A stretch of DNA of 64,000 nt. Origin: Phycisphaerae bacterium. GTDB lineage: Bacteria; Planctomycetota; Phycisphaerae; UBA1845. The notes under the pieces are model-generated. The model worked only from the letters and a program-made list of their open reading frames with translations, searched no databases and had not been told where the DNA came from. Position numbers and translations under genes: made by a program. Position 1 is the stretch's first letter. Every line of letters begins with the position of its first letter. Location of the stretch: positions 1,792,001 through 1,856,000 of the forward strand of contig CAXXGO010000001.1 in NCBI GenBank assembly GCA_963666835.2. The letters are read 5' to 3'. Positions 1-64,000 of the stretch are shown one piece after another.

Positions 1-1128
1 ATCAAGGATGACGGCAGCATTCGCCTGAACCTGCGCTACTTCTCTCACACCCGGTCTACGACCCGGACCATTAATGACCGCTGGACCGACCTGTTCGGAC
101 AGCCACAGCGCCGGCCGGAGGCCGAGCTTACCGATTTCCATCGCGACATCGCTCATTCAGGGCAGAAGATCGTCGAGGAGATCATGGTGAAGACCGCTGC
201 GCACGTTCACCGGGAGACCGGCATGGACAATCTGTGCCTGGCCGGCGGGGTGGGGCTCAACTGCGTCGCGAACTGGCGCATTCTGCAGGAATCCGGTTTC
301 AAGGACATCTTCATCCAGCCGGCCGCCGGTGACTCCGGTGGGGCGGTGGGTACGGCGTTCTACATATACAACTCCGTGCTGAAAAACCCGCGTGTCTTCC
401 GCATGGAGCATGCTTTCTGGGGGCCGTCGTTTGACGATGCGGAAATTCGGAGCACCCTGGAGGCGGAAGGAGCGGCGTACGAGGTTGTCGAAGATGAAGA
501 CGCTTTGCTGCGGCGGGCGGCCCGGATGATTGCCGAAGGTAAGGTGATCGGTTGGTTTTCGGGGCGGTTGGAATTCGGGCCGCGCGCCTTGGGAGCCCGG
601 TCGCTTCTGGCCGATCCGCGCAGTCTGCAGATGAAAGACGTGATCAATGCGAAGGTGAAGTTCCGGGAAGCGTTTCGCCCGTTTGCCCCCGCGGTGCTCA
701 AGGAGCACGCTCACGAGTACTTCGAGATGCCGCCCGGGATGGACGCGCCGTATATGTTGCTGGTTCCGAAGGTGCGCGAGGACAAGCGGGCGGTGATCCC
801 GGCCGTGACTCACGAGGACGGCACGGGCCGAGTGCAGACGGTTACCGAAGCGCAGCATGGACGTTATTATCGCCTGATTAAGGCCTTTGGAGAGATCACC
901 GGGGTTCCGGTGGTTATCAACACGTCGTTTAACGTGCGCGGGGAGCCGATTGTGTGTACGCCGAAGGACGCTTACCATACGTTCCTCAATACCGGGATCG
1001 ACGCTCTGGTGATTGGCAATTGTGTAGTCACCGATAAGCCGGGCGAGGTTGATTTCGAGGCGGGCATGAGGCGGAGCGTGGAGTTGGAGGCGGCGCCGGT
1101 TGCGGCGCCCCGGGAAGGTGCCCGCTAG
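1..1128 (+). CDS. O-carbamoyltransferase, NodU/CmcH family (5' end outside window)
   Basis: Frame is open from base 1. Motifs LCLAGGVGLNCVAN, QPAAGDSGGAVG, GRLEFGPRALGARSLLADPR, KFREAFRPFAP, NTSFNVRGEPIV. Confidence 0.93.
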   Translation: MKDDGSIRLNLRYFSHTRSTTRTINDRWTDLFGQPQRRPEAELTDFHRDIAHSGQKIVEEIMVKTAAHVHRETGMDNLCLAGGVGLNCVANWRILQESGFKDIFIQPAAGDSGGAVGTAFYIYNSVLKNPRVFRMEHAFWGPSFDDAEIRSTLEAEGAAYEVVEDEDALLRRAARMIAEGKVIGWFSGRLEFGPRALGARSLLADPRSLQMKDVINAKVKFREAFRPFAPAVLKEHAHEYFEMPPGMDAPYMLLVPKVREDKRAVIPAVTHEDGTGRVQTVTEAQHGRYYRLIKAFGEITGVPVVINTSFNVRGEPIVCTPKDAYHTFLNTGIDALVIGNCVVTDKPGEVDFEAGMRRSVELEAAPVAAPREGAR

Positions 1129-1185
1129 AGAAGCTGCTATGTCGAAAGAGACACCCGTGCGGCACGAGTGCGGAGAGGGCTAGTC

Positions 1186-1344
1186 ATGGCCAAGCAGTCT
1201 TTGTTGAGAGAGTTCTTCCTCTTCATCAAACATGAGAAGAAGTGGTGGCTGGTGCCGCTGATTCTCGTGATTCTGCTCGTGGGGGCGGTGATTCTCTTCG
1301 CCGGTAGCTCGCCGTTGGCTCCGTTCCTGTACCCGTTGTTCTGA
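1186..1344 (+). CDS. Small membrane protein, DUF5989/SxtK-like (52 aa)
   Basis: Manual translation MAKQSLLREFFLFIKHEKKWWLVPLILVILLVGAVILFAGSSPLAPFLYPLF. The KKWWL..P and APFxYxLF signatures are typical of the family that follows carbamoyltransferases. Too short for the ORF track. Confidence 0.88.
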   Translation: MAKQSLLREFFLFIKHEKKWWLVPLILVILLVGAVILFAGSSPLAPFLYPLF

Positions 1345-1391
1345 CCGCAGATGCCGTGTCGATGGGGTGCTTTGCCGGCCGACTCTTGCGG

Positions 1392-1799
1392 TTAAGGCCC
1401 GACATGGACGAGGCAATGCCGCGCGGAACCACGGCGGCGATGCTCCCAGAGATAGACTCCCTGCCACGTTCCCAAACCGAGCCGGCCACCGATGACGGGG
1501 ATCGACAGCGTGGTGGCCGTCAACGCCGCTTTGATGTGCGAGGGCATGTCATCCGGACCTTCTGCGGTGTGCGTGTAGATTGCGTCGCGCTGCGGCACCA
1601 AACGGTCGAGCCAGTTCTCGAGATCGTGCCTGGCGGAGGGATCGGCGTTTTCCTGGATGGTGAGGCTGGCCGATGTGTGCTGCACCATCACTGTGCACAG
1701 CCCGTCGTCGATCTTGGATTCGCCGACTACGGTCTGCAGCTCCGCGGTGATGTCGACCAGCCCCTTCTTCGTGGTCTGGATCGTGATCCTCTTGGTCAT
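1392..1799 (-). CDS. yjbQ: YjbQ/UPF0047 family protein (secondary thiamine-phosphate synthase)
   Basis: Motifs HTSASLTIQENADP, HTAEGPDDMPSHIKA, LGTWQGVYLWEHR. Confidence 0.93.
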   Translation of the reverse strand: MTKRITIQTTKKGLVDITAELQTVVGESKIDDGLCTVMVQHTSASLTIQENADPSARHDLENWLDRLVPQRDAIYTHTAEGPDDMPSHIKAALTATTLSIPVIGGRLGLGTWQGVYLWEHRRRGSARHCLVHVGP

Positions 1800-2199
1800 T
1801 GACCGTTCCGTTATCTCGATGTCGGTTGGGCGGCACGATACGGGATGAAAGACGTATCCCCCGATGAAACACGCCGGAACGGGTCGACCACGGAGGTTGG
1901 CGCTCCGGTGAACCGGATTAGTGTCGCTCTAAGGCGAATGCCCTGACGCCCCGGGATCAAAAACCTCTAACCCGGTACTTGGGCCCGGTCTGGCCCGTTC
2001 CGGCGGGGCTATTATCCCACGAATCGGCGGCGTGTCCATGCCGCGTTGCGGGCAGTTGATGGTGGATTCCGCACGTTTCATGCGGGATCTTGACCTGGGT
2101 TGTCCGGCGAGTTATCCTATCAGGCTACGTGGGGGTGTTTTGAGAGAGGGCGCCCGCCGCTCGGGTTTCGGGGGAAATCAACTTCTGGAGGGGCAATCC

Positions 2200-3621
2200 A
2201 TGTTCAGGCGATCAGTGAGTGGGGCGGTACGTTCGTTGCCGAGTCTGGCTGTCGTTATAATGGCACTGGTCGGGGGCAGTGGCGAGGTTCGCGGGCAGAT
2301 CATCATCGATCACAACTGTACGGATCTTGACCGGGTTCCGGAGTATTGGATCAATCGGGCGAAGGACGAGTTCCGGATGTCCTATGGGCACACCTCGCAC
2401 GGCAGTCAGATCGTTACCGGAATGAACGGAATCAAGGGCGAGGCCGGTTCTCTCTACTGGTGGGACCGCAACGGAACCGACGGAGGGTTGTCACTGTACG
2501 ATTACACGCCGTCGGGCGATCTGGGGAACCCGAATCGCACGACCTGGGAAGCCCGCACGCGGGCTATGTTGGACGCGTCCGGCAACGATCGTAACGTGGT
2601 GATGTGGTCGTGGTGCGGGCAGGCCGATACCAGTGCGGCCAACATGCAGATTTACCTGGATCTGATGAGCGGCCTGGAAGAGAGCTACTCCGACGTTACG
2701 TTCATCTACATGACCGGGCATCTTGCGGGTACCGGCGATGACGGGAATCTACATCAGCGTAACAACCAGATTCGCGATCACTGCACGGCGGCGAACGCGG
2801 TTTTGTTTGATTTTGCGGACATCGAGAGCTACGACCCGGACGGGAACTACTTCCGCGATCTGGATGCCGAGGACGACTGCGACTACTACATCGATTCGGT
2901 CAAGCACAATTGGGCGGACGAGTGGTGCGCGGCGCACCCGGGGCACGAGTTGTGCGCTTCGTGCAGTTGCGCGCACTCCAGGCCGCTCAACTGCAATCTC
3001 AAAGGCCGGGCGTTCTGGTGGATGATGGCGCGGCTAGCCGGGTGGGACGGCAAAAACCTCGCCGACATTGACGAAGACGGCGACGTCGATCTTGACGACT
3101 ACGGGACGTCGGCGGGATGCATGGCCGGGCCGGGAGCTCCCTATGACGCTGGATGCTCTGCGGCGGATCTCAACGATGACGGCGACGTCGATCTGGCGGA
3201 TTTTGCGATTCTGCAGAATGGCGTCACTTGTCTGATCGAATCATCGAGGCCTCGGGTTGAAGGGTACTCCAACGGTGGATGTGAACGGGCGATTGCCGAC
3301 ACGTCACGCGGTGACTACCCGGACTGCGGCGATGATGAAGTCGTCTTCACGCCTCGGATCGGCTCGCTGGACGTGCAACACGCCAACGCAACGTACAACT
3401 GCTGCCCCGACGACATCGCCGTCGGGTTCATTGCGGACGGCTCGAAGCTGCAGTTCACGGAACGCGAGATCCTGACCACACCATGCGACTGTCTTTGCTG
3501 TTACCGGGTTGGCACCTCCATCGCCAACCTGCCCGGTGGGCTCTATTCGGTCGAGTATTGTTGGGATGACTACGAAACCACGTCACCAGTCTGTCACAGT
3601 GAAGATGTGACGATTCCATAG
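2200..3621 (+). CDS. Secreted protein: SGNH-like uncharacterised domain + dockerin-like domain + Cys-rich C-terminal domain
   Basis: GGAGGGG RBS before ATG 2200 and a signal peptide. Motifs YGHTSHGSQ, MWSWCGQ, FDFADIESYDPDG; paired DIDEDGDVDLDD / DLNDDGDVDLAD; NCC...CDCLCC tail. Confidence 0.75.
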   Translation: MFRRSVSGAVRSLPSLAVVIMALVGGSGEVRGQIIIDHNCTDLDRVPEYWINRAKDEFRMSYGHTSHGSQIVTGMNGIKGEAGSLYWWDRNGTDGGLSLYDYTPSGDLGNPNRTTWEARTRAMLDASGNDRNVVMWSWCGQADTSAANMQIYLDLMSGLEESYSDVTFIYMTGHLAGTGDDGNLHQRNNQIRDHCTAANAVLFDFADIESYDPDGNYFRDLDAEDDCDYYIDSVKHNWADEWCAAHPGHELCASCSCAHSRPLNCNLKGRAFWWMMARLAGWDGKNLADIDEDGDVDLDDYGTSAGCMAGPGAPYDAGCSAADLNDDGDVDLADFAILQNGVTCLIESSRPRVEGYSNGGCERAIADTSRGDYPDCGDDEVVFTPRIGSLDVQHANATYNCCPDDIAVGFIADGSKLQFTEREILTTPCDCLCCYRVGTSIANLPGGLYSVEYCWDDYETTSPVCHSEDVTIP

Positions 3622-3723
3622 GATTCGGCGCCGCCTTCCAACAAGGCGCCGGCGTGTGTCCTGTGAAAGGTGCTGGATGGGGGATACGAACCGCTGCTGG
3701 AGGTTGTATTACGCGAAGACCAC

Positions 3724-3753
3724 GGCAGGTCTCGTGCCTCGACCGTGCCCTAC
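3724..3753. repeat. Solitary REP palindrome (GTAGGGCACGGTCGAGG..CGAGACCTGCC class)
   Basis: ggcaggtctcgtgcctcgaccgtgccctac, one mismatch from the copies at 21.8, 22.0, 24.0 and 30.4-30.7 kb. Confidence 0.85.
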
Positions 3754-4119
3754 GCGCGAGTGCGCTTGACGCCGATTGGCGCCCGGTTATGCTCTCCGCG
3801 GGTTTCAGCAGCAAGGGGTGCTGCTTGCCCGGGAATGACACCGCTCGGCGCAGTCAGGGCGCGTTGAGACTCCGAGCGAAGGCACACGCCAAGCTGAAGG
3901 TTTCTTGGATGGGACCGGCTTCTGCAAGTTCGGCGGTTGGGCCGGACACGTTCTTCGGAACGCGGCGCCACGCCTTTGCTTCCGCGAGGCAGCCTCAGGT
4001 CTCGCGAAGGTCGGCAAGCACAGCGCTAAGCGGTAGTTGCCGGGCAGCGCTGGATCGCATACCAAGTAGAAACGCAATCGAAGTCAAGTTTCAGGCGACA
4101 TCGATAGGGAGCACGGGGA

Positions 4120-5073
4120 ATGTCCACGCCCAAAACACCACCTGAAGCGGTGGAGGAGAGCACGGTAGTCCCGCAGTTGAGCAAGCGCGGTCTAAGAGTC
4201 GTAGTCCCACGGCGAGTGGTCATTTGGGGCGCAATCGTGCTTGCATTGACCGTCCTGCTGGTTTTGCAGGCGTTGTTCCCCGAGGTCCGCTTCCTCCCGA
4301 AAATCGACGGTACGTTGAGCGATGGGGCGGTGTTGGCAGTGTTCTTCGCCGCGCTAATGTGCGAGTACATCGATTCAAGCCTCGGCATGGGCTACGGGAC
4401 TACGCTAACGCCATTATTGCTGTTATGTGGGTTCGAGCCGCTGGTGATCGTTCCGGCGGTACTGTTAAGCGAGTTCTGCACGGGGCTTGCGGCCGCGCTG
4501 CTGCACCATCGTGACGGAAACGTCGATTTCCTGAAAGACGTTCGAGCCCGCAAGACCGCGGTTTTGCTGTCCGTTCTGAGTGTTGTCGGAGCGGTTAGCG
4601 CGGCAACGATCGCGTTGAGCGTTCCGAAGCTGTGGTTGAAGTCGATTATCGCCATCATCATTCTGTCGGTCGGCTTCGTTATCCTGATGACGATTCGCCG
4701 GCAGTTGAGGTTTCGTTCGAGGCACATTGTCGCACTGGGTGCGGTTGCAGCGTTCAATAAGGGCCTCAGCGGCGGAGGCTATGGGCCCCTGGTCACCGGC
4801 GGGCAGGTGGTTTCCGGAATGTCGGCGAAACACGCCGTCGCAGTTACTTCGCTGGCGGAGAGCCTGACGTGTCTCGCCGGGCTGGTAGCGTACTTGCTCA
4901 TGAACGGTTCGATAGCGTGGGGGATGGCCCTGCCACTCACGCTCGGAGCGATGATGTCGGTACCGATGGCCACGCTCACCATCCGCCGCTTACCCGAGAA
5001 CGCCGTGCGGGCCGGTATCGGCTTCGCTACGTGTGCGCTGGGTGTATTGATGATTATTAAGCTGATCTGGTAA
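4120..5073 (+). CDS. TauE/SafE (TSUP) family sulfite exporter-like permease
   Basis: Multiple TM helices; DSSLGMGYGTTLTPLL and NKGLSGGGYGPLV repeats. Confidence 0.88.
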   Translation: MSTPKTPPEAVEESTVVPQLSKRGLRVVVPRRVVIWGAIVLALTVLLVLQALFPEVRFLPKIDGTLSDGAVLAVFFAALMCEYIDSSLGMGYGTTLTPLLLLCGFEPLVIVPAVLLSEFCTGLAAALLHHRDGNVDFLKDVRARKTAVLLSVLSVVGAVSAATIALSVPKLWLKSIIAIIILSVGFVILMTIRRQLRFRSRHIVALGAVAAFNKGLSGGGYGPLVTGGQVVSGMSAKHAVAVTSLAESLTCLAGLVAYLLMNGSIAWGMALPLTLGAMMSVPMATLTIRRLPENAVRAGIGFATCALGVLMIIKLIW

Positions 5074-5420
5074 CCGCGTGGGAACGAGGGCACATTTCTG
5101 CGGCGGAGGGCGTCGAACGAGCGCCGAGAGGCCGACGCAACGGCTGTTTCGCGGAACTTGAACGTGGGGATTGCGCCAATGTCGGAATCCCGCGATTGCG
5201 AGGTGCGGCTATCGTAGTCGCCGTTGCTTGCACGAAGGCCTATTCGAAGCGGAAGCTGCCGAGGTAGGCGCGGGATGTTGCCGCGCAGAGAGTCGAGCAG
5301 CGCGCTGAACAGGTCGATAAGAAGCGGGATGCCGTGGCGATTGGTTGCAGTCGGATCTGCCTTCCATCCACCCCGCGCTGGATCGGGTACAACCTGTCTA
5401 ATCCGTTCGGGAGAAAAACA

Positions 5421-5843
5421 ATGCGAGCTGTGAGCTTGATTCTGGTGATTATCGTGAGTGCGTTGGCGGCGGGCTGCCCGTCCGTCCCGGCCGCTCAGGC
5501 GGCGCTCGAAGGAACCTGGGCTATCACCCTGTCCGAGCCCGGTGACTGGACGGGCTGGGATCTGGAGGCCACCTTCAACAGCGCAGGGCGTCTGACGGAA
5601 CTCTCCGGCGTCGACGCAACGGGGATTACGATCACCCAACAGATCAGTAACTCTACGACCACCCTCGACGGAGACGGTCTTACTGTGGAAATCCCCCAAC
5701 TGGGCGTAACGACGGTATTCGCCGGCACAATCAGCGAAGACGGCAACACAGTCACCGGAGCGCTGGCCGATGAGATCGCCTTCGGGAGTTTCGGCGCCAG
5801 CCTTCCCCGCGGCGACCTGACCTTAGAGCGGATTACGGAGTAG
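5421..5843 (+). CDS. Hypothetical lipoprotein (beta-rich)
   Basis: GGGAG RBS; MRAVSLILVIIVSALAAGC lipobox; LEGTW motif. Confidence 0.75.
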   Translation: MRAVSLILVIIVSALAAGCPSVPAAQAALEGTWAITLSEPGDWTGWDLEATFNSAGRLTELSGVDATGITITQQISNSTTTLDGDGLTVEIPQLGVTTVFAGTISEDGNTVTGALADEIAFGSFGASLPRGDLTLERITE

Positions 5844-5897
5844 CAACCCCACCGAACCGGGCGGGTTCTCTATTCTGAATGGGAGCGAGGCGTACGC

Positions 5898-6170
5898 TCA
5901 CGAGTCCTTCCTGGACTTGCCGGATTGGCGCAACCGTCTCTCAAGCTCGGCGCGCCGTTCCCGCCGGAACGCGGGATCGATCGGCAGCGGCTCGCCGCTT
6001 TCGAGGCCTTCCAGAAGCGCCGCCTCAAGCCGGCGCTGAGCGGCCTATTTCTGGGCATTGCGGAGTAGCTCGCGCATGTACTCGCTGGCAGAGCTGTAGC
6101 CACCCTGGGTAATCTGCTCGTCCACGAAGGCCTTCAGCGCATCGGGTAGCGAAATGTCCATCGTAGTCAT
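5898..6170 (-). pseudogene. ParD-like (ribbon-helix-helix) antitoxin interrupted by an in-frame TAG; no toxin gene
   Basis: MTTMDISLPDALKAFVDEQITQGGYSSASEYMRELLRNAQK*AAQRRLEAALLEGLESGEP...; homology continues in frame past the stop at 6045-6047. AGGAGGT RBS. Confidence 0.82.
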
Positions 6171-6428
6171 GGTTACTCCCACCTCCTGGCCGGAAGTGCA
6201 GCACTTTTGGCAAGGTCTGTCAAACATTGCCGTCATCCGCCCGAACAACCGATAACTGCTTGGTCCTCGACATCCACCGGCAGCGCCCGCCGGATTGGCC
6301 TATCTGACATGATGTCCTTTTCGCAGGATCATCAAACCGGTGGCGGAGGCTCACGTTGCACGGGTCGGCGATGATGATCGTGTCCGCTTGGTCGCCACAT
6401 GGTGGTGACCAGTGACGCCGACCGGCCG

Positions 6429-9400
6429 TCAATACTCTCCGGTGAACAGGCGCTGGAACACGGCCAGATCCCTTAGATCCACATCACCGTCAGGGATGTC
6501 GTCCAGGTCGAACAGGTCCTCGCACTCCTGGAACGCCGGGGCAACTCCCGGACCTGAAACACTCAGGCAGATTTCCACGAAGAAATAATCGTCCAGATCT
6601 ACATCGTTGTCGCCGTCGAAGTCGGCAAGCAGCCCGACGATTGTAGTCGTTGTATCCGGAATGACGGACCCGTCACCGGGGTCGGTCGGCGGCGCTTCGA
6701 CGTGGCCGACGTGGTCGCGGGCGACGCTGTAGAAGTCGTATGTATGCCCCACGCGGGCGCCGGTAAACCAGGCACATTCGTCCTCGGTAGTCAGCCAGGT
6801 GCTGTAGGATTCTCCGTTATCCGATACGTACACGGTATAGCCTTCCACGCCCGAGCCGCCAGCGTCATCCTCACCTGACCAACACACATCGAAATGGGCA
6901 TATGGTATCTCGACGGGCAGCGCATCCACCGTGCTGGTCGGTGCCACAGCGTCGATGGTGTTGAGCACTTCAGGCGTCTTGATCGCCTCGTTCCAGTCGA
7001 AGACGATCGATGCTTCGTTGGTGATCTCCGTGCCGGTGGGGAGATCAGCCACCGGCGCGACCGAATAGGTGAGGTATCCCTCGCCGGGGTGGATCAGGCG
7101 CGGCGGGTCGTTCGGGTCGTCCGGGTCGGGATAGAAAATGGACTCCTGATTCGGTGGCAGAAATCCCGCAAAGGGGTCTTCGGGAAAGTAGCCGGTGTTG
7201 ACATCGGCACAGACGATCGACCAGTTGACGACTCCGGTATCGAGATCGATCCCTGCTTCGACATCCACCACCAGCGGCACGAGCGGCGTCTCGGTGTCAT
7301 CATACTGTCGCCAACGCTCCTCCTCTTCGTCCCAAGTCCAGCCGTCAAGCTCGACGCGGCCTTCATAATGATCCAAGCCGTCCGGCACGTCGATGACGGT
7401 ACCGGCAAAGCCGATCTCGTCGAGCGTCAGCGTCTCCCACGCCAGGTTCTCGTGAAGCTGATCGGTCACTTCGATCTTGAGCGCCGCGGCTGTGGCCGCG
7501 GCCAGGTTTTCGAACCGGATGGTGTAAGGTATGGCATAGTCTTCCGCCACGAAGCCAACTTCACCATAGCCGTACGGGCTGAGCTTGTCGTTCGGATCCC
7601 TCGGCGCAATCACGATGATCGGCTCATCGTCAGGCAAACCGTCGCCGTCAAAATCGTCGGGCCTACCGTCTCCATCCGTGTCGTATGCGTCCTCTACACC
7701 ATCTCCGTCGGTGTCCCAACCCCACCGCCCATCACCGTTGCTGTCGATTGGATCACCGTAATCAGGGTCGGGAGGATTAGTATCGTCGTCATCATCGTTG
7801 CCTTCAAAATCGGCAAAGTGATAGCCCCTGCCACCATTGACCAGTGTTTGGCACCAGTCCTGGATTGGTGGATTGCCGGAATGCTCTACGCCGACGCCAT
7901 TACCGACATAGAGGACAACATGGCCATCCGTAAAAACTACGTCGCCGGGCTGAAGATTGCCCAAGTCTTCGGGTGTCGCAATGTTGCTGACTTCGTTTTC
8001 TAGAAGACTGCAACCAGGCTGAGAGATATTCAAACCACCCGCAGAGAGACAAGCGGACACGAAATGCGCACAATCGTGGCCATATCCATCATTGCCACAG
8101 GAACTAGCGGGCCCCAGGACTTCACTTAATGGTTGCCCATACGTGGTCGCATGTTTAACCTCGTTGGTTGGCTCCCCGCAGTAGAATACGCCATCATCGC
8201 AGAATTTGTCGCAGAAGATCGTCCCGTATTGTACAGCGTCAGCTGGGTCATATTGATCCACTGTGGCCGACACATAGAGTTCTCTCACCAAGAACGAGCG
8301 TGCACTGCTTCCGCGACTTGACGGCGCTCCTTGCCGCGTCGCCTCGCGCGCGAGCGAGGATATGTAATCACCCGACGCGTTACCCAGCCGGGCGAGGATT
8401 TCCCGCCAGTGCTCCTCCCAATACTCCTCGGGTATCGAACCGGGCCGAATGTCCATGTACATGCTCTCCCAGTCAATCGGTATAGTGCTTGTTGCCATCA
8501 TCCTCCGCAGTGCGATTCGTGTCGGCCCAATACCACGAAATTCGATGCGGTTGGTTGCCCCCGGGCCCAAAATCCCCGCTGGCCCGGAGGAACTCACGGC
8601 AATAAACTGCTCTGTGGTAAACTTGTGGTGTATATCATGCGGAAGCCACATGGAATACTTGTTGCTTTCCACGATAAGCAACGGTGCGATCATGTCCACA
8701 TTTCCGTGGTTCGTGTACTCCAAGGAGAATCCGACCTCCGCCGTGCCACCTATGGTGTGGACCCGCACGGGACCGGGCATCGCAAAGTGAGCATCAAAGG
8801 CGGGTGCTCCACCGGGGACAACGGTGAAGGCGGAGAACAACGTTCTGATAGCACCAGCGTCGTCAAGCCGAACGTCATAGGTTCCCGGCTCAAGATCTCT
8901 GAGGTCAAAAGTCGGCCAGAGGCTGCCGGTGTTCTCAAGATAGATGGGATCGCCTTGGAGCATGACTTCATCGGAGTCAACCAAGTATGCGAGTGTATCC
9001 GGACGGAAGCGAGACCCCGTCAACTCGAGAGTGACATTGCCTGCATTACCCCCGCTCGAGACCCCTATTCCATTGAGCTCAAACGGAAGATACTCCACTC
9101 GGATGTTGAACGCCGCTGAATTGCCGACAAGCATGTCCCCGTATGCCAGTATGTAGTACCAACCGGCCTGCGTCCCCGGCACGCGCACAGTCTGGTCCGG
9201 ATTCGACACGACATCGTACTTCGCGTCAAACGTGGATCGCGTAGCCGGGTAGTCGTAGCGGATGTAGAGTTCGACTATCCCCATCTCAGCCGTAGCGTCC
9301 AGCGTGACGAGCAGGTCTTCGCCCTCGACAGCATCCACCTTATATTGCCGCATACCGGGGATGGAGGGGAATTCGTCATCAAGACCCGGACATTCAGCGG

Positions 9401-12218
9401 GTGTTGACCCGGCTGGACAAACGTTGAGCGCCGGCACATCGACGTGGATCGGCGTGACCGCGACGTTGTCTCCTTCGCCCTCATCTTCTTGGATATCGTT
9501 GTAGACGTCGGTTCGAGCCAGCAAGTAATAATCACCGACCTGCACGGCCGGGATCTGAACCGCGATGCCTGACCGTTCGTAGTCAGCGAGCGCCTCCAGT
9601 GTTCCCACGTACTCCAGGACGCCAAGGTGCCGATCCCAGATATCCCACGTGGCGTCGGTGGATAGATACAGTGCATCCGTCCACTTGGCCGTAAGCGCTC
9701 GACTGCGCTTGTTGCCCACGACCCAGGCCACGTCGACGGTCTCGCCGGTCACTCCCATCGCCGGTGCCGTGATCGAGACAGCCTCGAGATCGCCGGCGGC
9801 TTTGTGCTTATCCTGGTTCAGCAGGACCGAGTATCCAACGGTGCCGTTGACGCCTGCAATGTCCAAGCGCCCGTCGCGGTTGAAGTCCCCGGTGGCAAGA
9901 TCAAATGCGTTGGCTGTGCTCAAGTAGTATCTGGGTTCAGCGAAGCAGCCTTCCTCCTGACCGAGAAGGATGGCAAAGTACGTTCCCAAGCATAGGTCGT
10001 CGATTCCATCACGATTGAAGTCGGCGGCGGTGAGGCCCACACCCGTGCCCGTGGGCACTTCCGCGCATTGGTCGGTTCCTGCAAAGCTGCCGCCCACGTC
10101 TCCCCATACGACTTCGATGGTGCCTGTGTCGCTCGCCAGGTCCCAGTAACCATCGCCGTTGAAGTCACCCACAGCGCATGCCCTGGGGATGGCGCTGAGC
10201 TGGAGTCCCTGCGGATCGGCAAACCCGGTTCCGCCATCATTGAAAGCTACGCCCAACGAACGGCTGTCTTCGCCGAAGCGACCGGCCAGATCCATCCAGC
10301 CATCTCGGTCGAAGTCGACCGCCATGATGTCGCCGCTTACTCCGAACTCGACGGGGTTGGCAAGCGTGCCGTCGGCCTGGCCGAATAGGACGGTGTCTCC
10401 CACCGCAACGTCCACGAGCCTGACCCCGTCCAACTCGTGCTCGTCAAAGTAACCGATCGCCAAGCTCCGGCCGTCGCCGGTGAAGGAGTAGTCGACCGGT
10501 TCCGCGAATACGCGGGAGCCCGTCTGGTGAAAGACACGCAGCACGTCGGCCGATGTGCTGACGATCAAGTCGAGAAGGCCGTTGCCGTTGACGTCAGCCA
10601 GGGCTATGTTGAACGCGGCGGAATCTGTCTGGAACATCGTGGGGTCTTGCTGGAATTTCCCGGTTCCGTTTCCCCAGAGAACGTAGGCACGCATCGCCTC
10701 CCTATCGGCCATTGCAAGGTCGCTGAAACCGTCACCATCGATGTCCCCCGTCGCGATCGCCCTGAGATCCACGCCGAGTTCGATGTCGTCGATCCTTGTG
10801 GCCAACTTGCCCTGCATTCTGTCGTAGTCCACGACACCACCGCCCATAGAAAGTAACTCCGGTCGCCCGTCGCGATCCACGTCCGCGGTTGTGTGTTGGC
10901 CAAGCCATCCTGAACCTCCGGCCCGAAATGTCGTCTGCCGGAAGCTCCAGTCTCCATCGTCACCCGGCCCGTAAAGGGCGGTCAAGGCACTCTGGTTAAC
11001 AATGTACCACTGGCTCCAGGTGAAATCGATCGCAAGATCGTCGCGGCCGTTGCCGTCCAGATCAGCGGCACTCAAGAACTTGGGCACGATCTTGCCACCC
11101 TGGCTGGGGTGAAAAGTGCCGGGGGCAAACTCCGCCCATCCGCCGAGGTAGCGGCGCCTGCCAAACGCGCCGTCCGGTGTGCCGTAGAAGATGTGCAACC
11201 ATTCACAGTCGACATTGCCCGGGCAGTAATAACCGTATTCACCCCCCACGCCCGCGATGTCCTTCAGGCCATCCCCGTCGAAATCGCCAACCGCAAGCCC
11301 TATTGGGGCGCGATTGACGTTGTAACGCTGCGACTCACCGAGACCGACGCCTTGCTCACCGTATTGCACACAGAAGTACATCTGAGTGCTTGGGTAGTCA
11401 CTTCTGAAACCCTGGACGAGATCGTCGATGCCATCCCGGTTGAGATCGGCAACCACGGGCTGCGGCCCGAAGACTTGGCCACAGGTTGTACCACTGGGTG
11501 AGCCAAGCGTGCCGTCGCATTGCCCGTACCGCAGGTTTCCGCGGTCGGTGACCACGTCCGCGCAGCCGTTGCCATCGAAATCGCCCGTGGCGATGAACCA
11601 CCCGCTTGCTGCAAAGGACTCGCCGTACGCGAAACCGCCCCCTGGCTGGCTCAGAAGGAGTTGCAGCCCGCCAGACTCGTAGTTCAGGACCACCAGGTCC
11701 AGCCGCCCATCGAGGTCGAAATGGCCCGCGGCGATCGAGACCGGCCCATTGTGAAAGTCATTGCCGGCTGGGTAGAGTTCAGCTTCTTCGATTGTGCCGA
11801 ACGTGCCGTTTGCTCTCCCGTAGTGGATAGTTATCGCGTGGAGTTCAGGACCCAGGTTCGCCCGACTATGCGCAACGGCGAGGTCGAGCAACCCATCGTC
11901 ATTCAGATCGGCGGCAACGAGCGATATGCCTTCGCCTCCACCAAGACCGAAAGCTCGGCCCGGGAACAGATAGCTGATCGCATCCCGCAGAGGATCAACT
12001 AGTGTAGCCGATTCGTCCAATGCCCTGGTGTAGGGAGCGGATTGGCGGCTGTGTGCAGGGACTCCGACCACCGCACGCGGCGTCAACGGCTGCGGGCGAT
12101 CCACTGGTCGCGGTGACGTCAGAACAGGTACGTCGTGTTCGTCATGTATCCCCGCCGGTTCGTACACAGCGCCGAATAGCGTCGAGACGAGGATAATGGC
12201 AAGAGTGAAGTGCTCCAT
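6429..12218 (-). CDS. Giant secreted protein (1929 aa): FG-GAP/VCBS repeats, CARDB/PPC/IPT-like domains, amidase-like domain, DPNDK domain, C-terminal dockerin-like domain
   Basis: Signal peptide and AGGAGG RBS. Many (A/G)DFxxDGxxDL repeats; DCAHFVSACL...GHVVLYVG; RDPNDK...YTIRFEN; DFDGDNDVDLDD tail. Confidence 0.88.
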   Translation of the reverse strand: MEHFTLAIILVSTLFGAVYEPAGIHDEHDVPVLTSPRPVDRPQPLTPRAVVGVPAHSRQSAPYTRALDESATLVDPLRDAISYLFPGRAFGLGGGEGISLVAADLNDDGLLDLAVAHSRANLGPELHAITIHYGRANGTFGTIEEAELYPAGNDFHNGPVSIAAGHFDLDGRLDLVVLNYESGGLQLLLSQPGGGFAYGESFAASGWFIATGDFDGNGCADVVTDRGNLRYGQCDGTLGSPSGTTCGQVFGPQPVVADLNRDGIDDLVQGFRSDYPSTQMYFCVQYGEQGVGLGESQRYNVNRAPIGLAVGDFDGDGLKDIAGVGGEYGYYCPGNVDCEWLHIFYGTPDGAFGRRRYLGGWAEFAPGTFHPSQGGKIVPKFLSAADLDGNGRDDLAIDFTWSQWYIVNQSALTALYGPGDDGDWSFRQTTFRAGGSGWLGQHTTADVDRDGRPELLSMGGGVVDYDRMQGKLATRIDDIELGVDLRAIATGDIDGDGFSDLAMADREAMRAYVLWGNGTGKFQQDPTMFQTDSAAFNIALADVNGNGLLDLIVSTSADVLRVFHQTGSRVFAEPVDYSFTGDGRSLAIGYFDEHELDGVRLVDVAVGDTVLFGQADGTLANPVEFGVSGDIMAVDFDRDGWMDLAGRFGEDSRSLGVAFNDGGTGFADPQGLQLSAIPRACAVGDFNGDGYWDLASDTGTIEVVWGDVGGSFAGTDQCAEVPTGTGVGLTAADFNRDGIDDLCLGTYFAILLGQEEGCFAEPRYYLSTANAFDLATGDFNRDGRLDIAGVNGTVGYSVLLNQDKHKAAGDLEAVSITAPAMGVTGETVDVAWVVGNKRSRALTAKWTDALYLSTDATWDIWDRHLGVLEYVGTLEALADYERSGIAVQIPAVQVGDYYLLARTDVYNDIQEDEGEGDNVAVTPIHVDVPALNVCPAGSTPAECPGLDDEFPSIPGMRQYKVDAVEGEDLLVTLDATAEMGIVELYIRYDYPATRSTFDAKYDVVSNPDQTVRVPGTQAGWYYILAYGDMLVGNSAAFNIRVEYLPFELNGIGVSSGGNAGNVTLELTGSRFRPDTLAYLVDSDEVMLQGDPIYLENTGSLWPTFDLRDLEPGTYDVRLDDAGAIRTLFSAFTVVPGGAPAFDAHFAMPGPVRVHTIGGTAEVGFSLEYTNHGNVDMIAPLLIVESNKYSMWLPHDIHHKFTTEQFIAVSSSGPAGILGPGATNRIEFRGIGPTRIALRRMMATSTIPIDWESMYMDIRPGSIPEEYWEEHWREILARLGNASGDYISSLAREATRQGAPSSRGSSARSFLVRELYVSATVDQYDPADAVQYGTIFCDKFCDDGVFYCGEPTNEVKHATTYGQPLSEVLGPASSCGNDGYGHDCAHFVSACLSAGGLNISQPGCSLLENEVSNIATPEDLGNLQPGDVVFTDGHVVLYVGNGVGVEHSGNPPIQDWCQTLVNGGRGYHFADFEGNDDDDDTNPPDPDYGDPIDSNGDGRWGWDTDGDGVEDAYDTDGDGRPDDFDGDGLPDDEPIIVIAPRDPNDKLSPYGYGEVGFVAEDYAIPYTIRFENLAAATAAALKIEVTDQLHENLAWETLTLDEIGFAGTVIDVPDGLDHYEGRVELDGWTWDEEEERWRQYDDTETPLVPLVVDVEAGIDLDTGVVNWSIVCADVNTGYFPEDPFAGFLPPNQESIFYPDPDDPNDPPRLIHPGEGYLTYSVAPVADLPTGTEITNEASIVFDWNEAIKTPEVLNTIDAVAPTSTVDALPVEIPYAHFDVCWSGEDDAGGSGVEGYTVYVSDNGESYSTWLTTEDECAWFTGARVGHTYDFYSVARDHVGHVEAPPTDPGDGSVIPDTTTTIVGLLADFDGDNDVDLDDYFFVEICLSVSGPGVAPAFQECEDLFDLDDIPDGDVDLRDLAVFQRLFTGEY

Positions 12219-12608
12219 GTTCCGCCTCCTAAAACAGTGCCGGACTCGTCAATCCGATGTTTGAAACGCCATAGTGGCGATTATAGCGATGGCGATGCGG
12301 CTGTGATACACGGGTGGGCGATGCACGTTGGCGGAGGAGCGTGGATTCCGGCGGATGCTGCGGCCTCGACATAATATCGAAAGTCATCCGCGCGCTCGGT
12401 GGTACGCCAGATGACCATCGTCACACAAGCCAGATCCCCGGACAGGAGCAGTTTGGCACGCAACGCCCGAAAAGGGAACCCTCATCCTCTGTTGTTGCTA
12501 GAGCGAGCGCTTGGGGGTATATGGAAAGAGGCTCGGTAGGGAATCGCCTACCCAAGCTCATGTCGGCGGGGTCTGCTCGAAACAGGTCCCTCTTTCCCCA
12601 ACGCCCCC

Positions 12609-14069
12609 CTACGGAGCAACTTCGGCGACGGAGTTCAGTTCGCCATACTCATTGGTTTCCACCAGCGGGTTGTGGTGGTCGTGGGACCAGCGGCCGTCGA
12701 CGACCAGGCGGTAACGGTATCGCCCGCTCGGCAAGCGGAGGCTGGTCTCGAAGTCGCCGTTGACCAAGCGGCGCATCGGCGTGGCGTGCGGCATCCAATC
12801 GTTGAAGTCCCCGGCCAACTGAACCTCGTTAGCCTCCGGGTTGCGCGTCCGGAACACGATGATCTCGCCGTCCTGGCGCACTCCATAGACCTCTTCGATC
12901 TTCCGACTGATCTCCTCGGGCGTGGCCGGCCTTTGCGCCGGGCGGGGAGCGGGCGCGACCGGGCGTTGTACTAGATCCGCTACGGCCGAAATCGCCGCCT
13001 TGCTACCGGCGGAAGCCGGAATAATCTCCGGCGGCACGTCCGGAGCTACCGCAGACCGTCCGCTGATCGCGACATCCATGGCCGGGGACGACGCCGGTAC
13101 ATTCGTCGGAGGAGCCGGCGAGGCTGACTTCCCGTTCGTCTTGGGCTGGGCGGTTACCGCGGTCTTCGTCGAGGCGGTCCGCGTGTCAATCAACGTGGCC
13201 GTGGTAGCCAGCAGTCGATCCGCATCCGCAGCGAGCTTCTCAACGTGTTGGAGGATATCGGTTTTGGATGTTCTGACCGGCTCGGTAGCGAGAATCTCGC
13301 GGGCGAGCTTCTGGAAATCGCGAGCCCCCATACTGGTAGGCGCAAACTCGGTAATGGGCTGGCCGAAACTGGCTCCCTCTTTGAGCTTCGTATTGAAGTT
13401 GATAATCGTATCGAAGATGACGCCTTTGAAACGGTCCCTCAACTCGGCGAGGATCTCCCGGGCCAGCTTCGTGCGTACGTCGTACTGATTCGGCAGCACC
13501 CGCACGGACGGCTTGGCCCCGACGCGCTCGCAGATCTGGTCGATCGTGGTTAGCTGCTGGGTCAACCCATGAAGCGAGAAGAAGCCGGTATCAACCGGAA
13601 TGATGATCTCGTCCGCAGCGCAGAGCCCGTTGCGCATCAACAGGCCCAGGTGCGGTGGACAGTCGACCACGCAATAGTCGTACCGCGATGAATTCGCCGC
13701 GAGCACATCGCGCAGAGGAGTGTCGGCATCGTCTTGGATGCCCAACTTAGGCTCCAACAAGGCAAGGTTCGAACGCGACGGCGCCACATCGAGGGTGGGC
13801 GCAATCTGCCAGGTGATCTGCGACAACTCGATCGGCTCGCCTTCGAGCTTGGCCATGAGACAATCGAAGATGGACAGATCGATCTGCTCGTCCGGCACGG
13901 CCATTCCCAGGGCGCAGTGGCCTTGCGGATCCAGATCTACCAGGAGAACTCGCCGCCCTTCGCGGGCTATTGACGCTGAAAGATTGATAGCGACGGTGGT
14001 CTTTCCACAGCCGCCCTTCTGATTGGCAATAGTGATCGTGCGCACGGGAATAACCCTCACGTTGACCAT
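12609..14069 (-). CDS. ParA/Soj-family ATPase fused to an AMPK-beta/CBM48-like glycogen-binding domain
   Basis: ANQKGGCGKTT deviant Walker A, DLDPQ, DCPP; Pro/Ala linker; VQLAGDFNDW...GRYRYRLVVDGRW...NEYGELNS. Confidence 0.88.
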   Translation of the reverse strand: MVNVRVIPVRTITIANQKGGCGKTTVAINLSASIAREGRRVLLVDLDPQGHCALGMAVPDEQIDLSIFDCLMAKLEGEPIELSQITWQIAPTLDVAPSRSNLALLEPKLGIQDDADTPLRDVLAANSSRYDYCVVDCPPHLGLLMRNGLCAADEIIIPVDTGFFSLHGLTQQLTTIDQICERVGAKPSVRVLPNQYDVRTKLAREILAELRDRFKGVIFDTIINFNTKLKEGASFGQPITEFAPTSMGARDFQKLAREILATEPVRTSKTDILQHVEKLAADADRLLATTATLIDTRTASTKTAVTAQPKTNGKSASPAPPTNVPASSPAMDVAISGRSAVAPDVPPEIIPASAGSKAAISAVADLVQRPVAPAPRPAQRPATPEEISRKIEEVYGVRQDGEIIVFRTRNPEANEVQLAGDFNDWMPHATPMRRLVNGDFETSLRLPSGRYRYRLVVDGRWSHDHHNPLVETNEYGELNSVAEVAP

Positions 14070-14447
14070 GAGGGAGGCGAGCTAATACACCCGCGTCGAG
14101 GGGTCGCCTCCTGCTGCCCTACGAAGCGGCATACGCGAGAGGGCCTGGTCACTACCGGGCAACGACCATGCAGCCATCCTGCCGCCGCCTCCGGCGACCA
14201 GCGCGGATGGCGCGCTGCTCCAACCAAGTCCTCTCGCCGGAAATATCGGATGTCAGCATTGAGAAACTTGAAGATATTATTGGACTTAACACGGAAATCA
14301 GTACTGACAACCCGCTTTCTCGACCCTGGCAACGCCGAAATCGGCCCGGACGGAACCGAGTTGCAGGCGGCACAATAAACGGACGATGCATCGGTGTTAC
14401 GTCCGTTTTGCAGTAGATTTCTGCGCGTTGCACGGAGCCGCTACGAC

Positions 14448-16115
14448 ATGGTCGATCGAATGACAGCCCAACCGCGGCTTCCCGGCCGGCTTTCAAAGAG
14501 CCGAGGAGGCATCGTCCGGAGCGAGACTTCCGCACTCAGTATTGAAGACCGAGCCGATGCGGCGTTCATCAGGCATGCAACAAAGGTCGCGCTCCTGCCG
14601 GCCTTGCTCGTCATTGTCCTCCCGTTCGTCCTCCCCGCGGGCTGCGGGTTGGGGTACATCGATATTGTCCCCGAAGAGACCATGACTCTCCGCGTGGAAA
14701 ACGGCACCCCAGACGGGGTCAGCATAACGGTCACAGTCGAGGGGCCGGAGATAACGGAATCCGAGGACACCGACGCAGACAAGACCTCATCGGACACCGT
14801 AATATACGTACTCGGCGGCAACACCTCCGTCGGAAGCGTTCCGTGCGACGAGACAATCACTATCGCGGCGGTCATGTCGGATTCGTCGTCCACGGCCGTG
14901 GCGTTCAGCGGGGATGGGACAGGCACCCCGGGATTCGATTCGGGGAGCGTTGGTGCTTCAGGGCAAAGACATCTCATTCGCGACACGCATTTTACGTGCG
15001 CGGACTCGATTTTGATCCAGTTGTCCAGCTCGGGATCCGGAACCGTCGTGGTTGTAGAGGAGGGCGAATCGTTCCCCGATCCGGTCACCACTTCTGACGA
15101 GACTGATCCTACTGAAGGTTCCGAGCCGGCGACAGTAAGGCTCCAACTGGAGAACGCGACCGCAACGGCCGCCGACGTCACTATCGCGACGGGAACAAGT
15201 GAGGAAGAAGGCGAAACCACCACTGGCCAGCCGGTGCGGGTGCCGGCCGGACAGTACACGACCGGTGAAGTGGCGTGCGGGGCGGACTACGTCATTTCGG
15301 GCACGATGGCGGGAGATGACTCGGCGGCACTGTTGTTCTCAGGAGATGGGACCGGCACGGCCGGCTTCGACAGTGCGAGCGTTGGCTTGGACGGTGAGCG
15401 ACTTCTTGCGTTCCTAGAGCATTACGCATGCGGGGAGACTGTGGTGATCCGCATCGAGGACGACGGAAGTGGCATCGGCAGCAGCACGAGCGAGACCCCG
15501 CTGGGTACGGTGGCGGTGTATGCCGCAAACGAGACCGTCCCGGAGCCTGATCTCCCCGACCCGGATGACGAGACTCCCGTGACCGACGCAGCCGACGAGG
15601 TGACCCTGGTGATTGTCAACGCTGTAGAGAGCACTATCCAGATTAACTTCGCAACGGGTAACGGATCACTGGCTGACACCGGTGGTACGGACATCTCCAG
15701 CTCGACTGATGTGCGGGTGCCGCCCGGTTCAACCTCTTTTGGAACCGGGTCCTGTGCGCAGGAGTACATGATCGCCGGGGCTCATCTCGAAACGACCGGA
15801 ACGACCTACTCCGAAGGCGGCGGGGACATTTTCGAGGGCGGCGGCAGCGTGAACTTCCATGGAATCGTCTTCACCGGTGACGGGACCGGCACCGAAGGGT
15901 TCGACGGAAACTCGATTGCGGTCTCGCGCGGACGGCTCTTTCAGCTCGGCACCCACTTCGAATGCGGCGATACGATCACCGTCACCGTCACGGCCACGAA
16001 CAACCAAGTCAAGGTCGACGAAGATGGAGTAGCGGAGGTTGATGAGTACGGCGAACCGACGATCGGCTACGGTGTCGGGACCGGTACGGTCTCTGTTACC
16101 GCAGGAGGTAGCTGA
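14448..16115 (+). CDS. Acidic lipoprotein with three internal repeats (start uncertain)
   Basis: LPAGC lipobox; three units each containing F(S/T)GDGTGTxGFD and a Cys pair. Confidence 0.7.
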   Translation: MVDRMTAQPRLPGRLSKSRGGIVRSETSALSIEDRADAAFIRHATKVALLPALLVIVLPFVLPAGCGLGYIDIVPEETMTLRVENGTPDGVSITVTVEGPEITESEDTDADKTSSDTVIYVLGGNTSVGSVPCDETITIAAVMSDSSSTAVAFSGDGTGTPGFDSGSVGASGQRHLIRDTHFTCADSILIQLSSSGSGTVVVVEEGESFPDPVTTSDETDPTEGSEPATVRLQLENATATAADVTIATGTSEEEGETTTGQPVRVPAGQYTTGEVACGADYVISGTMAGDDSAALLFSGDGTGTAGFDSASVGLDGERLLAFLEHYACGETVVIRIEDDGSGIGSSTSETPLGTVAVYAANETVPEPDLPDPDDETPVTDAADEVTLVIVNAVESTIQINFATGNGSLADTGGTDISSSTDVRVPPGSTSFGTGSCAQEYMIAGAHLETTGTTYSEGGGDIFEGGGSVNFHGIVFTGDGTGTEGFDGNSIAVSRGRLFQLGTHFECGDTITVTVTATNNQVKVDEDGVAEVDEYGEPTIGYGVGTGTVSVTAGGS

Positions 16116-16181
16116 ACCGGTGCCGGAGAACGCGCCCCTTGGATCCGCCCGCGGTAACCGCTGACGGATCCGTCTATCCGA

Positions 16182-17531
16182 ATGACGCTAATCGTGAGTG
16201 ATGGACAACTCAAATCGGTGAGTGTCGGGTTCCTGGCCGTCACACGGCGTCTGGTTATCTGCGCTACGGCTGCGGTCGCCCTGGTCTTCGCGGTTGGGAC
16301 GCACGTATTGCTCGACCGGCAGACTCGTCTGGCGGTTGTGGCTGAGGCCCGGCTGTGCGCTTCAGCTCTCACCCCCGGTCCGAACGGGGATCTGACCGAA
16401 TCCGTCGAACGGTTGCGTTCCCGGCACGGTCGTCTCGTCGCTGTCGCATCGCTGGGGCCTACCGGGCGGGTCGAAGCCGCCTATCCCTCTGCAGATCGAG
16501 GTTTCCGCGAGGCCGCGAACACGGCGGCGGAAGCCCGGTCGGAAGCCGTGGCCGTCACCGCCGCCGGCGGAGGGGCACGGCACGAATTGTGGGGCGTGAA
16601 TCTCCCACTGAACGGGACAGAAAGCCCGGCGTCGTGGCGAGTGGTCATCCTGTTGACGCGAGATCGCGGCTACAGCGTATGGCTGGTCGCGACAGGTGTG
16701 GTTGCGGCCCTCGCCGCCGTGGGTCTCGGTCTTGGAGCTTGGGGACTGAGTCGCTGGTTCGAGGGCAACGTGACCCAGCCGTTGCGGCGAATCGCTACGT
16801 CTGCTCGCAATACGCGGTCTACGGGTGGAGTCCGGCCGAGTTTACGGGGCAACGTCTGGCGCGAGACCGAGGATATCGCAGAGTGTTTGCGCCGTCACGT
16901 CGAGCAGGGGCAAGAGACTCAGGCATATACCAAGCAAGTCGAGTACGAAGCTCAGCAACAAGTTCGGCTGCACCAGAAACGCCTCGATAATCGCCTGCGC
17001 CGGGCAGAGGACCGAGCGACGATGGACGCCCTGACCGGGTTGCGGAACCGCCACTTCCTGGAGAGCGAACTTGGTCCGTTGTTTGATCGCCAGCGGGGGG
17101 CACGGCGCGACCTCGCGGCAGTCGTATTCGATGTGGACAATTTCAAGCCGCTCAATGATACGCGGGGACACGAGGCCGGGGACGACATCCTCAGGTTTCT
17201 TGGTGAGCTACTCCGGGCCGCGATTCGCCCGACCGATTTCGCCGTTCGGATGGGCGGAGACGAGTTCCTTCTCCTTCTGCCCGACGTCAACACGAGACAG
17301 GCGAACAGTATCGCCGAGCGGATTGTCAGGCTCTTTGCCCAATACGCCGGGCGGCTGGGCCAGTCCCCGGCGGTGTCACTCAGCGCGGGCATAGCCACGC
17401 TCAGATCGACCGAAGGCGCAGACGGTGGGGAGCTGCTCGCCGCAGCGGACGCTGCGCTCTACCGGGCCAAAGGGCAGGGTAAGAACTCAGTCAGCACTGC
17501 CGAAGACGCTCCAATCGGCCCCGGCCGGTGA
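16182..17531 (+). CDS. Membrane-anchored diguanylate cyclase (GGDEF)
   Basis: Two TM segments; DALTGLRNR, DVDNFKPLND, RPTD I-site, RMGGDEF, ALYRAK. Confidence 0.92.
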   Translation: MTLIVSDGQLKSVSVGFLAVTRRLVICATAAVALVFAVGTHVLLDRQTRLAVVAEARLCASALTPGPNGDLTESVERLRSRHGRLVAVASLGPTGRVEAAYPSADRGFREAANTAAEARSEAVAVTAAGGGARHELWGVNLPLNGTESPASWRVVILLTRDRGYSVWLVATGVVAALAAVGLGLGAWGLSRWFEGNVTQPLRRIATSARNTRSTGGVRPSLRGNVWRETEDIAECLRRHVEQGQETQAYTKQVEYEAQQQVRLHQKRLDNRLRRAEDRATMDALTGLRNRHFLESELGPLFDRQRGARRDLAAVVFDVDNFKPLNDTRGHEAGDDILRFLGELLRAAIRPTDFAVRMGGDEFLLLLPDVNTRQANSIAERIVRLFAQYAGRLGQSPAVSLSAGIATLRSTEGADGGELLAAADAALYRAKGQGKNSVSTAEDAPIGPGR

Positions 17532-17795
17532 CTCGCTCGGGCAGGACGCCGGCGTTCGGACAATCCCGTACGTGACAACTACCGTCTCTCTCGCAACACC
17601 CGTTCCAGGGGGGCGAGATTGGGAATCGTAGCGGCGGGCATCCGATGTCGCTAACATGAGGAAGAGGTGCCGGGCCTAACGCTAAGCCGGCGCCGGTCGG
17701 TCGGGTCGCGGCGGCGGCGAAGACGCTACGGAACAGCCCTGACCAACTTGTTTTGACGTTACGGTCGGATCGAAACGACCCGGGAATATCAAACC

Positions 17796-19499
17796 ATGAG
17801 TACAGACGAGGCCAAGCCATCCCTGAACTTCATTCAGGAAATCGTCGAGGATGATCTCAAGACGGGCAAATGGGACGGGCGCGTTCACACGCGTTTTCCG
17901 CCCGAACCGAACGGGTACCTGCACATCGGACACGCCAAGTCCATCTGTCTGAATTTCGGGCTCGCGGCCGCGTACCCCGGCGGACTGTGCAACCTGCGGT
18001 TCGACGACACCAATCCCATCAAGGAAGAGGACGAGTACGTCAACTCGATCATCGAGGACGTCCGCTGGCTGGGCTTCGATTGGGGAGACCGGCTCTGCTA
18101 CGGATCGGGGTACTTCGAGCAGATGTACGAGTGGGCCGTGCAACTAATCAAGGCCGGGCTGGCATACGTATGTGATCTGAACGCGGAGGAGACCCGACAG
18201 TATCGTGGCACGCTGACCACGCCGGGGCGGAACAGTCCGTATCGCGATCGAAGCGTCGAGGAGAACCTCGATCTGTTCACCCGCATGCGGGCGGGCGAGT
18301 TCCCCGATGGCTCGCGCACCCTCCGGGCCAAGATCGACATGGCATCTGCGAACCTGAATATGCGTGATCCGGTGATGTATCGAATCCTGCGGGCCCACCA
18401 CCATCGCACCGGTGATGAATGGTGCGTCTACCCGATGTACGACTGGGCACACGGGCTGGAGGATTCGATCGAGGGGATCACGCACTCGATCTGTACGTTG
18501 GAATTCGAGAACCACCGCCCGCTGTACGATTGGTTTATTGACCAATTGGGCATTTACCATCCCCAGCAGATCGAATTCGCCCGCCTCGAGTTGACTTACA
18601 CCGTGATGAGCAAGCGGAGGCTGCTCGAGCTGGTTAGTGACAGGCACGTTTCAGGTTGGGATGACCCACGGATGCCGACGTTGTCGGGCCTCCGTCGCCG
18701 CGGCTTTACGCCTGAGTCCATCCGTACATTTTGCCAGCGGATCGGCGTGGCGAAGTTCAACAGCGTGATCGACATCGCTCGCCTGGAGCATGCTATCCGC
18801 GAGGAACTGAACATAAGCGCGCCGCGGACGATGGCCGTGCTTCGCCCGTTGCGCGTGGTTATCGAAAACTACCCGGAGCAGCAGGTCGAGGAGCTGGACG
18901 CCGTTAACAACCCCGAGGACGCGAGCATGGGCACGCGCAAAGTGCCGTTCTCCCGCGTGCTGTACATCGAACGTGACGACTTCCACGAAGATCCGCCGCG
19001 GAAGTTCTTCCGACTTGCGCCCGGGCGGGAAGTCCGCTTACGCTATGCATACTTCATCACTTGCAATCAGGTCGTCAAAGACGGGAACACCGGCGAGGTC
19101 GTCGAATTGCGGTGTACCTACGATCCCGCCACGCGCGGCGGAGATGCTCCGGACGGGCGCAAGGTGAAAGCAACCTTGCATTGGGTTTCGGCGGAACATG
19201 CCCACGAGGCCGAGGTGCGCCTTTACGATCACCTGTTTACCAAGGAAGATCCCAATGACGTCGAACAGGGCGCGGATTACAGGTCGAACCTCAACCCGGA
19301 CTCGTTGGAGGTTCTGCAATCGGCCCTCGTCGAGCCCGGGCTGGCCAAGGCGACTCCGGGAGATCGGTTCCAGTTCGAACGTCAGGGCTACTTCTGCGTC
19401 GACCCGGATTCGTCCGCAGAGAAACTGGTATTCAATCGAACGGTCACTTTGAAAGACACTTGGGCAAAGATCCAGAAGCAGCAATCGCAGAAGAAGTAG
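17796..19499 (+). CDS. glnS: Glutamine--tRNA ligase
   Basis: [31 protein letters not shown]. Confidence 0.97.
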
Positions 19500-19608
19500 T
19501 AGGTCGGGGTATCCGAATAGCCTGCTCGCGGTGAGCGAGGCACTGGTTCTACCTTTCATGTGTGGACTTGCCATGCCACGGGCAGAGTCCGCAGCCGGAG
19601 AGGCCAAC

Positions 19609-21486
19609 ATGGATACTCATCAGAAGGTGCTACTTGTCGATGCCGGAACGGCGTTCTATCGGGTCGATCGTTTCAACGTCGGTGAGCCTTTCTTCGGCCC
19701 GGTTGATCTCGGGCTTCACCTGGCCGGGAAGTTCAACTCGCTGAACGTCGGCGCGGGGCTGCTGGCCGGCTCGATCTTCCCCGGGTCCAATCGGTTGATA
19801 GTCACCGGCTTCTCGCCGTGTTGGGGTGGATTCTACATCTCGACAATGGGCGGGGCGGCGTTGGTTTTCGACAACCTGGGGGTCAATATGCTCTCGATTG
19901 TCGGGCGTGCGTCCACGCCTTCGATCCTGTATTTGAACCGAACCGGCGGTGAGGAAGTTCACGTGCGAATCGTCCCCGTTGATGTCCACGCCGTCTGGAA
20001 CGGCGGGCGCCGCGGCGTATATTCAATGATGGACCATGCCTTTGAACGGTTCGGAAGCGAGTACCCGAACGATCCGCGCATCCTGGCCGTGGGACCCGCG
20101 GCGGAGGCTACCGACTTCGGCGCCATCGCGTCGGTTCCTATCACGCGCGGTACGCTGACGCATGTTGACACCTGGGCCGGCCGCGGTGGGTTCGGATCGA
20201 AGCTCTTTCAGGAGCACAACCTCGCGGCCATCATCTACGGCGGCACGTTCGTGGATGAGGACTTCCGTGATCGAAGAGTGGCGGACGAGTGGTTCGTAGA
20301 CAAATACCAGAAGAAACTCAAGGCCAAGGACCTCGAAGCGACTACGAAATACCGGTTCGATCCGCGGTTCGAAACCGGAGGGACGTTCGGCGTCAACTAC
20401 ACCACGCTGGCCGGCAACATGCTTTCCTTCAACTACCGAAGCGTGTTCGCGAGCGAGGACGAACGGCTGGACCTGCACCGCAAGTTCATCGTCGACCACT
20501 ATCTCAAGCAGTTCAACGAAGAGACCATTCAACCGCGCAAACAGCAGACCTGCGGCGAGCCCTGCGCGGCGGTCTGCAAGAAGATGCACGGCGAGTACAA
20601 GAAGGACTATGAGCCGTATCAAACGCTCGGACCTCTGTCCGGAGTATTCGATCAACGCGCCGCCGAGAAGATCGTTCGGCACGCCGACATGTACGGGTTC
20701 GACGCCATCTCCGCCGGGGGAGTGGTTTCGTGGCTGATGGAATGCCTTTCTGAAAACCTGCTCGCTCCGGAGGAACTCGGGGTGACCGAGCGGCCGGTGT
20801 TCTCTCCAGAGGGCTTTGACGTCGTATCCGATTCGATGCACAACGCCACGCTGGGAATGGGCTTGCTGGACTCGATCATCGAGAAACGCGGCATTCTAGA
20901 TCTTGCAGAAGGCCCGCGCAAGCTTGCCCGGCAGCTCGCCCGCCGGCGTGGGCGAGAAGTCCTCGATCCGTTCGTCTACACCGCTTATGCCCGCCGCGGG
21001 TGGATGGTACCCAACCAATACTGGACTCCGGGGGCATTTGCGCCCATGGCGATCATGGGCAAGTACTACATGTACTATGGCTACGATTTTCTGCCCCCGC
21101 GCGAGCTGGGCCGACGCTGCGCTACTCAGATGAAGACGGAGCTGGTCCTGGATAACACCGGAATGTGTCGGTTCCATCGGGGGTGGGCGGAGGGGATGAT
21201 CCCGGAAGTCATCGGAGCCCTGTACGGCCTGCAGAAGGAGTTCCGCAAGACCACGGCCATCACGGCCGGGCGGATTAATGCCAGAAACTCGTCACTGTTC
21301 TGGGAGTCGGGCCGCAATATCGACATCATCCACAACTTTCTGAAGAGGAAACACACGGCAGACGGCGTAAACGATGCCGAGTTGCTCGAGTGGATCGATC
21401 GTTTCGAGGCCGACCGGCACGAGGCCGCCCTCGGTTTCTGGTACGACATCCACAAGGGTATTCTGGAATCCTTGCGGGAGTTCTGA
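19609..21486 (+). CDS. Tungstopterin aldehyde:ferredoxin oxidoreductase family protein, GAPOR-like
   Basis: GGAGAGG RBS. Motifs STMGGA, WAGRGG, KYRFDPRFETGGTFGVNY, TCGEPCAAVCKK, YEPY..GPLSG, GFDAI, DNTGMCRFHRGW match the GAPOR clade as recalled. Confidence 0.85.
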   Translation: MDTHQKVLLVDAGTAFYRVDRFNVGEPFFGPVDLGLHLAGKFNSLNVGAGLLAGSIFPGSNRLIVTGFSPCWGGFYISTMGGAALVFDNLGVNMLSIVGRASTPSILYLNRTGGEEVHVRIVPVDVHAVWNGGRRGVYSMMDHAFERFGSEYPNDPRILAVGPAAEATDFGAIASVPITRGTLTHVDTWAGRGGFGSKLFQEHNLAAIIYGGTFVDEDFRDRRVADEWFVDKYQKKLKAKDLEATTKYRFDPRFETGGTFGVNYTTLAGNMLSFNYRSVFASEDERLDLHRKFIVDHYLKQFNEETIQPRKQQTCGEPCAAVCKKMHGEYKKDYEPYQTLGPLSGVFDQRAAEKIVRHADMYGFDAISAGGVVSWLMECLSENLLAPEELGVTERPVFSPEGFDVVSDSMHNATLGMGLLDSIIEKRGILDLAEGPRKLARQLARRRGREVLDPFVYTAYARRGWMVPNQYWTPGAFAPMAIMGKYYMYYGYDFLPPRELGRRCATQMKTELVLDNTGMCRFHRGWAEGMIPEVIGALYGLQKEFRKTTAITAGRINARNSSLFWESGRNIDIIHNFLKRKHTADGVNDAELLEWIDRFEADRHEAALGFWYDIHKGILESLREF

Positions 21487-21514
21487 CCGGCAACGGTGCC
21501 CTGCAAGTGATGAC

Positions 21515-22276
21515 AACGTGGTGGCATGGGTCAACTTGTTGACCCATGGGGCGTCCGGGTGGCCCATCTGCTCAGTTGGGTGGCCCATCTCTTTAGAGGT
21601 GGCGTATCCGGCATCCGAAGCGCAGGCATCCTGCCTGCGGCATGTCGGACAAAGCCGTGCGTAACGCAGGTATCCTGCCTGCAGAGTATGTCGAAAAACG
21701 CCGGCGGCGTCGGCAGGGCAGCGTCGGCGGATGTAGGGCAGGTCGAGGTAGGAGACCTGCCGCAATGACGCGCGACGCGCGAAGACTATGGCAGGTCTCG
21801 TTCCTCGACCGTGCCCTACGAATGATGCCAACGTGGTGTCATGGGTCAACTTGTTGACCCGTGGAATGCCCAGCATCTGTAGCGCAGGCATTCTGCCTGC
21901 AGCATGTCGGACAAAGCCGTGCGTAACGCAGGCATCCTGCCTGCAGAGTATGTCGAACAACGCCGGCGGCGTCGGCGGATGTAGGGCAGGTCGAGGCACG
22001 AGACCTGCCGCAATGACGCGCGACGCGCCAAGACCATGGCAGGTCTCGTTCCTCGACCGTGCCCTACGAATGATGCCAGACGGGTGGCATGAGTCAACTT
22101 GTTGACCCGTGGAATGCCCAGCATCTGTAGCGCAGGCATCCTGCCTGCAGTATGTCGAATAACGCGGTGCGTAACGCAGGCATCCTGCCTGCAGCATGTC
22201 GGACAAAGCTGTGCGTAACGCAGGCATTCTGCCTGCGGCATGTCGGACAAAGCCGTGCGTAACGCAGACATCCTGC
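21515..22276. repeat. Mosaic REP/REPIN (BIME-like) array, left part
   Basis: Repeated palindromes gta(g/a)cgcaggcat(c/t)ctgcctgc (44-bp period at 22171/22215/22259), inverted pairs gtagggcaggtcgagg..gacctgcc / ggcaggtctcgttcctcgaccgtgccctac, and gggtcaacttgttgaccc, organised in ~250-bp higher-order units. Confidence 0.9.
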
Positions 22277-23813
22277 CAATAATGTCCGGAACCCGTTGAT
22301 TTCACGGCGGATCCGGGCTCGCTGGCGTGAGCCGCGAGCTGAGGCGGTGCGCGGGCGGCGCAGGCCCCGTGGAGCGACGGGCGCAAGCTGCCTTACTCGG
22401 CGCATACCGATAGCCGCGCTGGTCGGGCTGCGGACCGGCGCGGAACGCTACTTCCTGTTTTTTTCGCGTTGCCGTTCGGCGGCGCGGCGGCGTTCACGAC
22501 GCCGTCGCTCAGCAATCTCGAACGATCCTTGCCGCGGCATTAACCCGGAAACTACGGCTGAGACAATCACAAAGTCGTATTTCGATGGCCGCGAGCCAGT
22601 CTCGACCGCGATCAGCAGCAACGCCACCATCATCACGTAGACCTGCACGGTCATCCCGGATTCGTCTTCCGAGAAGAAATGCTGGAAACTCGCAGAACTC
22701 TTCAGCCATCGGAAGAACAGCTCTACTTGCCACCGGTGCTGGTAGATCAGCGCGATCATCCAGGCCGGGATGTCCAACAAGTCCGTAAGCAAACGCATCC
22801 GCTTCTGTTTACCTTCGCGGTCGGTGAACTCGACCACTACCTCACGTAAACGCGGTAAGTCGTGCGCCTCGGGATCAACGCCCAAGGTAACCTCGGTGTC
22901 GATCGCAACACCTGCGGCCACATCCTCATCGCTGAGCGGTTTGACCCTTACGGAATTGGTATGCACGTTCTTACGCAAACGCACGACGAAGGAACTCTTG
23001 ACCTTAATGATTTCCTCGAGGAGGCCATACGATTGAAAACCGCGGTCCATGACGTACAGGCAATCGGGCTCAAGATGCGTTCCGAGCACCTTGGCTTCAC
23101 GCATCTGTCCATCCGTGACCGTGCAACATTCGGGAACGCCCTTGAGGACATCGAAATCGACGTGCACGCGGATCTGGCCCTTACGGACCCCCTTCTTCTC
23201 GGATTGGTTGTACAACGCCCAGGCGATTCGCGGAGCCACCGCGAAGAAGGTGCCGTCGACGGCCAGGAGCTTCTGTGTCAGGCTACCCAGGCGGTTGTCA
23301 TGTGGTTGGATGTCGGCACGCTCCACAAGCGAGTCGATCAACGGCAGCAGTAGGGCCGGGTCGAAGACCTTCTGGGCGTCGGAGACTGTGCTCTTGGGCA
23401 TCCGAGGGATTCCATACCGCTTTCGAATCCGAGGATGTTCGAAGAGATCCTCGATGCTGCGCAGGCCTGTAACCGACGGGTTGAAGAAGGCCAACAGGTG
23501 AGCCACCACCAGTTGATCGTAGAACACGTCCCGGTTGGCGTGGGCCGGCTGGTCATGGAGGTGTTCGAGGTAGTCTTCGATCAGTCGTGTGTAGCGGATT
23601 CCGATCAAATCGGGCGGCAACTTGGCCCGGCGCGCACGCCTTTTGCGCTTCTCCTCTGCTTTCTGGGCTTTCTTTCGCCTGCGCGTCATCGTGCCCAGAG
23701 TAGAGCACAAAGTGAGGCTGGGCGCAAGTTTGGTTTATGTTAGGTTGGCTGCACGCCTTCTGAGGGCCCGCGCCCACCGCCCCGAACTCCCCCGAGAATC
23801 CCGGACACTATTG
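22277..23813 (-). mobile_element. IS4-family insertion sequence (~1.54 kb)
   Basis: TIRs caataatgtccgg (22277) and ccggacactattg (ends 23813); flanked by (a/g)catcctgc duplication; encodes a DDE transposase. Confidence 0.9.
22448..23710 (-). CDS. IS4-family DDE transposase (ATG at 23689 is an alternative start)
   Basis: AVDGT, VMDRGF, YQHRWQVELFFRWLK (YREK signature). Confidence 0.93.
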   Translation of the reverse strand: MCSTLGTMTRRRKKAQKAEEKRKRRARRAKLPPDLIGIRYTRLIEDYLEHLHDQPAHANRDVFYDQLVVAHLLAFFNPSVTGLRSIEDLFEHPRIRKRYGIPRMPKSTVSDAQKVFDPALLLPLIDSLVERADIQPHDNRLGSLTQKLLAVDGTFFAVAPRIAWALYNQSEKKGVRKGQIRVHVDFDVLKGVPECCTVTDGQMREAKVLGTHLEPDCLYVMDRGFQSYGLLEEIIKVKSSFVVRLRKNVHTNSVRVKPLSDEDVAAGVAIDTEVTLGVDPEAHDLPRLREVVVEFTDREGKQKRMRLLTDLLDIPAWMIALIYQHRWQVELFFRWLKSSASFQHFFSEDESGMTVQVYVMMVALLLIAVETGSRPSKYDFVIVSAVVSGLMPRQGSFEIAERRRRERRRAAERQREKNRK

Positions 23814-24030
23814 GCATCCTGCCTGCAGCATGTCGGACAAAGCTGTGCGTAACGCAGGCATTCTGCCTGCGGCATGTCGGACAAAGCCGTGCGTAGCGCA
23901 GGCATTCTGCCTGCAGAGTATGTCGAAAAACGCCGGCGGCGTCGGCGGATGTAGGGCAGGTCGAGGTACGAGACCTGCCGCAATGACGCGCGAAGACCAT
24001 GGCAGGTCTCGTTCCTCGACCGTGCCCTAC
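23814..24030. repeat. Mosaic REP/REPIN array, right part (continues the array split by the IS)
   Basis: Resumes gcatcctgcctgcagcatgtcggacaaagc units and ends with a REPIN pair closing at ...gtgccctac. Confidence 0.9.
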
Positions 24031-24095
24031 GAGGAGCCCATTCGAATCGACAGATCCTGCAGCCGCACGACGTCAGCCCGGGGGATCGTTGAGGA

Positions 24096-24839
24096 TCACT
24101 CCCGCCGTTTCTTCACGGGCAGGCCTTGTCCCTTGTGAAGCACCTTGAGCGGGGTTCCTCCCGGCAGTTTCAGGACGAAGCGCGACGAGTTGATGTCGAT
24201 GTCCAATTCGATCTTGCTCAGCTCGATCGCGCTGGACGTGTTGCCGTCCTTGTCGTAACGAACCTCTTTCAGCAGTATCCCGTCCGGCCGGTAGGTCAGC
24301 AGAATCCTGGCGTCGGTACCTGTTTGCGTGGCGTCTTTTGCGACGGCTTCGACTACCAAGGTCGGTTCGGCGGCAGAGTCGGCCGACGGCAGCACCTTGA
24401 GTTCATACCGTCTGCGGAGAGACTCAAGGCGTTCTCGCGGATCATCCCCGCCGCAATTCACCCATTGTGCGGCCTTGTCCGTCCCGACGGTGTAGGAGAA
24501 CGTATGTTGCCCATCATCGATCCAAACGCGCTTCTCGACTGCCTTGGCAGTCTCGCTGCCGCTGACCGTTGTGATCTCATATTCTGCAGTGTCCAGCCGT
24601 GACATGATCGTGTTGTCGACCACCGCCTGCTGCAGGGTACCGCGACTGATCGTTTTGACCGTGCCGTCCGCCCGCCGTTGCTCGACAACGCGCTTAAACG
24701 TCGCCGTCATGGACTTGTGATTGCGCCAAGTGTCGGCAATACGTTTTTCCAGATCCTCCAGATCATTCGCAACGCACAAATGCGATGACGCACAGACGAC
24801 AGACACCGCCATTAAGATGATGGTCGACGTTCTTTCCAT
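24096..24839 (-). CDS. Secreted LolA-like (lipoprotein-sorting fold) protein
   Basis: Signal peptide MERTSTIILMAVSVVCASS; SMTATF, DDGQHTFSY, IELDIDINSSRFVLKLPGG tail typical of LolA-like folds. Confidence 0.65.
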   Translation of the reverse strand: MERTSTIILMAVSVVCASSHLCVANDLEDLEKRIADTWRNHKSMTATFKRVVEQRRADGTVKTISRGTLQQAVVDNTIMSRLDTAEYEITTVSGSETAKAVEKRVWIDDGQHTFSYTVGTDKAAQWVNCGGDDPRERLESLRRRYELKVLPSADSAAEPTLVVEAVAKDATQTGTDARILLTYRPDGILLKEVRYDKDGNTSSAIELSKIELDIDINSSRFVLKLPGGTPLKVLHKGQGLPVKKRRE

Positions 24840-25114
24840 TGTTTCGAACTCCGTGGTGAACAGCATGCGCAGACCCGGCAGCCGCGACTGCTACGTTCCG
24901 ATGACGTGAGCATACCGCGTCGGTTCCATCTCGGTCAACGGGTTTATATACCAAGTTCTCGGTACGACGACCCGCGTCGGTGGGCTCGGCCGCCCGATTG
25001 CCGCGTCGGTGTCGCCCTCGTTTGAGTAGTCGCCAAGCGCTCGCAGGCATCCTGTATTTACATATACCCGCCATCGCCGGCCCGGTTGCCGGAGTCGTCG
25101 AAATCGGCAAAGCG

Positions 25115-25194
25115 GCAGGGCAGGTCGAGGAACGCGACCTGCCGCAATGGCGAGCGAAGACCACGGCAGGTCTTGTTCCTCGACCATGCCCTGC
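25115..25194. repeat. Diverged REPIN (inverted REP pair)
   Basis: gcagggcaggtcgaggaacgcgacctgcc ... ggcaggtcttgttcctcgaccatgccctgc. Confidence 0.85.
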
Positions 25195-25260
25195 GAGGGG
25201 CTTCGCGTGAAACGCGGAACGATTCCCCGATGTTCCGAGCCCGACGAGCCGGCGATAGCG

Positions 25261-25494
25261 TCACGTTTCAGCTTTCCGGTCATTGTTGGCTACGTGGGGG
25301 ACCAGTTGCCGGTCCGGTTGTCGCTGCCAGGTTCGGCCGCAACGACAGCACTCCAGGACGATTTGTCCCGCCGCCGTTTCGGCGTAGAACAACGCGCAAC
25401 CGCAAATGCAAAACTCTCTATCGGGTGATTTCATTCCGGGTTGACCTCCCGTAGCACGGGGTGCGGTTTGAGCGTTTAGTTTCATGACTCTCAT
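25261..25494 (-). CDS. Small Cys-rich, zinc-ribbon-like protein (77 aa)
   Basis: Strong GGAGGTG RBS upstream of ATG; CICGC...CCRCG motifs. Confidence 0.55.
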   Translation of the reverse strand: MRVMKLNAQTAPRATGGQPGMKSPDREFCICGCALFYAETAAGQIVLECCRCGRTWQRQPDRQLVPHVANNDRKAET

Positions 25495-25525
25495 GTTGTC
25501 ACCTCCGCAGACTCTCCGCCGGCCG

Positions 25526-25724
25526 TCGCCTTTCCAAAGGCGAGCCCGGTCAGCGGCGATTGCAGCCTACACCGGGCGAGCGACAGATGAGGTCGGACCT
25601 AACATCCAAAGGGGCCCGACAGAGTAGGTCGAGCCCCCGGGGTGTGGGGCGTGCCGGATGCTGCCGGTGGGATATCTTGGGGGCCGGGAGTTACGAAAAA
25701 AATCCGGATCGCCGGGATGTTAGG
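25526..25724 (-). promoter_or_regulatory. Candidate structured 5' leader (three hairpins plus a 10-nt complementary pair)
   Basis: Hairpins at 25526-25543, 25544-25577 and 25592-25620; cctaacatcc (25598-25607) is complementary to ggatgttagg (25715-25724). Confidence 0.45.
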
Positions 25725-25810
25725 CTCGAAGACACGGTCCTTGCGGACGGTGTTCGGCGCGTCGCAGTCACGTGGAAAGGTACAGAAGTTCCCGGCTCGG
25801 GCGGCGTGTC

Positions 25811-26833
25811 TCAACCGTGCAACTCGGCGGCGGCGAGAAGTTCCTCGCGCATTTCGCGGCGTAGGTCGGCGGGGTGGAGAATCTCGGCCTGATCGCCGAA
25901 GCCTTTGATCCAGCGTTTGAATTCGATGACCCCGGACAGGCGATACTTGGCAATCAGCGTGTCGGACTCGTCTCCGGGGGGTTCAAAAAGGGTCTGCTCG
26001 ACAGGTTGCCAGGTGGTTTGCTGGCTCTCGTGCCAGATACGCTCTTCAACCAGAGTGGCGGCCGCCCCGGTGAACTTCACGCGAATCTCAATCGGCTCGC
26101 CTCGAGACTGGAAGATGCCGAAGCTGCTGCGAAACTGGTTCTCGAGATTGAAGTCGGCAGGGCGCTCGAACCGGTCTCCGGTTGTGGCAGCCTCGGCAAT
26201 GCGTGTTACCTTGAACATCCGCACGGCGTCTGCCCGGTGAGACCGGCCGATAGCAAAGAGATCTCCATCGTAATAGACGATTCCGTACGTATCGAACCGC
26301 GTGGTGTATTCACTCGCGCGCCAGAGCCCGCGATATCGAACGTCAATAGTCTTTTCCGATCGGGCCGCGTCAGTTAGGGTCTCGATCGTATTCGCATGCT
26401 CCTGGTAGTCGGTGACTCCCATCCGGCGGACATAGACGGTCTCGTCAAGCTCGGCGAAATAATCCAACGCCTGTGCCGGGAGAAGGCTGCGGATCTTCTT
26501 GAGGATGCTCTCGAGCCCGGCGGCGAGGTTCGTGCCCGCGAGCGGGGTGAGCAGTCGTTCAGCCAGGTGCAGTGAGATGGCCTCAGTCATTCCCAGGAAC
26601 AGGGGACTGGTATCGACGAACCTGTGCGGAAGTCGCCAGAACCGTTTGCCGAACTCGTTGTCGTCATGTTCGATGGGGAAGCCGACTTGCGTGAGTAGCT
26701 TGAGATCTCGCTGGATTGTGCGATCGCTGCCGCCGAGATGGCGGGCCAGTTCCGCAAGCGACATTCCAACTCCCCGCGTCTGCAGGATCTTCAACAGGTT
26801 CCAATGCCGGAGAATCTGCTCGCCGCGTGCCAT
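25811..26833 (-). CDS. wHTH-WYL-WCX transcriptional regulator (PafC/YafY-like)
   Basis: LAELARHLGGSDRTIQRDL HTH; RADAVRMFKVTRI; WHESQ; WIKGFGDQAEILHPADLR. AGGAGG RBS. Confidence 0.92.
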   Translation of the reverse strand: MARGEQILRHWNLLKILQTRGVGMSLAELARHLGGSDRTIQRDLKLLTQVGFPIEHDDNEFGKRFWRLPHRFVDTSPLFLGMTEAISLHLAERLLTPLAGTNLAAGLESILKKIRSLLPAQALDYFAELDETVYVRRMGVTDYQEHANTIETLTDAARSEKTIDVRYRGLWRASEYTTRFDTYGIVYYDGDLFAIGRSHRADAVRMFKVTRIAEAATTGDRFERPADFNLENQFRSSFGIFQSRGEPIEIRVKFTGAAATLVEERIWHESQQTTWQPVEQTLFEPPGDESDTLIAKYRLSGVIEFKRWIKGFGDQAEILHPADLRREMREELLAAAELHG

Positions 26834-27060
26834 TGTGTGTGGACCTCCTAAGGCGATCTACCCTTAATGAACAGCAGCATAGCAAGTTCAGCGGTGTTGA
26901 GGAAGCAGGTAGTACAGGTCGTTGACCGGCCTTTATCATCTTGGCTGATATGGGTCTCGTGACCGCATGGAGATTCCGTTGAAGGCAGGTGAATCACGTG
27001 ATCTACCCCTGATCCGCCACGCCCCCCGCAGGGCTGCACTCCATCGCAGGTGGACGTACG

Positions 27061-27200
27061 ATCAGAACCGCAAGCGTCAGAGCCCGGCCTTCGCTTCACA
27101 TAGGCCGCATACCGGGTGCCAATTCACCGGCACCCCCGACTGCTCCCTGATGGTCGTGGTTCTGATTCGCCCCGCCAAGCGGGCATTCCGCAGGGTCTGA
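27061..27200. ncRNA. Candidate structured RNA / cis-regulatory element (long stem closing two hairpins)
   Basis: atcagaacc (27061-69) pairs with ggttctgat (27158-66) and extends to a ~23-bp imperfect stem enclosing cggcct..aggccg and gggtgcc..ggcaccc hairpins. Confidence 0.45.
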
Positions 27201-27425
27201 TAGGGTGGCGGTGGCTCGTCAGTAACTCGGCGGTCCGCAGAGTGGCCCGTACGGCTCCGCACGAGGGCAGGCTACGGCGCGGGTGAGCCGCGAATGCTCC
27301 CCGGCCCGCCAACCGATCCACTCTCCACCAGGAAAACGAACTAGCCTGATAATCGCGTCCCGGTTGTGTGACACTGAACTGCACCTCGCAGGATTACCCT
27401 CAAGGGAAATATTCTGCGCATTTGC

Positions 27426-27454
27426 TTGACGTGCGGCTATATAAAGCGTAGAAT
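27426..27454 (+). promoter_or_regulatory. Sigma70-type promoter upstream of the Cys-rich secreted pair
   Basis: TTGACG-N17-TAGAAT. Confidence 0.7.
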
Positions 27455-27601
27455 CTGCCGATAGCATATGCTGGGCAACTGTAAGGTTGTCATTCTTGCC
27501 TCGGTGGGAATTGGCCGGCCCGCCCGGAATGTTGGGGCACTTCCTCGCGCTAGAGGGGTGTTGTGGAGCTTTCTGAGTGCTTGCATATCTGGAGAAAAGC
27601 G

Positions 27602-28120
27602 ATGAAGAAGCTGCTAACGGGGTTAATGGTATTGGGGCTCTGTGCGGGGCTGTTCGGCTTATCGTCACTTCTGTACGCCGCCGACCCTGAACCGGTTGAG
27701 TCGACCGACGCGCAGGCAGAGCAAGAGGAGGAGGCCGCTTGGGAGGCTTGGGAGGCAGACCTCGAGGCCTTGCTGATCGTCGATGACGAGTACGCCGAAG
27801 CCGTGGAGTCCTTGGCTGATTATCTCGGCGACGACGTCGAGGAGTATGCGATTCTCAAGGATGCGCGTTCCCAGAGGTATTTCGAAATAGCCTTGATTGT
27901 ATACGAAGAGCATTTCGGTGAGTGGACGGGCACGACGGAGGACTTCGAAGCACGCATGGAGGAGATTCCCGTCAATCCCAACATTGAGAGCTGTAGCGCA
28001 GCGGCCGTTCTCGGTTGCGGGAAGGGGAAGGTGTGTTCAATGACGTCGTCGCCGGACGGCACTTGCTCTTACACGTGCGCGGGCAAGAACGGGGTTTGCG
28101 GAGGCTCATCGGGCATGTAG
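27602..28120 (+). CDS. Secreted protein A: signal peptide, acidic helical region, 6-Cys C-terminal mini-domain
   Basis: GGAGA RBS; MKKLL...LYAA signal; C-x7-C-x5-C-x9-C-x3-C-x6-C tail; paralog of the next gene. Confidence 0.85.
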   Translation: MKKLLTGLMVLGLCAGLFGLSSLLYAADPEPVESTDAQAEQEEEAAWEAWEADLEALLIVDDEYAEAVESLADYLGDDVEEYAILKDARSQRYFEIALIVYEEHFGEWTGTTEDFEARMEEIPVNPNIESCSAAAVLGCGKGKVCSMTSSPDGTCSYTCAGKNGVCGGSSGM

Positions 28121-28192
28121 TAGTGGGGCCGACTTCGAAACTCGGTATCACCGCGATTCCACGGGGGCGGCCGGGAACCGTGACCGGGGGCA

Positions 28193-28222
28193 GGGGAGCC
28201 GGGTTCGACCGGTTCCCCCTTT
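28193..28222 (+). terminator. Terminator-like hairpin
   Basis: ggggagccgg-gttcga-ccggttcccc followed by cttt. Confidence 0.55.
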
Positions 28223-28303
28223 ACGGGGATTGTGTCGGGCAGTTGGTCGAAGCGAGTAGAACACCTGGCTCGTGGTGATTAACACACCTTGGGGAGAAGA
28301 ACC

Positions 28304-29149
28304 ATGAAGAGACTATTGATGGTATTGGGGCTCTGTGGCGGGTTGCTCGGCGTATCGTCACTTCTGTACGCCGCCGACGCTGAACCGGGGCGAACACAAG
28401 TACAGGAAGAGAAGCACCTGGTCTTGCTGGGCTGCGATGACCTGAGGCAAACGGAGCCGGGAATCTACTATTACCTGCTTTCGGTGGCCGAGCAAGCCGA
28501 AGCTCGTCGGAAGCAAGGTCAAAGCTCCGTACTTGATGAAGACGGGCCTCTGTCGCTCTCGGTTGACCTGACCGGCGATTGCCTGGTTTGCGTGTTGACC
28601 GACCGCAGCGCGGGCAGCACGGATGACGAATCGCAGGCCGTTACCGTGGCGCTTGCCGAGCGGAATGAGAGTGGCCAATACATAACCGGTCCGACGCTTA
28701 CGTTCACTCCTCTGACCGAGGCGCAGGTCGCAGAAGAACAGAAGGAAGCTGCTTGGGATGCCTGGCAAACGGACTTCAAAGCCCGGTTGGCTGCGGACGA
28801 GAAGTACCTCGCGGCCGAGAAGGCGTTGTCGGGCTGGGCCGGTGACGACGACGAGGAGTACGCGATTTTCGAGGACGCACGTGCCCGGCGATATCGAGAA
28901 GTAGCCCTGATGGTATACCAAGAGCATTTCGGCGAATGGACCGGCACCGTGGACGAGTTCGATAAACTCATGGCGGACATCTCGATCATAGCCAACATCG
29001 AAAGTTGCGGCGCCGCGGCCGTTCTCGGTTGCGGCAAGGGCAAGGTGTGCTGGGTGAGATCGTCCGGAGAAGGGTGTTGCACCTTCGCCTGCTACGATGG
29101 AAAGGGCGAGTGCCCGGACTATCCGGCCCCTAGCGTGTCGACTGAATAG
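28304..29149 (+). CDS. Secreted protein B: paralog of A with a ~105-aa insert after the signal peptide
   Basis: Shares SSLLYAAD, AAW.AW..D, EEYAI..DAR, EHFGEWTGT, NIESC.AAAVLGCGKGKVC with A. Confidence 0.85.
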   Translation: MKRLLMVLGLCGGLLGVSSLLYAADAEPGRTQVQEEKHLVLLGCDDLRQTEPGIYYYLLSVAEQAEARRKQGQSSVLDEDGPLSLSVDLTGDCLVCVLTDRSAGSTDDESQAVTVALAERNESGQYITGPTLTFTPLTEAQVAEEQKEAAWDAWQTDFKARLAADEKYLAAEKALSGWAGDDDEEYAIFEDARARRYREVALMVYQEHFGEWTGTVDEFDKLMADISIIANIESCGAAAVLGCGKGKVCWVRSSGEGCCTFACYDGKGECPDYPAPSVSTE

Positions 29150-29192
29150 CTGACGCGGCAATACGGTGCGTTGCCCGGAAGAAGAGAACAGC

Positions 29193-29225
29193 AAGGGGGG
29201 AGCCGAGCTTGACCGCCCTCCCTTT
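29193..29225 (+). terminator. Terminator-like hairpin resembling the one after gene A
   Basis: aagggggg-agccgagcttgaccg-ccctcccttt; imperfect stem. Confidence 0.4.
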
Positions 29226-29295
29226 CGGTTGTCCGCTGTCCGTTTCGCCCGCAGATCCGCTATACCATCGCCCTGCCTGCCGGTACCCTGCCAAG

Positions 29296-29396
29296 GTAAC
29301 GCAGGCTTCCAGCCTGCCTCTTGGATTCTGCGGATACCCTGCGAAGGTCAGGTACGTGCAGGTAACGCAGGCTTCCAGCCTGCCTCTTGGATTCTG
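29296..29396. repeat. Two direct REP copies (66-bp period)
   Basis: gtaacgcaggcttccagcctgcctcttggattctg at 29296 and 29362. Confidence 0.8.
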
Positions 29397-29455
29397 TGCG
29401 GACCCTGCAAAGGTCGGGTATGGGCAGGAGATGTCAGCTAGCGAGAGTGACAGCG

Positions 29456-30385
29456 ATGCAACGAGTACTGTTTCTCCAGAGCTTGGGCGTCGAGCGCGAG
29501 TTCATTCAGGGGTTGGTTTCGCAGGCCGGGCTGCCGGTTTCGATCGAGTGGGGGAAGTGGCAGGATGTTCAATCCCCTGCGGAGGTGGTGGGGATCGTCA
29601 CCGTGCAGGCCCGGGTTGATGAGGAGACTCTCGACCGTTTCCCGAACCTCCGCGTGATTGCGGTGGCTTTTACCGGCTACGACTGTCTTGACTTGGCGGC
29701 CTGTCGGCGGCGTGGGGTGGCGGTATACAACGTGCCGGCCTACTCCACCGACTCTGTTGCCGAGCTTACGCTTGCCCTGACGATTGGCCTGCTCCGTGAG
29801 ATCCCCCGGGCGGATCGGAGTATCCGAACGGGCGGGTGGAAGCTCGATCGCCACGGAACCGAGCTGGCCGGTAAGACGGTGGGGATCGTCGGAACCGGAG
29901 CGATCGGGCTACGCGTCGCAAGCCTGTTCAAGGCGTTTCGATGCGAGCTGATCGGCTGGTCGCGAACCGAGCGGGGGGAGTTCGTCGAACTCGGTGGGGC
30001 GTATCAGCCCTTGGACCGAGTGCTGTCCACGGCGGACGTCGTGTCGCTGCACGTGGCCTTGACCGAAGAGACCGCCGGTCTGGTCGGGGAACGGGAGCTC
30101 GGCTTGATGAAGCCGGGAGCCTGCCTGATTAACAGCTCGCGCGGACGGGTAGTGGATCAGGCGGCGCTGATTCGGGCTTGCGATTCGGGGCGGATCCGGG
30201 CCGCCCTGGATGTGTTCGATCCGGAGCCCGTTTTGCCCGATGACGCCGTCAGAGTTATGGACAATGCGATCCTCACACCGCATCTGGCCTTTCAGACGCA
30301 CGAAGCGCTGGCTCGGCGCGCGCGAGTGACGATTGCGAACATCCAGGCGTGTTTCGACGGGAGCGATCGGAATCGAGTGGCGTAG
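29456..30385 (+). CDS. D-isomer-specific 2-hydroxyacid dehydrogenase
   Basis: ELAGKTVGIVGTGAIG, SLHV, INSSRG, LDVFDPEP, LTPH. Confidence 0.92.
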   Translation: MQRVLFLQSLGVEREFIQGLVSQAGLPVSIEWGKWQDVQSPAEVVGIVTVQARVDEETLDRFPNLRVIAVAFTGYDCLDLAACRRRGVAVYNVPAYSTDSVAELTLALTIGLLREIPRADRSIRTGGWKLDRHGTELAGKTVGIVGTGAIGLRVASLFKAFRCELIGWSRTERGEFVELGGAYQPLDRVLSTADVVSLHVALTEETAGLVGERELGLMKPGACLINSSRGRVVDQAALIRACDSGRIRAALDVFDPEPVLPDDAVRVMDNAILTPHLAFQTHEALARRARVTIANIQACFDGSDRNRVA

Positions 30386-30412
30386 GCGGCGGGGGGATAT
30401 AGCGGATGCGCT

Positions 30413-30781
30413 AGACGTTGTGGCAGGTCTCGTTCCTCGACCGTGCCCTACAAGTCTGGGTGGCCCATCGCTTTGACGGTGGGGGGCGCAAACGGTTGTG
30501 ACGCGCGCAGACGTTGTGGCAGGTCTCGTTCCTCGACCGTGCCCTACAAGTCTGGGTGGCCCATCGCTCTCGCGGTGGGGGACACAAACGGCCGCGACGC
30601 GCGCAGACGTTGCGGCAGGTCTCGTTCCTCGACCGTGCCCTACAAGTCTGGGTGGCCCAGCGCTTTGACGGTGGGGGGCGCAAACGGTTGTGACGCGCGC
30701 AGACGTTGCGGCAGGTCTCGTTCCTCGACCGTGCCCTACAAGTCTGGGTGGCCCATCGCTTTGACGGTGGGGACGCACCCA
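30413..30781. repeat. Tandem 96-bp repeat x~3.8, each unit carrying two REP-type palindromes
   Basis: Units start at 30413, 30509, 30605 and 30701; each has ggcaggtctcgttcctcgaccgtgccctac and gggtggccca(t/g)cgct...cggtggg. Confidence 0.92.
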
Positions 30782-30813
30782 AGGGTATGACATCAAGTTG
30801 GCATTTGAAGGAA

Positions 30814-31305
30814 TCAGCAGGTTTCGTCTTCGAAGCGTACGTTCAGGAAACCGGCCAGGGCGCGGGCGATCTCGGATGTCGGGTGGACTTTGTGCCCGGC
30901 GGCCAGTACCAGGCGACGGCTGGGGCTTGTCAGCGTGATCGGGTAGCAGGTTCGCAGCAGATCGTCCCAAAGGTCGACCTGTTTTCCGACATGCACGGAG
31001 CTGCACGACAGCGGCCGGCTCGTCTGATGAAGCGGAATGCTCAGAATGCCCCACCACAGCGTCACCACGTTATCGCGCCGATTCACCACGGCGCCCTTGC
31101 GGCCCAGGAGGATGCACAATCCTATCAGCACCGCCACCATGGCGCCGAACCCGGTGAGAGACTCCGGCATGAGGCTCGCAGCGCTTTCGCAGAACAGTCC
31201 GAACAGGCCTATTGTGGTCAGACCAATGCCGCCGATGGCGGCCGACCCGCGGATAGTCGTTCGCAAGGCGAATTGATCCGGATTGGATGTCGCTCGTCGT
31301 AACAT
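30814..31305 (-). CDS. Hypothetical membrane protein
   Basis: Two hydrophobic helices followed by a soluble domain; start uncertain. Confidence 0.5.
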   Translation of the reverse strand: MLRRATSNPDQFALRTTIRGSAAIGGIGLTTIGLFGLFCESAASLMPESLTGFGAMVAVLIGLCILLGRKGAVVNRRDNVVTLWWGILSIPLHQTSRPLSCSSVHVGKQVDLWDDLLRTCYPITLTSPSRRLVLAAGHKVHPTSEIARALAGFLNVRFEDETC

Positions 31306-31697
31306 CAGCCTAGTTCGTGATTCACCTGAGCCCGGTACGAACACAAACAGTATACCAGCGGGATTACACCCGGTTAAGTATAAGATACGCCGCGGGCCGA
31401 TAACGCGGGGCAAGTGCATGGCAACTTCATTCGTTGTTTCGGGTGTGGTTTCTCCAGCCGAACAGCAGGTTGGATGCCTGTGCTACAGGTGCTTTCGCTA
31501 CGATGATAGCGGCTTCGTTTGGCCACTTCACTAATTCGAGCCGCGGCGCGGCTACGCGCTAGTCCGGCGCGAATGTGCCACCGATAATGTTGCCTACCTT
31601 CAAGCGGGGTTGCATTCTTGTGTGGTCCGTGGAGAATCAGATCGGACGTGGCGAAGTCAAACTCCACTGGCACCCGAGCAGGGCGAGGTTGCAGAAG

Positions 31698-32195
31698 TTG
31701 ACTGCATTTCAATTGAGACCGTTGGACGGAAACGACCGACCCTGGGTGGTCGATCTGTTGACCGAGCGCTGGGGGACTCCGGAGATAGTCACGCGGGGGC
31801 GTGTGCATTGTGCCGATCGACTGCCGGGATTCGTTGCCGAGCAGGACGGGCAGCGTTGGGGGCTGGTGACGTTTCGGATAGACGGCGCCGATTGCGAAGT
31901 TGTCTCGTTGGACAGCCTTCGGGAACGCACCGGTGTTGGCACGGCGTTGCTTAACGCCGTACGCGACGCGGCTTTGGAGGCGGGATGCACGCGAATCTGG
32001 TTGATTACCACAAATGACAACATTGCGGCACTGGGGTTCTACCAGAGGCGCGGCTGGCGGCTGGCCGCGTTGCACCGGAACGCCCTGGCGGAGTCGCGGC
32101 GACTGAAACCCGAGATCCCGCTTCTCGGGTTGGACGGTATCCCGCTTCGTGACGAGATAGAACTCGAGCTGCCGTGCGACTCGCAGAGTGCTTAA
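31698..32195 (+). CDS. GNAT-family N-acetyltransferase (start uncertain)
   Basis: EVVSLDSLRERTGVGTALL, LITTNDNIAALGFYQRRG, KPEIPLLG. Confidence 0.88.
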   Translation: MTAFQLRPLDGNDRPWVVDLLTERWGTPEIVTRGRVHCADRLPGFVAEQDGQRWGLVTFRIDGADCEVVSLDSLRERTGVGTALLNAVRDAALEAGCTRIWLITTNDNIAALGFYQRRGWRLAALHRNALAESRRLKPEIPLLGLDGIPLRDEIELELPCDSQSA

Positions 32196-32807
32196 CTTCC
32201 CGTTACCTCGCCTGTGCGATAGCGCCGTACGGCGTCGTTTCACCCTAGTTATATTCAGAGGCGTCTGAGCTTCGACCTTTGAAAGGGCGAGCGGGTTGTA
32301 GGCTAGCCAGGTGACAGTGCCTTTGCGCCGGTGCTGTTTGACTCCGCATTTGTTAAGAACCTGGCCGGATTGGCCCGCACCAAAAAAGGCAGTGACGGAT
32401 GGCCTAAAGTGCCTGCGGAGCTTTTTCGGGCGACGAGGTTTGCAGCGATTATTATGGTAACTGCGGCCAGTATTCGCTAGGATGGCCGGTGTAGAGGTTC
32501 GTGAGGTTGGAAGAGTTGCGCGGCTTGTGTTTTGGTGGCGGGAGGCTGGAGCGTCGCGGAGGAACGTCCCCGAGTCGGTTGTCTTGCGGTCGGCATTGTA
32601 CACGGGCACTTCCCTGGTTGATATACGGACGTTGCCGAGGTAGTTGGGCCTGCTGCCGGTTTGGGTGCGGGCAGCGCCTGAGCCCCGGCTGGCGTGCGGA
32701 GAACTTCGGCGATCCTCTTTTTGGGTTGGGTCAGACGGACAGGGATTCCATTGGTCAGTTTGAAGAGTGTTATGGTGATGGCGATACGAAACAGAGGCGG
32801 GATCGAG

Positions 32808-35800
32808 ATGCGCGTGATCACGAGGGTTTTGCTGCTTGTGCTGCCGGTGCTTTTGGGTGTCGAGCGCGCGGCGGGGGCGGAGCCGGTTGTCTGGCGTTCG
32901 GGAGCTGCGGAGATTGCCGATCGGATCGAGCGGACGTTACGGCGCAGGTATTAGCGCTGGCGGCGCGGTCCGATGAGCGACACGTGGTTGTGCAGTTCGA
33001 TGAGCCGGTAAGCGAGATCGATCGCGATCGAATGAGCCGGTCGGGTCTGACCCTTTTGCGTCCCTTGGGTAGCAATGCGTACTTCGCAGCAGTATCCGGA
33101 GAGACCGGCGTGTTGATGCCGGCGGATCTGGGGCTGGTGCGGGGGGTTCGGGCGGTTCAGCGCTCCTGGAAGTTGGCCCCTGCGATTCTGGCGGACCGGG
33201 TTCCCGATTGGGCGGTGGTTGCCGAAGACGCACGCGGCGATCGGATGGTGGGTGTATATGTTCTGTTTCACGCCGACGTTCCTTTGCGGTCTGAGGCGGC
33301 GGAGGCAGTTAAGCGACATGGCGGAGTCATCAGGGATACGCTGAACGTTGTGAACGGGTTGGTGGTGGAACTGCCGCTTTCCGAGGTTCGGTTGTTGGCG
33401 GATGAAGATGCGGTTCAGTGGATCGAATGGCCGTTACCGCCGATGAGCGTCGTCAACAACAGCAACCGCGCGCTGACCGGGGCTGATATCGTCAATGCAG
33501 CGCCCTACAACTTGGACGGCGACGGTATCACGGTAATGGTCTACGACGGCGGGACCGTTCGGGATACGCACGTGGATTTCGAAGGACGCGTGACGGTTCT
33601 GGACGGATCGGGCGAGCACGACCACCCCACGCATGTCGCCGGTACGGTCGGCGGGGCGGGGATCGCTAATTCGGCCCGCCGCGGGATGGCTCCGGAAGTT
33701 ACGATTCTGTCTTACGGCCTGGAGACCGATGGGACGGATATCTTCCTGTACAGCAATCCGGGTGACATTGAGGACGACTACACGGAAGCGATCTACACCT
33801 ACGGGGCGGACGTTTCGAACAACTCGATCGGTACCAACACGGAGCCGAACGGCTTCGATTGCGACATCCAGGGAGATTACGGGGTTACCGCCAATCTGAT
33901 CGACTCGATCGTTCGCGGAAGCCTCGGGGATCCTTTTCGAGTCATCTGGGCCAACGGTAACGAGCGGCAGGGGGACCGTTGCGACGTCGAGGGGTACGGC
34001 GACTACTACAGTACGGCTCCGCCCGCCGGGGCTAAGAATCACATTACGGTCGGTGCTATAAACTCCGATGACGAGAGCATGACCGATTTCAGTAGTTGGG
34101 GGCCGGTGGACGACGGGCGGCTTAAGCCCGACATCTCCGCCCCCGGCTGCGAGGTTGGTGATGATGGCGGCGTGACTTCCTGTTCCGCCTCCAGCGACAC
34201 CTCGTATACGACCATGTGCGGGACATCGATGGCCGCGCCGACCGTAACCGGTCTTACTGCTCTATTCCTGCAGGACTTCCGGGCCCAGTTCCCCGGTGTA
34301 CCTGATCCGCGGAACTCTACTCTCAAGGCGGTGTATGCTCAGACGGCGGTAGACCTGGGGGCCAACGGGCCGGACTACAAGTTCGGTTATGGATCGGTCC
34401 GCATTCAGGACGCCATTGATCTGATGCGTGACTCGGCGTTCATCGAACGGGACGTAAGCGACCATGAGATCTACACCTTCGAGATGGATGTAGAGGCCGG
34501 AACGCCGGAGCTGAAGATCACCTTGGCGTGGGATGACTACCCGGCGACACCGAATGTTGCCACGGCCTTGGTGAATGACCTTGATCTCCAGGTGTACAGT
34601 CCCTCGTCGACTCAATACTATCCGTGGACGTTGAATCCGTCATCGCCTTCCGTGCAAGCCTCGCGGACCCAGGCGGACCACGTCAACAACATCGAGCAGG
34701 TGTTGGTAGACAACCCCGAGGCGGGCCGCTGGACGGTCGAAGTATTCGGTTACTCGGTGCCGGAAGGGCCGCAACCGTTCTCGCTCGCCGGGGATGGCGT
34801 GGTCAACTCGGGGATGTGGATAACCGTGTCGGATGACCTGCCCGAAGTTGTCGCTCCGGGGGTCATCGAGAGTTTCGAAGTCCAGATTGCCACTTTGGGC
34901 GAAAGCTATGTGGCGGACAGCGGGACGTTGCACTATCGGTACGACGGCGGGACTTGGCAGACTTTGCCTCTGGTCTCGCTCGGATCAGGGCTCTTTCGGG
35001 CCGATCTTCCCGCACCGCAGTGCGGGGACACGCCTGAGTACTACGTCAGTGCGGAAGGAACCGTTAGCGGAGTCTCGACCAAACCCTCCAATGCGCCGGC
35101 CGCCACGTATTCGTTCCAAGTGGGCGAGTATGTCACGGTGCTGGAAGATGATTTCGAGACCGATATGGGCTGGACGGTCGATGCCGGGGCGAGCACCGGA
35201 AACTGGGAACGGGCCGATCCCGAGGAAGTGACTTCCGGCTGGCTCAATCCGGTGATCACTCAACCGGAGGACGATCATACGTCGACGGGAACGCTCTGCT
35301 ACGTTACGCAAGCCGCGGCCGGGTCGGGGGCTGGGAGCTACGATGTGGACGGCGGTCCGTCGCATCTTACTTCGCCGATGCTGGATCTGACCGCCGGAGA
35401 CCCATACGTCAGCTACTGGCGTTGGTACCACATAAGTACGGAGATTGATGACTCGTTGGTGGTAGCCATCTCCAACAACGACGGAGCCGATTGGGTTACG
35501 GTCGAGACCATCTCCGCCCGGCAAACCTGGACGTACGCCGAGTGGCGGGCGGCCGACTATGTAACGCCGACGACGGAAGGCCGAGTGCGATTCACGGTGA
35601 ACGACACCGATCCCGGCTCGCTTATCGAGTCGTTAATCGACGACTTCACGGTAAGGAGTTTCCAGTGCATCTCATCGGAGAGTTGCACGGACGGGATCCA
35701 GAATCAGGGTGAGGATCGCATCGACTGCGGCGGACCGTGCCCGGCGTGCGAGTGTACATCGGATGCGGCTTGCAGCGACGGGGCGTTCTGCACAGGGGTC

Positions 35801-37186
35801 GAGACCTGCGATTCCTACGGGAACTGCCTGGCCGGTAGCGATCCGTGTCCGGGGCAGTCCTGTGACGAAGTGAGTGACACCTGTGTGGCATGCGAGAACG
35901 ACGGCGATTGCGACAACGGCCTATTCTGCGACGGCGTGGAGACTTGCGATGGCTCCGGGGTTTGCCAGCCCGGCGCAACGGTTGATTGCGACGATGCCGT
36001 GGATTGCACGGACGATTCGTGCAACGAGACGACCGATACTTGCGACAACATTCCGAATGACAGCCTCTGCAATAACGGGTCATATTGCGATGGGGTCGAG
36101 ACCTGTCACGTCACTCTGGGATGTCAAGCCGGTACCGAGGTAGATTGCGACGACCTGGTTGATTGTACGGACGACTCCTGCAGTGACGCTCTTGCTTCGT
36201 GCCAGAACATCCCGAATGACGGGCTCTGTGACAACGGGGAGTTCTGCGACGGAACGGAGACGTGCGATCCGGTAGTCGGTTGTGAAGACGGAGCTATGCC
36301 GTGCGTGCCGGAACAGATGTGCCGTGAGTCGGACGACCAGTGCGTTGACTGCCTGGACAATTCGGATTGTGAGGACGGAGATCCCTGCACCGGTGAGGAA
36401 GTATGTGACCCCGACGGGACGTGCGGGCACGTCCTGGCGGCGGACTGTAACGCCAACGGCGTTGAGGATTCGTGCGATATTGACGCCGGCACCAGTGAAG
36501 ATTGTAACGTGAACGGTGTGCCGGATGAATGTGATGTGAGTGGGGGAGGTTCTTCTGATACGAACGGCAACGGCGTTCCCGACGAGTGTGAGGTCAACCC
36601 CCCGGTTGGTGCTCCGTCGCCGTATGACACGACTACGAATCGCTATATCTCCTTCGCTCCGAATAACACCACGATAAACGCGGCGCTGCGCGTTGTGATG
36701 ACCGCCAGCGATTTCTTCCCGGAATCAATCGGTACGGTTGGATGGGTGGGCGAGCCCGATGCAGAGGGGATTGCCCGGATTATCGACGAAGCCCATTACA
36801 GCAACTCTTGGCCCGCGGTGGTGCATGTAGGGGATTGCCAGATAGTCCCGGCGGCGGCGTACGAGGTGGCGGCTACTTCTGATGGAGGGTCGTTCAGCAG
36901 CGCGCTGGCGGTGAGTACCACCCCCCAGCCTGCGGCCAAGTATTGGACCGACTGCGTTGGAGAATTCACCGGGGTCTGGGGGCCGCCCAACGGGTTGGTG
37001 AACTTGAATGACATGATGGCCGCAATTCAGAAGTTCCAGCACTCTTCGACTGCGCCGCCGCTTACGTGGGTCGACGTGGACGGGGTAGTGCCGAACACCA
37101 TTTTGAATATGACCGATGTCCAGGTGATTGTGAACGGCTTCAAGGGCGAGCCTTACCCGTTCGATGACCCGGCGGATTGCCCCTAG
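32808..37186 (+). CDS. Secreted S8 (subtilisin-like) protease with Cys-rich repeats; single-base frameshift near 32917 separates the signal peptide from the body
   Basis: Catalytic D (VMVYDGG), H (HPTHVAGT), S (GTSMAAP); CTDDSC repeats. Signal MRVITRVLLLVLPVLLG...WRSG lies in another frame, and adding one C makes it colinear with the downstream paralog. Confidence 0.88.
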
Positions 37187-37262
37187 AGGGATTGCGCCAG
37201 GCGCGCCGGCGCGAGGTTGCCGGGCTTAGGCCGGTTGCCCGCTAACAAGGATGGGTTGCAAG

Positions 37263-40200
37263 ATGATCAGAACGACAAACGGAGGCCTGCTTCTGCCGGC
37301 CAATGCGATAATGTTCGTTGTGCTTGTTCTCGCGGCTCCCGTCCTGGGCAGCGGAAGGGTGATAGAGTGGCGCTCGGGCGCCGTGCAGATGGGCGAGCCG
37401 AGTACGGCCGACCTGGCGACCGCGATATCCGGCTTAGCCGCGCGCCCCGATGCCAGCCATGTTGTCGTGCAGTTTCGGCAGCCCGTCGGATCAACCGTCC
37501 GCCGGCTTTCTTCCGAAGCGGGTATGACGCTCTTAAGTTACCTGGGCAACCACGCGTTCTTCGCGTCGTTCGCCGCCGATGTTGATGAACAAGCCGTCAG
37601 CATGCTTCCGTGTCTGAAAGATGTGCGGAGCATTGACCGGTCATGGAAACTCGATAGCAGGATCGTCTCCGGCAGCATACCGGAGTGGGCCGTAGTATCC
37701 GATACGGCCGCAGGCAAGCTGGTAGCGGTATACGTGTTGTTTCATCCGGATGTGAATCTGGCTACCGATGCCGTGGCGGTTGCGCAGGAGCACGGCGGGA
37801 CTGTTCGCGACGAACTTCGGTCGATAAACGTGCTGGTGGTGGAGCTGCCGGAGTCCGAAATCGAGGCTCTGGCGGATGAGGATGCCGTCCAGTGGATTGA
37901 ATGGCCGTTGCCGCTGATGGGCGACCTCAACGACGGTAGCCGCGCGAGTACGCAGGCCGATGTCGTGCAAGCCCCGCCGTATGACCTTGACGGGACGGGG
38001 GTGACCGTGCTGGTATACGACAGCAGGTCCGCCCGAGCCACGCACGTGGATTTCGAGGGGCGGCTGACGGTCGGAGACAGCACGACCACTTCCGACCACG
38101 CCACTCATGTTGCCGGTACGATCGGGGGCGCGGGCATAGCCGATTCGACATATCGGGGAATGGCGCCGGGGGTCGACATGTTGTCTTACGGCAATGAACG
38201 CGACTTCTTCACGGGTATACTCCTTTACAGCAATCCCGGCGATCTCGAAGACGACTACGATGAGGCAATCAACACCTATGGAGCCGACATCTCCAATAAC
38301 TCAATCGGCACCAATGTTGAGAACAACGGGTTTGACTGCGCTATTCAAGGGGATTACGGCATCACGGCCGCGTTGCTCGACTCGATCGTTGCCGGGAGTC
38401 TGGGCGATCCGTTTCGGATAGTCTGGTCCGCGGGCAACGAAAGGAGCGGAGATCGTTGTGATGTTGAAGGATACGGCGACTACTACAGCACCGCTCCTCC
38501 GGCCGGGGCCAAGAACCCCATTAGTGTCGGTGCGATTAACTCCAACGATGAGTCCATGACGGATTTCAGTAGTTGGGGACCGCTGGATGACGGGCGAACC
38601 AAGCCGGACGTTTGCGCGCCAGGTTGCCAAACCGACGGGGATCTCGGAGTTACTTCGTGTTCGTCGAGCAGTGACACGGCTTATCGATCCGCGTGCGGGA
38701 CCTCGATGGCCGCCCCCGCCACGTGCGGCCTGTGTGCGTTGCTGATGCAGGACTTCAGGAGTTTCTTTCCGACCCAGCCGGACCCGCGCAATTCCACCTT
38801 GAAGGCCCTGCTGGTTCATAATGCCGACGACTTCGGCGCCGTCGGACCCGACTACCAGTATGGGTATGGGGTCGTCCGCATTCAAGAGACTATCGACTAT
38901 ATGCGGATAGGCAACTTCCTGGAGGATGAGTTGGTCCAGGGAGAGACATTCATCACCTGGGTATCCGTCGAGGCCGGAGATGAACTGAAGGTAACCGTGG
39001 CGTGGGATGATGCTGCCGGGGCGCCCAATGTGGTGCCGGCGTTGGTGAACGACCTTGACCTTCGGGTGTACGATTCCTCGGGCGTGCAATATTACCCGTG
39101 GACTCTGGATCCGACCGTGCCTGCTGATCCGGCCGTTCGAATCCAAGCCGACCGGGTCAACAATATCGAGCAGGTTGTCGTTGATGCCCCGGCGGCGGGT
39201 CTTTGGCGGGTTGAGGTAGTCGGTTTTGATGTTCCTCAGGGCCCGCAGTCGTTTACGTTGGCGGCGTCCCCGCAGTTGGTCTCCTGTTCATCCCAGGGGG
39301 CGGTGCTCTTCGGAGCCCAGCGGTACGGCTGCACGGCTACGGCGCACGTTCGGGTGGTCGATTGTGACCTGAATGCTAATCCGAGCGTTGCCGAGACGGT
39401 TACCGTATCGGTGGCGTCGCCGACGGAGCCGGGTGGGGAGACTGTTCTTCTGACCGAGACCGGATCGGATACGTCGGATTTCCGTGGAACAGTGCAGCTC
39501 GACGTGGTCGATGCCTCCGGGGTGCTTCAGGTTGCAGAAGGAGACACTGTAAACGCAGTGTACATTGACGCCGACGATGGACTGGGTGGGGTGGGCGTTC
39601 CCGTGGAGGCCACTATGACCGTGGATTGCCTGGGTCCGCAGATCTCCAATGTTCACGTGCCTGAAATCGATACTTTCACGGCCACGGTGAGTTTCGAGAC
39701 CGACGAGCGCGCCGTGGGTACCGTATGGTACGGCTCCACATGCGAGACCCTGAACAAGTCGGTCGTCGAGCCCTACCCGCGGACGTCTCACGATGTCGTC
39801 TTGACCGGGCTAAGCCACGGGACTCCCTATTACTACGCAATTGAGGCCGAGGATGAGCAGGGCAACGAATCGGGCGACGATAACTCGGGCAGTTGTTACA
39901 GCTTCTGTACGCGCGAGATTGTTTATACTTATTCGCTGAATTCGAATCCGGGCTGGACCAGTGAGGGGAACTGGGGCTACGGACAACCGCTTGGGGGCGG
40001 GAGTCACAACGGGGATCCCACTGCAGGTTACACGGGCTGGTTTGTATATGGGTACAACCTGTCGGGCGACTATGAAAATGACCTGCCCGCAACCTATCTC
40101 ACCACGGCGGCCATCGATTGTAGCGGGACAACGAACACGGCGCTGCGGTTCCGGCGGTGGTTGGGAATCGAAAGCGCGGACTACGGGGATGGGGCGACGA

Positions 40201-42416
40201 TCGAAGTTTCGGATGACGGGCTTGTCTGGGATGTTGTGTGGGATCACACGGGTTCTGCGATAAATGAATCATCCTGGTCGCTTCAGACTTTGGATATTTC
40301 CGCGGTCGCCGACGGTGAATCGCAGGTCTACATTCGCTGGGGGATGGGACCGACCGGTTGGTTTGTTACATACCCGGGCTGGAACATCGACGACGTTCAG
40401 ATCATCGCCGACGGGTCCGTTTTGGAGCCGACATGTAGCGACAGCGTGCAGAACCAGGGTGAAGATCGTATCGACTGCGGAGGACCATGCGCGCCGTGCG
40501 AGTGTACATCTGATGCAGCTTGCAGCGACGGGGCGTTCTGTACCGGGAACGAGACCTGTGATGCGTTCGGACATTGTCTGGCGGGCGAGGACCCTTGCCC
40601 GGGGCTGATGTGCGACGAAGTGAGTGACGTTTGTGTGGAATGTCTGTCCGACGAAGATTGTGCTGACGAGTTCTTCTGCAACGGGGAGGAGACGTGCGAT
40701 GCGGAAGGGGATTGCCAGCCCGGTACCGCGGTAAACTGCAACGACGGCGTGTCATGCACGGTCGATTCATGTAACGAGGGGACGGACTCGTGTGATAACG
40801 TCGCGGACGACGCGTTGTGCGACAACGGTCTTTATTGCGACGGAACGGAAACATGCGACCAGGTGCAGGATTGTCAGGACGGTACCCCGATCGACTGCAA
40901 TGACGGCGTCGATTGTACGCTCGACCATTGTATCGAGGAGACGGATAGTTGCGAGAATGTTCCTAATGACGGGGCGTGCGATAACGGCCTATACTGCGAT
41001 GGAAACGAAACGTGTGATCCGATCCTTGATTGTCTCAGTGGGACGGCGGTTGACTGTAGCGACGAACACGAGTGCACGATCGATTCCTGCAACGAACTGA
41101 CTGATTCCTGTGATAATGTGCCGGATGACGAGCTGTGCAGTAACGGGGTTTATTGTGACGGGGCCGAGACGTGCAATCCTCTGCTGGGATGCCAGGCCGG
41201 CGCGTGGGTCAACTGTTACGACGGAGTGAGTTGCACGGTAGACTCCTGCAATGAAACGACCGATTCCTGCGACAACGTGCCCGACGATGAGGCGTGCAGC
41301 AACGGCATATTCTGTGATGGGGTGGAGATCTGCGACCCGATACTCGGCTGTCTGAGCGGGCCGGAGGTCGATTGCGCCGATGAGGTGAATTGCACCGTCG
41401 ACTTCTGCGATGAGGCGACCGAGACGTGTAAGAACCTGCCTGACGACGATTACTGTGCTGATCCGTTCTACTGCAATGGGGTGGAAACGTGCGACGTCGT
41501 AGAGGGGTGTCTGCCCGGGAGTAATCCGTGCCCGCCGGAGGAGTTCTGTCGGGAGTCTGACCACATGTGTGTCGAGTGCCTGATGGACTCCGACTGCGAT
41601 GACGAGGATCCCTGCACGGGGAACGAAGCGTGCGATCCTGACGGAATTTGCCTGCGGGTCGTAGTCCACGACTGCAATGGAAACAGCCTCGAAGATTTTT
41701 GCGATATTGACGCCGGGACCAGCGAAGACTGCAACGTCAACGAGGTTCCTGACGAATGCGATATCGGTCAGGGTACGTCAGCCGACAGTAACGGGGACGG
41801 CGTGCCGGATGAGTGTGAGTTGCAGCCGCCCAGCGCGGCGCCGGTTCCGCACGACATTACGAAGAACCGCTATATCTCGCTTGTGCCGAATAATGGGACC
41901 GTGGCGGTGGCTATCGCGGTCGAAGCGACGGCCTGCGAATTCGCCCCGGAGTCGATTGGTTTTCTGGGCTGGATCGGCGAGCCGAATGGCGATGATGTTG
42001 CCCGAGTCGCTGATGAGCCGGTCTACCGGGTTTGGGGCGATCAAGTCCATCACGTGAGCGATTGCCAGATCGTGCCGGCCGCAACGTACAGTCTACGAAC
42101 CACGCCGGATGGGGTTACGTTCAGTGATCCACTGGTCGTGCAAACGACTCCCGAACCTTTGCCGAAACACTGGGCGGACTGCGTCGGCGAGCTGGTCAAC
42201 GGCAACTGGACACCCCCGAACGGGTTCGTCAATACGGCGGATATTATGGCGATCATCCAGGCCTTCGAGTTCGTGCCCACGGCCCCCGATCCAAAGAGGG
42301 TTGATCTCGATCCCGAGGTTACCAACGCCGTAATCAACATGACCGACGTCTCCATGGTCGTTCAGGGCTTCAAGGGTATGAGCTACCCCTTCAACGCTCC
42401 GTTGGACTGCCCGTAG
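37263..42416 (+). CDS. Secreted S8 protease paralog with FN3-like domain and expanded Cys-rich (CTxDxC) repeats
   Basis: VLVYDS, HATHVAGT, GTSMAAP; LTGLSHGTPYYY (FN3); about six C.DGV.CTVD.CNE-type repeats; same C-terminal domain as the paralog. Confidence 0.9.
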   Translation: MIRTTNGGLLLPANAIMFVVLVLAAPVLGSGRVIEWRSGAVQMGEPSTADLATAISGLAARPDASHVVVQFRQPVGSTVRRLSSEAGMTLLSYLGNHAFFASFAADVDEQAVSMLPCLKDVRSIDRSWKLDSRIVSGSIPEWAVVSDTAAGKLVAVYVLFHPDVNLATDAVAVAQEHGGTVRDELRSINVLVVELPESEIEALADEDAVQWIEWPLPLMGDLNDGSRASTQADVVQAPPYDLDGTGVTVLVYDSRSARATHVDFEGRLTVGDSTTTSDHATHVAGTIGGAGIADSTYRGMAPGVDMLSYGNERDFFTGILLYSNPGDLEDDYDEAINTYGADISNNSIGTNVENNGFDCAIQGDYGITAALLDSIVAGSLGDPFRIVWSAGNERSGDRCDVEGYGDYYSTAPPAGAKNPISVGAINSNDESMTDFSSWGPLDDGRTKPDVCAPGCQTDGDLGVTSCSSSSDTAYRSACGTSMAAPATCGLCALLMQDFRSFFPTQPDPRNSTLKALLVHNADDFGAVGPDYQYGYGVVRIQETIDYMRIGNFLEDELVQGETFITWVSVEAGDELKVTVAWDDAAGAPNVVPALVNDLDLRVYDSSGVQYYPWTLDPTVPADPAVRIQADRVNNIEQVVVDAPAAGLWRVEVVGFDVPQGPQSFTLAASPQLVSCSSQGAVLFGAQRYGCTATAHVRVVDCDLNANPSVAETVTVSVASPTEPGGETVLLTETGSDTSDFRGTVQLDVVDASGVLQVAEGDTVNAVYIDADDGLGGVGVPVEATMTVDCLGPQISNVHVPEIDTFTATVSFETDERAVGTVWYGSTCETLNKSVVEPYPRTSHDVVLTGLSHGTPYYYAIEAEDEQGNESGDDNSGSCYSFCTREIVYTYSLNSNPGWTSEGNWGYGQPLGGGSHNGDPTAGYTGWFVYGYNLSGDYENDLPATYLTTAAIDCSGTTNTALRFRRWLGIESADYGDGATIEVSDDGLVWDVVWDHTGSAINESSWSLQTLDISAVADGESQVYIRWGMGPTGWFVTYPGWNIDDVQIIADGSVLEPTCSDSVQNQGEDRIDCGGPCAPCECTSDAACSDGAFCTGNETCDAFGHCLAGEDPCPGLMCDEVSDVCVECLSDEDCADEFFCNGEETCDAEGDCQPGTAVNCNDGVSCTVDSCNEGTDSCDNVADDALCDNGLYCDGTETCDQVQDCQDGTPIDCNDGVDCTLDHCIEETDSCENVPNDGACDNGLYCDGNETCDPILDCLSGTAVDCSDEHECTIDSCNELTDSCDNVPDDELCSNGVYCDGAETCNPLLGCQAGAWVNCYDGVSCTVDSCNETTDSCDNVPDDEACSNGIFCDGVEICDPILGCLSGPEVDCADEVNCTVDFCDEATETCKNLPDDDYCADPFYCNGVETCDVVEGCLPGSNPCPPEEFCRESDHMCVECLMDSDCDDEDPCTGNEACDPDGICLRVVVHDCNGNSLEDFCDIDAGTSEDCNVNEVPDECDIGQGTSADSNGDGVPDECELQPPSAAPVPHDITKNRYISLVPNNGTVAVAIAVEATACEFAPESIGFLGWIGEPNGDDVARVADEPVYRVWGDQVHHVSDCQIVPAATYSLRTTPDGVTFSDPLVVQTTPEPLPKHWADCVGELVNGNWTPPNGFVNTADIMAIIQAFEFVPTAPDPKRVDLDPEVTNAVINMTDVSMVVQGFKGMSYPFNAPLDCP

Positions 42417-42663
42417 ACCTTGGACGCCACGCGGGCGATCATTCGAGTTCGGCGTAGAGCCCCCGCATCCCTCGAGAGCGTATATCCTTGACGGCAGCGA
42501 CCCGTTCGCGAGCGCAGCGGCCCATTGGATGGGGCTTCCGCGAATCGGGGATTCGCGGTAGGATGCTCCGGTGCGGTCGAGAGCTGCGCGGACTGCGGCG
42601 GCGAGACCGCATCTTGCCCGATCCCGTCTGGTGCGGCGGCTCCGGCAAGATGGGGCAAGATGC

Positions 42664-42736
42664 GGGCCTGTAGCTCAGCGGTTAGAGCAGGCGACTCATA
42701 ATCGCTTGGTCGGGGGTTCGAATCCCTCCAGGCCCA
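42664..42736 (+). tRNA. tRNA with CAT anticodon, most likely tRNA-Ile2 (CCA not encoded)
   Basis: GGGCCTG acceptor stem / CAGGCCC-A; TAGCTCAGCGGTTAGAGCA D-arm; CTCATAA loop; GGTTCGAATCC. Paired G1-C72 argues against an initiator tRNA. Confidence 0.93.
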
Positions 42737-42820
42737 TTTTGTCCAGCCGTGCGGGGCGGATAACCGTGTCGTTCAGGCGGAGGACATGATGGAGTTCCAC
42801 CGGCACGCCGCGATGGATCG

Positions 42821-43972
42821 TCAGATGTATCGCGCAACCAGACCCGTCATGATGTCGTCGACGTTTTCCGGGGTGGCGCCTAGTTCGTCGCACGCGCGCT
42901 TGGCTCGGGCTCGGCGACGTTCGTCAAGCAGATCGCCGCAGCCGCGAAAGACGCCCATCCTGCGTCCAATCCGGTAGACCGTCTGCTCATGTGGGGGCAG
43001 AGCCAGGAACTCGCGAATGAGATGGGCCATCCGGTCCCGGTCGTCCGGGAGATCACCCTCCAGGTCGCCGAACAGGTTTAGGATGTGGTCACTTCTGACC
43101 TTACTCGTAATCCCGTTGAGGTTCTCGATGAAGCTGAGCAGCTCGGTCACGACCATGGTCTCCGGGCATTTGTCGAACCGGCCGTTGCGGCAATCTTCGA
43201 TGAGCGGAACGTGTTCTGGGATTGCGAGCGTTCTAATCCGGATGAAATCCGGGTCGATTTGGTTCAGAACCTCGGCCGTCTCCCGTGCGTGGGCGTGGGA
43301 AAGTCGCCGGCCTCCCAAACCCGGCATGACGTACTCCGACAGTTCGATCCCGGCCTGCTTGACCTTCAGCCCGGCGGCGATGTGCTTGTCTTTGGTTGCG
43401 CCCTTCTTAACGCGGGCGAGAACCTCGTCGCACCCCGATTCCAGGCCGACGTGGATCCGGTTCAACCCGGCCGCCGCGAGGGCGCCGAGATCGGCGTCCT
43501 TCTTCAAGGCGATAGTGTGCGAGCGTGAGTACGCCGTCACGCGCTGCACTTCCGGGAAGCACTCCCGGATATGAGTGAGGATTGCCACAAGGTCATCGGT
43601 CGAGACAACGAGAGCGTCGGCGTCCTGAAGGAACACGGATTTCATTCCTCCCGCAAGTGCCCAATGGAAGGCGGCTCTTGCGGCCGGGCGGTCTTCCGCG
43701 GCGGCTTCGATTGCGGGGCGGGCCGCGGTCAGCGTGTCTGGCGCAATGTCCCGGTCACGCAAGAGATCCGCGTAATAACGGACCCGGTCGATATCCCGCT
43801 TAATGTGGGCGACCGGGCGGAACGAGAACTTCGTCCCTTTGTATACCGGACAGAACCGGCAGCGGTTCCACGGGCAGTTTCGAGCTACACGGATTAGCAG
43901 GCTGTGCGCCTCGCTTGGCGGCCGGATCGGCCCCTGCTCGAACCCATCGTAACTGTTGTTAGTGTCTCGCAT
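42821..43972 (-). CDS. Radical SAM protein (RPPSEA subfamily)
   Basis: GPIRPPSEAHSLL, CPWNRCRFC, GLESG, MPGLGG, SDHILN. Confidence 0.88.
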   Translation of the reverse strand: MRDTNNSYDGFEQGPIRPPSEAHSLLIRVARNCPWNRCRFCPVYKGTKFSFRPVAHIKRDIDRVRYYADLLRDRDIAPDTLTAARPAIEAAAEDRPAARAAFHWALAGGMKSVFLQDADALVVSTDDLVAILTHIRECFPEVQRVTAYSRSHTIALKKDADLGALAAAGLNRIHVGLESGCDEVLARVKKGATKDKHIAAGLKVKQAGIELSEYVMPGLGGRRLSHAHARETAEVLNQIDPDFIRIRTLAIPEHVPLIEDCRNGRFDKCPETMVVTELLSFIENLNGITSKVRSDHILNLFGDLEGDLPDDRDRMAHLIREFLALPPHEQTVYRIGRRMGVFRGCGDLLDERRRARAKRACDELGATPENVDDIMTGLVARYI

Positions 43973-44320
43973 TCCTGTGGGGGCACTCCTCTACGCCGGA
44001 TGGTAACTCGTCTAGTGGCAGGCTTCCACAAAGCGGTACCGTTGTTCGGGCGGGGCAACCTGGACGGCTGGCCCGTCGCTTTGGGGGGGCGTCTATTCAG
44101 TCGATTCCGCGAGGTTTAGACGGCTGGCTCGGAGGCAAAACAAAGTTCCTTATTCTCGACAGGCACCTGGCACGCTCGATTTCGATTAAACCGACGGGCC
44201 CCCCAATGCGATGGGGCATCCATCGCGGTGGTTCTGCGGGTGTGGGGTTGTTCTATTGGTGTCGGGCCTCGTTACCGGCGCGGGGCGAGGGGCCCCGCGC
44301 CGGGGAACGACGGCCGAAGT

Positions 44321-47300
44321 CTAGGGGTTGTCCGGGTCCAGGCCGGTGAAGTCGGTCATGGTCTCGTAGACGGCTTGACCGTTCTCGTCGCACGGGTCGA
44401 CCAGGATCTTACGAGCGAAGACCGGGGAATCGTGGGTCAGAGCCCGGTGGCAGTCGTTGCAACTCCGCTCCGGAAGCGATCCGTAGCCCCACGACTCTTC
44501 CTTGGCCAGCACGTTGTGGTCCATGCCCCAGATGTACGGGTACCATTCCTCCATGGCGATACCCTTGCCGACGTAATTGAGGGACAGCACATTGTGCGAG
44601 TCGGCCGGGTCCTGATAGAAGAACCGCTTACCGCGGACCAGCACCGGGTTGGCCGCGACCTGCACGCCGTTGTCGTCGTTACCCTTGAGGGCCTGGATGA
44701 ACGTCAGAATCTCCTCGGGCGTGTTGATCTCGTTGCGCCCGTCACCGTCCGCGTCGGTTACCGCCAGCCACGGATCGGTGGCGGCGTTGGCAATGGCCTG
44801 AGCCACTCGCCAGGTATACAGCGGAGTGACGGTGTCGTCGGTGTAGTCGCCCGGGGTACCGTTAGTGTCCCAATCACCGAAGTAGTGCATGATCCAGACA
44901 CTGGCCGGGAACCAACGCTCGACCCCGTCGCTGTCCTTCTTGAGCATAAACGGCGGATACCAGCGACTGTCGCCGTCCACCGCCGCCGGATTCAGCGGAT
45001 CTTCCGAGTAATACTGGTGGGTCCAGCCGACGCTGCCGGGAACGGTACTGTCTCTGAAGAGCAGACCGGCGGTCAAAGCGTAAGGCACGTGGCACGCCTG
45101 GCAGGCGAGGACCTCGTACGGCGGCACCGCGTGAATGTTCAAATCACCGGGGACTTCCGGAGCGTCTTCGTGACGCACCGGGCTGTCCGAAAGGTGGCAC
45201 TCGCGGCATGACCGGAAATCGTTCGCATAGTCCAACTCGTCACGGAACTGGAGATTGAAGGCGTTACCCTTGCCCACGTTGTGGTCCAGTTCGCCCTCGT
45301 GACACTCCGTACAGACTCGGCTCTCGTTGGCGGGAATGTCGTTGGCGGGATCCTCGTCGTTGAGGTTGTTGAACTTGGCATAGTGTACGTCCCGATCGTC
45401 GAACCATACCATCCCCGCGACCACCGCCATCGGGTGGCAACTGGTGCAAGCCTGGTCCTTCGGCGGGTAGGCCAGCGACGACAACGCCAGCGAGAGCACG
45501 TCGTTCTCCCCGACGATCAAACTGCCGTCCGCTACGCCGACCGAGTAATCGATCGTCAGCGTGCTCGCCGCCGCGATCCCGCCCGATTCTTCCGGAACCG
45601 GATTGACGAACGCTTCATCCGCAGCACTGAGCCCGTCGGCGGAAGCTATGGCCGGGGAGGCCAACGCGTATTCGGAGTACCAGCCCTGCCCGGCGGTAGG
45701 TGCCGCGGCGAAGCCCGGAACCGGTTCGCCCGCGCCGTTGACCAGGTTGTTGGCGGCCGCGAGGGTATTACTGCGTTTGGCCTGGATCGTATCGGAGCCG
45801 CCGTTGTCGCGGTCCTCACGGTGGCACAAGAGGCAGTCGGGCTCGGAAAGACCGGTCTCGTCCCAGGGGGCGAGACTGGCTTGCCCCGTAGAGCCGTCCA
45901 CTACGCAATAGTCCCCGTCGAGGGCGACGTCGCCGGCGCTTTTGCCCAAAAGCTCGTAACCGAACTCGCCGGTGATTTCGTTGTAGAGGAGCTGATCGTC
46001 ACGATCGAACTCGCCCGGACCGCCGCCGGCGTGACAGCCGCTGCAATCGCGGATCCACGCGAAGGTCGACTGGTCAATGTCGGACGGACGGGTGTTGTCC
46101 TTGGCGGCCAGCATGAACTGGAACGTCTGACCCCACTGACCGTACCGGCCGGAACTCTTAGTCCAATACCGCCCGTCGCCGTAGTAGTCGTCGGCCATGT
46201 CGACGTTGCCGTCTACATCTGTGCGACCTTGCTGGAACCACTCGCCGTTGGCTACCTCGTCGGCCTCGTGGTCATGGCAGCCGCCGCAGGTCTGCCGCGG
46301 GCTGTAAGGCACCGTCGAGTCGACCGTGATCGGGTTCCCCAAAGAGTCCTTGAGGACCATTTGCGGGTGAGGATTGAGGTCGGTGAGTTCCTTGACGGTT
46401 TTGTAGATCGTCTGACCGTGCTCATCCAACGGATCGACGAGGATGAGGCGATCGAAGACCGGGGAGAGTTCGCCGTCGGCCGGGTGGCAGTCCAGACATC
46501 CGGCGAACGGATCGGCAGCGTGGCCCCAAGCTTCTTCCTGAGGAAGTACGTTGTGGTCCATGCCCCAGATATAGGGGTAGGACGTCATTGGGATGCCGGT
46601 CCCTTCATGCTCGAACGAGAGCACCGTGCCGGGATTGGCCGGGTCTTCGTAGAAGACCCGCGGTCCGCGAACCAGAACCGGGTTCGCCGCGAACGGCACG
46701 CCGTTGGAGTCGTTGCCGCGGAGAGCGGTAAGATAAGCCAGAATCTCCGCCGGAGTATTGATCTCTCCGCGTCCGTCGCCGTCGTCGTCCTGGAGTACTC
46801 CGGCCGGGACGTTCGCCGTCGCCTGGGCGGTTCGCCAGGTGTAGATCGGTGCGATTACGTCGTCGCTCAGATCGCCCGGAGTACCGTTATCGTCCCAGTC
46901 ACCGAAGTAGAACATGATCCATACGCTGGCCGGGAACCACCGCTTCACGCCGTCGCTGTCCTCTTTGAGCTGCAGGGGCGGATACCAGCGGCTGTCGCTG
47001 TCTTCGAGCGTCGGATCCAGCGGGTTCTCGGAGTAATACTGGTGGGTCCAGCCGACGCTGCCGGGAACGGTGATGTCGCGGAAGAGCAGACCGGCGGTCA
47101 GGGCGTAAGGTATGTGGCAGGCCTGGCACGAGAGAATATCGAACGGAGGCACGTTGTGGATCGTCTGCGTGCCGGGCACGTGTGGGGCGTCCGGATGACG
47201 GACCGGACTGTCGGTCAGGTGGCAATCGCGACAGGAGCGGAAGTTCTCCCAGTCCAGCTCGTTACGATACTGGAGCTGGAAGGAGTTGCCCTTGGCCGCA

Positions 47301-48772
47301 TTGTGGTCCAAGCCGGTCGGATGGCACTCGGAGCAGACGGTGCTCCGCTCCGCCGGGATGTCGTTGTCAGGGTCCTCGTCGTTGAGGTTGTTGAACTTGC
47401 GGTAGTGGATGTCACGATCGTCGAACCAGACTTCGCCGGCGACCACGGCCAAGGGGTGACAACTAACGCAGGCCCGATCGGCGGTTTTGAGGGATACGGA
47501 GTCCGGCGAGAGGAAGACCTCGTCGTTGTTGCCGACGGTCAGGCTGCCGTCGGTTACGCCGGTGTTGTAGTTGATGTCCAGAGTGGACGCGGCGGCTATG
47601 CCCCCGCGGCTCTGATCGTGGGCTTCGAGAAACGCTACGTCCGCGGTGGTCATTCCTTCGGTCGCGGCGATTGCGGAGGCGGGCTTGCTGAAACTGGAAT
47701 ACCAGCCCTGCCCGGCGGTCGAGGCGGCGGCAAACGCGGGGACCGGAGCTCCGCCGCCGTCGGTGAGGCTGTTGCCGGCCGCGAGGGTGTTGCTGCGGTT
47801 GGCCTGGATCGTGTCGGATCCGCCGTTGGTGCGGTCCGCCCGGTGGCACAAAAGGCAGTCGGGCTCGGAGAGTCCCGTTTCGTCCCAGGGTGCGGGGCTG
47901 ACCGTGCCGCTGGTTCTGTCGAGTACGCAGTAGTCGCCGTCGAGGGTTACATCGCCGGCGCTGTAGCCGAGCAGCTCATATCCGAACTGCCCGGAGGCTT
48001 CGTCGTAGAAGGGCTGGTTGTCGCGATCGAACTCGCCCGGCCCGCCTCCGGAGTGGCATCCGCTGCAGTCGCGGACCCAGGCGTAGGCGGACTGGTCGAT
48101 GTCGGAAGCGCGGTGGTTGTCCTTGGCGGCGAGCATGAACTGGAAGGACTGGCCCCACTTGCCGTACCGGCCGGCGCTCTTGATCCAGTATCTTCCGTCT
48201 CCGTAGTAGTCGTCGGCCATATCGACGTTGCCGGCCAAGTCGGTTCTGCCTTGCTGGAACCACTCGCCGTTGGCTACTTCGTCGGCGTCATGGTCGTGGC
48301 AGTCCCCGCAAGTCTGGCGGGGGCTGTACGGCACGGAGGAGTTGATCGTAATGGCGCTGCCGAGGCTGTCCTTGAGGGGAATCGGCGTATGCCCCCGGGC
48401 GTTTTGAAACCCGGCGAAGTCGGCAAAGTCGACGTCCCCGTCGCGGTCCGCGTCAAACAACGCTAAACAAACCGGCGGTATCTCGTCCCGAACCCCCGAT
48501 ACCGCAAAACACTCCTCAAAGAAACGAAAGTCCGTCAAATCGACGTAACCATTAACATCGAAATCCCACTGGTCGCTTTCGGCTGCTACTGCGATCGATG
48601 GAGAGGCTTCGATTGTGCTCGCCATTGTCTGGCGGACCTTCTGGATAGCCGGTCCCGGAGGCGCGCCGCGACCTCGTTGGGGTGAAGCGTCGATCGCTTC
48701 AACGGTCAGCTTGATCGTCAGGATGCCTAGGATGACGCAGAGCGTCCACGGTACGAGTGTCTTGCCGTTCAT
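44321..48772 (-). CDS. Multiheme cytochrome c, 16 CxxCH: signal/TM anchor + dockerin-like domain + two tandem octaheme modules
   Basis: Likely start MNGKTLVPW at 48772 (AAAGGGA RBS). Eight CxxCH in each of two ~675-aa paralogous modules starting LKDSLG..YSPRQTCGxCH..FQQG. Confidence 0.92.
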   Translation of the reverse strand: MNGKTLVPWTLCVILGILTIKLTVEAIDASPQRGRGAPPGPAIQKVRQTMASTIEASPSIAVAAESDQWDFDVNGYVDLTDFRFFEECFAVSGVRDEIPPVCLALFDADRDGDVDFADFAGFQNARGHTPIPLKDSLGSAITINSSVPYSPRQTCGDCHDHDADEVANGEWFQQGRTDLAGNVDMADDYYGDGRYWIKSAGRYGKWGQSFQFMLAAKDNHRASDIDQSAYAWVRDCSGCHSGGGPGEFDRDNQPFYDEASGQFGYELLGYSAGDVTLDGDYCVLDRTSGTVSPAPWDETGLSEPDCLLCHRADRTNGGSDTIQANRSNTLAAGNSLTDGGGAPVPAFAAASTAGQGWYSSFSKPASAIAATEGMTTADVAFLEAHDQSRGGIAAASTLDINYNTGVTDGSLTVGNNDEVFLSPDSVSLKTADRACVSCHPLAVVAGEVWFDDRDIHYRKFNNLNDEDPDNDIPAERSTVCSECHPTGLDHNAAKGNSFQLQYRNELDWENFRSCRDCHLTDSPVRHPDAPHVPGTQTIHNVPPFDILSCQACHIPYALTAGLLFRDITVPGSVGWTHQYYSENPLDPTLEDSDSRWYPPLQLKEDSDGVKRWFPASVWIMFYFGDWDDNGTPGDLSDDVIAPIYTWRTAQATANVPAGVLQDDDGDGRGEINTPAEILAYLTALRGNDSNGVPFAANPVLVRGPRVFYEDPANPGTVLSFEHEGTGIPMTSYPYIWGMDHNVLPQEEAWGHAADPFAGCLDCHPADGELSPVFDRLILVDPLDEHGQTIYKTVKELTDLNPHPQMVLKDSLGNPITVDSTVPYSPRQTCGGCHDHEADEVANGEWFQQGRTDVDGNVDMADDYYGDGRYWTKSSGRYGQWGQTFQFMLAAKDNTRPSDIDQSTFAWIRDCSGCHAGGGPGEFDRDDQLLYNEITGEFGYELLGKSAGDVALDGDYCVVDGSTGQASLAPWDETGLSEPDCLLCHREDRDNGGSDTIQAKRSNTLAAANNLVNGAGEPVPGFAAAPTAGQGWYSEYALASPAIASADGLSAADEAFVNPVPEESGGIAAASTLTIDYSVGVADGSLIVGENDVLSLALSSLAYPPKDQACTSCHPMAVVAGMVWFDDRDVHYAKFNNLNDEDPANDIPANESRVCTECHEGELDHNVGKGNAFNLQFRDELDYANDFRSCRECHLSDSPVRHEDAPEVPGDLNIHAVPPYEVLACQACHVPYALTAGLLFRDSTVPGSVGWTHQYYSEDPLNPAAVDGDSRWYPPFMLKKDSDGVERWFPASVWIMHYFGDWDTNGTPGDYTDDTVTPLYTWRVAQAIANAATDPWLAVTDADGDGRNEINTPEEILTFIQALKGNDDNGVQVAANPVLVRGKRFFYQDPADSHNVLSLNYVGKGIAMEEWYPYIWGMDHNVLAKEESWGYGSLPERSCNDCHRALTHDSPVFARKILVDPCDENGQAVYETMTDFTGLDPDNP

Positions 48773-48923
48773 GGTCCAATCCCTTTGACGGTACGCCCCG
48801 ATCGTTGACTGATGGCTGACCCGCCCGCCACGACAGATGGTCGCGGTCCCCGGCGGGCGATGAACTGAGCCACCGACCTTCATGGGCCCTAACAGTGCGT
48901 ACTTAATGCCTCGACCTCGGGTG

Positions 48924-48939
48924 TTAATCGGATGATTAA
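48924..48939. promoter_or_regulatory. Palindromic operator-like site in the divergent cytochrome/pepP intergenic region
   Basis: Perfect TTAATC-N4-GATTAA in a GC-rich genome, ~150 bp upstream of the cytochrome start. Confidence 0.4.
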
Positions 48940-49274
48940 GGGAGCTGTTGGATGTAATCGTGGGAAAAACCCTGCGTGACCGTCGGTTGGAGAGAGGTAC
49001 AGCTACGTCACCCCACGGCCTCCCGATCTCGTCATCCGAAACCGTCTCAGAACAAGTTCCTCTCTTGAATGGGCTCAAACCGTTGTCGGTAGCGGTGTGC
49101 GTTTGCGGAACAGGTTGTGTTACAGAATGCAGTAGTCCACCATGCAGGGCGCCCGCGGCGGTTGCTTTGCCGACGTCGCCGGTTGCCGGTAAGCTCGACA
49201 CCGATCCGCTGCAAGAAGATCCGCAGGCGGTTTCAGGGAGGAGTGTAATGACAGAGAACAGTGGTTCCTTGGCC

Positions 49275-50661
49275 ATGACTGCCCCGGGTGAGGTTTATCG
49301 GACTAGGCGTGCGCGTCTTGCGTCGGGGCTGAGCCGGCCGATTGTGGTATTCGCGGGGCAGGCGCGTCCGCGGCAGTATGCAACGAATCTCCATCCGTTC
49401 CGAGCGGGCAGCAACTATCTCTACCTCGGCGGGCCCCCGCTGGCGGGAGCGGCATGGTTGATCGAACCGGGCAGCGATGGTGAGCGTGGGGCGACGCTAC
49501 TCCGTCCGCCTCCCGATTTCGAGGACGCGGTCTGGGTCGGTATGGCACCGAAAGACGATGAGATTGCATCGTCGGCCGGCATCGCCCCGGAGGCCATCTT
49601 CGCGCCGGGCGAGTTGGGGGAGATGCTCAAAGGGCGGAGGGCTGCGTATGTGGCTCCACCGTGCCTGCTGACCATGGAGTTCATCGGTCGGCTCGGTTTG
49701 CAGGCTGCCAAACCAGAGGAACAGCAGCTTCTCATCGATTCGCGTTTGTTCAAGGATCAATACGAGATTGCCGCACTCCGACGTGCGGCGAAGGCGGCCG
49801 TGAGTGCTCACCGGGCAGCGATGGCGGGGGACGGTTCCGGGAAGTTCTGAAGCCGGGGTCGCGGGGCGGCTTCTTGCGGGTTTTGCGACAGCGCGGTGCA
49901 TTCCGTCGTTTACCCCGATCGTCACAGTGAGGGGGGAGGTTCTCCACTGCGAGAGCTATCCCAATGAACTCAAGGCCGGTCAGTTGTTGCTGGCTGACGC
50001 CGGGGCGGAGGAACCCGGCGGTTACGCTTCCGACATCACGCGCACGTACCCCGTCTCGGGCGAGTTCACGGCTATACAACGCCAGATATACGAGACCGTG
50101 CTGCGGGCTGAGCGCGTGGGCATTGCTGCGTGCGTACCGGGCCGGCGATATCGTGATGTTCACGATCTGGCGGCGGGGGCGATCTGTGAGGGTCTGGTCG
50201 AGGCTGAGATCTTGAGGGGGGACCCCGTGGAACTGACCGCCCGCGGCGCTCACACGCTCTTCTTCGTACATGGCGTTGGGCACCTCCTCGGGCTCGATGT
50301 GCATGATATGGAGGATTTCGGGGATTTGGCCGGATACGCCCCCGGTCGTGAGAGGCGTTCGGACTTCGGCAGCAAGTTCCTGCGGCTTGACCGTGATTTA
50401 CAGGCGGGCATGGCCGTGACGATCGAGCCTGGGGTCTATTTCATCCCTCAACTTTGGGAGCGAACTGAGCTAACGGCACCGTTTGCAGATGTTGTTAACC
50501 GGGCGGCGGTTGATACGTTGCTCGAAGCTCGCTTTGGCGGTATCCGGATTGAGGACGATGTTCTGGTTCGCGGGGTCGATGCGGATGGACCGGAGGTGTT
50601 GACGGATGAGCTTCCCACAGATGCGGATGAGGTTACGGCGATTGTCGGCAGCGAAGCCTGA
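49275..50661 (+). CDS. pepP: Xaa-Pro aminopeptidase (M24B), split by a one-base insertion in a G5 run (49826-49830)
   Basis: N-terminal HPFRAGSNYLYL in one frame; DAGAE..GYASDITRT, HGVGHLLGLDVHD, TIEPGVY, GGIRIEDD in the next. Removing one G gives MAGTVPG. Confidence 0.88.
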
Positions 50662-50720
50662 CGAATGAGGTTACCGTCGGCTCTGCCCCGACTCCGGATT
50701 GTGAACGAGAGGCCGTCCTT

Positions 50721-52631
50721 ATGGGCAACCCGGTTTCCGACACACCCAGTCCCCGAGGAGGGTTGCTGCGTAACGGCAACTTCGTTTTGCTGTGGTGCGC
50801 GTACGGAATCAGCGCTATGGGGGACCATCTCTCGGAGATGGCGATTCTCAAGACGCAGGATGCGGTCAACCCGGCGGTGGATGTCACACCCTTGACGGCG
50901 CGGATGAGCTTCATGTTCTTCCTGCCGTTTTTCTTCCTTGCTCCGGTAGCCGGGTTAATCGCCGACCGCCTTCCGCGGCGAGTAGTAATGATCGCGGCGG
51001 ACGTCGCGCGGGGGCTGATAATGCTCGGGTTCGCCGGGCTGATAGCGTGGACTGAGCACTGGGGGGCATGGGGACCGTTCATGCCGTTGCTTCTGGTTGG
51101 AGCGTTTGCCGGGCTGTTTGCCCCGGCGCGTTCGGCGCTGCTTCCCACTGTGGTAAGGGCCGATCAGCTTGTGCGCGCCAATGCCATGATCGCCGGGTTG
51201 GGGATCATCGCCACGATGATCGCGGTGACGATCAGCGGGTACCTTGCGGAGCATTACCATCCACAGGTCGCCTTCAGACTTGATGCGGTGACGTTTGCAC
51301 TTAGCGCGTCGTTCCTTACGTTCTTGCGCCTGCCTGTCGTGCGGAGTGACGATGCCGGCGGCCGCGCGCATGCTCCGTTGCGCGAGCTGGCCGACGGGTT
51401 CCGCTATGCGTTGTGCCATCGCCGGGTGCTGGAACTGTTGGCCGTCGGTGCATTGGTGTGGTTTTGCGGTCCGTTGGTCAATAGCGTGATCCCGGCTGTA
51501 GTACGCGATGTGTACGGCGGTACCTACCTGCAGATGAGCGCCTACCGTGCTTACTTGGGACTGGGTTTCATCCTGGGTGCCATTACCATCGCAACGCTGG
51601 GCAACGCGCTCCGCAGTGAGATTGCCATAACGTGGGGGCTGTTCGGCATCTCCGGGGGGATTGCGGTCTTTGCCGCTTCGGTCTACCTGCCGATGGCGCC
51701 GGAGACACTCTCGCGGATTGGAGCCGTCGGGGTAGTCATGGCCGGACTGTTCGCCGTGGCGGTTATGGCCAGCTTCAACGCGCTTCTGCAGCGGACGGTG
51801 GCGGATCGTTTTCGCGGGAGGATCTTCGGCGTTAAGGAGTTGTGCTGTACCGGTGCGCTTCTGGTGGCGACGGGGGCTTTGGGGGTCCCACGTTGGACGA
51901 ACGTGGATCGGTGGGTCGGGAAAATTCTGATCGCGGTGGCCGTAATCACGTTGGTTGCCGGAGCGGTTACTTTGTTTGTGCGTCTTGGACGGGGGCTCCA
52001 TGGCAGGCAGCTTACCTTTGCGCAGAACCTAAACGAGTTTCTGGCCAAGTTCTGGTGGCGTTTCCGGAGAATCGGGGCGCCGACGGTGCCGCGGGAGGGC
52101 GCCGTGATCATCACGGCCAACCACACCTGTTCGGCGGACCCGCTCTTTCTTAGTGCCGGGGTTATGTACCGGGCGATCTCGTTTATGGTTGCAGCGGAGT
52201 ATACGACTTGGCCGATCGTCAGGTATGTGCTCAGCCTGGTGGAGTGTATCCCGGTCAAGCGTGACGGCCGGGACACCGCCGCCACCAAAAGCGCGATGCG
52301 GCACCTGCGCGCTGGAAAGGCACTGGGGATTTTCATCGAAGGGCGGATCGTGGCACCCACGGAAGTGGTCAGGCCTAAAGACGGGGTGGCCATGTTGGCT
52401 TTGAAGACCGGTGCACAGGTGATTCCGGCCCACATCAGCGGCGTGAAGTATAACGACAATGTTGTGTGGGGGTTGATCGCGCGGCATCGGGCTCGGGTGC
52501 GATACGGTTCGCCGGTTGATCTGGACGAGTTCCGGGCAAAAGAGCAAAGCCGAGAGGTGGTTCGGGCTGCGACGAAGAAGATCTACGCGGCCATCAAGGC
52601 ATTGGCGCCGCCGCCGGACGATGGGGAATAA
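50721..52631 (+). CDS. MFS transporter fused to a PlsC-type lysophospholipid acyltransferase (LplT/Aas-like)
   Basis: GLIADRLPRR MFS motif A with ~12 TMs; NHTCSAD and FIEG acyltransferase motifs. Confidence 0.88.
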   Translation: MGNPVSDTPSPRGGLLRNGNFVLLWCAYGISAMGDHLSEMAILKTQDAVNPAVDVTPLTARMSFMFFLPFFFLAPVAGLIADRLPRRVVMIAADVARGLIMLGFAGLIAWTEHWGAWGPFMPLLLVGAFAGLFAPARSALLPTVVRADQLVRANAMIAGLGIIATMIAVTISGYLAEHYHPQVAFRLDAVTFALSASFLTFLRLPVVRSDDAGGRAHAPLRELADGFRYALCHRRVLELLAVGALVWFCGPLVNSVIPAVVRDVYGGTYLQMSAYRAYLGLGFILGAITIATLGNALRSEIAITWGLFGISGGIAVFAASVYLPMAPETLSRIGAVGVVMAGLFAVAVMASFNALLQRTVADRFRGRIFGVKELCCTGALLVATGALGVPRWTNVDRWVGKILIAVAVITLVAGAVTLFVRLGRGLHGRQLTFAQNLNEFLAKFWWRFRRIGAPTVPREGAVIITANHTCSADPLFLSAGVMYRAISFMVAAEYTTWPIVRYVLSLVECIPVKRDGRDTAATKSAMRHLRAGKALGIFIEGRIVAPTEVVRPKDGVAMLALKTGAQVIPAHISGVKYNDNVVWGLIARHRARVRYGSPVDLDEFRAKEQSREVVRAATKKIYAAIKALAPPPDDGE

Positions 52632-52665
52632 GACATTGTGAGGTCGAGGGTTTCGAGGAAGTCGA

Positions 52666-54255
52666 ATGAACAAGTCAGAACTTTGGAGCCGTTACGAGAA
52701 GTACCTTTGCACTGCCGATAGCATCGGCCTGCAGCTTGACATCAGTCGTCTGCGGTTTGACGAGCAGTTCCTCGAAGACATGGCTCCGAAAATGGCTGCG
52801 GCTCTGGCGGCTATGGATGAACTCGAGAAGGGGGGGATTGCGAATACGGACGAGAACCGCATGGTCGGCCACTACTGGCTGCGGGCTCCGGAGCGGGCGC
52901 CCGATCCGGCTATCAAGGCTGAGATCACCGAGACGCTAACGCGGATCAAGAGGTTTGCCGGGGACATTCACAGCGGGGCGATTGCGCCAGAGAAGGGCGA
53001 CGGTTTCTACGTTGTGCTCGTGGTGGGAATCGGCGGCTCGGCCTTGGGGCCGCAGTTCGTTGCTGATGCGCTGAGTAACAGCGACGACCCCATGATTATT
53101 CGGTTTATCGATAACACCGACCCAGAAGGGATCGATCGAGTGCTTGGGGAACTCGACGAGGTTCTGAGCCAGACGCTCACGATTATCGTGTCCAAGTCGG
53201 GCGGGACGGTCGAGACCCGCAACGGTATGCTGGAAGTGGAAGCTGCCTATAAGAAAGCGGGCCTGAGCTTCGCGAAACACGCGGTGGCCGTGACCTGTGA
53301 AGGCAGCAGGCTGTACGACAAGGCAGTGGAAGAAGAGTGGCTGCAGATCTTCCCCATGTGGGATTGGGTCGGAGGCCGGACCTCGGAAACGTCCGCGGTG
53401 GGCCTTCTTCCGGCCGCCCTGCAGGGATTCGATGTTGACGCCATGCTGGCCGGGGCTCGGGATTGCGATGCGGTTACGCGCAACCACGACTGGCGGCAGA
53501 ACCCCGCGGCGCTGTTGGCGTTGATGTGGCACTATGCCACACAGGGGCGTGGAACGCGCGCTATGGTGGTTCTGCCGTATCGCGACCGGCTTGCCCTGTT
53601 TAGCCGCTATCTCCAGCAGCTTGTTATGGAGTCGCTCGGCAAGCGGCTCGACCGCGCGGGCAATGTTGTTAACCAGGGACTCACCGTCTATGGAAACAAG
53701 GGCAGCACGGATCAACATGCGTTCGTGCAGCAGCTTCGCGACGGTTTGAACGACTTTTTCGTGAACTTCATTACCGTTCGGCATGATCGTGCGGGAGAGT
53801 CGATGTTCGTGGAAGACAACGTCACTACCGGTGATTTCCTGAACGGGTTCTGGCAGGGGACGCGCACCGCTTTGGCAGAGGACGGTCGGGAATCGGTGAC
53901 GATTACCCTGAACGAGTTCAACGCCCGGTCGGTGGGGGTGCTTATCGCCCTCTTCGAGAGGGCGGTGGGTCTCTATGCCGAGCTGATCAACGTGAACGCC
54001 TATCATCAACCAGGCGTGGAAGCCGGGAAGAAGGCTGCCGAAGCCGTAATCGAGCTGCAACGCAAGGTTCTGGCGGGTTTGCGCAAGAGCCGTGGATCAG
54101 CCCGAACCTCTACCGAGATCGCGTCCGCCGTAGGGGCTATGGAGGATGTGGAAACCGTTCACCACATTCTGGAGCACATCTGCGCCAACGATGCTCACGG
54201 TGTGACCCGGACCGCCGGCGACAAGCCGGGTGCGGCAGTGTATACAACGTTATAG
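52666..54255 (+). CDS. pgi: Glucose-6-phosphate isomerase
   Basis: [45 protein letters not shown]. Confidence 0.96.
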
Positions 54256-54334
54256 CGTCTCTGCCCGTCCGGAAGATGGACCGGTTGTGAGTAATAGTAC
54301 TACCACTGTTCTCAGGACAACGGGGTCGCAGACT

Positions 54335-55825
54335 TCAGTCCGGTGACGGGACCGTGGCGTTCTTGCTGGGCATTCGAGTTTTGCGACCGACCGGCGTCTC
54401 ATCCAGAATCGACGAGGCCGCGGCCCGAGCCTTCCCGGCGGTGGGATCGGAAAGCAAGTCCTGGTAGGCAAACTTAATGCACGCGGAGATCTTCCCGCTA
54501 CGTTTGACCAGCTCCGGCAGCGACGCCGAGATGGCCTCTTCGGCTTTGGCGATCGACTCCACCGTTCCGGTCTGGTCCCACCACAGTCGATGACTGCGCC
54601 CCAACAACTGTCCGATTAACCCGGCCATCTCCGCCAGCGATTCGGGAGACCGGACGTCTGTTACAGACAGCTCCTTGCCCCATGGATCTCGGGTTTTCAC
54701 CAGGAAGCCACGGCTTCCGATACGCGTGTATCCGGTGAGCCAGGGGGCGGAAGGGTTGATGCGGCGTGTAGCCTGGGCTACATCGGCCGCGCGCTGGGGA
54801 CCGCGCCGCGCGGTTGCCAGACCCGCTCGTGCGGCGGCGGGCGGCGGTTCCTCCTTGAGCTGGATGATGATCGGATCCGATTCGTGACCGAACGGCGCGT
54901 CGAGAAGCACCAGATACTTGCGAAGACCCTGACTGCCGCTGCTTCCTACGCGGACCCAGTCAGCAACGTCCAGTACGCCTGCACGAAGTTGTTCGATGTT
55001 CGAGAACCGATAGCGACAGCGCGTTTCGAGCGTGGTCCCGTTGGCCATATACCACCAGAGGGCATCCACGACTTGCTCACGCGTAGCGTTGTTGACCGGC
55101 CTGAGGATATCGGAGACTCGGCCGTTCTTCTCGCGGTTCGGCCGAAAGCGAAGCGGCATCCTCTGCACGAACTTGTTGACGTAACTGCGGATCTGGCTCT
55201 GGCGAGCCTTGCGGGTTAAAGAGGCAACGACGGGGTATCGCGAGGCCAACACCTTGTCATCCGGCGGATCGCGCAGTGCTTCCGCGTACCCGGCGACCAA
55301 TCCGCCAACACATAAGGCAAGAGTGTCGTCAGTCAAATCGACTCGCTGCGATTCGGCGGCGAGGCGTAGCGCGACCGCGGCTCGAAGAAGGTCGAATAAG
55401 AACGGTCCACCCACAGCTTCGTCGAGATCGACCAGCCCAAAGCGAATATCCTCTCCGGGGACACCCGGCCCCTGGTAAGTACCGATGTTGCCGAGGTGGA
55501 CGTCGCCGTGAAGGAGTACGGGGGGGCAGGAGCCAGTTAGCCAATCGGCGCAGCATTCGCGCGCCAATAGCCAGAAGAGATCCGCGGTTCCCCGAAAGAA
55601 ACGGTACTCATTTCTCATTAGACTGTTGAGCTTGAGAGGCCAGGCGTCGGGAGAAGATCCTCCGAGGTGCGCGTTTAGCGTGCGGAGTTGCCGAAGTGTT
55701 TCCGATGTCGGTTGGTCGATTGGTGATCCGATCGACGGGCTAACCAGCACCAAGCAGACGAGCAATAGGCTTGTCGCGCAAGTTCTCGGCTGACGTCGGC
55801 GGCCTGAAACAGCTTTGAGCTTCAT
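54335..55825 (-). CDS. DUF2252-family kinase-like protein with signal peptide
   Basis: FFRGTA, LHGDVHLGN, DLDEA, DLLR, QLKEE motifs; N-terminal basic + hydrophobic signal. Confidence 0.8.
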   Translation of the reverse strand: MKLKAVSGRRRQPRTCATSLLLVCLVLVSPSIGSPIDQPTSETLRQLRTLNAHLGGSSPDAWPLKLNSLMRNEYRFFRGTADLFWLLARECCADWLTGSCPPVLLHGDVHLGNIGTYQGPGVPGEDIRFGLVDLDEAVGGPFLFDLLRAAVALRLAAESQRVDLTDDTLALCVGGLVAGYAEALRDPPDDKVLASRYPVVASLTRKARQSQIRSYVNKFVQRMPLRFRPNREKNGRVSDILRPVNNATREQVVDALWWYMANGTTLETRCRYRFSNIEQLRAGVLDVADWVRVGSSGSQGLRKYLVLLDAPFGHESDPIIIQLKEEPPPAAARAGLATARRGPQRAADVAQATRRINPSAPWLTGYTRIGSRGFLVKTRDPWGKELSVTDVRSPESLAEMAGLIGQLLGRSHRLWWDQTGTVESIAKAEEAISASLPELVKRSGKISACIKFAYQDLLSDPTAGKARAAASSILDETPVGRKTRMPSKNATVPSPD

Positions 55826-55929
55826 GAAGAATCCGATCGCCTATCGCGACTCCGGGGCAGTCTCAGCAGGTTTGAGTGTAGCCGAGGCTCGAGATGCCGT
55901 TCAACCTCGCAACTCGTGCCGGGGCGCGA

Positions 55930-55971
55930 ATTAGCGCAAACTTAACAGTCGGTTAATCCCATCTTTGCGCG
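55930..55971 (+). promoter_or_regulatory. Tandem 11-bp-period TTAA-type repeats (OmpR/PhoB-family box-like)
   Basis: ttag/ttaa/ttaa/tttg at 55931, 55942, 55953, 55964, between divergent genes. Confidence 0.45.
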
Positions 55972-56159
55972 TAGGTCCTATTCTCCCGGCCAAGGTCAGA
56001 ACCGGTGGCGGAGTGGCCAGCGGAGAGGTCATCCGTGCGGGTTCAAGACGCTGCCGAGGGAGCGGAGCAGCGTGTCCCTAATGAAGTTCGTCAATCCATG
56101 CGTCTGTGACAAGACTGCGGCCGGTGCCGACTTCCGCACCGGGCAAAAGGACCAATGCC

Positions 56160-57104
56160 ATGAGTACCATCAGTCCGTCGCACAAACTGAGTGCTTTCAC
56201 GATCATCGAGTTGCTTGTGGTGATGTTCATACTCATGCTGCTCATCGGCCTGCTCATGCCGGGGCTCCAGGGGGCACGGGCACAGGCCAAGGAGATACGT
56301 TGCCAATCCAATCTCAACACTTTCGGCAAGGGATTCCATCTCTATGCGGAGGATAATCGGGATTACCTCTGCAGTGGTTCGTTTGATCCCGAGGTTTCCA
56401 ACGGCCGCGACGGACCGGTTGATGTTGTGGGTTGGGTGGCGGATCTGGTCAACGCGGAGCTTGCCCGGCCGGGCGAGATGCTCTGCCCGACGAACGCAGC
56501 CGTGTACAACCAGAAACTCCGTCCGGGTGGAGCGGGTGACGACAGCTACACGATCGAAGAGACTGAGGACCTTATCGAGCGGGGCTACAACACGAATTAC
56601 ACGCAAGCGTGGTACATGGCCAGGACGGCCTGGGTACCGCGAAGAGCCAGTAACACGGCCAGCGCGTACAACTTCAAACGTGTGGACACCACCGAGGGCC
56701 CTCTGCGCATCACGCAGATACTGGCGGTAAGTCCGGCACGTGTTCCATTGCTGGGCGACGGCCGGACGGACAATGATGAGATGCTGATGGGCGAGCGGTG
56801 CGTTAAGACGATGACTGACGGTCCGTTCGGGGGCCCGTACGGCATCCAGAACTATGCGGATTTCGGTCCCGCGCACGGTGCGGGTTCGCGGATCGGTGGT
56901 GACAAGGGGCACAGCGGACTACGCGCAAACGTCCTCTTCGCAGACGGGCACGTAGGGGTCTTGCAAGACAACGACCGTGACGGCGAGTTCGCGATCGACG
57001 ATACCGTAGACCCGGCAGAGCAGAGGGACCTTGATCCGCGGGAAGTTTTTGACGGGGTGATCGGGATGGGGCGTCGATCCCGCGATCCGTGGAAGATGAA
57101 GTAG
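56160..57104 (+). CDS. Prepilin-type N-terminal cleavage protein, DUF1559 / H-X9-DG type
   Basis: AFTIIELLVVMFI..LLMPGLQGAR...CQSNL; ANVLFADGHV. Confidence 0.9.
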   Translation: MSTISPSHKLSAFTIIELLVVMFILMLLIGLLMPGLQGARAQAKEIRCQSNLNTFGKGFHLYAEDNRDYLCSGSFDPEVSNGRDGPVDVVGWVADLVNAELARPGEMLCPTNAAVYNQKLRPGGAGDDSYTIEETEDLIERGYNTNYTQAWYMARTAWVPRRASNTASAYNFKRVDTTEGPLRITQILAVSPARVPLLGDGRTDNDEMLMGERCVKTMTDGPFGGPYGIQNYADFGPAHGAGSRIGGDKGHSGLRANVLFADGHVGVLQDNDRDGEFAIDDTVDPAEQRDLDPREVFDGVIGMGRRSRDPWKMK

Positions 57105-57235
57105 CCCGCAGTATTCGTTGAGTCCGGCGCGATGGGTCGTGAATGAGACCAGCAGGCGATCGGATCCGCGTCATCGCAGTTATTGCCGGTCTGCGCGGCT
57201 ATCAAGCAACGAGAATAGGAAGGCGGAGAGAGGGT

Positions 57236-59419
57236 ATGCGAATACGGTTTCTTCTGGCCGGAATAGCCCTACTGTGGGGTTCTCAGGTACATGCCACGGT
57301 CTATATCAACGAGGTCTTCATCAACCCGCCGGGTAGCCTCGATGTGACTCGGGAGTTCATTGAACTTGCCGGGACGCCGGGACGAAAGCTCGACGGGTAC
57401 GCCGTAGCGTTTCTGGCGGGTGCGCAAGAGAAATACTACCCCCTGGACAGCATTCCACCTTACCCCGTCCCATCACCCGAGATCGATGAGTTCTTCAGTT
57501 TGGACGGACTCGCGCTGGGGCGAAACGGACTGCTTGTCCTGACGATCAGCAATAAAGGCAACTACCCCGAGGTTCTTGCGGACTCGGCGTTCCGCGGAAA
57601 CTGGGCCAGCATCTGGAACGGCGGGGCGGATGAACCGGGTAAGCTGCAGAACGACGGCTCCATAACGGTGCTGTTGGTGCGCAATCGTCCGGGACGGACG
57701 GAGCAGAACCCCGCGCATTCCCTGGAGCTCAAATGGGGCAAAAGCATCCTGATGGACGCTCAGCTCGAGCGTCCGGTTCTGGATCCGCAAGATGATGTAC
57801 TGAAGGACCAGTGGGGGGATGGTGATCTCGATGTCGGCGAGGCGAACGGTCTTGGGGGCTATACCCTGGATATGGTGGGAGCGCTGACCGCAGGCGACTT
57901 CACCGACGATCTCGAGGTCGTGGACGAGGTGAGCTACGAGCACGGGCGCGGGTGGGAGTATGACACCGATGACCGTCGCGTAGATGAGGGAAGCCCGCAC
58001 GGAGGTCTGCCCGAGCGACGGGTGCATGCACTTGATGATCCTCAGGGATTCAATCCGGATGCGCTCGCCCGGGTCGACTATCGAACGACCGGTCCGGGAT
58101 GGGCTCCCACGCCGGGTGCGATCGGATCCATGTTCAACGGTAACAACTGGCAGGACACCGCAACCGAGCAGTGGGTTCGCGGGGAGGCAACACTGGTCAT
58201 CGGTAGCCAGGGCCCGGAGTTTTTCTTTGACCACAGCCCTAACAGCAATGAGGACTCGGTCCAACCGTATACCACGAACGTTCCCAGTTGGCTTGATGAC
58301 GGCTATGACGTGGACTATGACTTTTCGGAGCCGGCTACCTATCGCATCACGCCCGGCCGGATGAACCCGCTGTCGATTCCCTATGTGCCCGGCGATGTCG
58401 ATCGGGATGGTGATTGCGACGGCAACGACCTTGCCAAGATGCTGAGCGTCTTCGGGGACGATGATTGGATCTTCAGTAACGCCTTCGACGAGTCCGGCGA
58501 GGGTAACGACGGCGATCCTGGGCAACAGGTACGTCCCTGGGATGTAGACTGCACCGGTTCCGAGGGAATTGAGTGCAGCGACTTGCAGTGGGTTCTCAAC
58601 TTCCAGAATTGCCCGGATGGTCGGATCGAAGGCGTAATGTACGACGACGAGACGCCGGCGGATTCCGGTGTCAGGCTCAACTCTAACGCCTCCGTCGAGT
58701 GCGAGGTGACCGTCACGATCAATGTACTTAGCGGGCGGCCGTTGGATGGACTGGCCGTAGGCGATGTGCTTGAAATCGACGTCGCGGTCGAGGTGGTCGC
58801 AGGATTCGACCAAACGGCCGGCAGTGAGAACGGCGTCATGCAATTCGCGCACGATCTTCAGGCGAGCGTTGCCAATATCGTGCATGTCGAGAGTGTAGAG
58901 CCTCTTGGAGCATTCACGATCGGCCGACCCGCGCTGTTGACGCTGCAAGGGCCGGACGGCAGCTTGGGGATTTCGAACATCCATGGTTATACGACGTCGT
59001 TCACCGAAGGGCTGGCAACGGCGGCGGTTGCGTACCGGGTGCGCATGCAGGCCAACGAGGTCGGGGCGGTCGAGTTGTCCATCGCACCTGCAGCGGCGCA
59101 GAAGTTCGCCGAAAGCACGCCGTATGGCTTGAAGGTCGGGCATACCGACCAACACGGGGATCCGTTCAATGCCCTCTATCCAGACCCGGTTGCGATCGCA
59201 GTCACCGACGTGCCGTTCGTGGTGGGAGATTGTGACGGCAGCGGTGATGTCACGGTTGACGATGCCGCTTGCTTCATTGATTGCCTGGACGAACCGGACG
59301 TGCCTGCCTCGGTGGAATGTGCGCGGGCGGATGTCGATGGTGATGCGGACGTCGATTTAAGCGATTGGGCTGAGTTCGAACTTCTTCTCGATAATAGAAC
59401 ATCTCGGGACCCATCGTAA
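57236..59419 (+). CDS. Secreted protein: lamin-tail-like N-terminus, dockerin-like, cohesin-like and C-terminal dockerin-like domains
   Basis: VYINEVFINPPG..EFIEL; GDVDRDGDCDGND; L.VGD.LEIDV.V...GV.QF..DL...RMQANEVGAVELSI; GDCDGSGDVTVDD / DVDGDADVDLSD. Confidence 0.75.
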   Translation: MRIRFLLAGIALLWGSQVHATVYINEVFINPPGSLDVTREFIELAGTPGRKLDGYAVAFLAGAQEKYYPLDSIPPYPVPSPEIDEFFSLDGLALGRNGLLVLTISNKGNYPEVLADSAFRGNWASIWNGGADEPGKLQNDGSITVLLVRNRPGRTEQNPAHSLELKWGKSILMDAQLERPVLDPQDDVLKDQWGDGDLDVGEANGLGGYTLDMVGALTAGDFTDDLEVVDEVSYEHGRGWEYDTDDRRVDEGSPHGGLPERRVHALDDPQGFNPDALARVDYRTTGPGWAPTPGAIGSMFNGNNWQDTATEQWVRGEATLVIGSQGPEFFFDHSPNSNEDSVQPYTTNVPSWLDDGYDVDYDFSEPATYRITPGRMNPLSIPYVPGDVDRDGDCDGNDLAKMLSVFGDDDWIFSNAFDESGEGNDGDPGQQVRPWDVDCTGSEGIECSDLQWVLNFQNCPDGRIEGVMYDDETPADSGVRLNSNASVECEVTVTINVLSGRPLDGLAVGDVLEIDVAVEVVAGFDQTAGSENGVMQFAHDLQASVANIVHVESVEPLGAFTIGRPALLTLQGPDGSLGISNIHGYTTSFTEGLATAAVAYRVRMQANEVGAVELSIAPAAAQKFAESTPYGLKVGHTDQHGDPFNALYPDPVAIAVTDVPFVVGDCDGSGDVTVDDAACFIDCLDEPDVPASVECARADVDGDADVDLSDWAEFELLLDNRTSRDPS

Positions 59420-59481
59420 CGAATAGAAGTCAGTGGCGAGGACTCATAGTTTTGCGGCGAAAGGCGCAAGGGGGAGATTCA

Positions 59482-61479
59482 ATGGCAGGCAGAGCGACGT
59501 GGATGGGACTAATGCGCGGAGGAGTCGTGTTCTTCGTGAGCAGTTTGGGCTTCATGGCGAGCGGAGCGGCAGGTCAGGTCCGCATTACGGAGTATGAATA
59601 CTCCGGCAACGGTGCCGCGGCGGAATTCGTAGAGTTCACGAATATCGGTACCGCCTCCGTCGACCTGACGGGGTGGAGCTATGATGATAGCAGCCGGGTC
59701 CCGGGGACGACGGATTTGAGTGCTTTCGGTAGCGTGGCGGCCGGCGAGTCGGTAATCCTATGCGAAGCAGAAGCGGCTACATTCATCGCGGCCTGGAGTC
59801 TGTCCGGCGTGCAGGTGATCGGCGGAAACGCTGCTAATTTGGGAAGAAACGACGAGATAAACCTCTTCGATTCTGGCGATGCCCTGGTGGATCGCATTAC
59901 GTATGGGGATCAGGACATACCTGGGACCATTCGCACACAAGGTTCCAGCGGCTGGCCGTGTGCGACGGCGGTGGGAGCTAACGACATCACCAGTTGGGTC
60001 CTGTCCACGTTAAGCGATGAGCAAGGGTCTGTTGTGTCGACGGAAGGGAACGTCGGAAGTCCCGGCGCATTTGTATCGTTTACATGTCCGGACCCGGATA
60101 CGGGCGCATGTTGCGAAGCGGGAGATTGTAACCAGCGGTCGGAAATCGATTGTGCGTCGGTGGGAATCTACCAGGGTGATGGTACCGATTGTGGTTCGGT
60201 CACGTGCCCCGCGCCCAGCGGAGCGGTCGTGCGCATTACCGAATATATGCATGGAGGTAACGGCGGAGAGTATATCGAGTTTACAAACCTCGATACGGTT
60301 GCGGTCGACATGACCGGCTGGAGTTACAGCGACGAAACGCGACACATCGGCCAGGTGGACTTAAGCGCGTTCGGCACGATCGCGGCAGGGGAGTCCGTGA
60401 TTCTTACGGAGACCATTGCCGGAGATTTCGTGGTCGATTGGAGCTTGAGCGGCGTTCAAGTTATCGGTGGGAATACGGTCAACATCGGCGCGGACGACGA
60501 GGTGAACCTGTACGATGCCTCCGGTGCGCTGGTTGATCGATTAACATACGGGACCGGCGACTTTCCCGGTACTATCGACGCCGATGGAGCGGGCGGCTGG
60601 CCGTGCTCCACGGCCGTGGGAGCGAACAACATCTATGATTGGCGTCGTTCCGCCGTGGGCGATGGGCAGGGATCATACTACTCGTTAGTTGGAGATGTAG
60701 GGAACCCGGGCAGCTACGCATCGGTGGTATGCGGGCCGGGATCGTGCTGCATATTAGGTGCGTGTTCGGTTCTGACCAAGGCGGCCTGTGATCTTGCGGG
60801 CGGTCTGTTTCTGGGGGATGACACTGATTGTGCGACCACGCCGTGCCCGACGCCGAGTGATGCGGCCGTGCGAATTACGGAGTACATGTACGATGGCTTG
60901 GGTTCGGAGTTTGCGGAGTTCACGAACTTGGATTCGGGTCCGGTTGACATGACCGGATGGAGCTTCAGTGACGCCGGCCAGCCGGGGGTGTTTGATCTAA
61001 GCGGACTTGGGACGGTCGGTAGCGGTGAATCGGTAATCATGACCGCGGTCGATCCGATTGTCTTTCGCACCGACTGGGGTCTAAGCGCCGGTGTCAAGGT
61101 CGTACGCATCCCGACGAATGAGCTGGGACGCAACGACGTCATCCAACTCTATGACAACTCCGGCAGCATTGTGGATGAACTGCATTACGGGGATGAGGAC
61201 TATCCGGGGTCTATTCGTACGCAGGAATCCAGCGGTTGGCCGTTTGCGTCCGCAGTGGGTCAGGACAACATTTTCGGCTGGCAGCTATCTGTAGTGGGGG
61301 ATGCCCAGGGCTCGCATGCGTCCGGCAGCGGCGACGTGGGCAGTCCGGGGGAATTCGAACTGATCGGAGATTCGCCCGTTCCTGCCGTGTCGGAATGGGG
61401 GCTGATTGTCTTTGGATTACTCCTGATGGTTGTCGGAACGTGTGCGTTTCCGCGAAGGCGGGCGGCGGGCTCGGTATAG
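59482..61479 (+). CDS. Three lamin tail domains + IPTL-CTERM-type sorting signal
   Basis: 3x VRITEY...E(F/Y)xEFTN...D(L/M)TGWS; G(A/S)CC Cys linkers; VPAVSEWG + TM + RRR. Confidence 0.88.
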   Translation: MAGRATWMGLMRGGVVFFVSSLGFMASGAAGQVRITEYEYSGNGAAAEFVEFTNIGTASVDLTGWSYDDSSRVPGTTDLSAFGSVAAGESVILCEAEAATFIAAWSLSGVQVIGGNAANLGRNDEINLFDSGDALVDRITYGDQDIPGTIRTQGSSGWPCATAVGANDITSWVLSTLSDEQGSVVSTEGNVGSPGAFVSFTCPDPDTGACCEAGDCNQRSEIDCASVGIYQGDGTDCGSVTCPAPSGAVVRITEYMHGGNGGEYIEFTNLDTVAVDMTGWSYSDETRHIGQVDLSAFGTIAAGESVILTETIAGDFVVDWSLSGVQVIGGNTVNIGADDEVNLYDASGALVDRLTYGTGDFPGTIDADGAGGWPCSTAVGANNIYDWRRSAVGDGQGSYYSLVGDVGNPGSYASVVCGPGSCCILGACSVLTKAACDLAGGLFLGDDTDCATTPCPTPSDAAVRITEYMYDGLGSEFAEFTNLDSGPVDMTGWSFSDAGQPGVFDLSGLGTVGSGESVIMTAVDPIVFRTDWGLSAGVKVVRIPTNELGRNDVIQLYDNSGSIVDELHYGDEDYPGSIRTQESSGWPFASAVGQDNIFGWQLSVVGDAQGSHASGSGDVGSPGEFELIGDSPVPAVSEWGLIVFGLLLMVVGTCAFPRRRAAGSV

Positions 61480-61527
61480 GTGTGTACGTGGTCGGAAGGT
61501 GATGTTGGGTATACCAGGAGAAAGGGA

Positions 61528-64000
61528 ATGAGGATGAAAATCGGAAGATGCGCGTGCGTATACGCGTGCGCGATGGCGCTGACCTTGAGCGTCACGAGCG
61601 TCAGCGTGGGACAGATGCGGATCACCGAGTATATGTACTCCGGGGACGGTGCGGAGTTTGTGGAATTCACGAACGTAGGCGTGGATGCCGTTGATATGAC
61701 CGGCTGGAGCTTCGCCGACGACTCCGCCGTTCCCGGCACCGTGGATCTGAGTGCCTTCGGCGTGGTCGCCGCGGGGCAGTCTGTGATTCTAACGGATGCG
61801 GATGACGCGGCGACGTTCATCGCGGACTGGGGTCTGACGGGCGTCACCGTTATCGCGGGATCGACTGCCGGTCTGGGCCGCGAGGACGAGATCAACCTCT
61901 ACGATGCGAGCGATGTGTTGGTCGATACGCTTATCTACGGCGACGAGCGTTTCACCGGTACACCGCGGACCAAGGACGTCAGCGGCTGGCCCTGTGCGGA
62001 GGCGGTCGGCGCTAACAATGTCTATCAGTGGAACGAATCGACGGTAGGTGACGGCCAGGGATCGTATGCGGCGACGTCGGGGGACACGGGAAGCCCCGGC
62101 ACGTTTGCCACGGTGAGCTGTGGGACGCCGGCGTCGGGGGCTTGCTGCGCGAGCGGAGTCTGCACAGACGGCACGGCGGTCGAGTGTTTCCTGCTTGGTG
62201 GCATTTACCAGGGGGACGGCACCGAGTGTGCAACCACCGATTGCCCCGTGCCTTCTCCTGGCATGATCCGGATTACCGAGTTTATGTACAAAGGTGGCGG
62301 CGGTGAGTTCTTCGAGATCACCAACCTTGATGTCGATCCGGTCGATATGACCGGCTGGAGTTACGATGACGACAGCGCCACGCCGGGGACGGTCGACCTG
62401 AGTGCGTTGGGTACGCTGGCATCGGGCGAGTCGGCGATTGTGACTGAGAGCGTCGCCGCGGACTTTCTGGCCGAGTGGTCGCTGACGGGCGTTAAGATCG
62501 TCGGCGAATCGGGCGCCGGCCTCGGACGGAATGACCAAATCAACATCTTTGACGGCTCCGGAACGCTGGTGGATCAGCTCGGTTACGGAGACGAGGACTA
62601 CCCGGGGACAATCCGCACCGATGGGCGGAGTGGTTGGCCGTGCGGGGCTGCCGTTGGCAATAACGACATCGGGCAGTGGCTCTTCGCATCAGTAGGCGAC
62701 GTGCAGGGATCGATCGAGTCTACGGAGGGTGCCATAGGTAATCCCGGGGCGTTCGTCGATCACGATTGTGCGACTACGCCCACCGGGGCCTGTTGTGACA
62801 GCTTGGGCGGCTGCACCGATCTGACCGCCACCGAGTGCCTCTTGGCGGGCGACAGTTACGAAGGTGACGCCACCGACTGCGCTACATTCACCTGCCCGGC
62901 TCCGTCGGAGGGCATCGTCCGGATCACCGAATATATGTACAGCGGAGAGGGCGACGAGTTCGTCGAGTTCACCAATCTCGACACCAACCCGATCGACCTG
63001 ACCGGCTGGAGCTTCGACGACGACAGCAACGTGCCCGGGTCGGTTGATCTCAGCGCGTTCGGCACACTGTCGCCGGGTGAGTCGGTGATCCTGACCGAGG
63101 GCGATGCGGTGACGTTCGCGGCCGATTGGAGCCTCACCGGAGTGAAGATCATCGGTGAATCGAGCGAGGGGCTCGGTCGTGGCGATCAGATCAACTTGTA
63201 TGACGGCTCAGGCGTTCTGGTCGACCGGTTGACCTATGGCGATGAGGATTTCCCGGGCACGATCCGGACGAAGGACGCCAGCGGCTGGCCCTGCGAAGAT
63301 GCCGTGGGTGTCGATGATATTAACAACTGGCTTCTCTCGTTCGAGGGCGACCTTCAGGGTTCCGTCTTGTCAGCCAATGGCGATGTCGGGCACCCCGGTG
63401 CGTTCCTGACCTTGGCATGCATACTATGCGGGAACGGCCGCGTTGATGCCGGCGAGGACTGTGACGGCGGTGATTGCTGCACGGCGAGCTGCACGTTTGT
63501 AGCCAGTGGTACGGAGTGTCGCGCGTCGACCGGCGTTTGCGATGCCGCCGAAGTGTGCGATGGGGCCGGGGCGGATTGCCCGGAGGACGCTCTGGAGCCG
63601 AGCACCACGGAGTGCCGGGCCTCGGCCGGAAATTGCGACCCGGCGGAGTTCTGCACGGGTGCGAGTGCGGAGTGCCCCGCAGATCTGTTTGATAGCACCA
63701 CCGTGTGCCGGCCCTCCGCCGGCGAGTGCGACCCGGAGGAGGTGTGTGACGGCTCCGGACCGAGCTGCCCCGCGGATGTGCTTGATAGCACGACGGTCTG
63801 TCGGCCCTCCGCCGGCGAGTGCGACATCGCGGAAACGTGTAACGGTACGGATGCGGAATGCCCGGCGGACGAGATGCAGGCAAGCGGCGTGCTTTGCAGT
63901 GACGACGGCAACGAGTGCACCAGCGACATCTGTGACGGCATCGGTGCGTCCTGCACGCATCCGGACAACCTGCAGTGCGGCGCGTGCTGTATGCCCAATT
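61528..64000 (+). CDS. Three lamin tail domains + disintegrin-like Cys repeats (runs off window)
   Basis: Manual translation, open to the window end. RITE(Y/F)MY at ~61612, ~62266, ~62917; then CGNGRVDAGEDCD..CC and 4x CRxSxGxCDxxExCxG...CPxD. Confidence 0.88.
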   Translation, partial: MRMKIGRCACVYACAMALTLSVTSVSVGQMRITEYMYSGDGAEFVEFTNVGVDAVDMTGWSFADDSAVPGTVDLSAFGVVAAGQSVILTDADDAATFIADWGLTGVTVIAGSTAGLGREDEINLYDASDVLVDTLIYGDERFTGTPRTKDVSGWPCAEAVGANNVYQWNESTVGDGQGSYAATSGDTGSPGTFATVSCGTPASGACCASGVCTDGTAVECFLLGGIYQGDGTECATTDCPVPSPGMIRITEFMYKGGGGEFFEITNLDVDPVDMTGWSYDDDSATPGTVDLSALGTLASGESAIVTESVAADFLAEWSLTGVKIVGESGAGLGRNDQINIFDGSGTLVDQLGYGDEDYPGTIRTDGRSGWPCGAAVGNNDIGQWLFASVGDVQGSIESTEGAIGNPGAFVDHDCATTPTGACCDSLGGCTDLTATECLLAGDSYEGDATDCATFTCPAPSEGIVRITEYMYSGEGDEFVEFTNLDTNPIDLTGWSFDDDSNVPGSVDLSAFGTLSPGESVILTEGDAVTFAADWSLTGVKIIGESSEGLGRGDQINLYDGSGVLVDRLTYGDEDFPGTIRTKDASGWPCEDAVGVDDINNWLLSFEGDLQGSVLSANGDVGHPGAFLTLACILCGNGRVDAGEDCDGGDCCTASCTFVASGTECRASTGVCDAAEVCDGAGADCPEDALEPSTTECRASAGNCDPAEFCTGASAECPADLFDSTTVCRPSAGECDPEEVCDGSGPSCPADVLDSTTVCRPSAGECDIAETCNGTDAECPADEMQASGVLCSDDGNECTSDICDGIGASCTHPDNLQCGACCMPN

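Follow-up and report, generated by a model that had tools for sequence, protein, structure and literature searches.

A predicted 16-heme OTR-fold protein with a dockerin-like tag from a Phycisphaerae bacterium

Here, we describe a gene in a 64,000-nucleotide stretch of a Phycisphaerae genome (hereafter the window) whose product is predicted to join a leader, a dockerin-like domain and two octaheme modules with the fold of octaheme tetrathionate reductase (OTR) in a single chain (Table 1). It is not a chance reading frame, given 178 relatives of near length, the best 120 of which share 44–62% identity with it. The gene apparently stands alone: the upstream peptidase gene is divergent and the downstream radical-SAM gene lies 349 bp away. 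A Pfam scan of the 29 other ORFs of the window bore out the statement of an earlier note on this DNA that no gene for a cytochrome b, quinol oxidase or porin is adjacent. The promoter scan gave 0 sites, and the terminator scan called no site past the stop, the hairpin listed in Table 1 included.

Table 1 Features of the gene and its surroundings (positions in the window; residues of the 1483-residue protein)
Feature	Position	Strand	Remark
Whole gene, 1483 aa	44321..48772	-	Leader, dockerin-like domain and two OTR-fold octaheme modules
Leader, residues 1-67	48572..48772	-	Predicted hydrophobic export signal and ~40-aa linker; putatively exported and cleaved
Dockerin-like domain, residues 68-127	48392..48571	-	Two Ca-loop/helix repeats; Cys pair C88/C102 conserved
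Module 1, residues 128-801	46370..48391	-	8 CxxCH, OTR fold
W171	48260..48262	-	Replaces His of distant relatives; aligned with OTR His
Heme-2 site, module 1	48053..48160	-	K205, G207, K217, C236xxC239H240
EF-hand-like loop, module 1	46754..46789	-	Single; predicted Ca site, putatively Ca-binding
Module 2, residues 802-1483	44324..46369	-	8 CxxCH; joined without linker
W845	46238..46240	-	Same Trp replacement in module 2
Heme-2 site, module 2	46031..46138	-	Q879, G881, K891, C910xxC913H914
EF-hand-like loop, module 2	44720..44755	-	Counterpart of the module 1 loop
12-bp G+C hairpin	44275..44303	-	18 bp past stop, without U tract, within shared tract
Shared tract, 4346 bp, 99.6%	44230..48575	.	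With G000:C3:529702-534047

The export signal proposed in the earlier note was found again as the only hydrophobic stretch of the protein (residues ~2–30), from which export is predicted; long leaders of this type are also present in the relatives P0007, P0008 and P0273–P0275. The translation holds 16 CxxCH motifs, eight in residues 128–801 and eight in residues 802–1483, in agreement with the earlier count of exactly eight per module. Apart from Cys in the leader, in the tag and at a single conserved-free site of each module, there are just two more. The modules had been called near-identical, but actually share 68% protein identity (466/682) and 72% DNA identity. Each carries the DxDGDGxxEIN loop noted before, at residues 662 and 1340, and D662, D666, G667, E670 and N672 of the module 1 loop are nearly invariant among 120 relatives. 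Module 2 is the sister of module 1 in a tree (support 100/98; this reading leaves out P0275). Two fused modules also occur in 17 long relatives. Such fusions arose several times independently from different module subclades, and the His that opens module 2 sits directly after the end of module 1.

In a comparison of the predicted module model (pLDDT 91, without hemes) with 48,161 chains, the OTR of Shewanella oneidensis (SO4144, 1SP3) was the sole match with Z≥8 (Z 10.8, 330 residues aligned, rmsd 4.3), and 1SP3 was also the first Foldseek row (E 1.7e-3, prob 0.98). All eight heme motifs pair one-to-one with those of four OTR-like sequences in a profile alignment (prob 99.4, 416 columns), while a single-sequence comparison with OTR reached a prob of only 73. 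Sequence searches of the PDB returned calmodulins, a double dockerin and generic multiheme matches but no relative of the module, with 1SP3 absent. Module and OTR thus have in common the fold, the order and spacing of eight hemes, heme 2 and the N- and C-terminal His positions. They differ in that the module is about 240 residues longer with a Ca-like loop, bears a dockerin tag, is doubled in tandem, is only 21% identical and scores 46 bits with TIGR04315 against a cut-off of 375. Because the protein fails the OTR family cut-offs, its sequence places it in an uncharacterised OTR-fold family of Phycisphaerae. A separate, canonical OTR is encoded in the same genome (TIGR04315 464.7) and is the genome's sole Cytochrome_cB match. 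The Cytochrome_cB type suggested earlier for the present protein was not recovered, as PF11783 gave no Pfam match at E≤0.01 (cut-off 22.1 bits). HmcA and MtrC families had no NCBIfam match at E≤1, and a Pfam MtrC II/IV match spans only ~90 residues of paired motifs. Among multiheme enzymes, OTR itself has been described as standing apart in its structure (PMC9250108), and its native role as cryptic (bioRxiv 2023.04.20.537704).

Homologous modules with the same eight motifs and 25–35% identity occur in a wider octaheme family in the ESM Atlas, most commonly in Thermodesulfobacteriota. Fusions to PKD, InlB-B or thioredoxin domains occur among these distant relatives, and 14 of the 48 that were scanned have a cytochrome b561 domain. 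Together with the Cys/Sec near heme 2, this gives them the look of terminal enzymes; 20 of 26 keep the equivalent of K217. Unlike the window protein, most have the His that is replaced by W171, many have Cys or TGA, and a dockerin was found in 0/45.

Few parts of the module are as well conserved as heme 2 and the residues around it. Heme 2 is retained in 118/118 aligned relatives, and a GGGxxExDR tail is conserved with it; K217, present in 117/118, lies like K891 19 residues before the heme-2 motif. In OTR, the heme 2 ligand is Lys56, 18 residues ahead of Cys74 (PMC3769277). Two methods, hhalign and a low-confidence fragment alignment, point not to K217/K891 but to K205 in module 1 and Q879 in module 2 as its putative counterparts; the K205 position is Lys in just 41/120 relatives, and the first nine residues of the fragment have pLDDT <50. 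OTR is further reported to have a conserved active-site Cys between this Lys and heme 2, and seven bis-His hemes (bioRxiv 2023.04.20.537704). Here, G207 and G881 occupy the site at which relatives have Cys or TGA (7 TGA and 16 Cys among 60 sites of distant relatives, adjoining heme 2), and no Cys lies between residues 158–236 and 832–910. A selA gene is present in the genome. At the alignment level there are six conserved extra His per module (128, 456, 490, 526, 539 and 740 in module 1) and Trp at the seventh aligned position, which is His in 26/26 distant but in only 24/117 near relatives. Since other residues stand in place of the Cys/Sec and of one His ligand, the plain reaction of Shewanella OTR is probably not that of this protein. 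Precedents for Sec beside a multiheme active site are the selenoenzyme MccSep/ExtKL (PMC13510729), which belongs to a different fold family or site, and a Sec-bearing OTR listed in PMC13188914; the window protein is without Sec. The branch is a large, unstudied OTR-fold set that offers three natural experiments: the site beside heme 2 may hold Cys, Sec or neither of them, one ligand position varies between His and other residues, and a chain has either one or two modules.

The earlier note had envisaged a dockerin-anchored extracellular electron-transfer component, conceivably a continuous 16-heme wire. A catalytically spent OTR derivative, docked on a scaffold to conduct or store electrons and doubled so that the heme chain is longer, would fit the replacement of the Cys/Sec, of the OTR-aligned Lys (module 2) and of one His, and the repeated fusions would match selection on heme number or reach. 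It would also have a precedent in MmcA of Methanosarcina (TIGR04314), likewise an OTR relative with an altered catalytic site, which is described as having lost the heme 2 motif and acting as a conduit (bioRxiv 2023.04.20.537704). However, MmcA has seven hemes and is encoded in an rnf operon, whereas heme 2 is retained in the present module, whose gene is in no rnf context and whose sequence gave no match with TIGR04314 at E≤1. The mass per heme is 9.2–9.3 kDa, and a review reports that multiheme cytochromes of known structure act as catalysts when they exceed 7 kDa per heme (PMC7096707). Moreover, no match with PF11854 (MtrB/PioB porin) was found in the 92%-complete genome, so that the extracellular location suggested earlier is no more than putative, and none of 18 long hits has more than 16 hemes. 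A spent conduit is the less probable reading; 9.2 kDa per heme and the retention of heme 2 favour an enzyme of the OTR-fold type over a wire.

The dockerin-like tag was modelled with helices at residues 79–91 and 116–125 and loops at residues 70 and 107, the paired Ca-binding motif seen by the earlier reader. Its fold matches include 2vn5_B (Z 6.4, rmsd 2.7) and 2ozn_B (Z 6.2, rmsd 2.4), and every entry in rows 2–15 of the fold list is a dockerin, with Z from 2.8+ to 6.4, a range that the fold tool grades as middling, and best rmsd of 1.7–3.0. Since calmodulins superpose at an rmsd of ~10, the model argues for a dockerin rather than a calmodulin-type EF-hand pair. In sequence, a Dockerin_1 (PF00404) match was indeed obtained, although it is weak (17.1 bits, E 0.0064) and stays below the Pfam cut-off of 22.9. 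The tag was detected in 112/120 near and 16/17 long relatives with a profile built from the same family; in P0068 and P0078, a carboxypeptidase-regulatory-like domain takes its place. As 82 such domains are present in 81 ORFs of the genome, 60 of them C-terminal, the tag is a general and not a redox-specific device. It shares two Ca-loop/helix repeats and the fold with cellulosomal and non-cellulosomal type I/II dockerins, those of the proposed Phycisphaerae 'planctosome' (PMC6461901) included, and here, too, cohesins and lamin-tail proteins are encoded in the same genome. It differs in its N-terminal place, its Cys pair, its score under the Pfam cut-off and the multiheme module where those systems carry a hydrolase or peptidase. 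The supposition that a fusion of dockerin and multiheme cytochrome is undescribed was upheld insofar as literature searches found no such paper.

Neither Pfam nor three profiles of the family's cohesins picked up the cohesin proposed earlier at 58694–59210 (hhalign prob ≤0.55% for 58673–59218), which stays a mere candidate. Elsewhere in the genome, cohesin-like domains are encoded in at least 12 ORFs (E<1e-3), among them small cohesin+dockerin proteins; cohesin counts are lower bounds because the search covered 3378 ORFs, selected from 35,868 for their length and Arg content. All five carrier genomes searched (5/5) have cohesins above the Pfam cut-off, and kin genomes encode a cohesin with an IPTL-type tail. 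When the tag was modelled in complex with a cohesin of its own genome (C1:929418–929870), the score was 0.01 (mark 0.32), which speaks neither for nor against binding. It is conceivable that the protein is an OTR-type cytochrome that is free in the periplasm or anchored in the inner membrane, and that its tag, common to secreted proteins of Phycisphaerae, serves Ca binding or sorting in general and binds no cohesin. The large excess of dockerin-like domains over the roughly dozen cohesin-like ORFs, the absence of a many-cohesin scaffoldin from our searches of the genome, the sub-threshold Dockerin_1 score and the PKD, InlB-B or C-terminal sorting domains that distant relatives have instead all point this way, and the leader in the window may be an uncleaved anchor. 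Yet many dockerins per cohesin are the pattern of cellulosomes as well. The geometry of the tag is dockerin-like and not calmodulin-like (rmsd 2.4–3.0 versus ~10), and cohesins, cohesin+dockerin proteins and, in kin, an IPTL-tailed cohesin are at hand. We therefore consider a free cytochrome unlikely.

We propose, with a probability of about one half, that the tagged 16-heme protein is an exported redox enzyme that docks on a cohesin-bearing scaffold and uses an open heme-2 site to reduce a small nitrogen or sulfur compound. Briefly, the protein would be exported and its tag would dock in a Ca-dependent manner onto the scaffold. Electrons might arrive in trans from another cytochrome, since the gene has no membrane partner, and would run over the putatively attached, His-ligated hemes to the open heme 2. 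Reduction of the nitrogen or sulfur compound would take place there, both the reductive direction and the substrate class being conjectural. Through doubling, each docking position would hold 16 hemes and two sites. With a protein of respiratory type on a dockerin, the use of cohesin-dockerin assembly would reach beyond hydrolysis into redox chemistry.

A second copy of the gene, on contig C3 of the same genome, adjoins a hydrazine-synthase-like operon. The cluster comprises hzsA-like, CRTAC1, c554-hzsBC-like and two binding-protein genes and is adjacent to the gene in 3/20 loci (own C3, L027 and L059). A ~900-aa dockerin protein, of which genomes hold just 1–8 copies, is encoded next to the gene in four loci, at the own C3 within the operon of the cluster, and is fused to the module in L059; an Atlas search for this partner gave only leads <0.9. 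Long hzsBC-like frames are present in 5/6 carrier genomes versus 5/35 others. OTR is reported to reduce nitrite and hydroxylamine (bioRxiv 2023.04.20.537704). It is tempting to see the gene as a first candidate redox partner for non-anammox hydrazine-synthase-like operons, dedicated to the complex beside the second copy and giving it electrons or an NO/hydroxylamine-type intermediate. However, the cluster is not seen at 17/20 loci (many of them short), the window copy and a single-module paralog are located away from it, and the gene lies outside the operon, in convergent orientation, at both the own C3 and L027. In addition, weaker matches reduce the contrast to 5/6 versus 10/35, the co-occurrence is not independent because the genomes are kin, and the hydrazine-synthase-like complex is described as having no known reaction (PMC12758564). 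We thus regard such a dedicated partnership as very unlikely. Quite improbable, too, is a broader dockerin-cohesin "redox cellulosome" of Phycisphaerae, in which 8- and 16-heme OTR-fold proteins, the ~900-aa partner and the hydrazine-synthase-like complex would sit on an envelope scaffold for nitrogen or sulfur chemistry, with Sec versions of the enzyme in other lineages.

The second copy may reflect population-level variation. The C3-type 3' flank was unseen in 4/4 runs, only X3 breaks at 44256–44285, and contig depth is ~1.1–1.6 times that of the flanks, a ratio not taken as copy number. An assembly artefact is unlikely because of synonymous bias and because both 5' joins occur in public contigs. 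The tract shared by the two copies runs from the first dockerin codon to ~90 bp beyond the stop, and the leader of the second copy is wholly different.

We propose, with a probability of about one in two, that the studied gene encodes a redox enzyme with the fold of octaheme tetrathionate reductase (OTR). It would be exported and docked on a scaffold through a dockerin-like tag (residues 68-127), other cytochromes would feed electrons in trans to its OTR-fold modules, and heme 2 may be open as the reaction site for a putative substrate, with a chemistry shifted away from that of OTR. The earlier note had described two near-identical modules with eight CxxCH each; the heme-motif count holds, and near-identity is an overstatement because identity between the modules is only 68% at the protein level and 72% at the DNA level. 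A Pfam scan of the 29 other ORFs in the window (peptidases, a radical-SAM protein, lamin-tail proteins and housekeeping genes) bears out its observation that no cytochrome b, quinol oxidase or porin is nearby. The architecture was suspected to lack a description, and searches of openly accessible full texts indeed found none, either for a fusion of a dockerin with a multiheme domain or for this protein family. The word part 'cytochrom' occurs at 20 places in the dockerin/cohesin table of PMC9012536, and none of the 19 inspected is a multiheme domain.

Features of the studied gene, its window and related loci (G000, source genome with contigs C1, C3 and C5; G017, another genome)
Feature	Location	Description
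Studied ORF	window 44321-48772 (-)	1483 aa; begins with a hydrophobic leader (translation, motif reading)
Ca-loop motifs of the tag	residues 70 and 107	
Module 1	residues 128-801	exactly 8 CxxCH and one DxDGDGxxEIN loop
Module 2	residues 802-1483	exactly 8 CxxCH and one DxDGDGxxEIN loop
Transposase and regulator	window 22448-26833	DDE transposase and WYL/PafC-type regulator
Subtilase pair	window 32501-42416 (+)	tandem, 1.5-1.7 kaa, with PPC domains and Cys-rich repeats
Xaa-Pro aminopeptidase (M24)	window 49252-50661 (+)	two frames, break near 49800-49850, real or an assembly error
Secreted protein trio	window 57143-63999 (+)	consecutive; one dockerin-bearing, two triple lamin-tail with IPTL-type tails; reminiscent of proposed planctosome parts
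Cys-rich coding repeats	G000:C5:80600-94500	two, near-identical, ~6.6-kb spacing (BLAST of the window's subtilase region)
Cohesin-like cluster	G000:C1:895000-930000	large secreted proteins with tandem cohesin-like domains and Cys-rich repeats; 471-aa protein with two cohesins and a dockerin
Second small cluster	C1:1990000-2005000	includes a weak cohesin with IPTL-type tail
Canonical OTR locus (L036)	G000:C1:165014-168689	OTR convergent with an 8-heme lipoprotein-like cytochrome
OTR of genome G017 (L042)	G017:C33:42878-44140 (-)	canonical OTR with in-frame TGA where the conserved active-site Cys would stand
Third paralog	C1:127886-130222	single-module
Module remnant	G000:C1:1213220-1213430	frameshifted C-terminal end of a module, directly after a Crp/Fnr-like gene and beside an hcp-like gene (both labels from reading the sequence, not a family scan)
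Second copy	G000:C3:529615-533956	
Hydrazine-synthase-like operon (L103)	G000:C3:534377-550258	non-anammox type, with a 10-heme c554-hzsBC-like fusion; two copies of the ~900-aa dockerin protein at its head
Fusion frame	L059:2798-9181 (+)	2128 aa; ~340-aa domain, Cys-rich repeats, diheme cytochrome c, dockerin tag and octaheme module; the ~900-aa dockerin protein is here fused to the latter three; immediately upstream of a single-chain hzsA/c554/hzsBC-like protein

An AlphaFold model of the tag and module 1 (residues 66-801), built on 113 sequences, reached a pLDDT of 91.3 and a pTM of 0.90. Its only match at Z>=8 among 48,161 chains is 1SP3, octaheme tetrathionate reductase (Z 10.8; 330 residues aligned with chain 1-432, rmsd 4.3, 21% identity), which is also the top row in Foldseek. 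When a wider-family profile was aligned with four OTR-like sequences taken from the source genome and related genomes, all eight heme motifs paired in order (probability 99.4). Sequence searches of the PDB found no relative of the module, and the window protein scores 46 bits against TIGR04315 (OTR; cut-off 375); a separate canonical OTR of the source genome, in which 17 ORFs have three or more CxxCH, scores 464.7 bits. The module, as modelled, behaves as a protein of the OTR-fold type, yet lies outside the OTR family. A suggested resemblance to the Cytochrome_cB type did not survive the HMM check, as Pfam gave no Cytochrome_cB match in the window protein.

In OTR, seven hemes are bis-His and one Cys is conserved (bioRxiv 2023.04.20.537704); Lys56, located 18 residues ahead of Cys74, serves as the ligand of heme 2 (PMC3769277). 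Six extra His per module are conserved here. The seventh, which aligns with an OTR His and is present in 26 of 26 distant relatives (the wider octaheme family without the tag), is Trp in both window modules. Both hhalign and a fragment fold alignment, the latter over a stretch with pLDDT <50, place the OTR Lys on K205/Q879, and the fragment alignment pairs residue 201 with 1SP3 residue 51. Among near relatives (the mostly tag-bearing Phycisphaerae family), Lys occupies the K205/Q879 position in only 41 of 120, and K217/K891, the other candidate ligand, 19 residues ahead of the heme-2 motif, is present in 117 of 118, counts that under-sample TGA-bearing members because they were drawn from full-length matches. 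Judged from these residues, the heme-2 site is altered relative to OTR.

The position two after K205, located at 60 sites among 65 loci, is occupied by in-frame TGA (7, with the frame staying open beyond each), Cys (16) or another residue (36), with one site unparsed; 16 of 149 representative proteins, one of them dockerin-bearing, end exactly there. TGA codons and protein ends at the heme-2 site are compatible with selenocysteine. GenBank annotations already include a Sec-bearing OTR, according to a listing in PMC13188914. In the window protein this position is Gly in both modules, though the source genome has selA.

The reading of the N-terminal domain as a dockerin agrees with the fold and falls short of the Pfam threshold: dockerins fill rows 2-15 of the fold list for the model, with a best Z of 6.4 and rmsd values of 1.7-3.0 among the top seven, calmodulins fit the tag model at an rmsd of about 10, and Dockerin_1 scores 17.1 bits, below cut-off. 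A tag profile detects 82 domains in 81 ORFs of the source genome (60 C-terminal), where Pfam has 31 dockerin matches. A protein free in the periplasm and carrying a generic tag would suit this abundance, and no many-cohesin scaffoldin was seen among the cohesin-like ORFs of the source genome. Cohesins are nevertheless at hand: one exceeds the Pfam cut-off, cohesin-like domains occur in 12 of 3378 filtered ORFs (E<1e-3), some of them small cohesin-plus-dockerin proteins, the same survey shows 51 proteins bearing IPTL-type tails, and each of the five related genomes with a tagged cytochrome encodes a cohesin above cut-off alongside 11-26 dockerin matches. We regard the undocked protein as unlikely. 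In other Phycisphaerae, a dockerin-cohesin 'planctosome' that carries peptidases has been suggested (PMC6461901). The cohesin that the earlier note placed at 58694-59210 went unrecognised in Pfam and hhalign profile comparisons, and no MtrB/PioB porin was found in the source genome.

Near-length relatives number 178, those with names being Phycisphaerae/Planctomycetota; the best 120 of the 178 mostly consist of tag and one module, and 112 of these 120 bear the tag. Of 40 related genomes, 5 encode full-length members, and these five are among the 24 of the same family. The tag is present in 0 of 45 distant relatives. A domain scan of 48 proteins showed cytochrome b561 in 14 and PKD, InlB-B repeats or thioredoxin in others. 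Besides the second copy, 17 longer proteins were found (14 with 16 heme motifs, two with 15 and a truncated one with 14), never with more than one tag. The two modules of the window gene are sisters (support 100/98), and other doubles pair modules of different subclades in varied orders (trees, the larger one FastTree only); doubling therefore arose several times, and in the window gene it did so through internal duplication or homogenisation. The likely intermediate towards doubles is a tandem of single-module genes, as at loci L022, L025 and L060. A conduit or electron store that has lost its catalysis and grown longer by doubling would accord with this recurrence and with the Trp and Gly replacements. 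The protein mass per heme is 9.2-9.3 kDa in each module, a range that a review (PMC7096707) assigns to catalytic cytochromes, and we consider such a conduit doubtful, if the strongest of the alternatives to a docked enzyme.

The second copy has 4346 bp in common with the window gene at 99.6% identity, a stretch that runs from where the dockerin coding sequence begins to ~90 bp beyond the stop, with 10 of 11 changed codons synonymous; its leader is short and unrelated. Both 5' joins are present in public contigs of three of four runs (two studies, one possibly the source). Since both leader types are found in relatives, the pair is most simply read as two paralogs that underwent gene conversion.

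This copy is convergent with an operon of hzsA-like, CRTAC1-like, c554-hzsBC-like, propeller and two binding-protein genes, the layout described for non-anammox clades I/II (PMC12758564, section 7). A dedicated partner of the hydrazine-synthase-like (hzs-like) complex could be imagined from this linkage, which recurs at L027 and L059 (3 of 20 loci in total, many of them short). We hold such a partnership to be quite improbable. The hzs-like genes near the copy all score far below hydrazine synthase cut-offs. Among 6 carrier genomes, 5 have a long hzsBC-like frame, as do 5 of the 35 others (10 of 35 when weaker matches are counted, still 5 of 6 in carriers), the genomes being kin and not independent. 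A ~900-aa dockerin protein adjoins the cytochrome gene in L024, L025, L027 and L028 and is present in 1-8 copies in 26 of 41 genomes.
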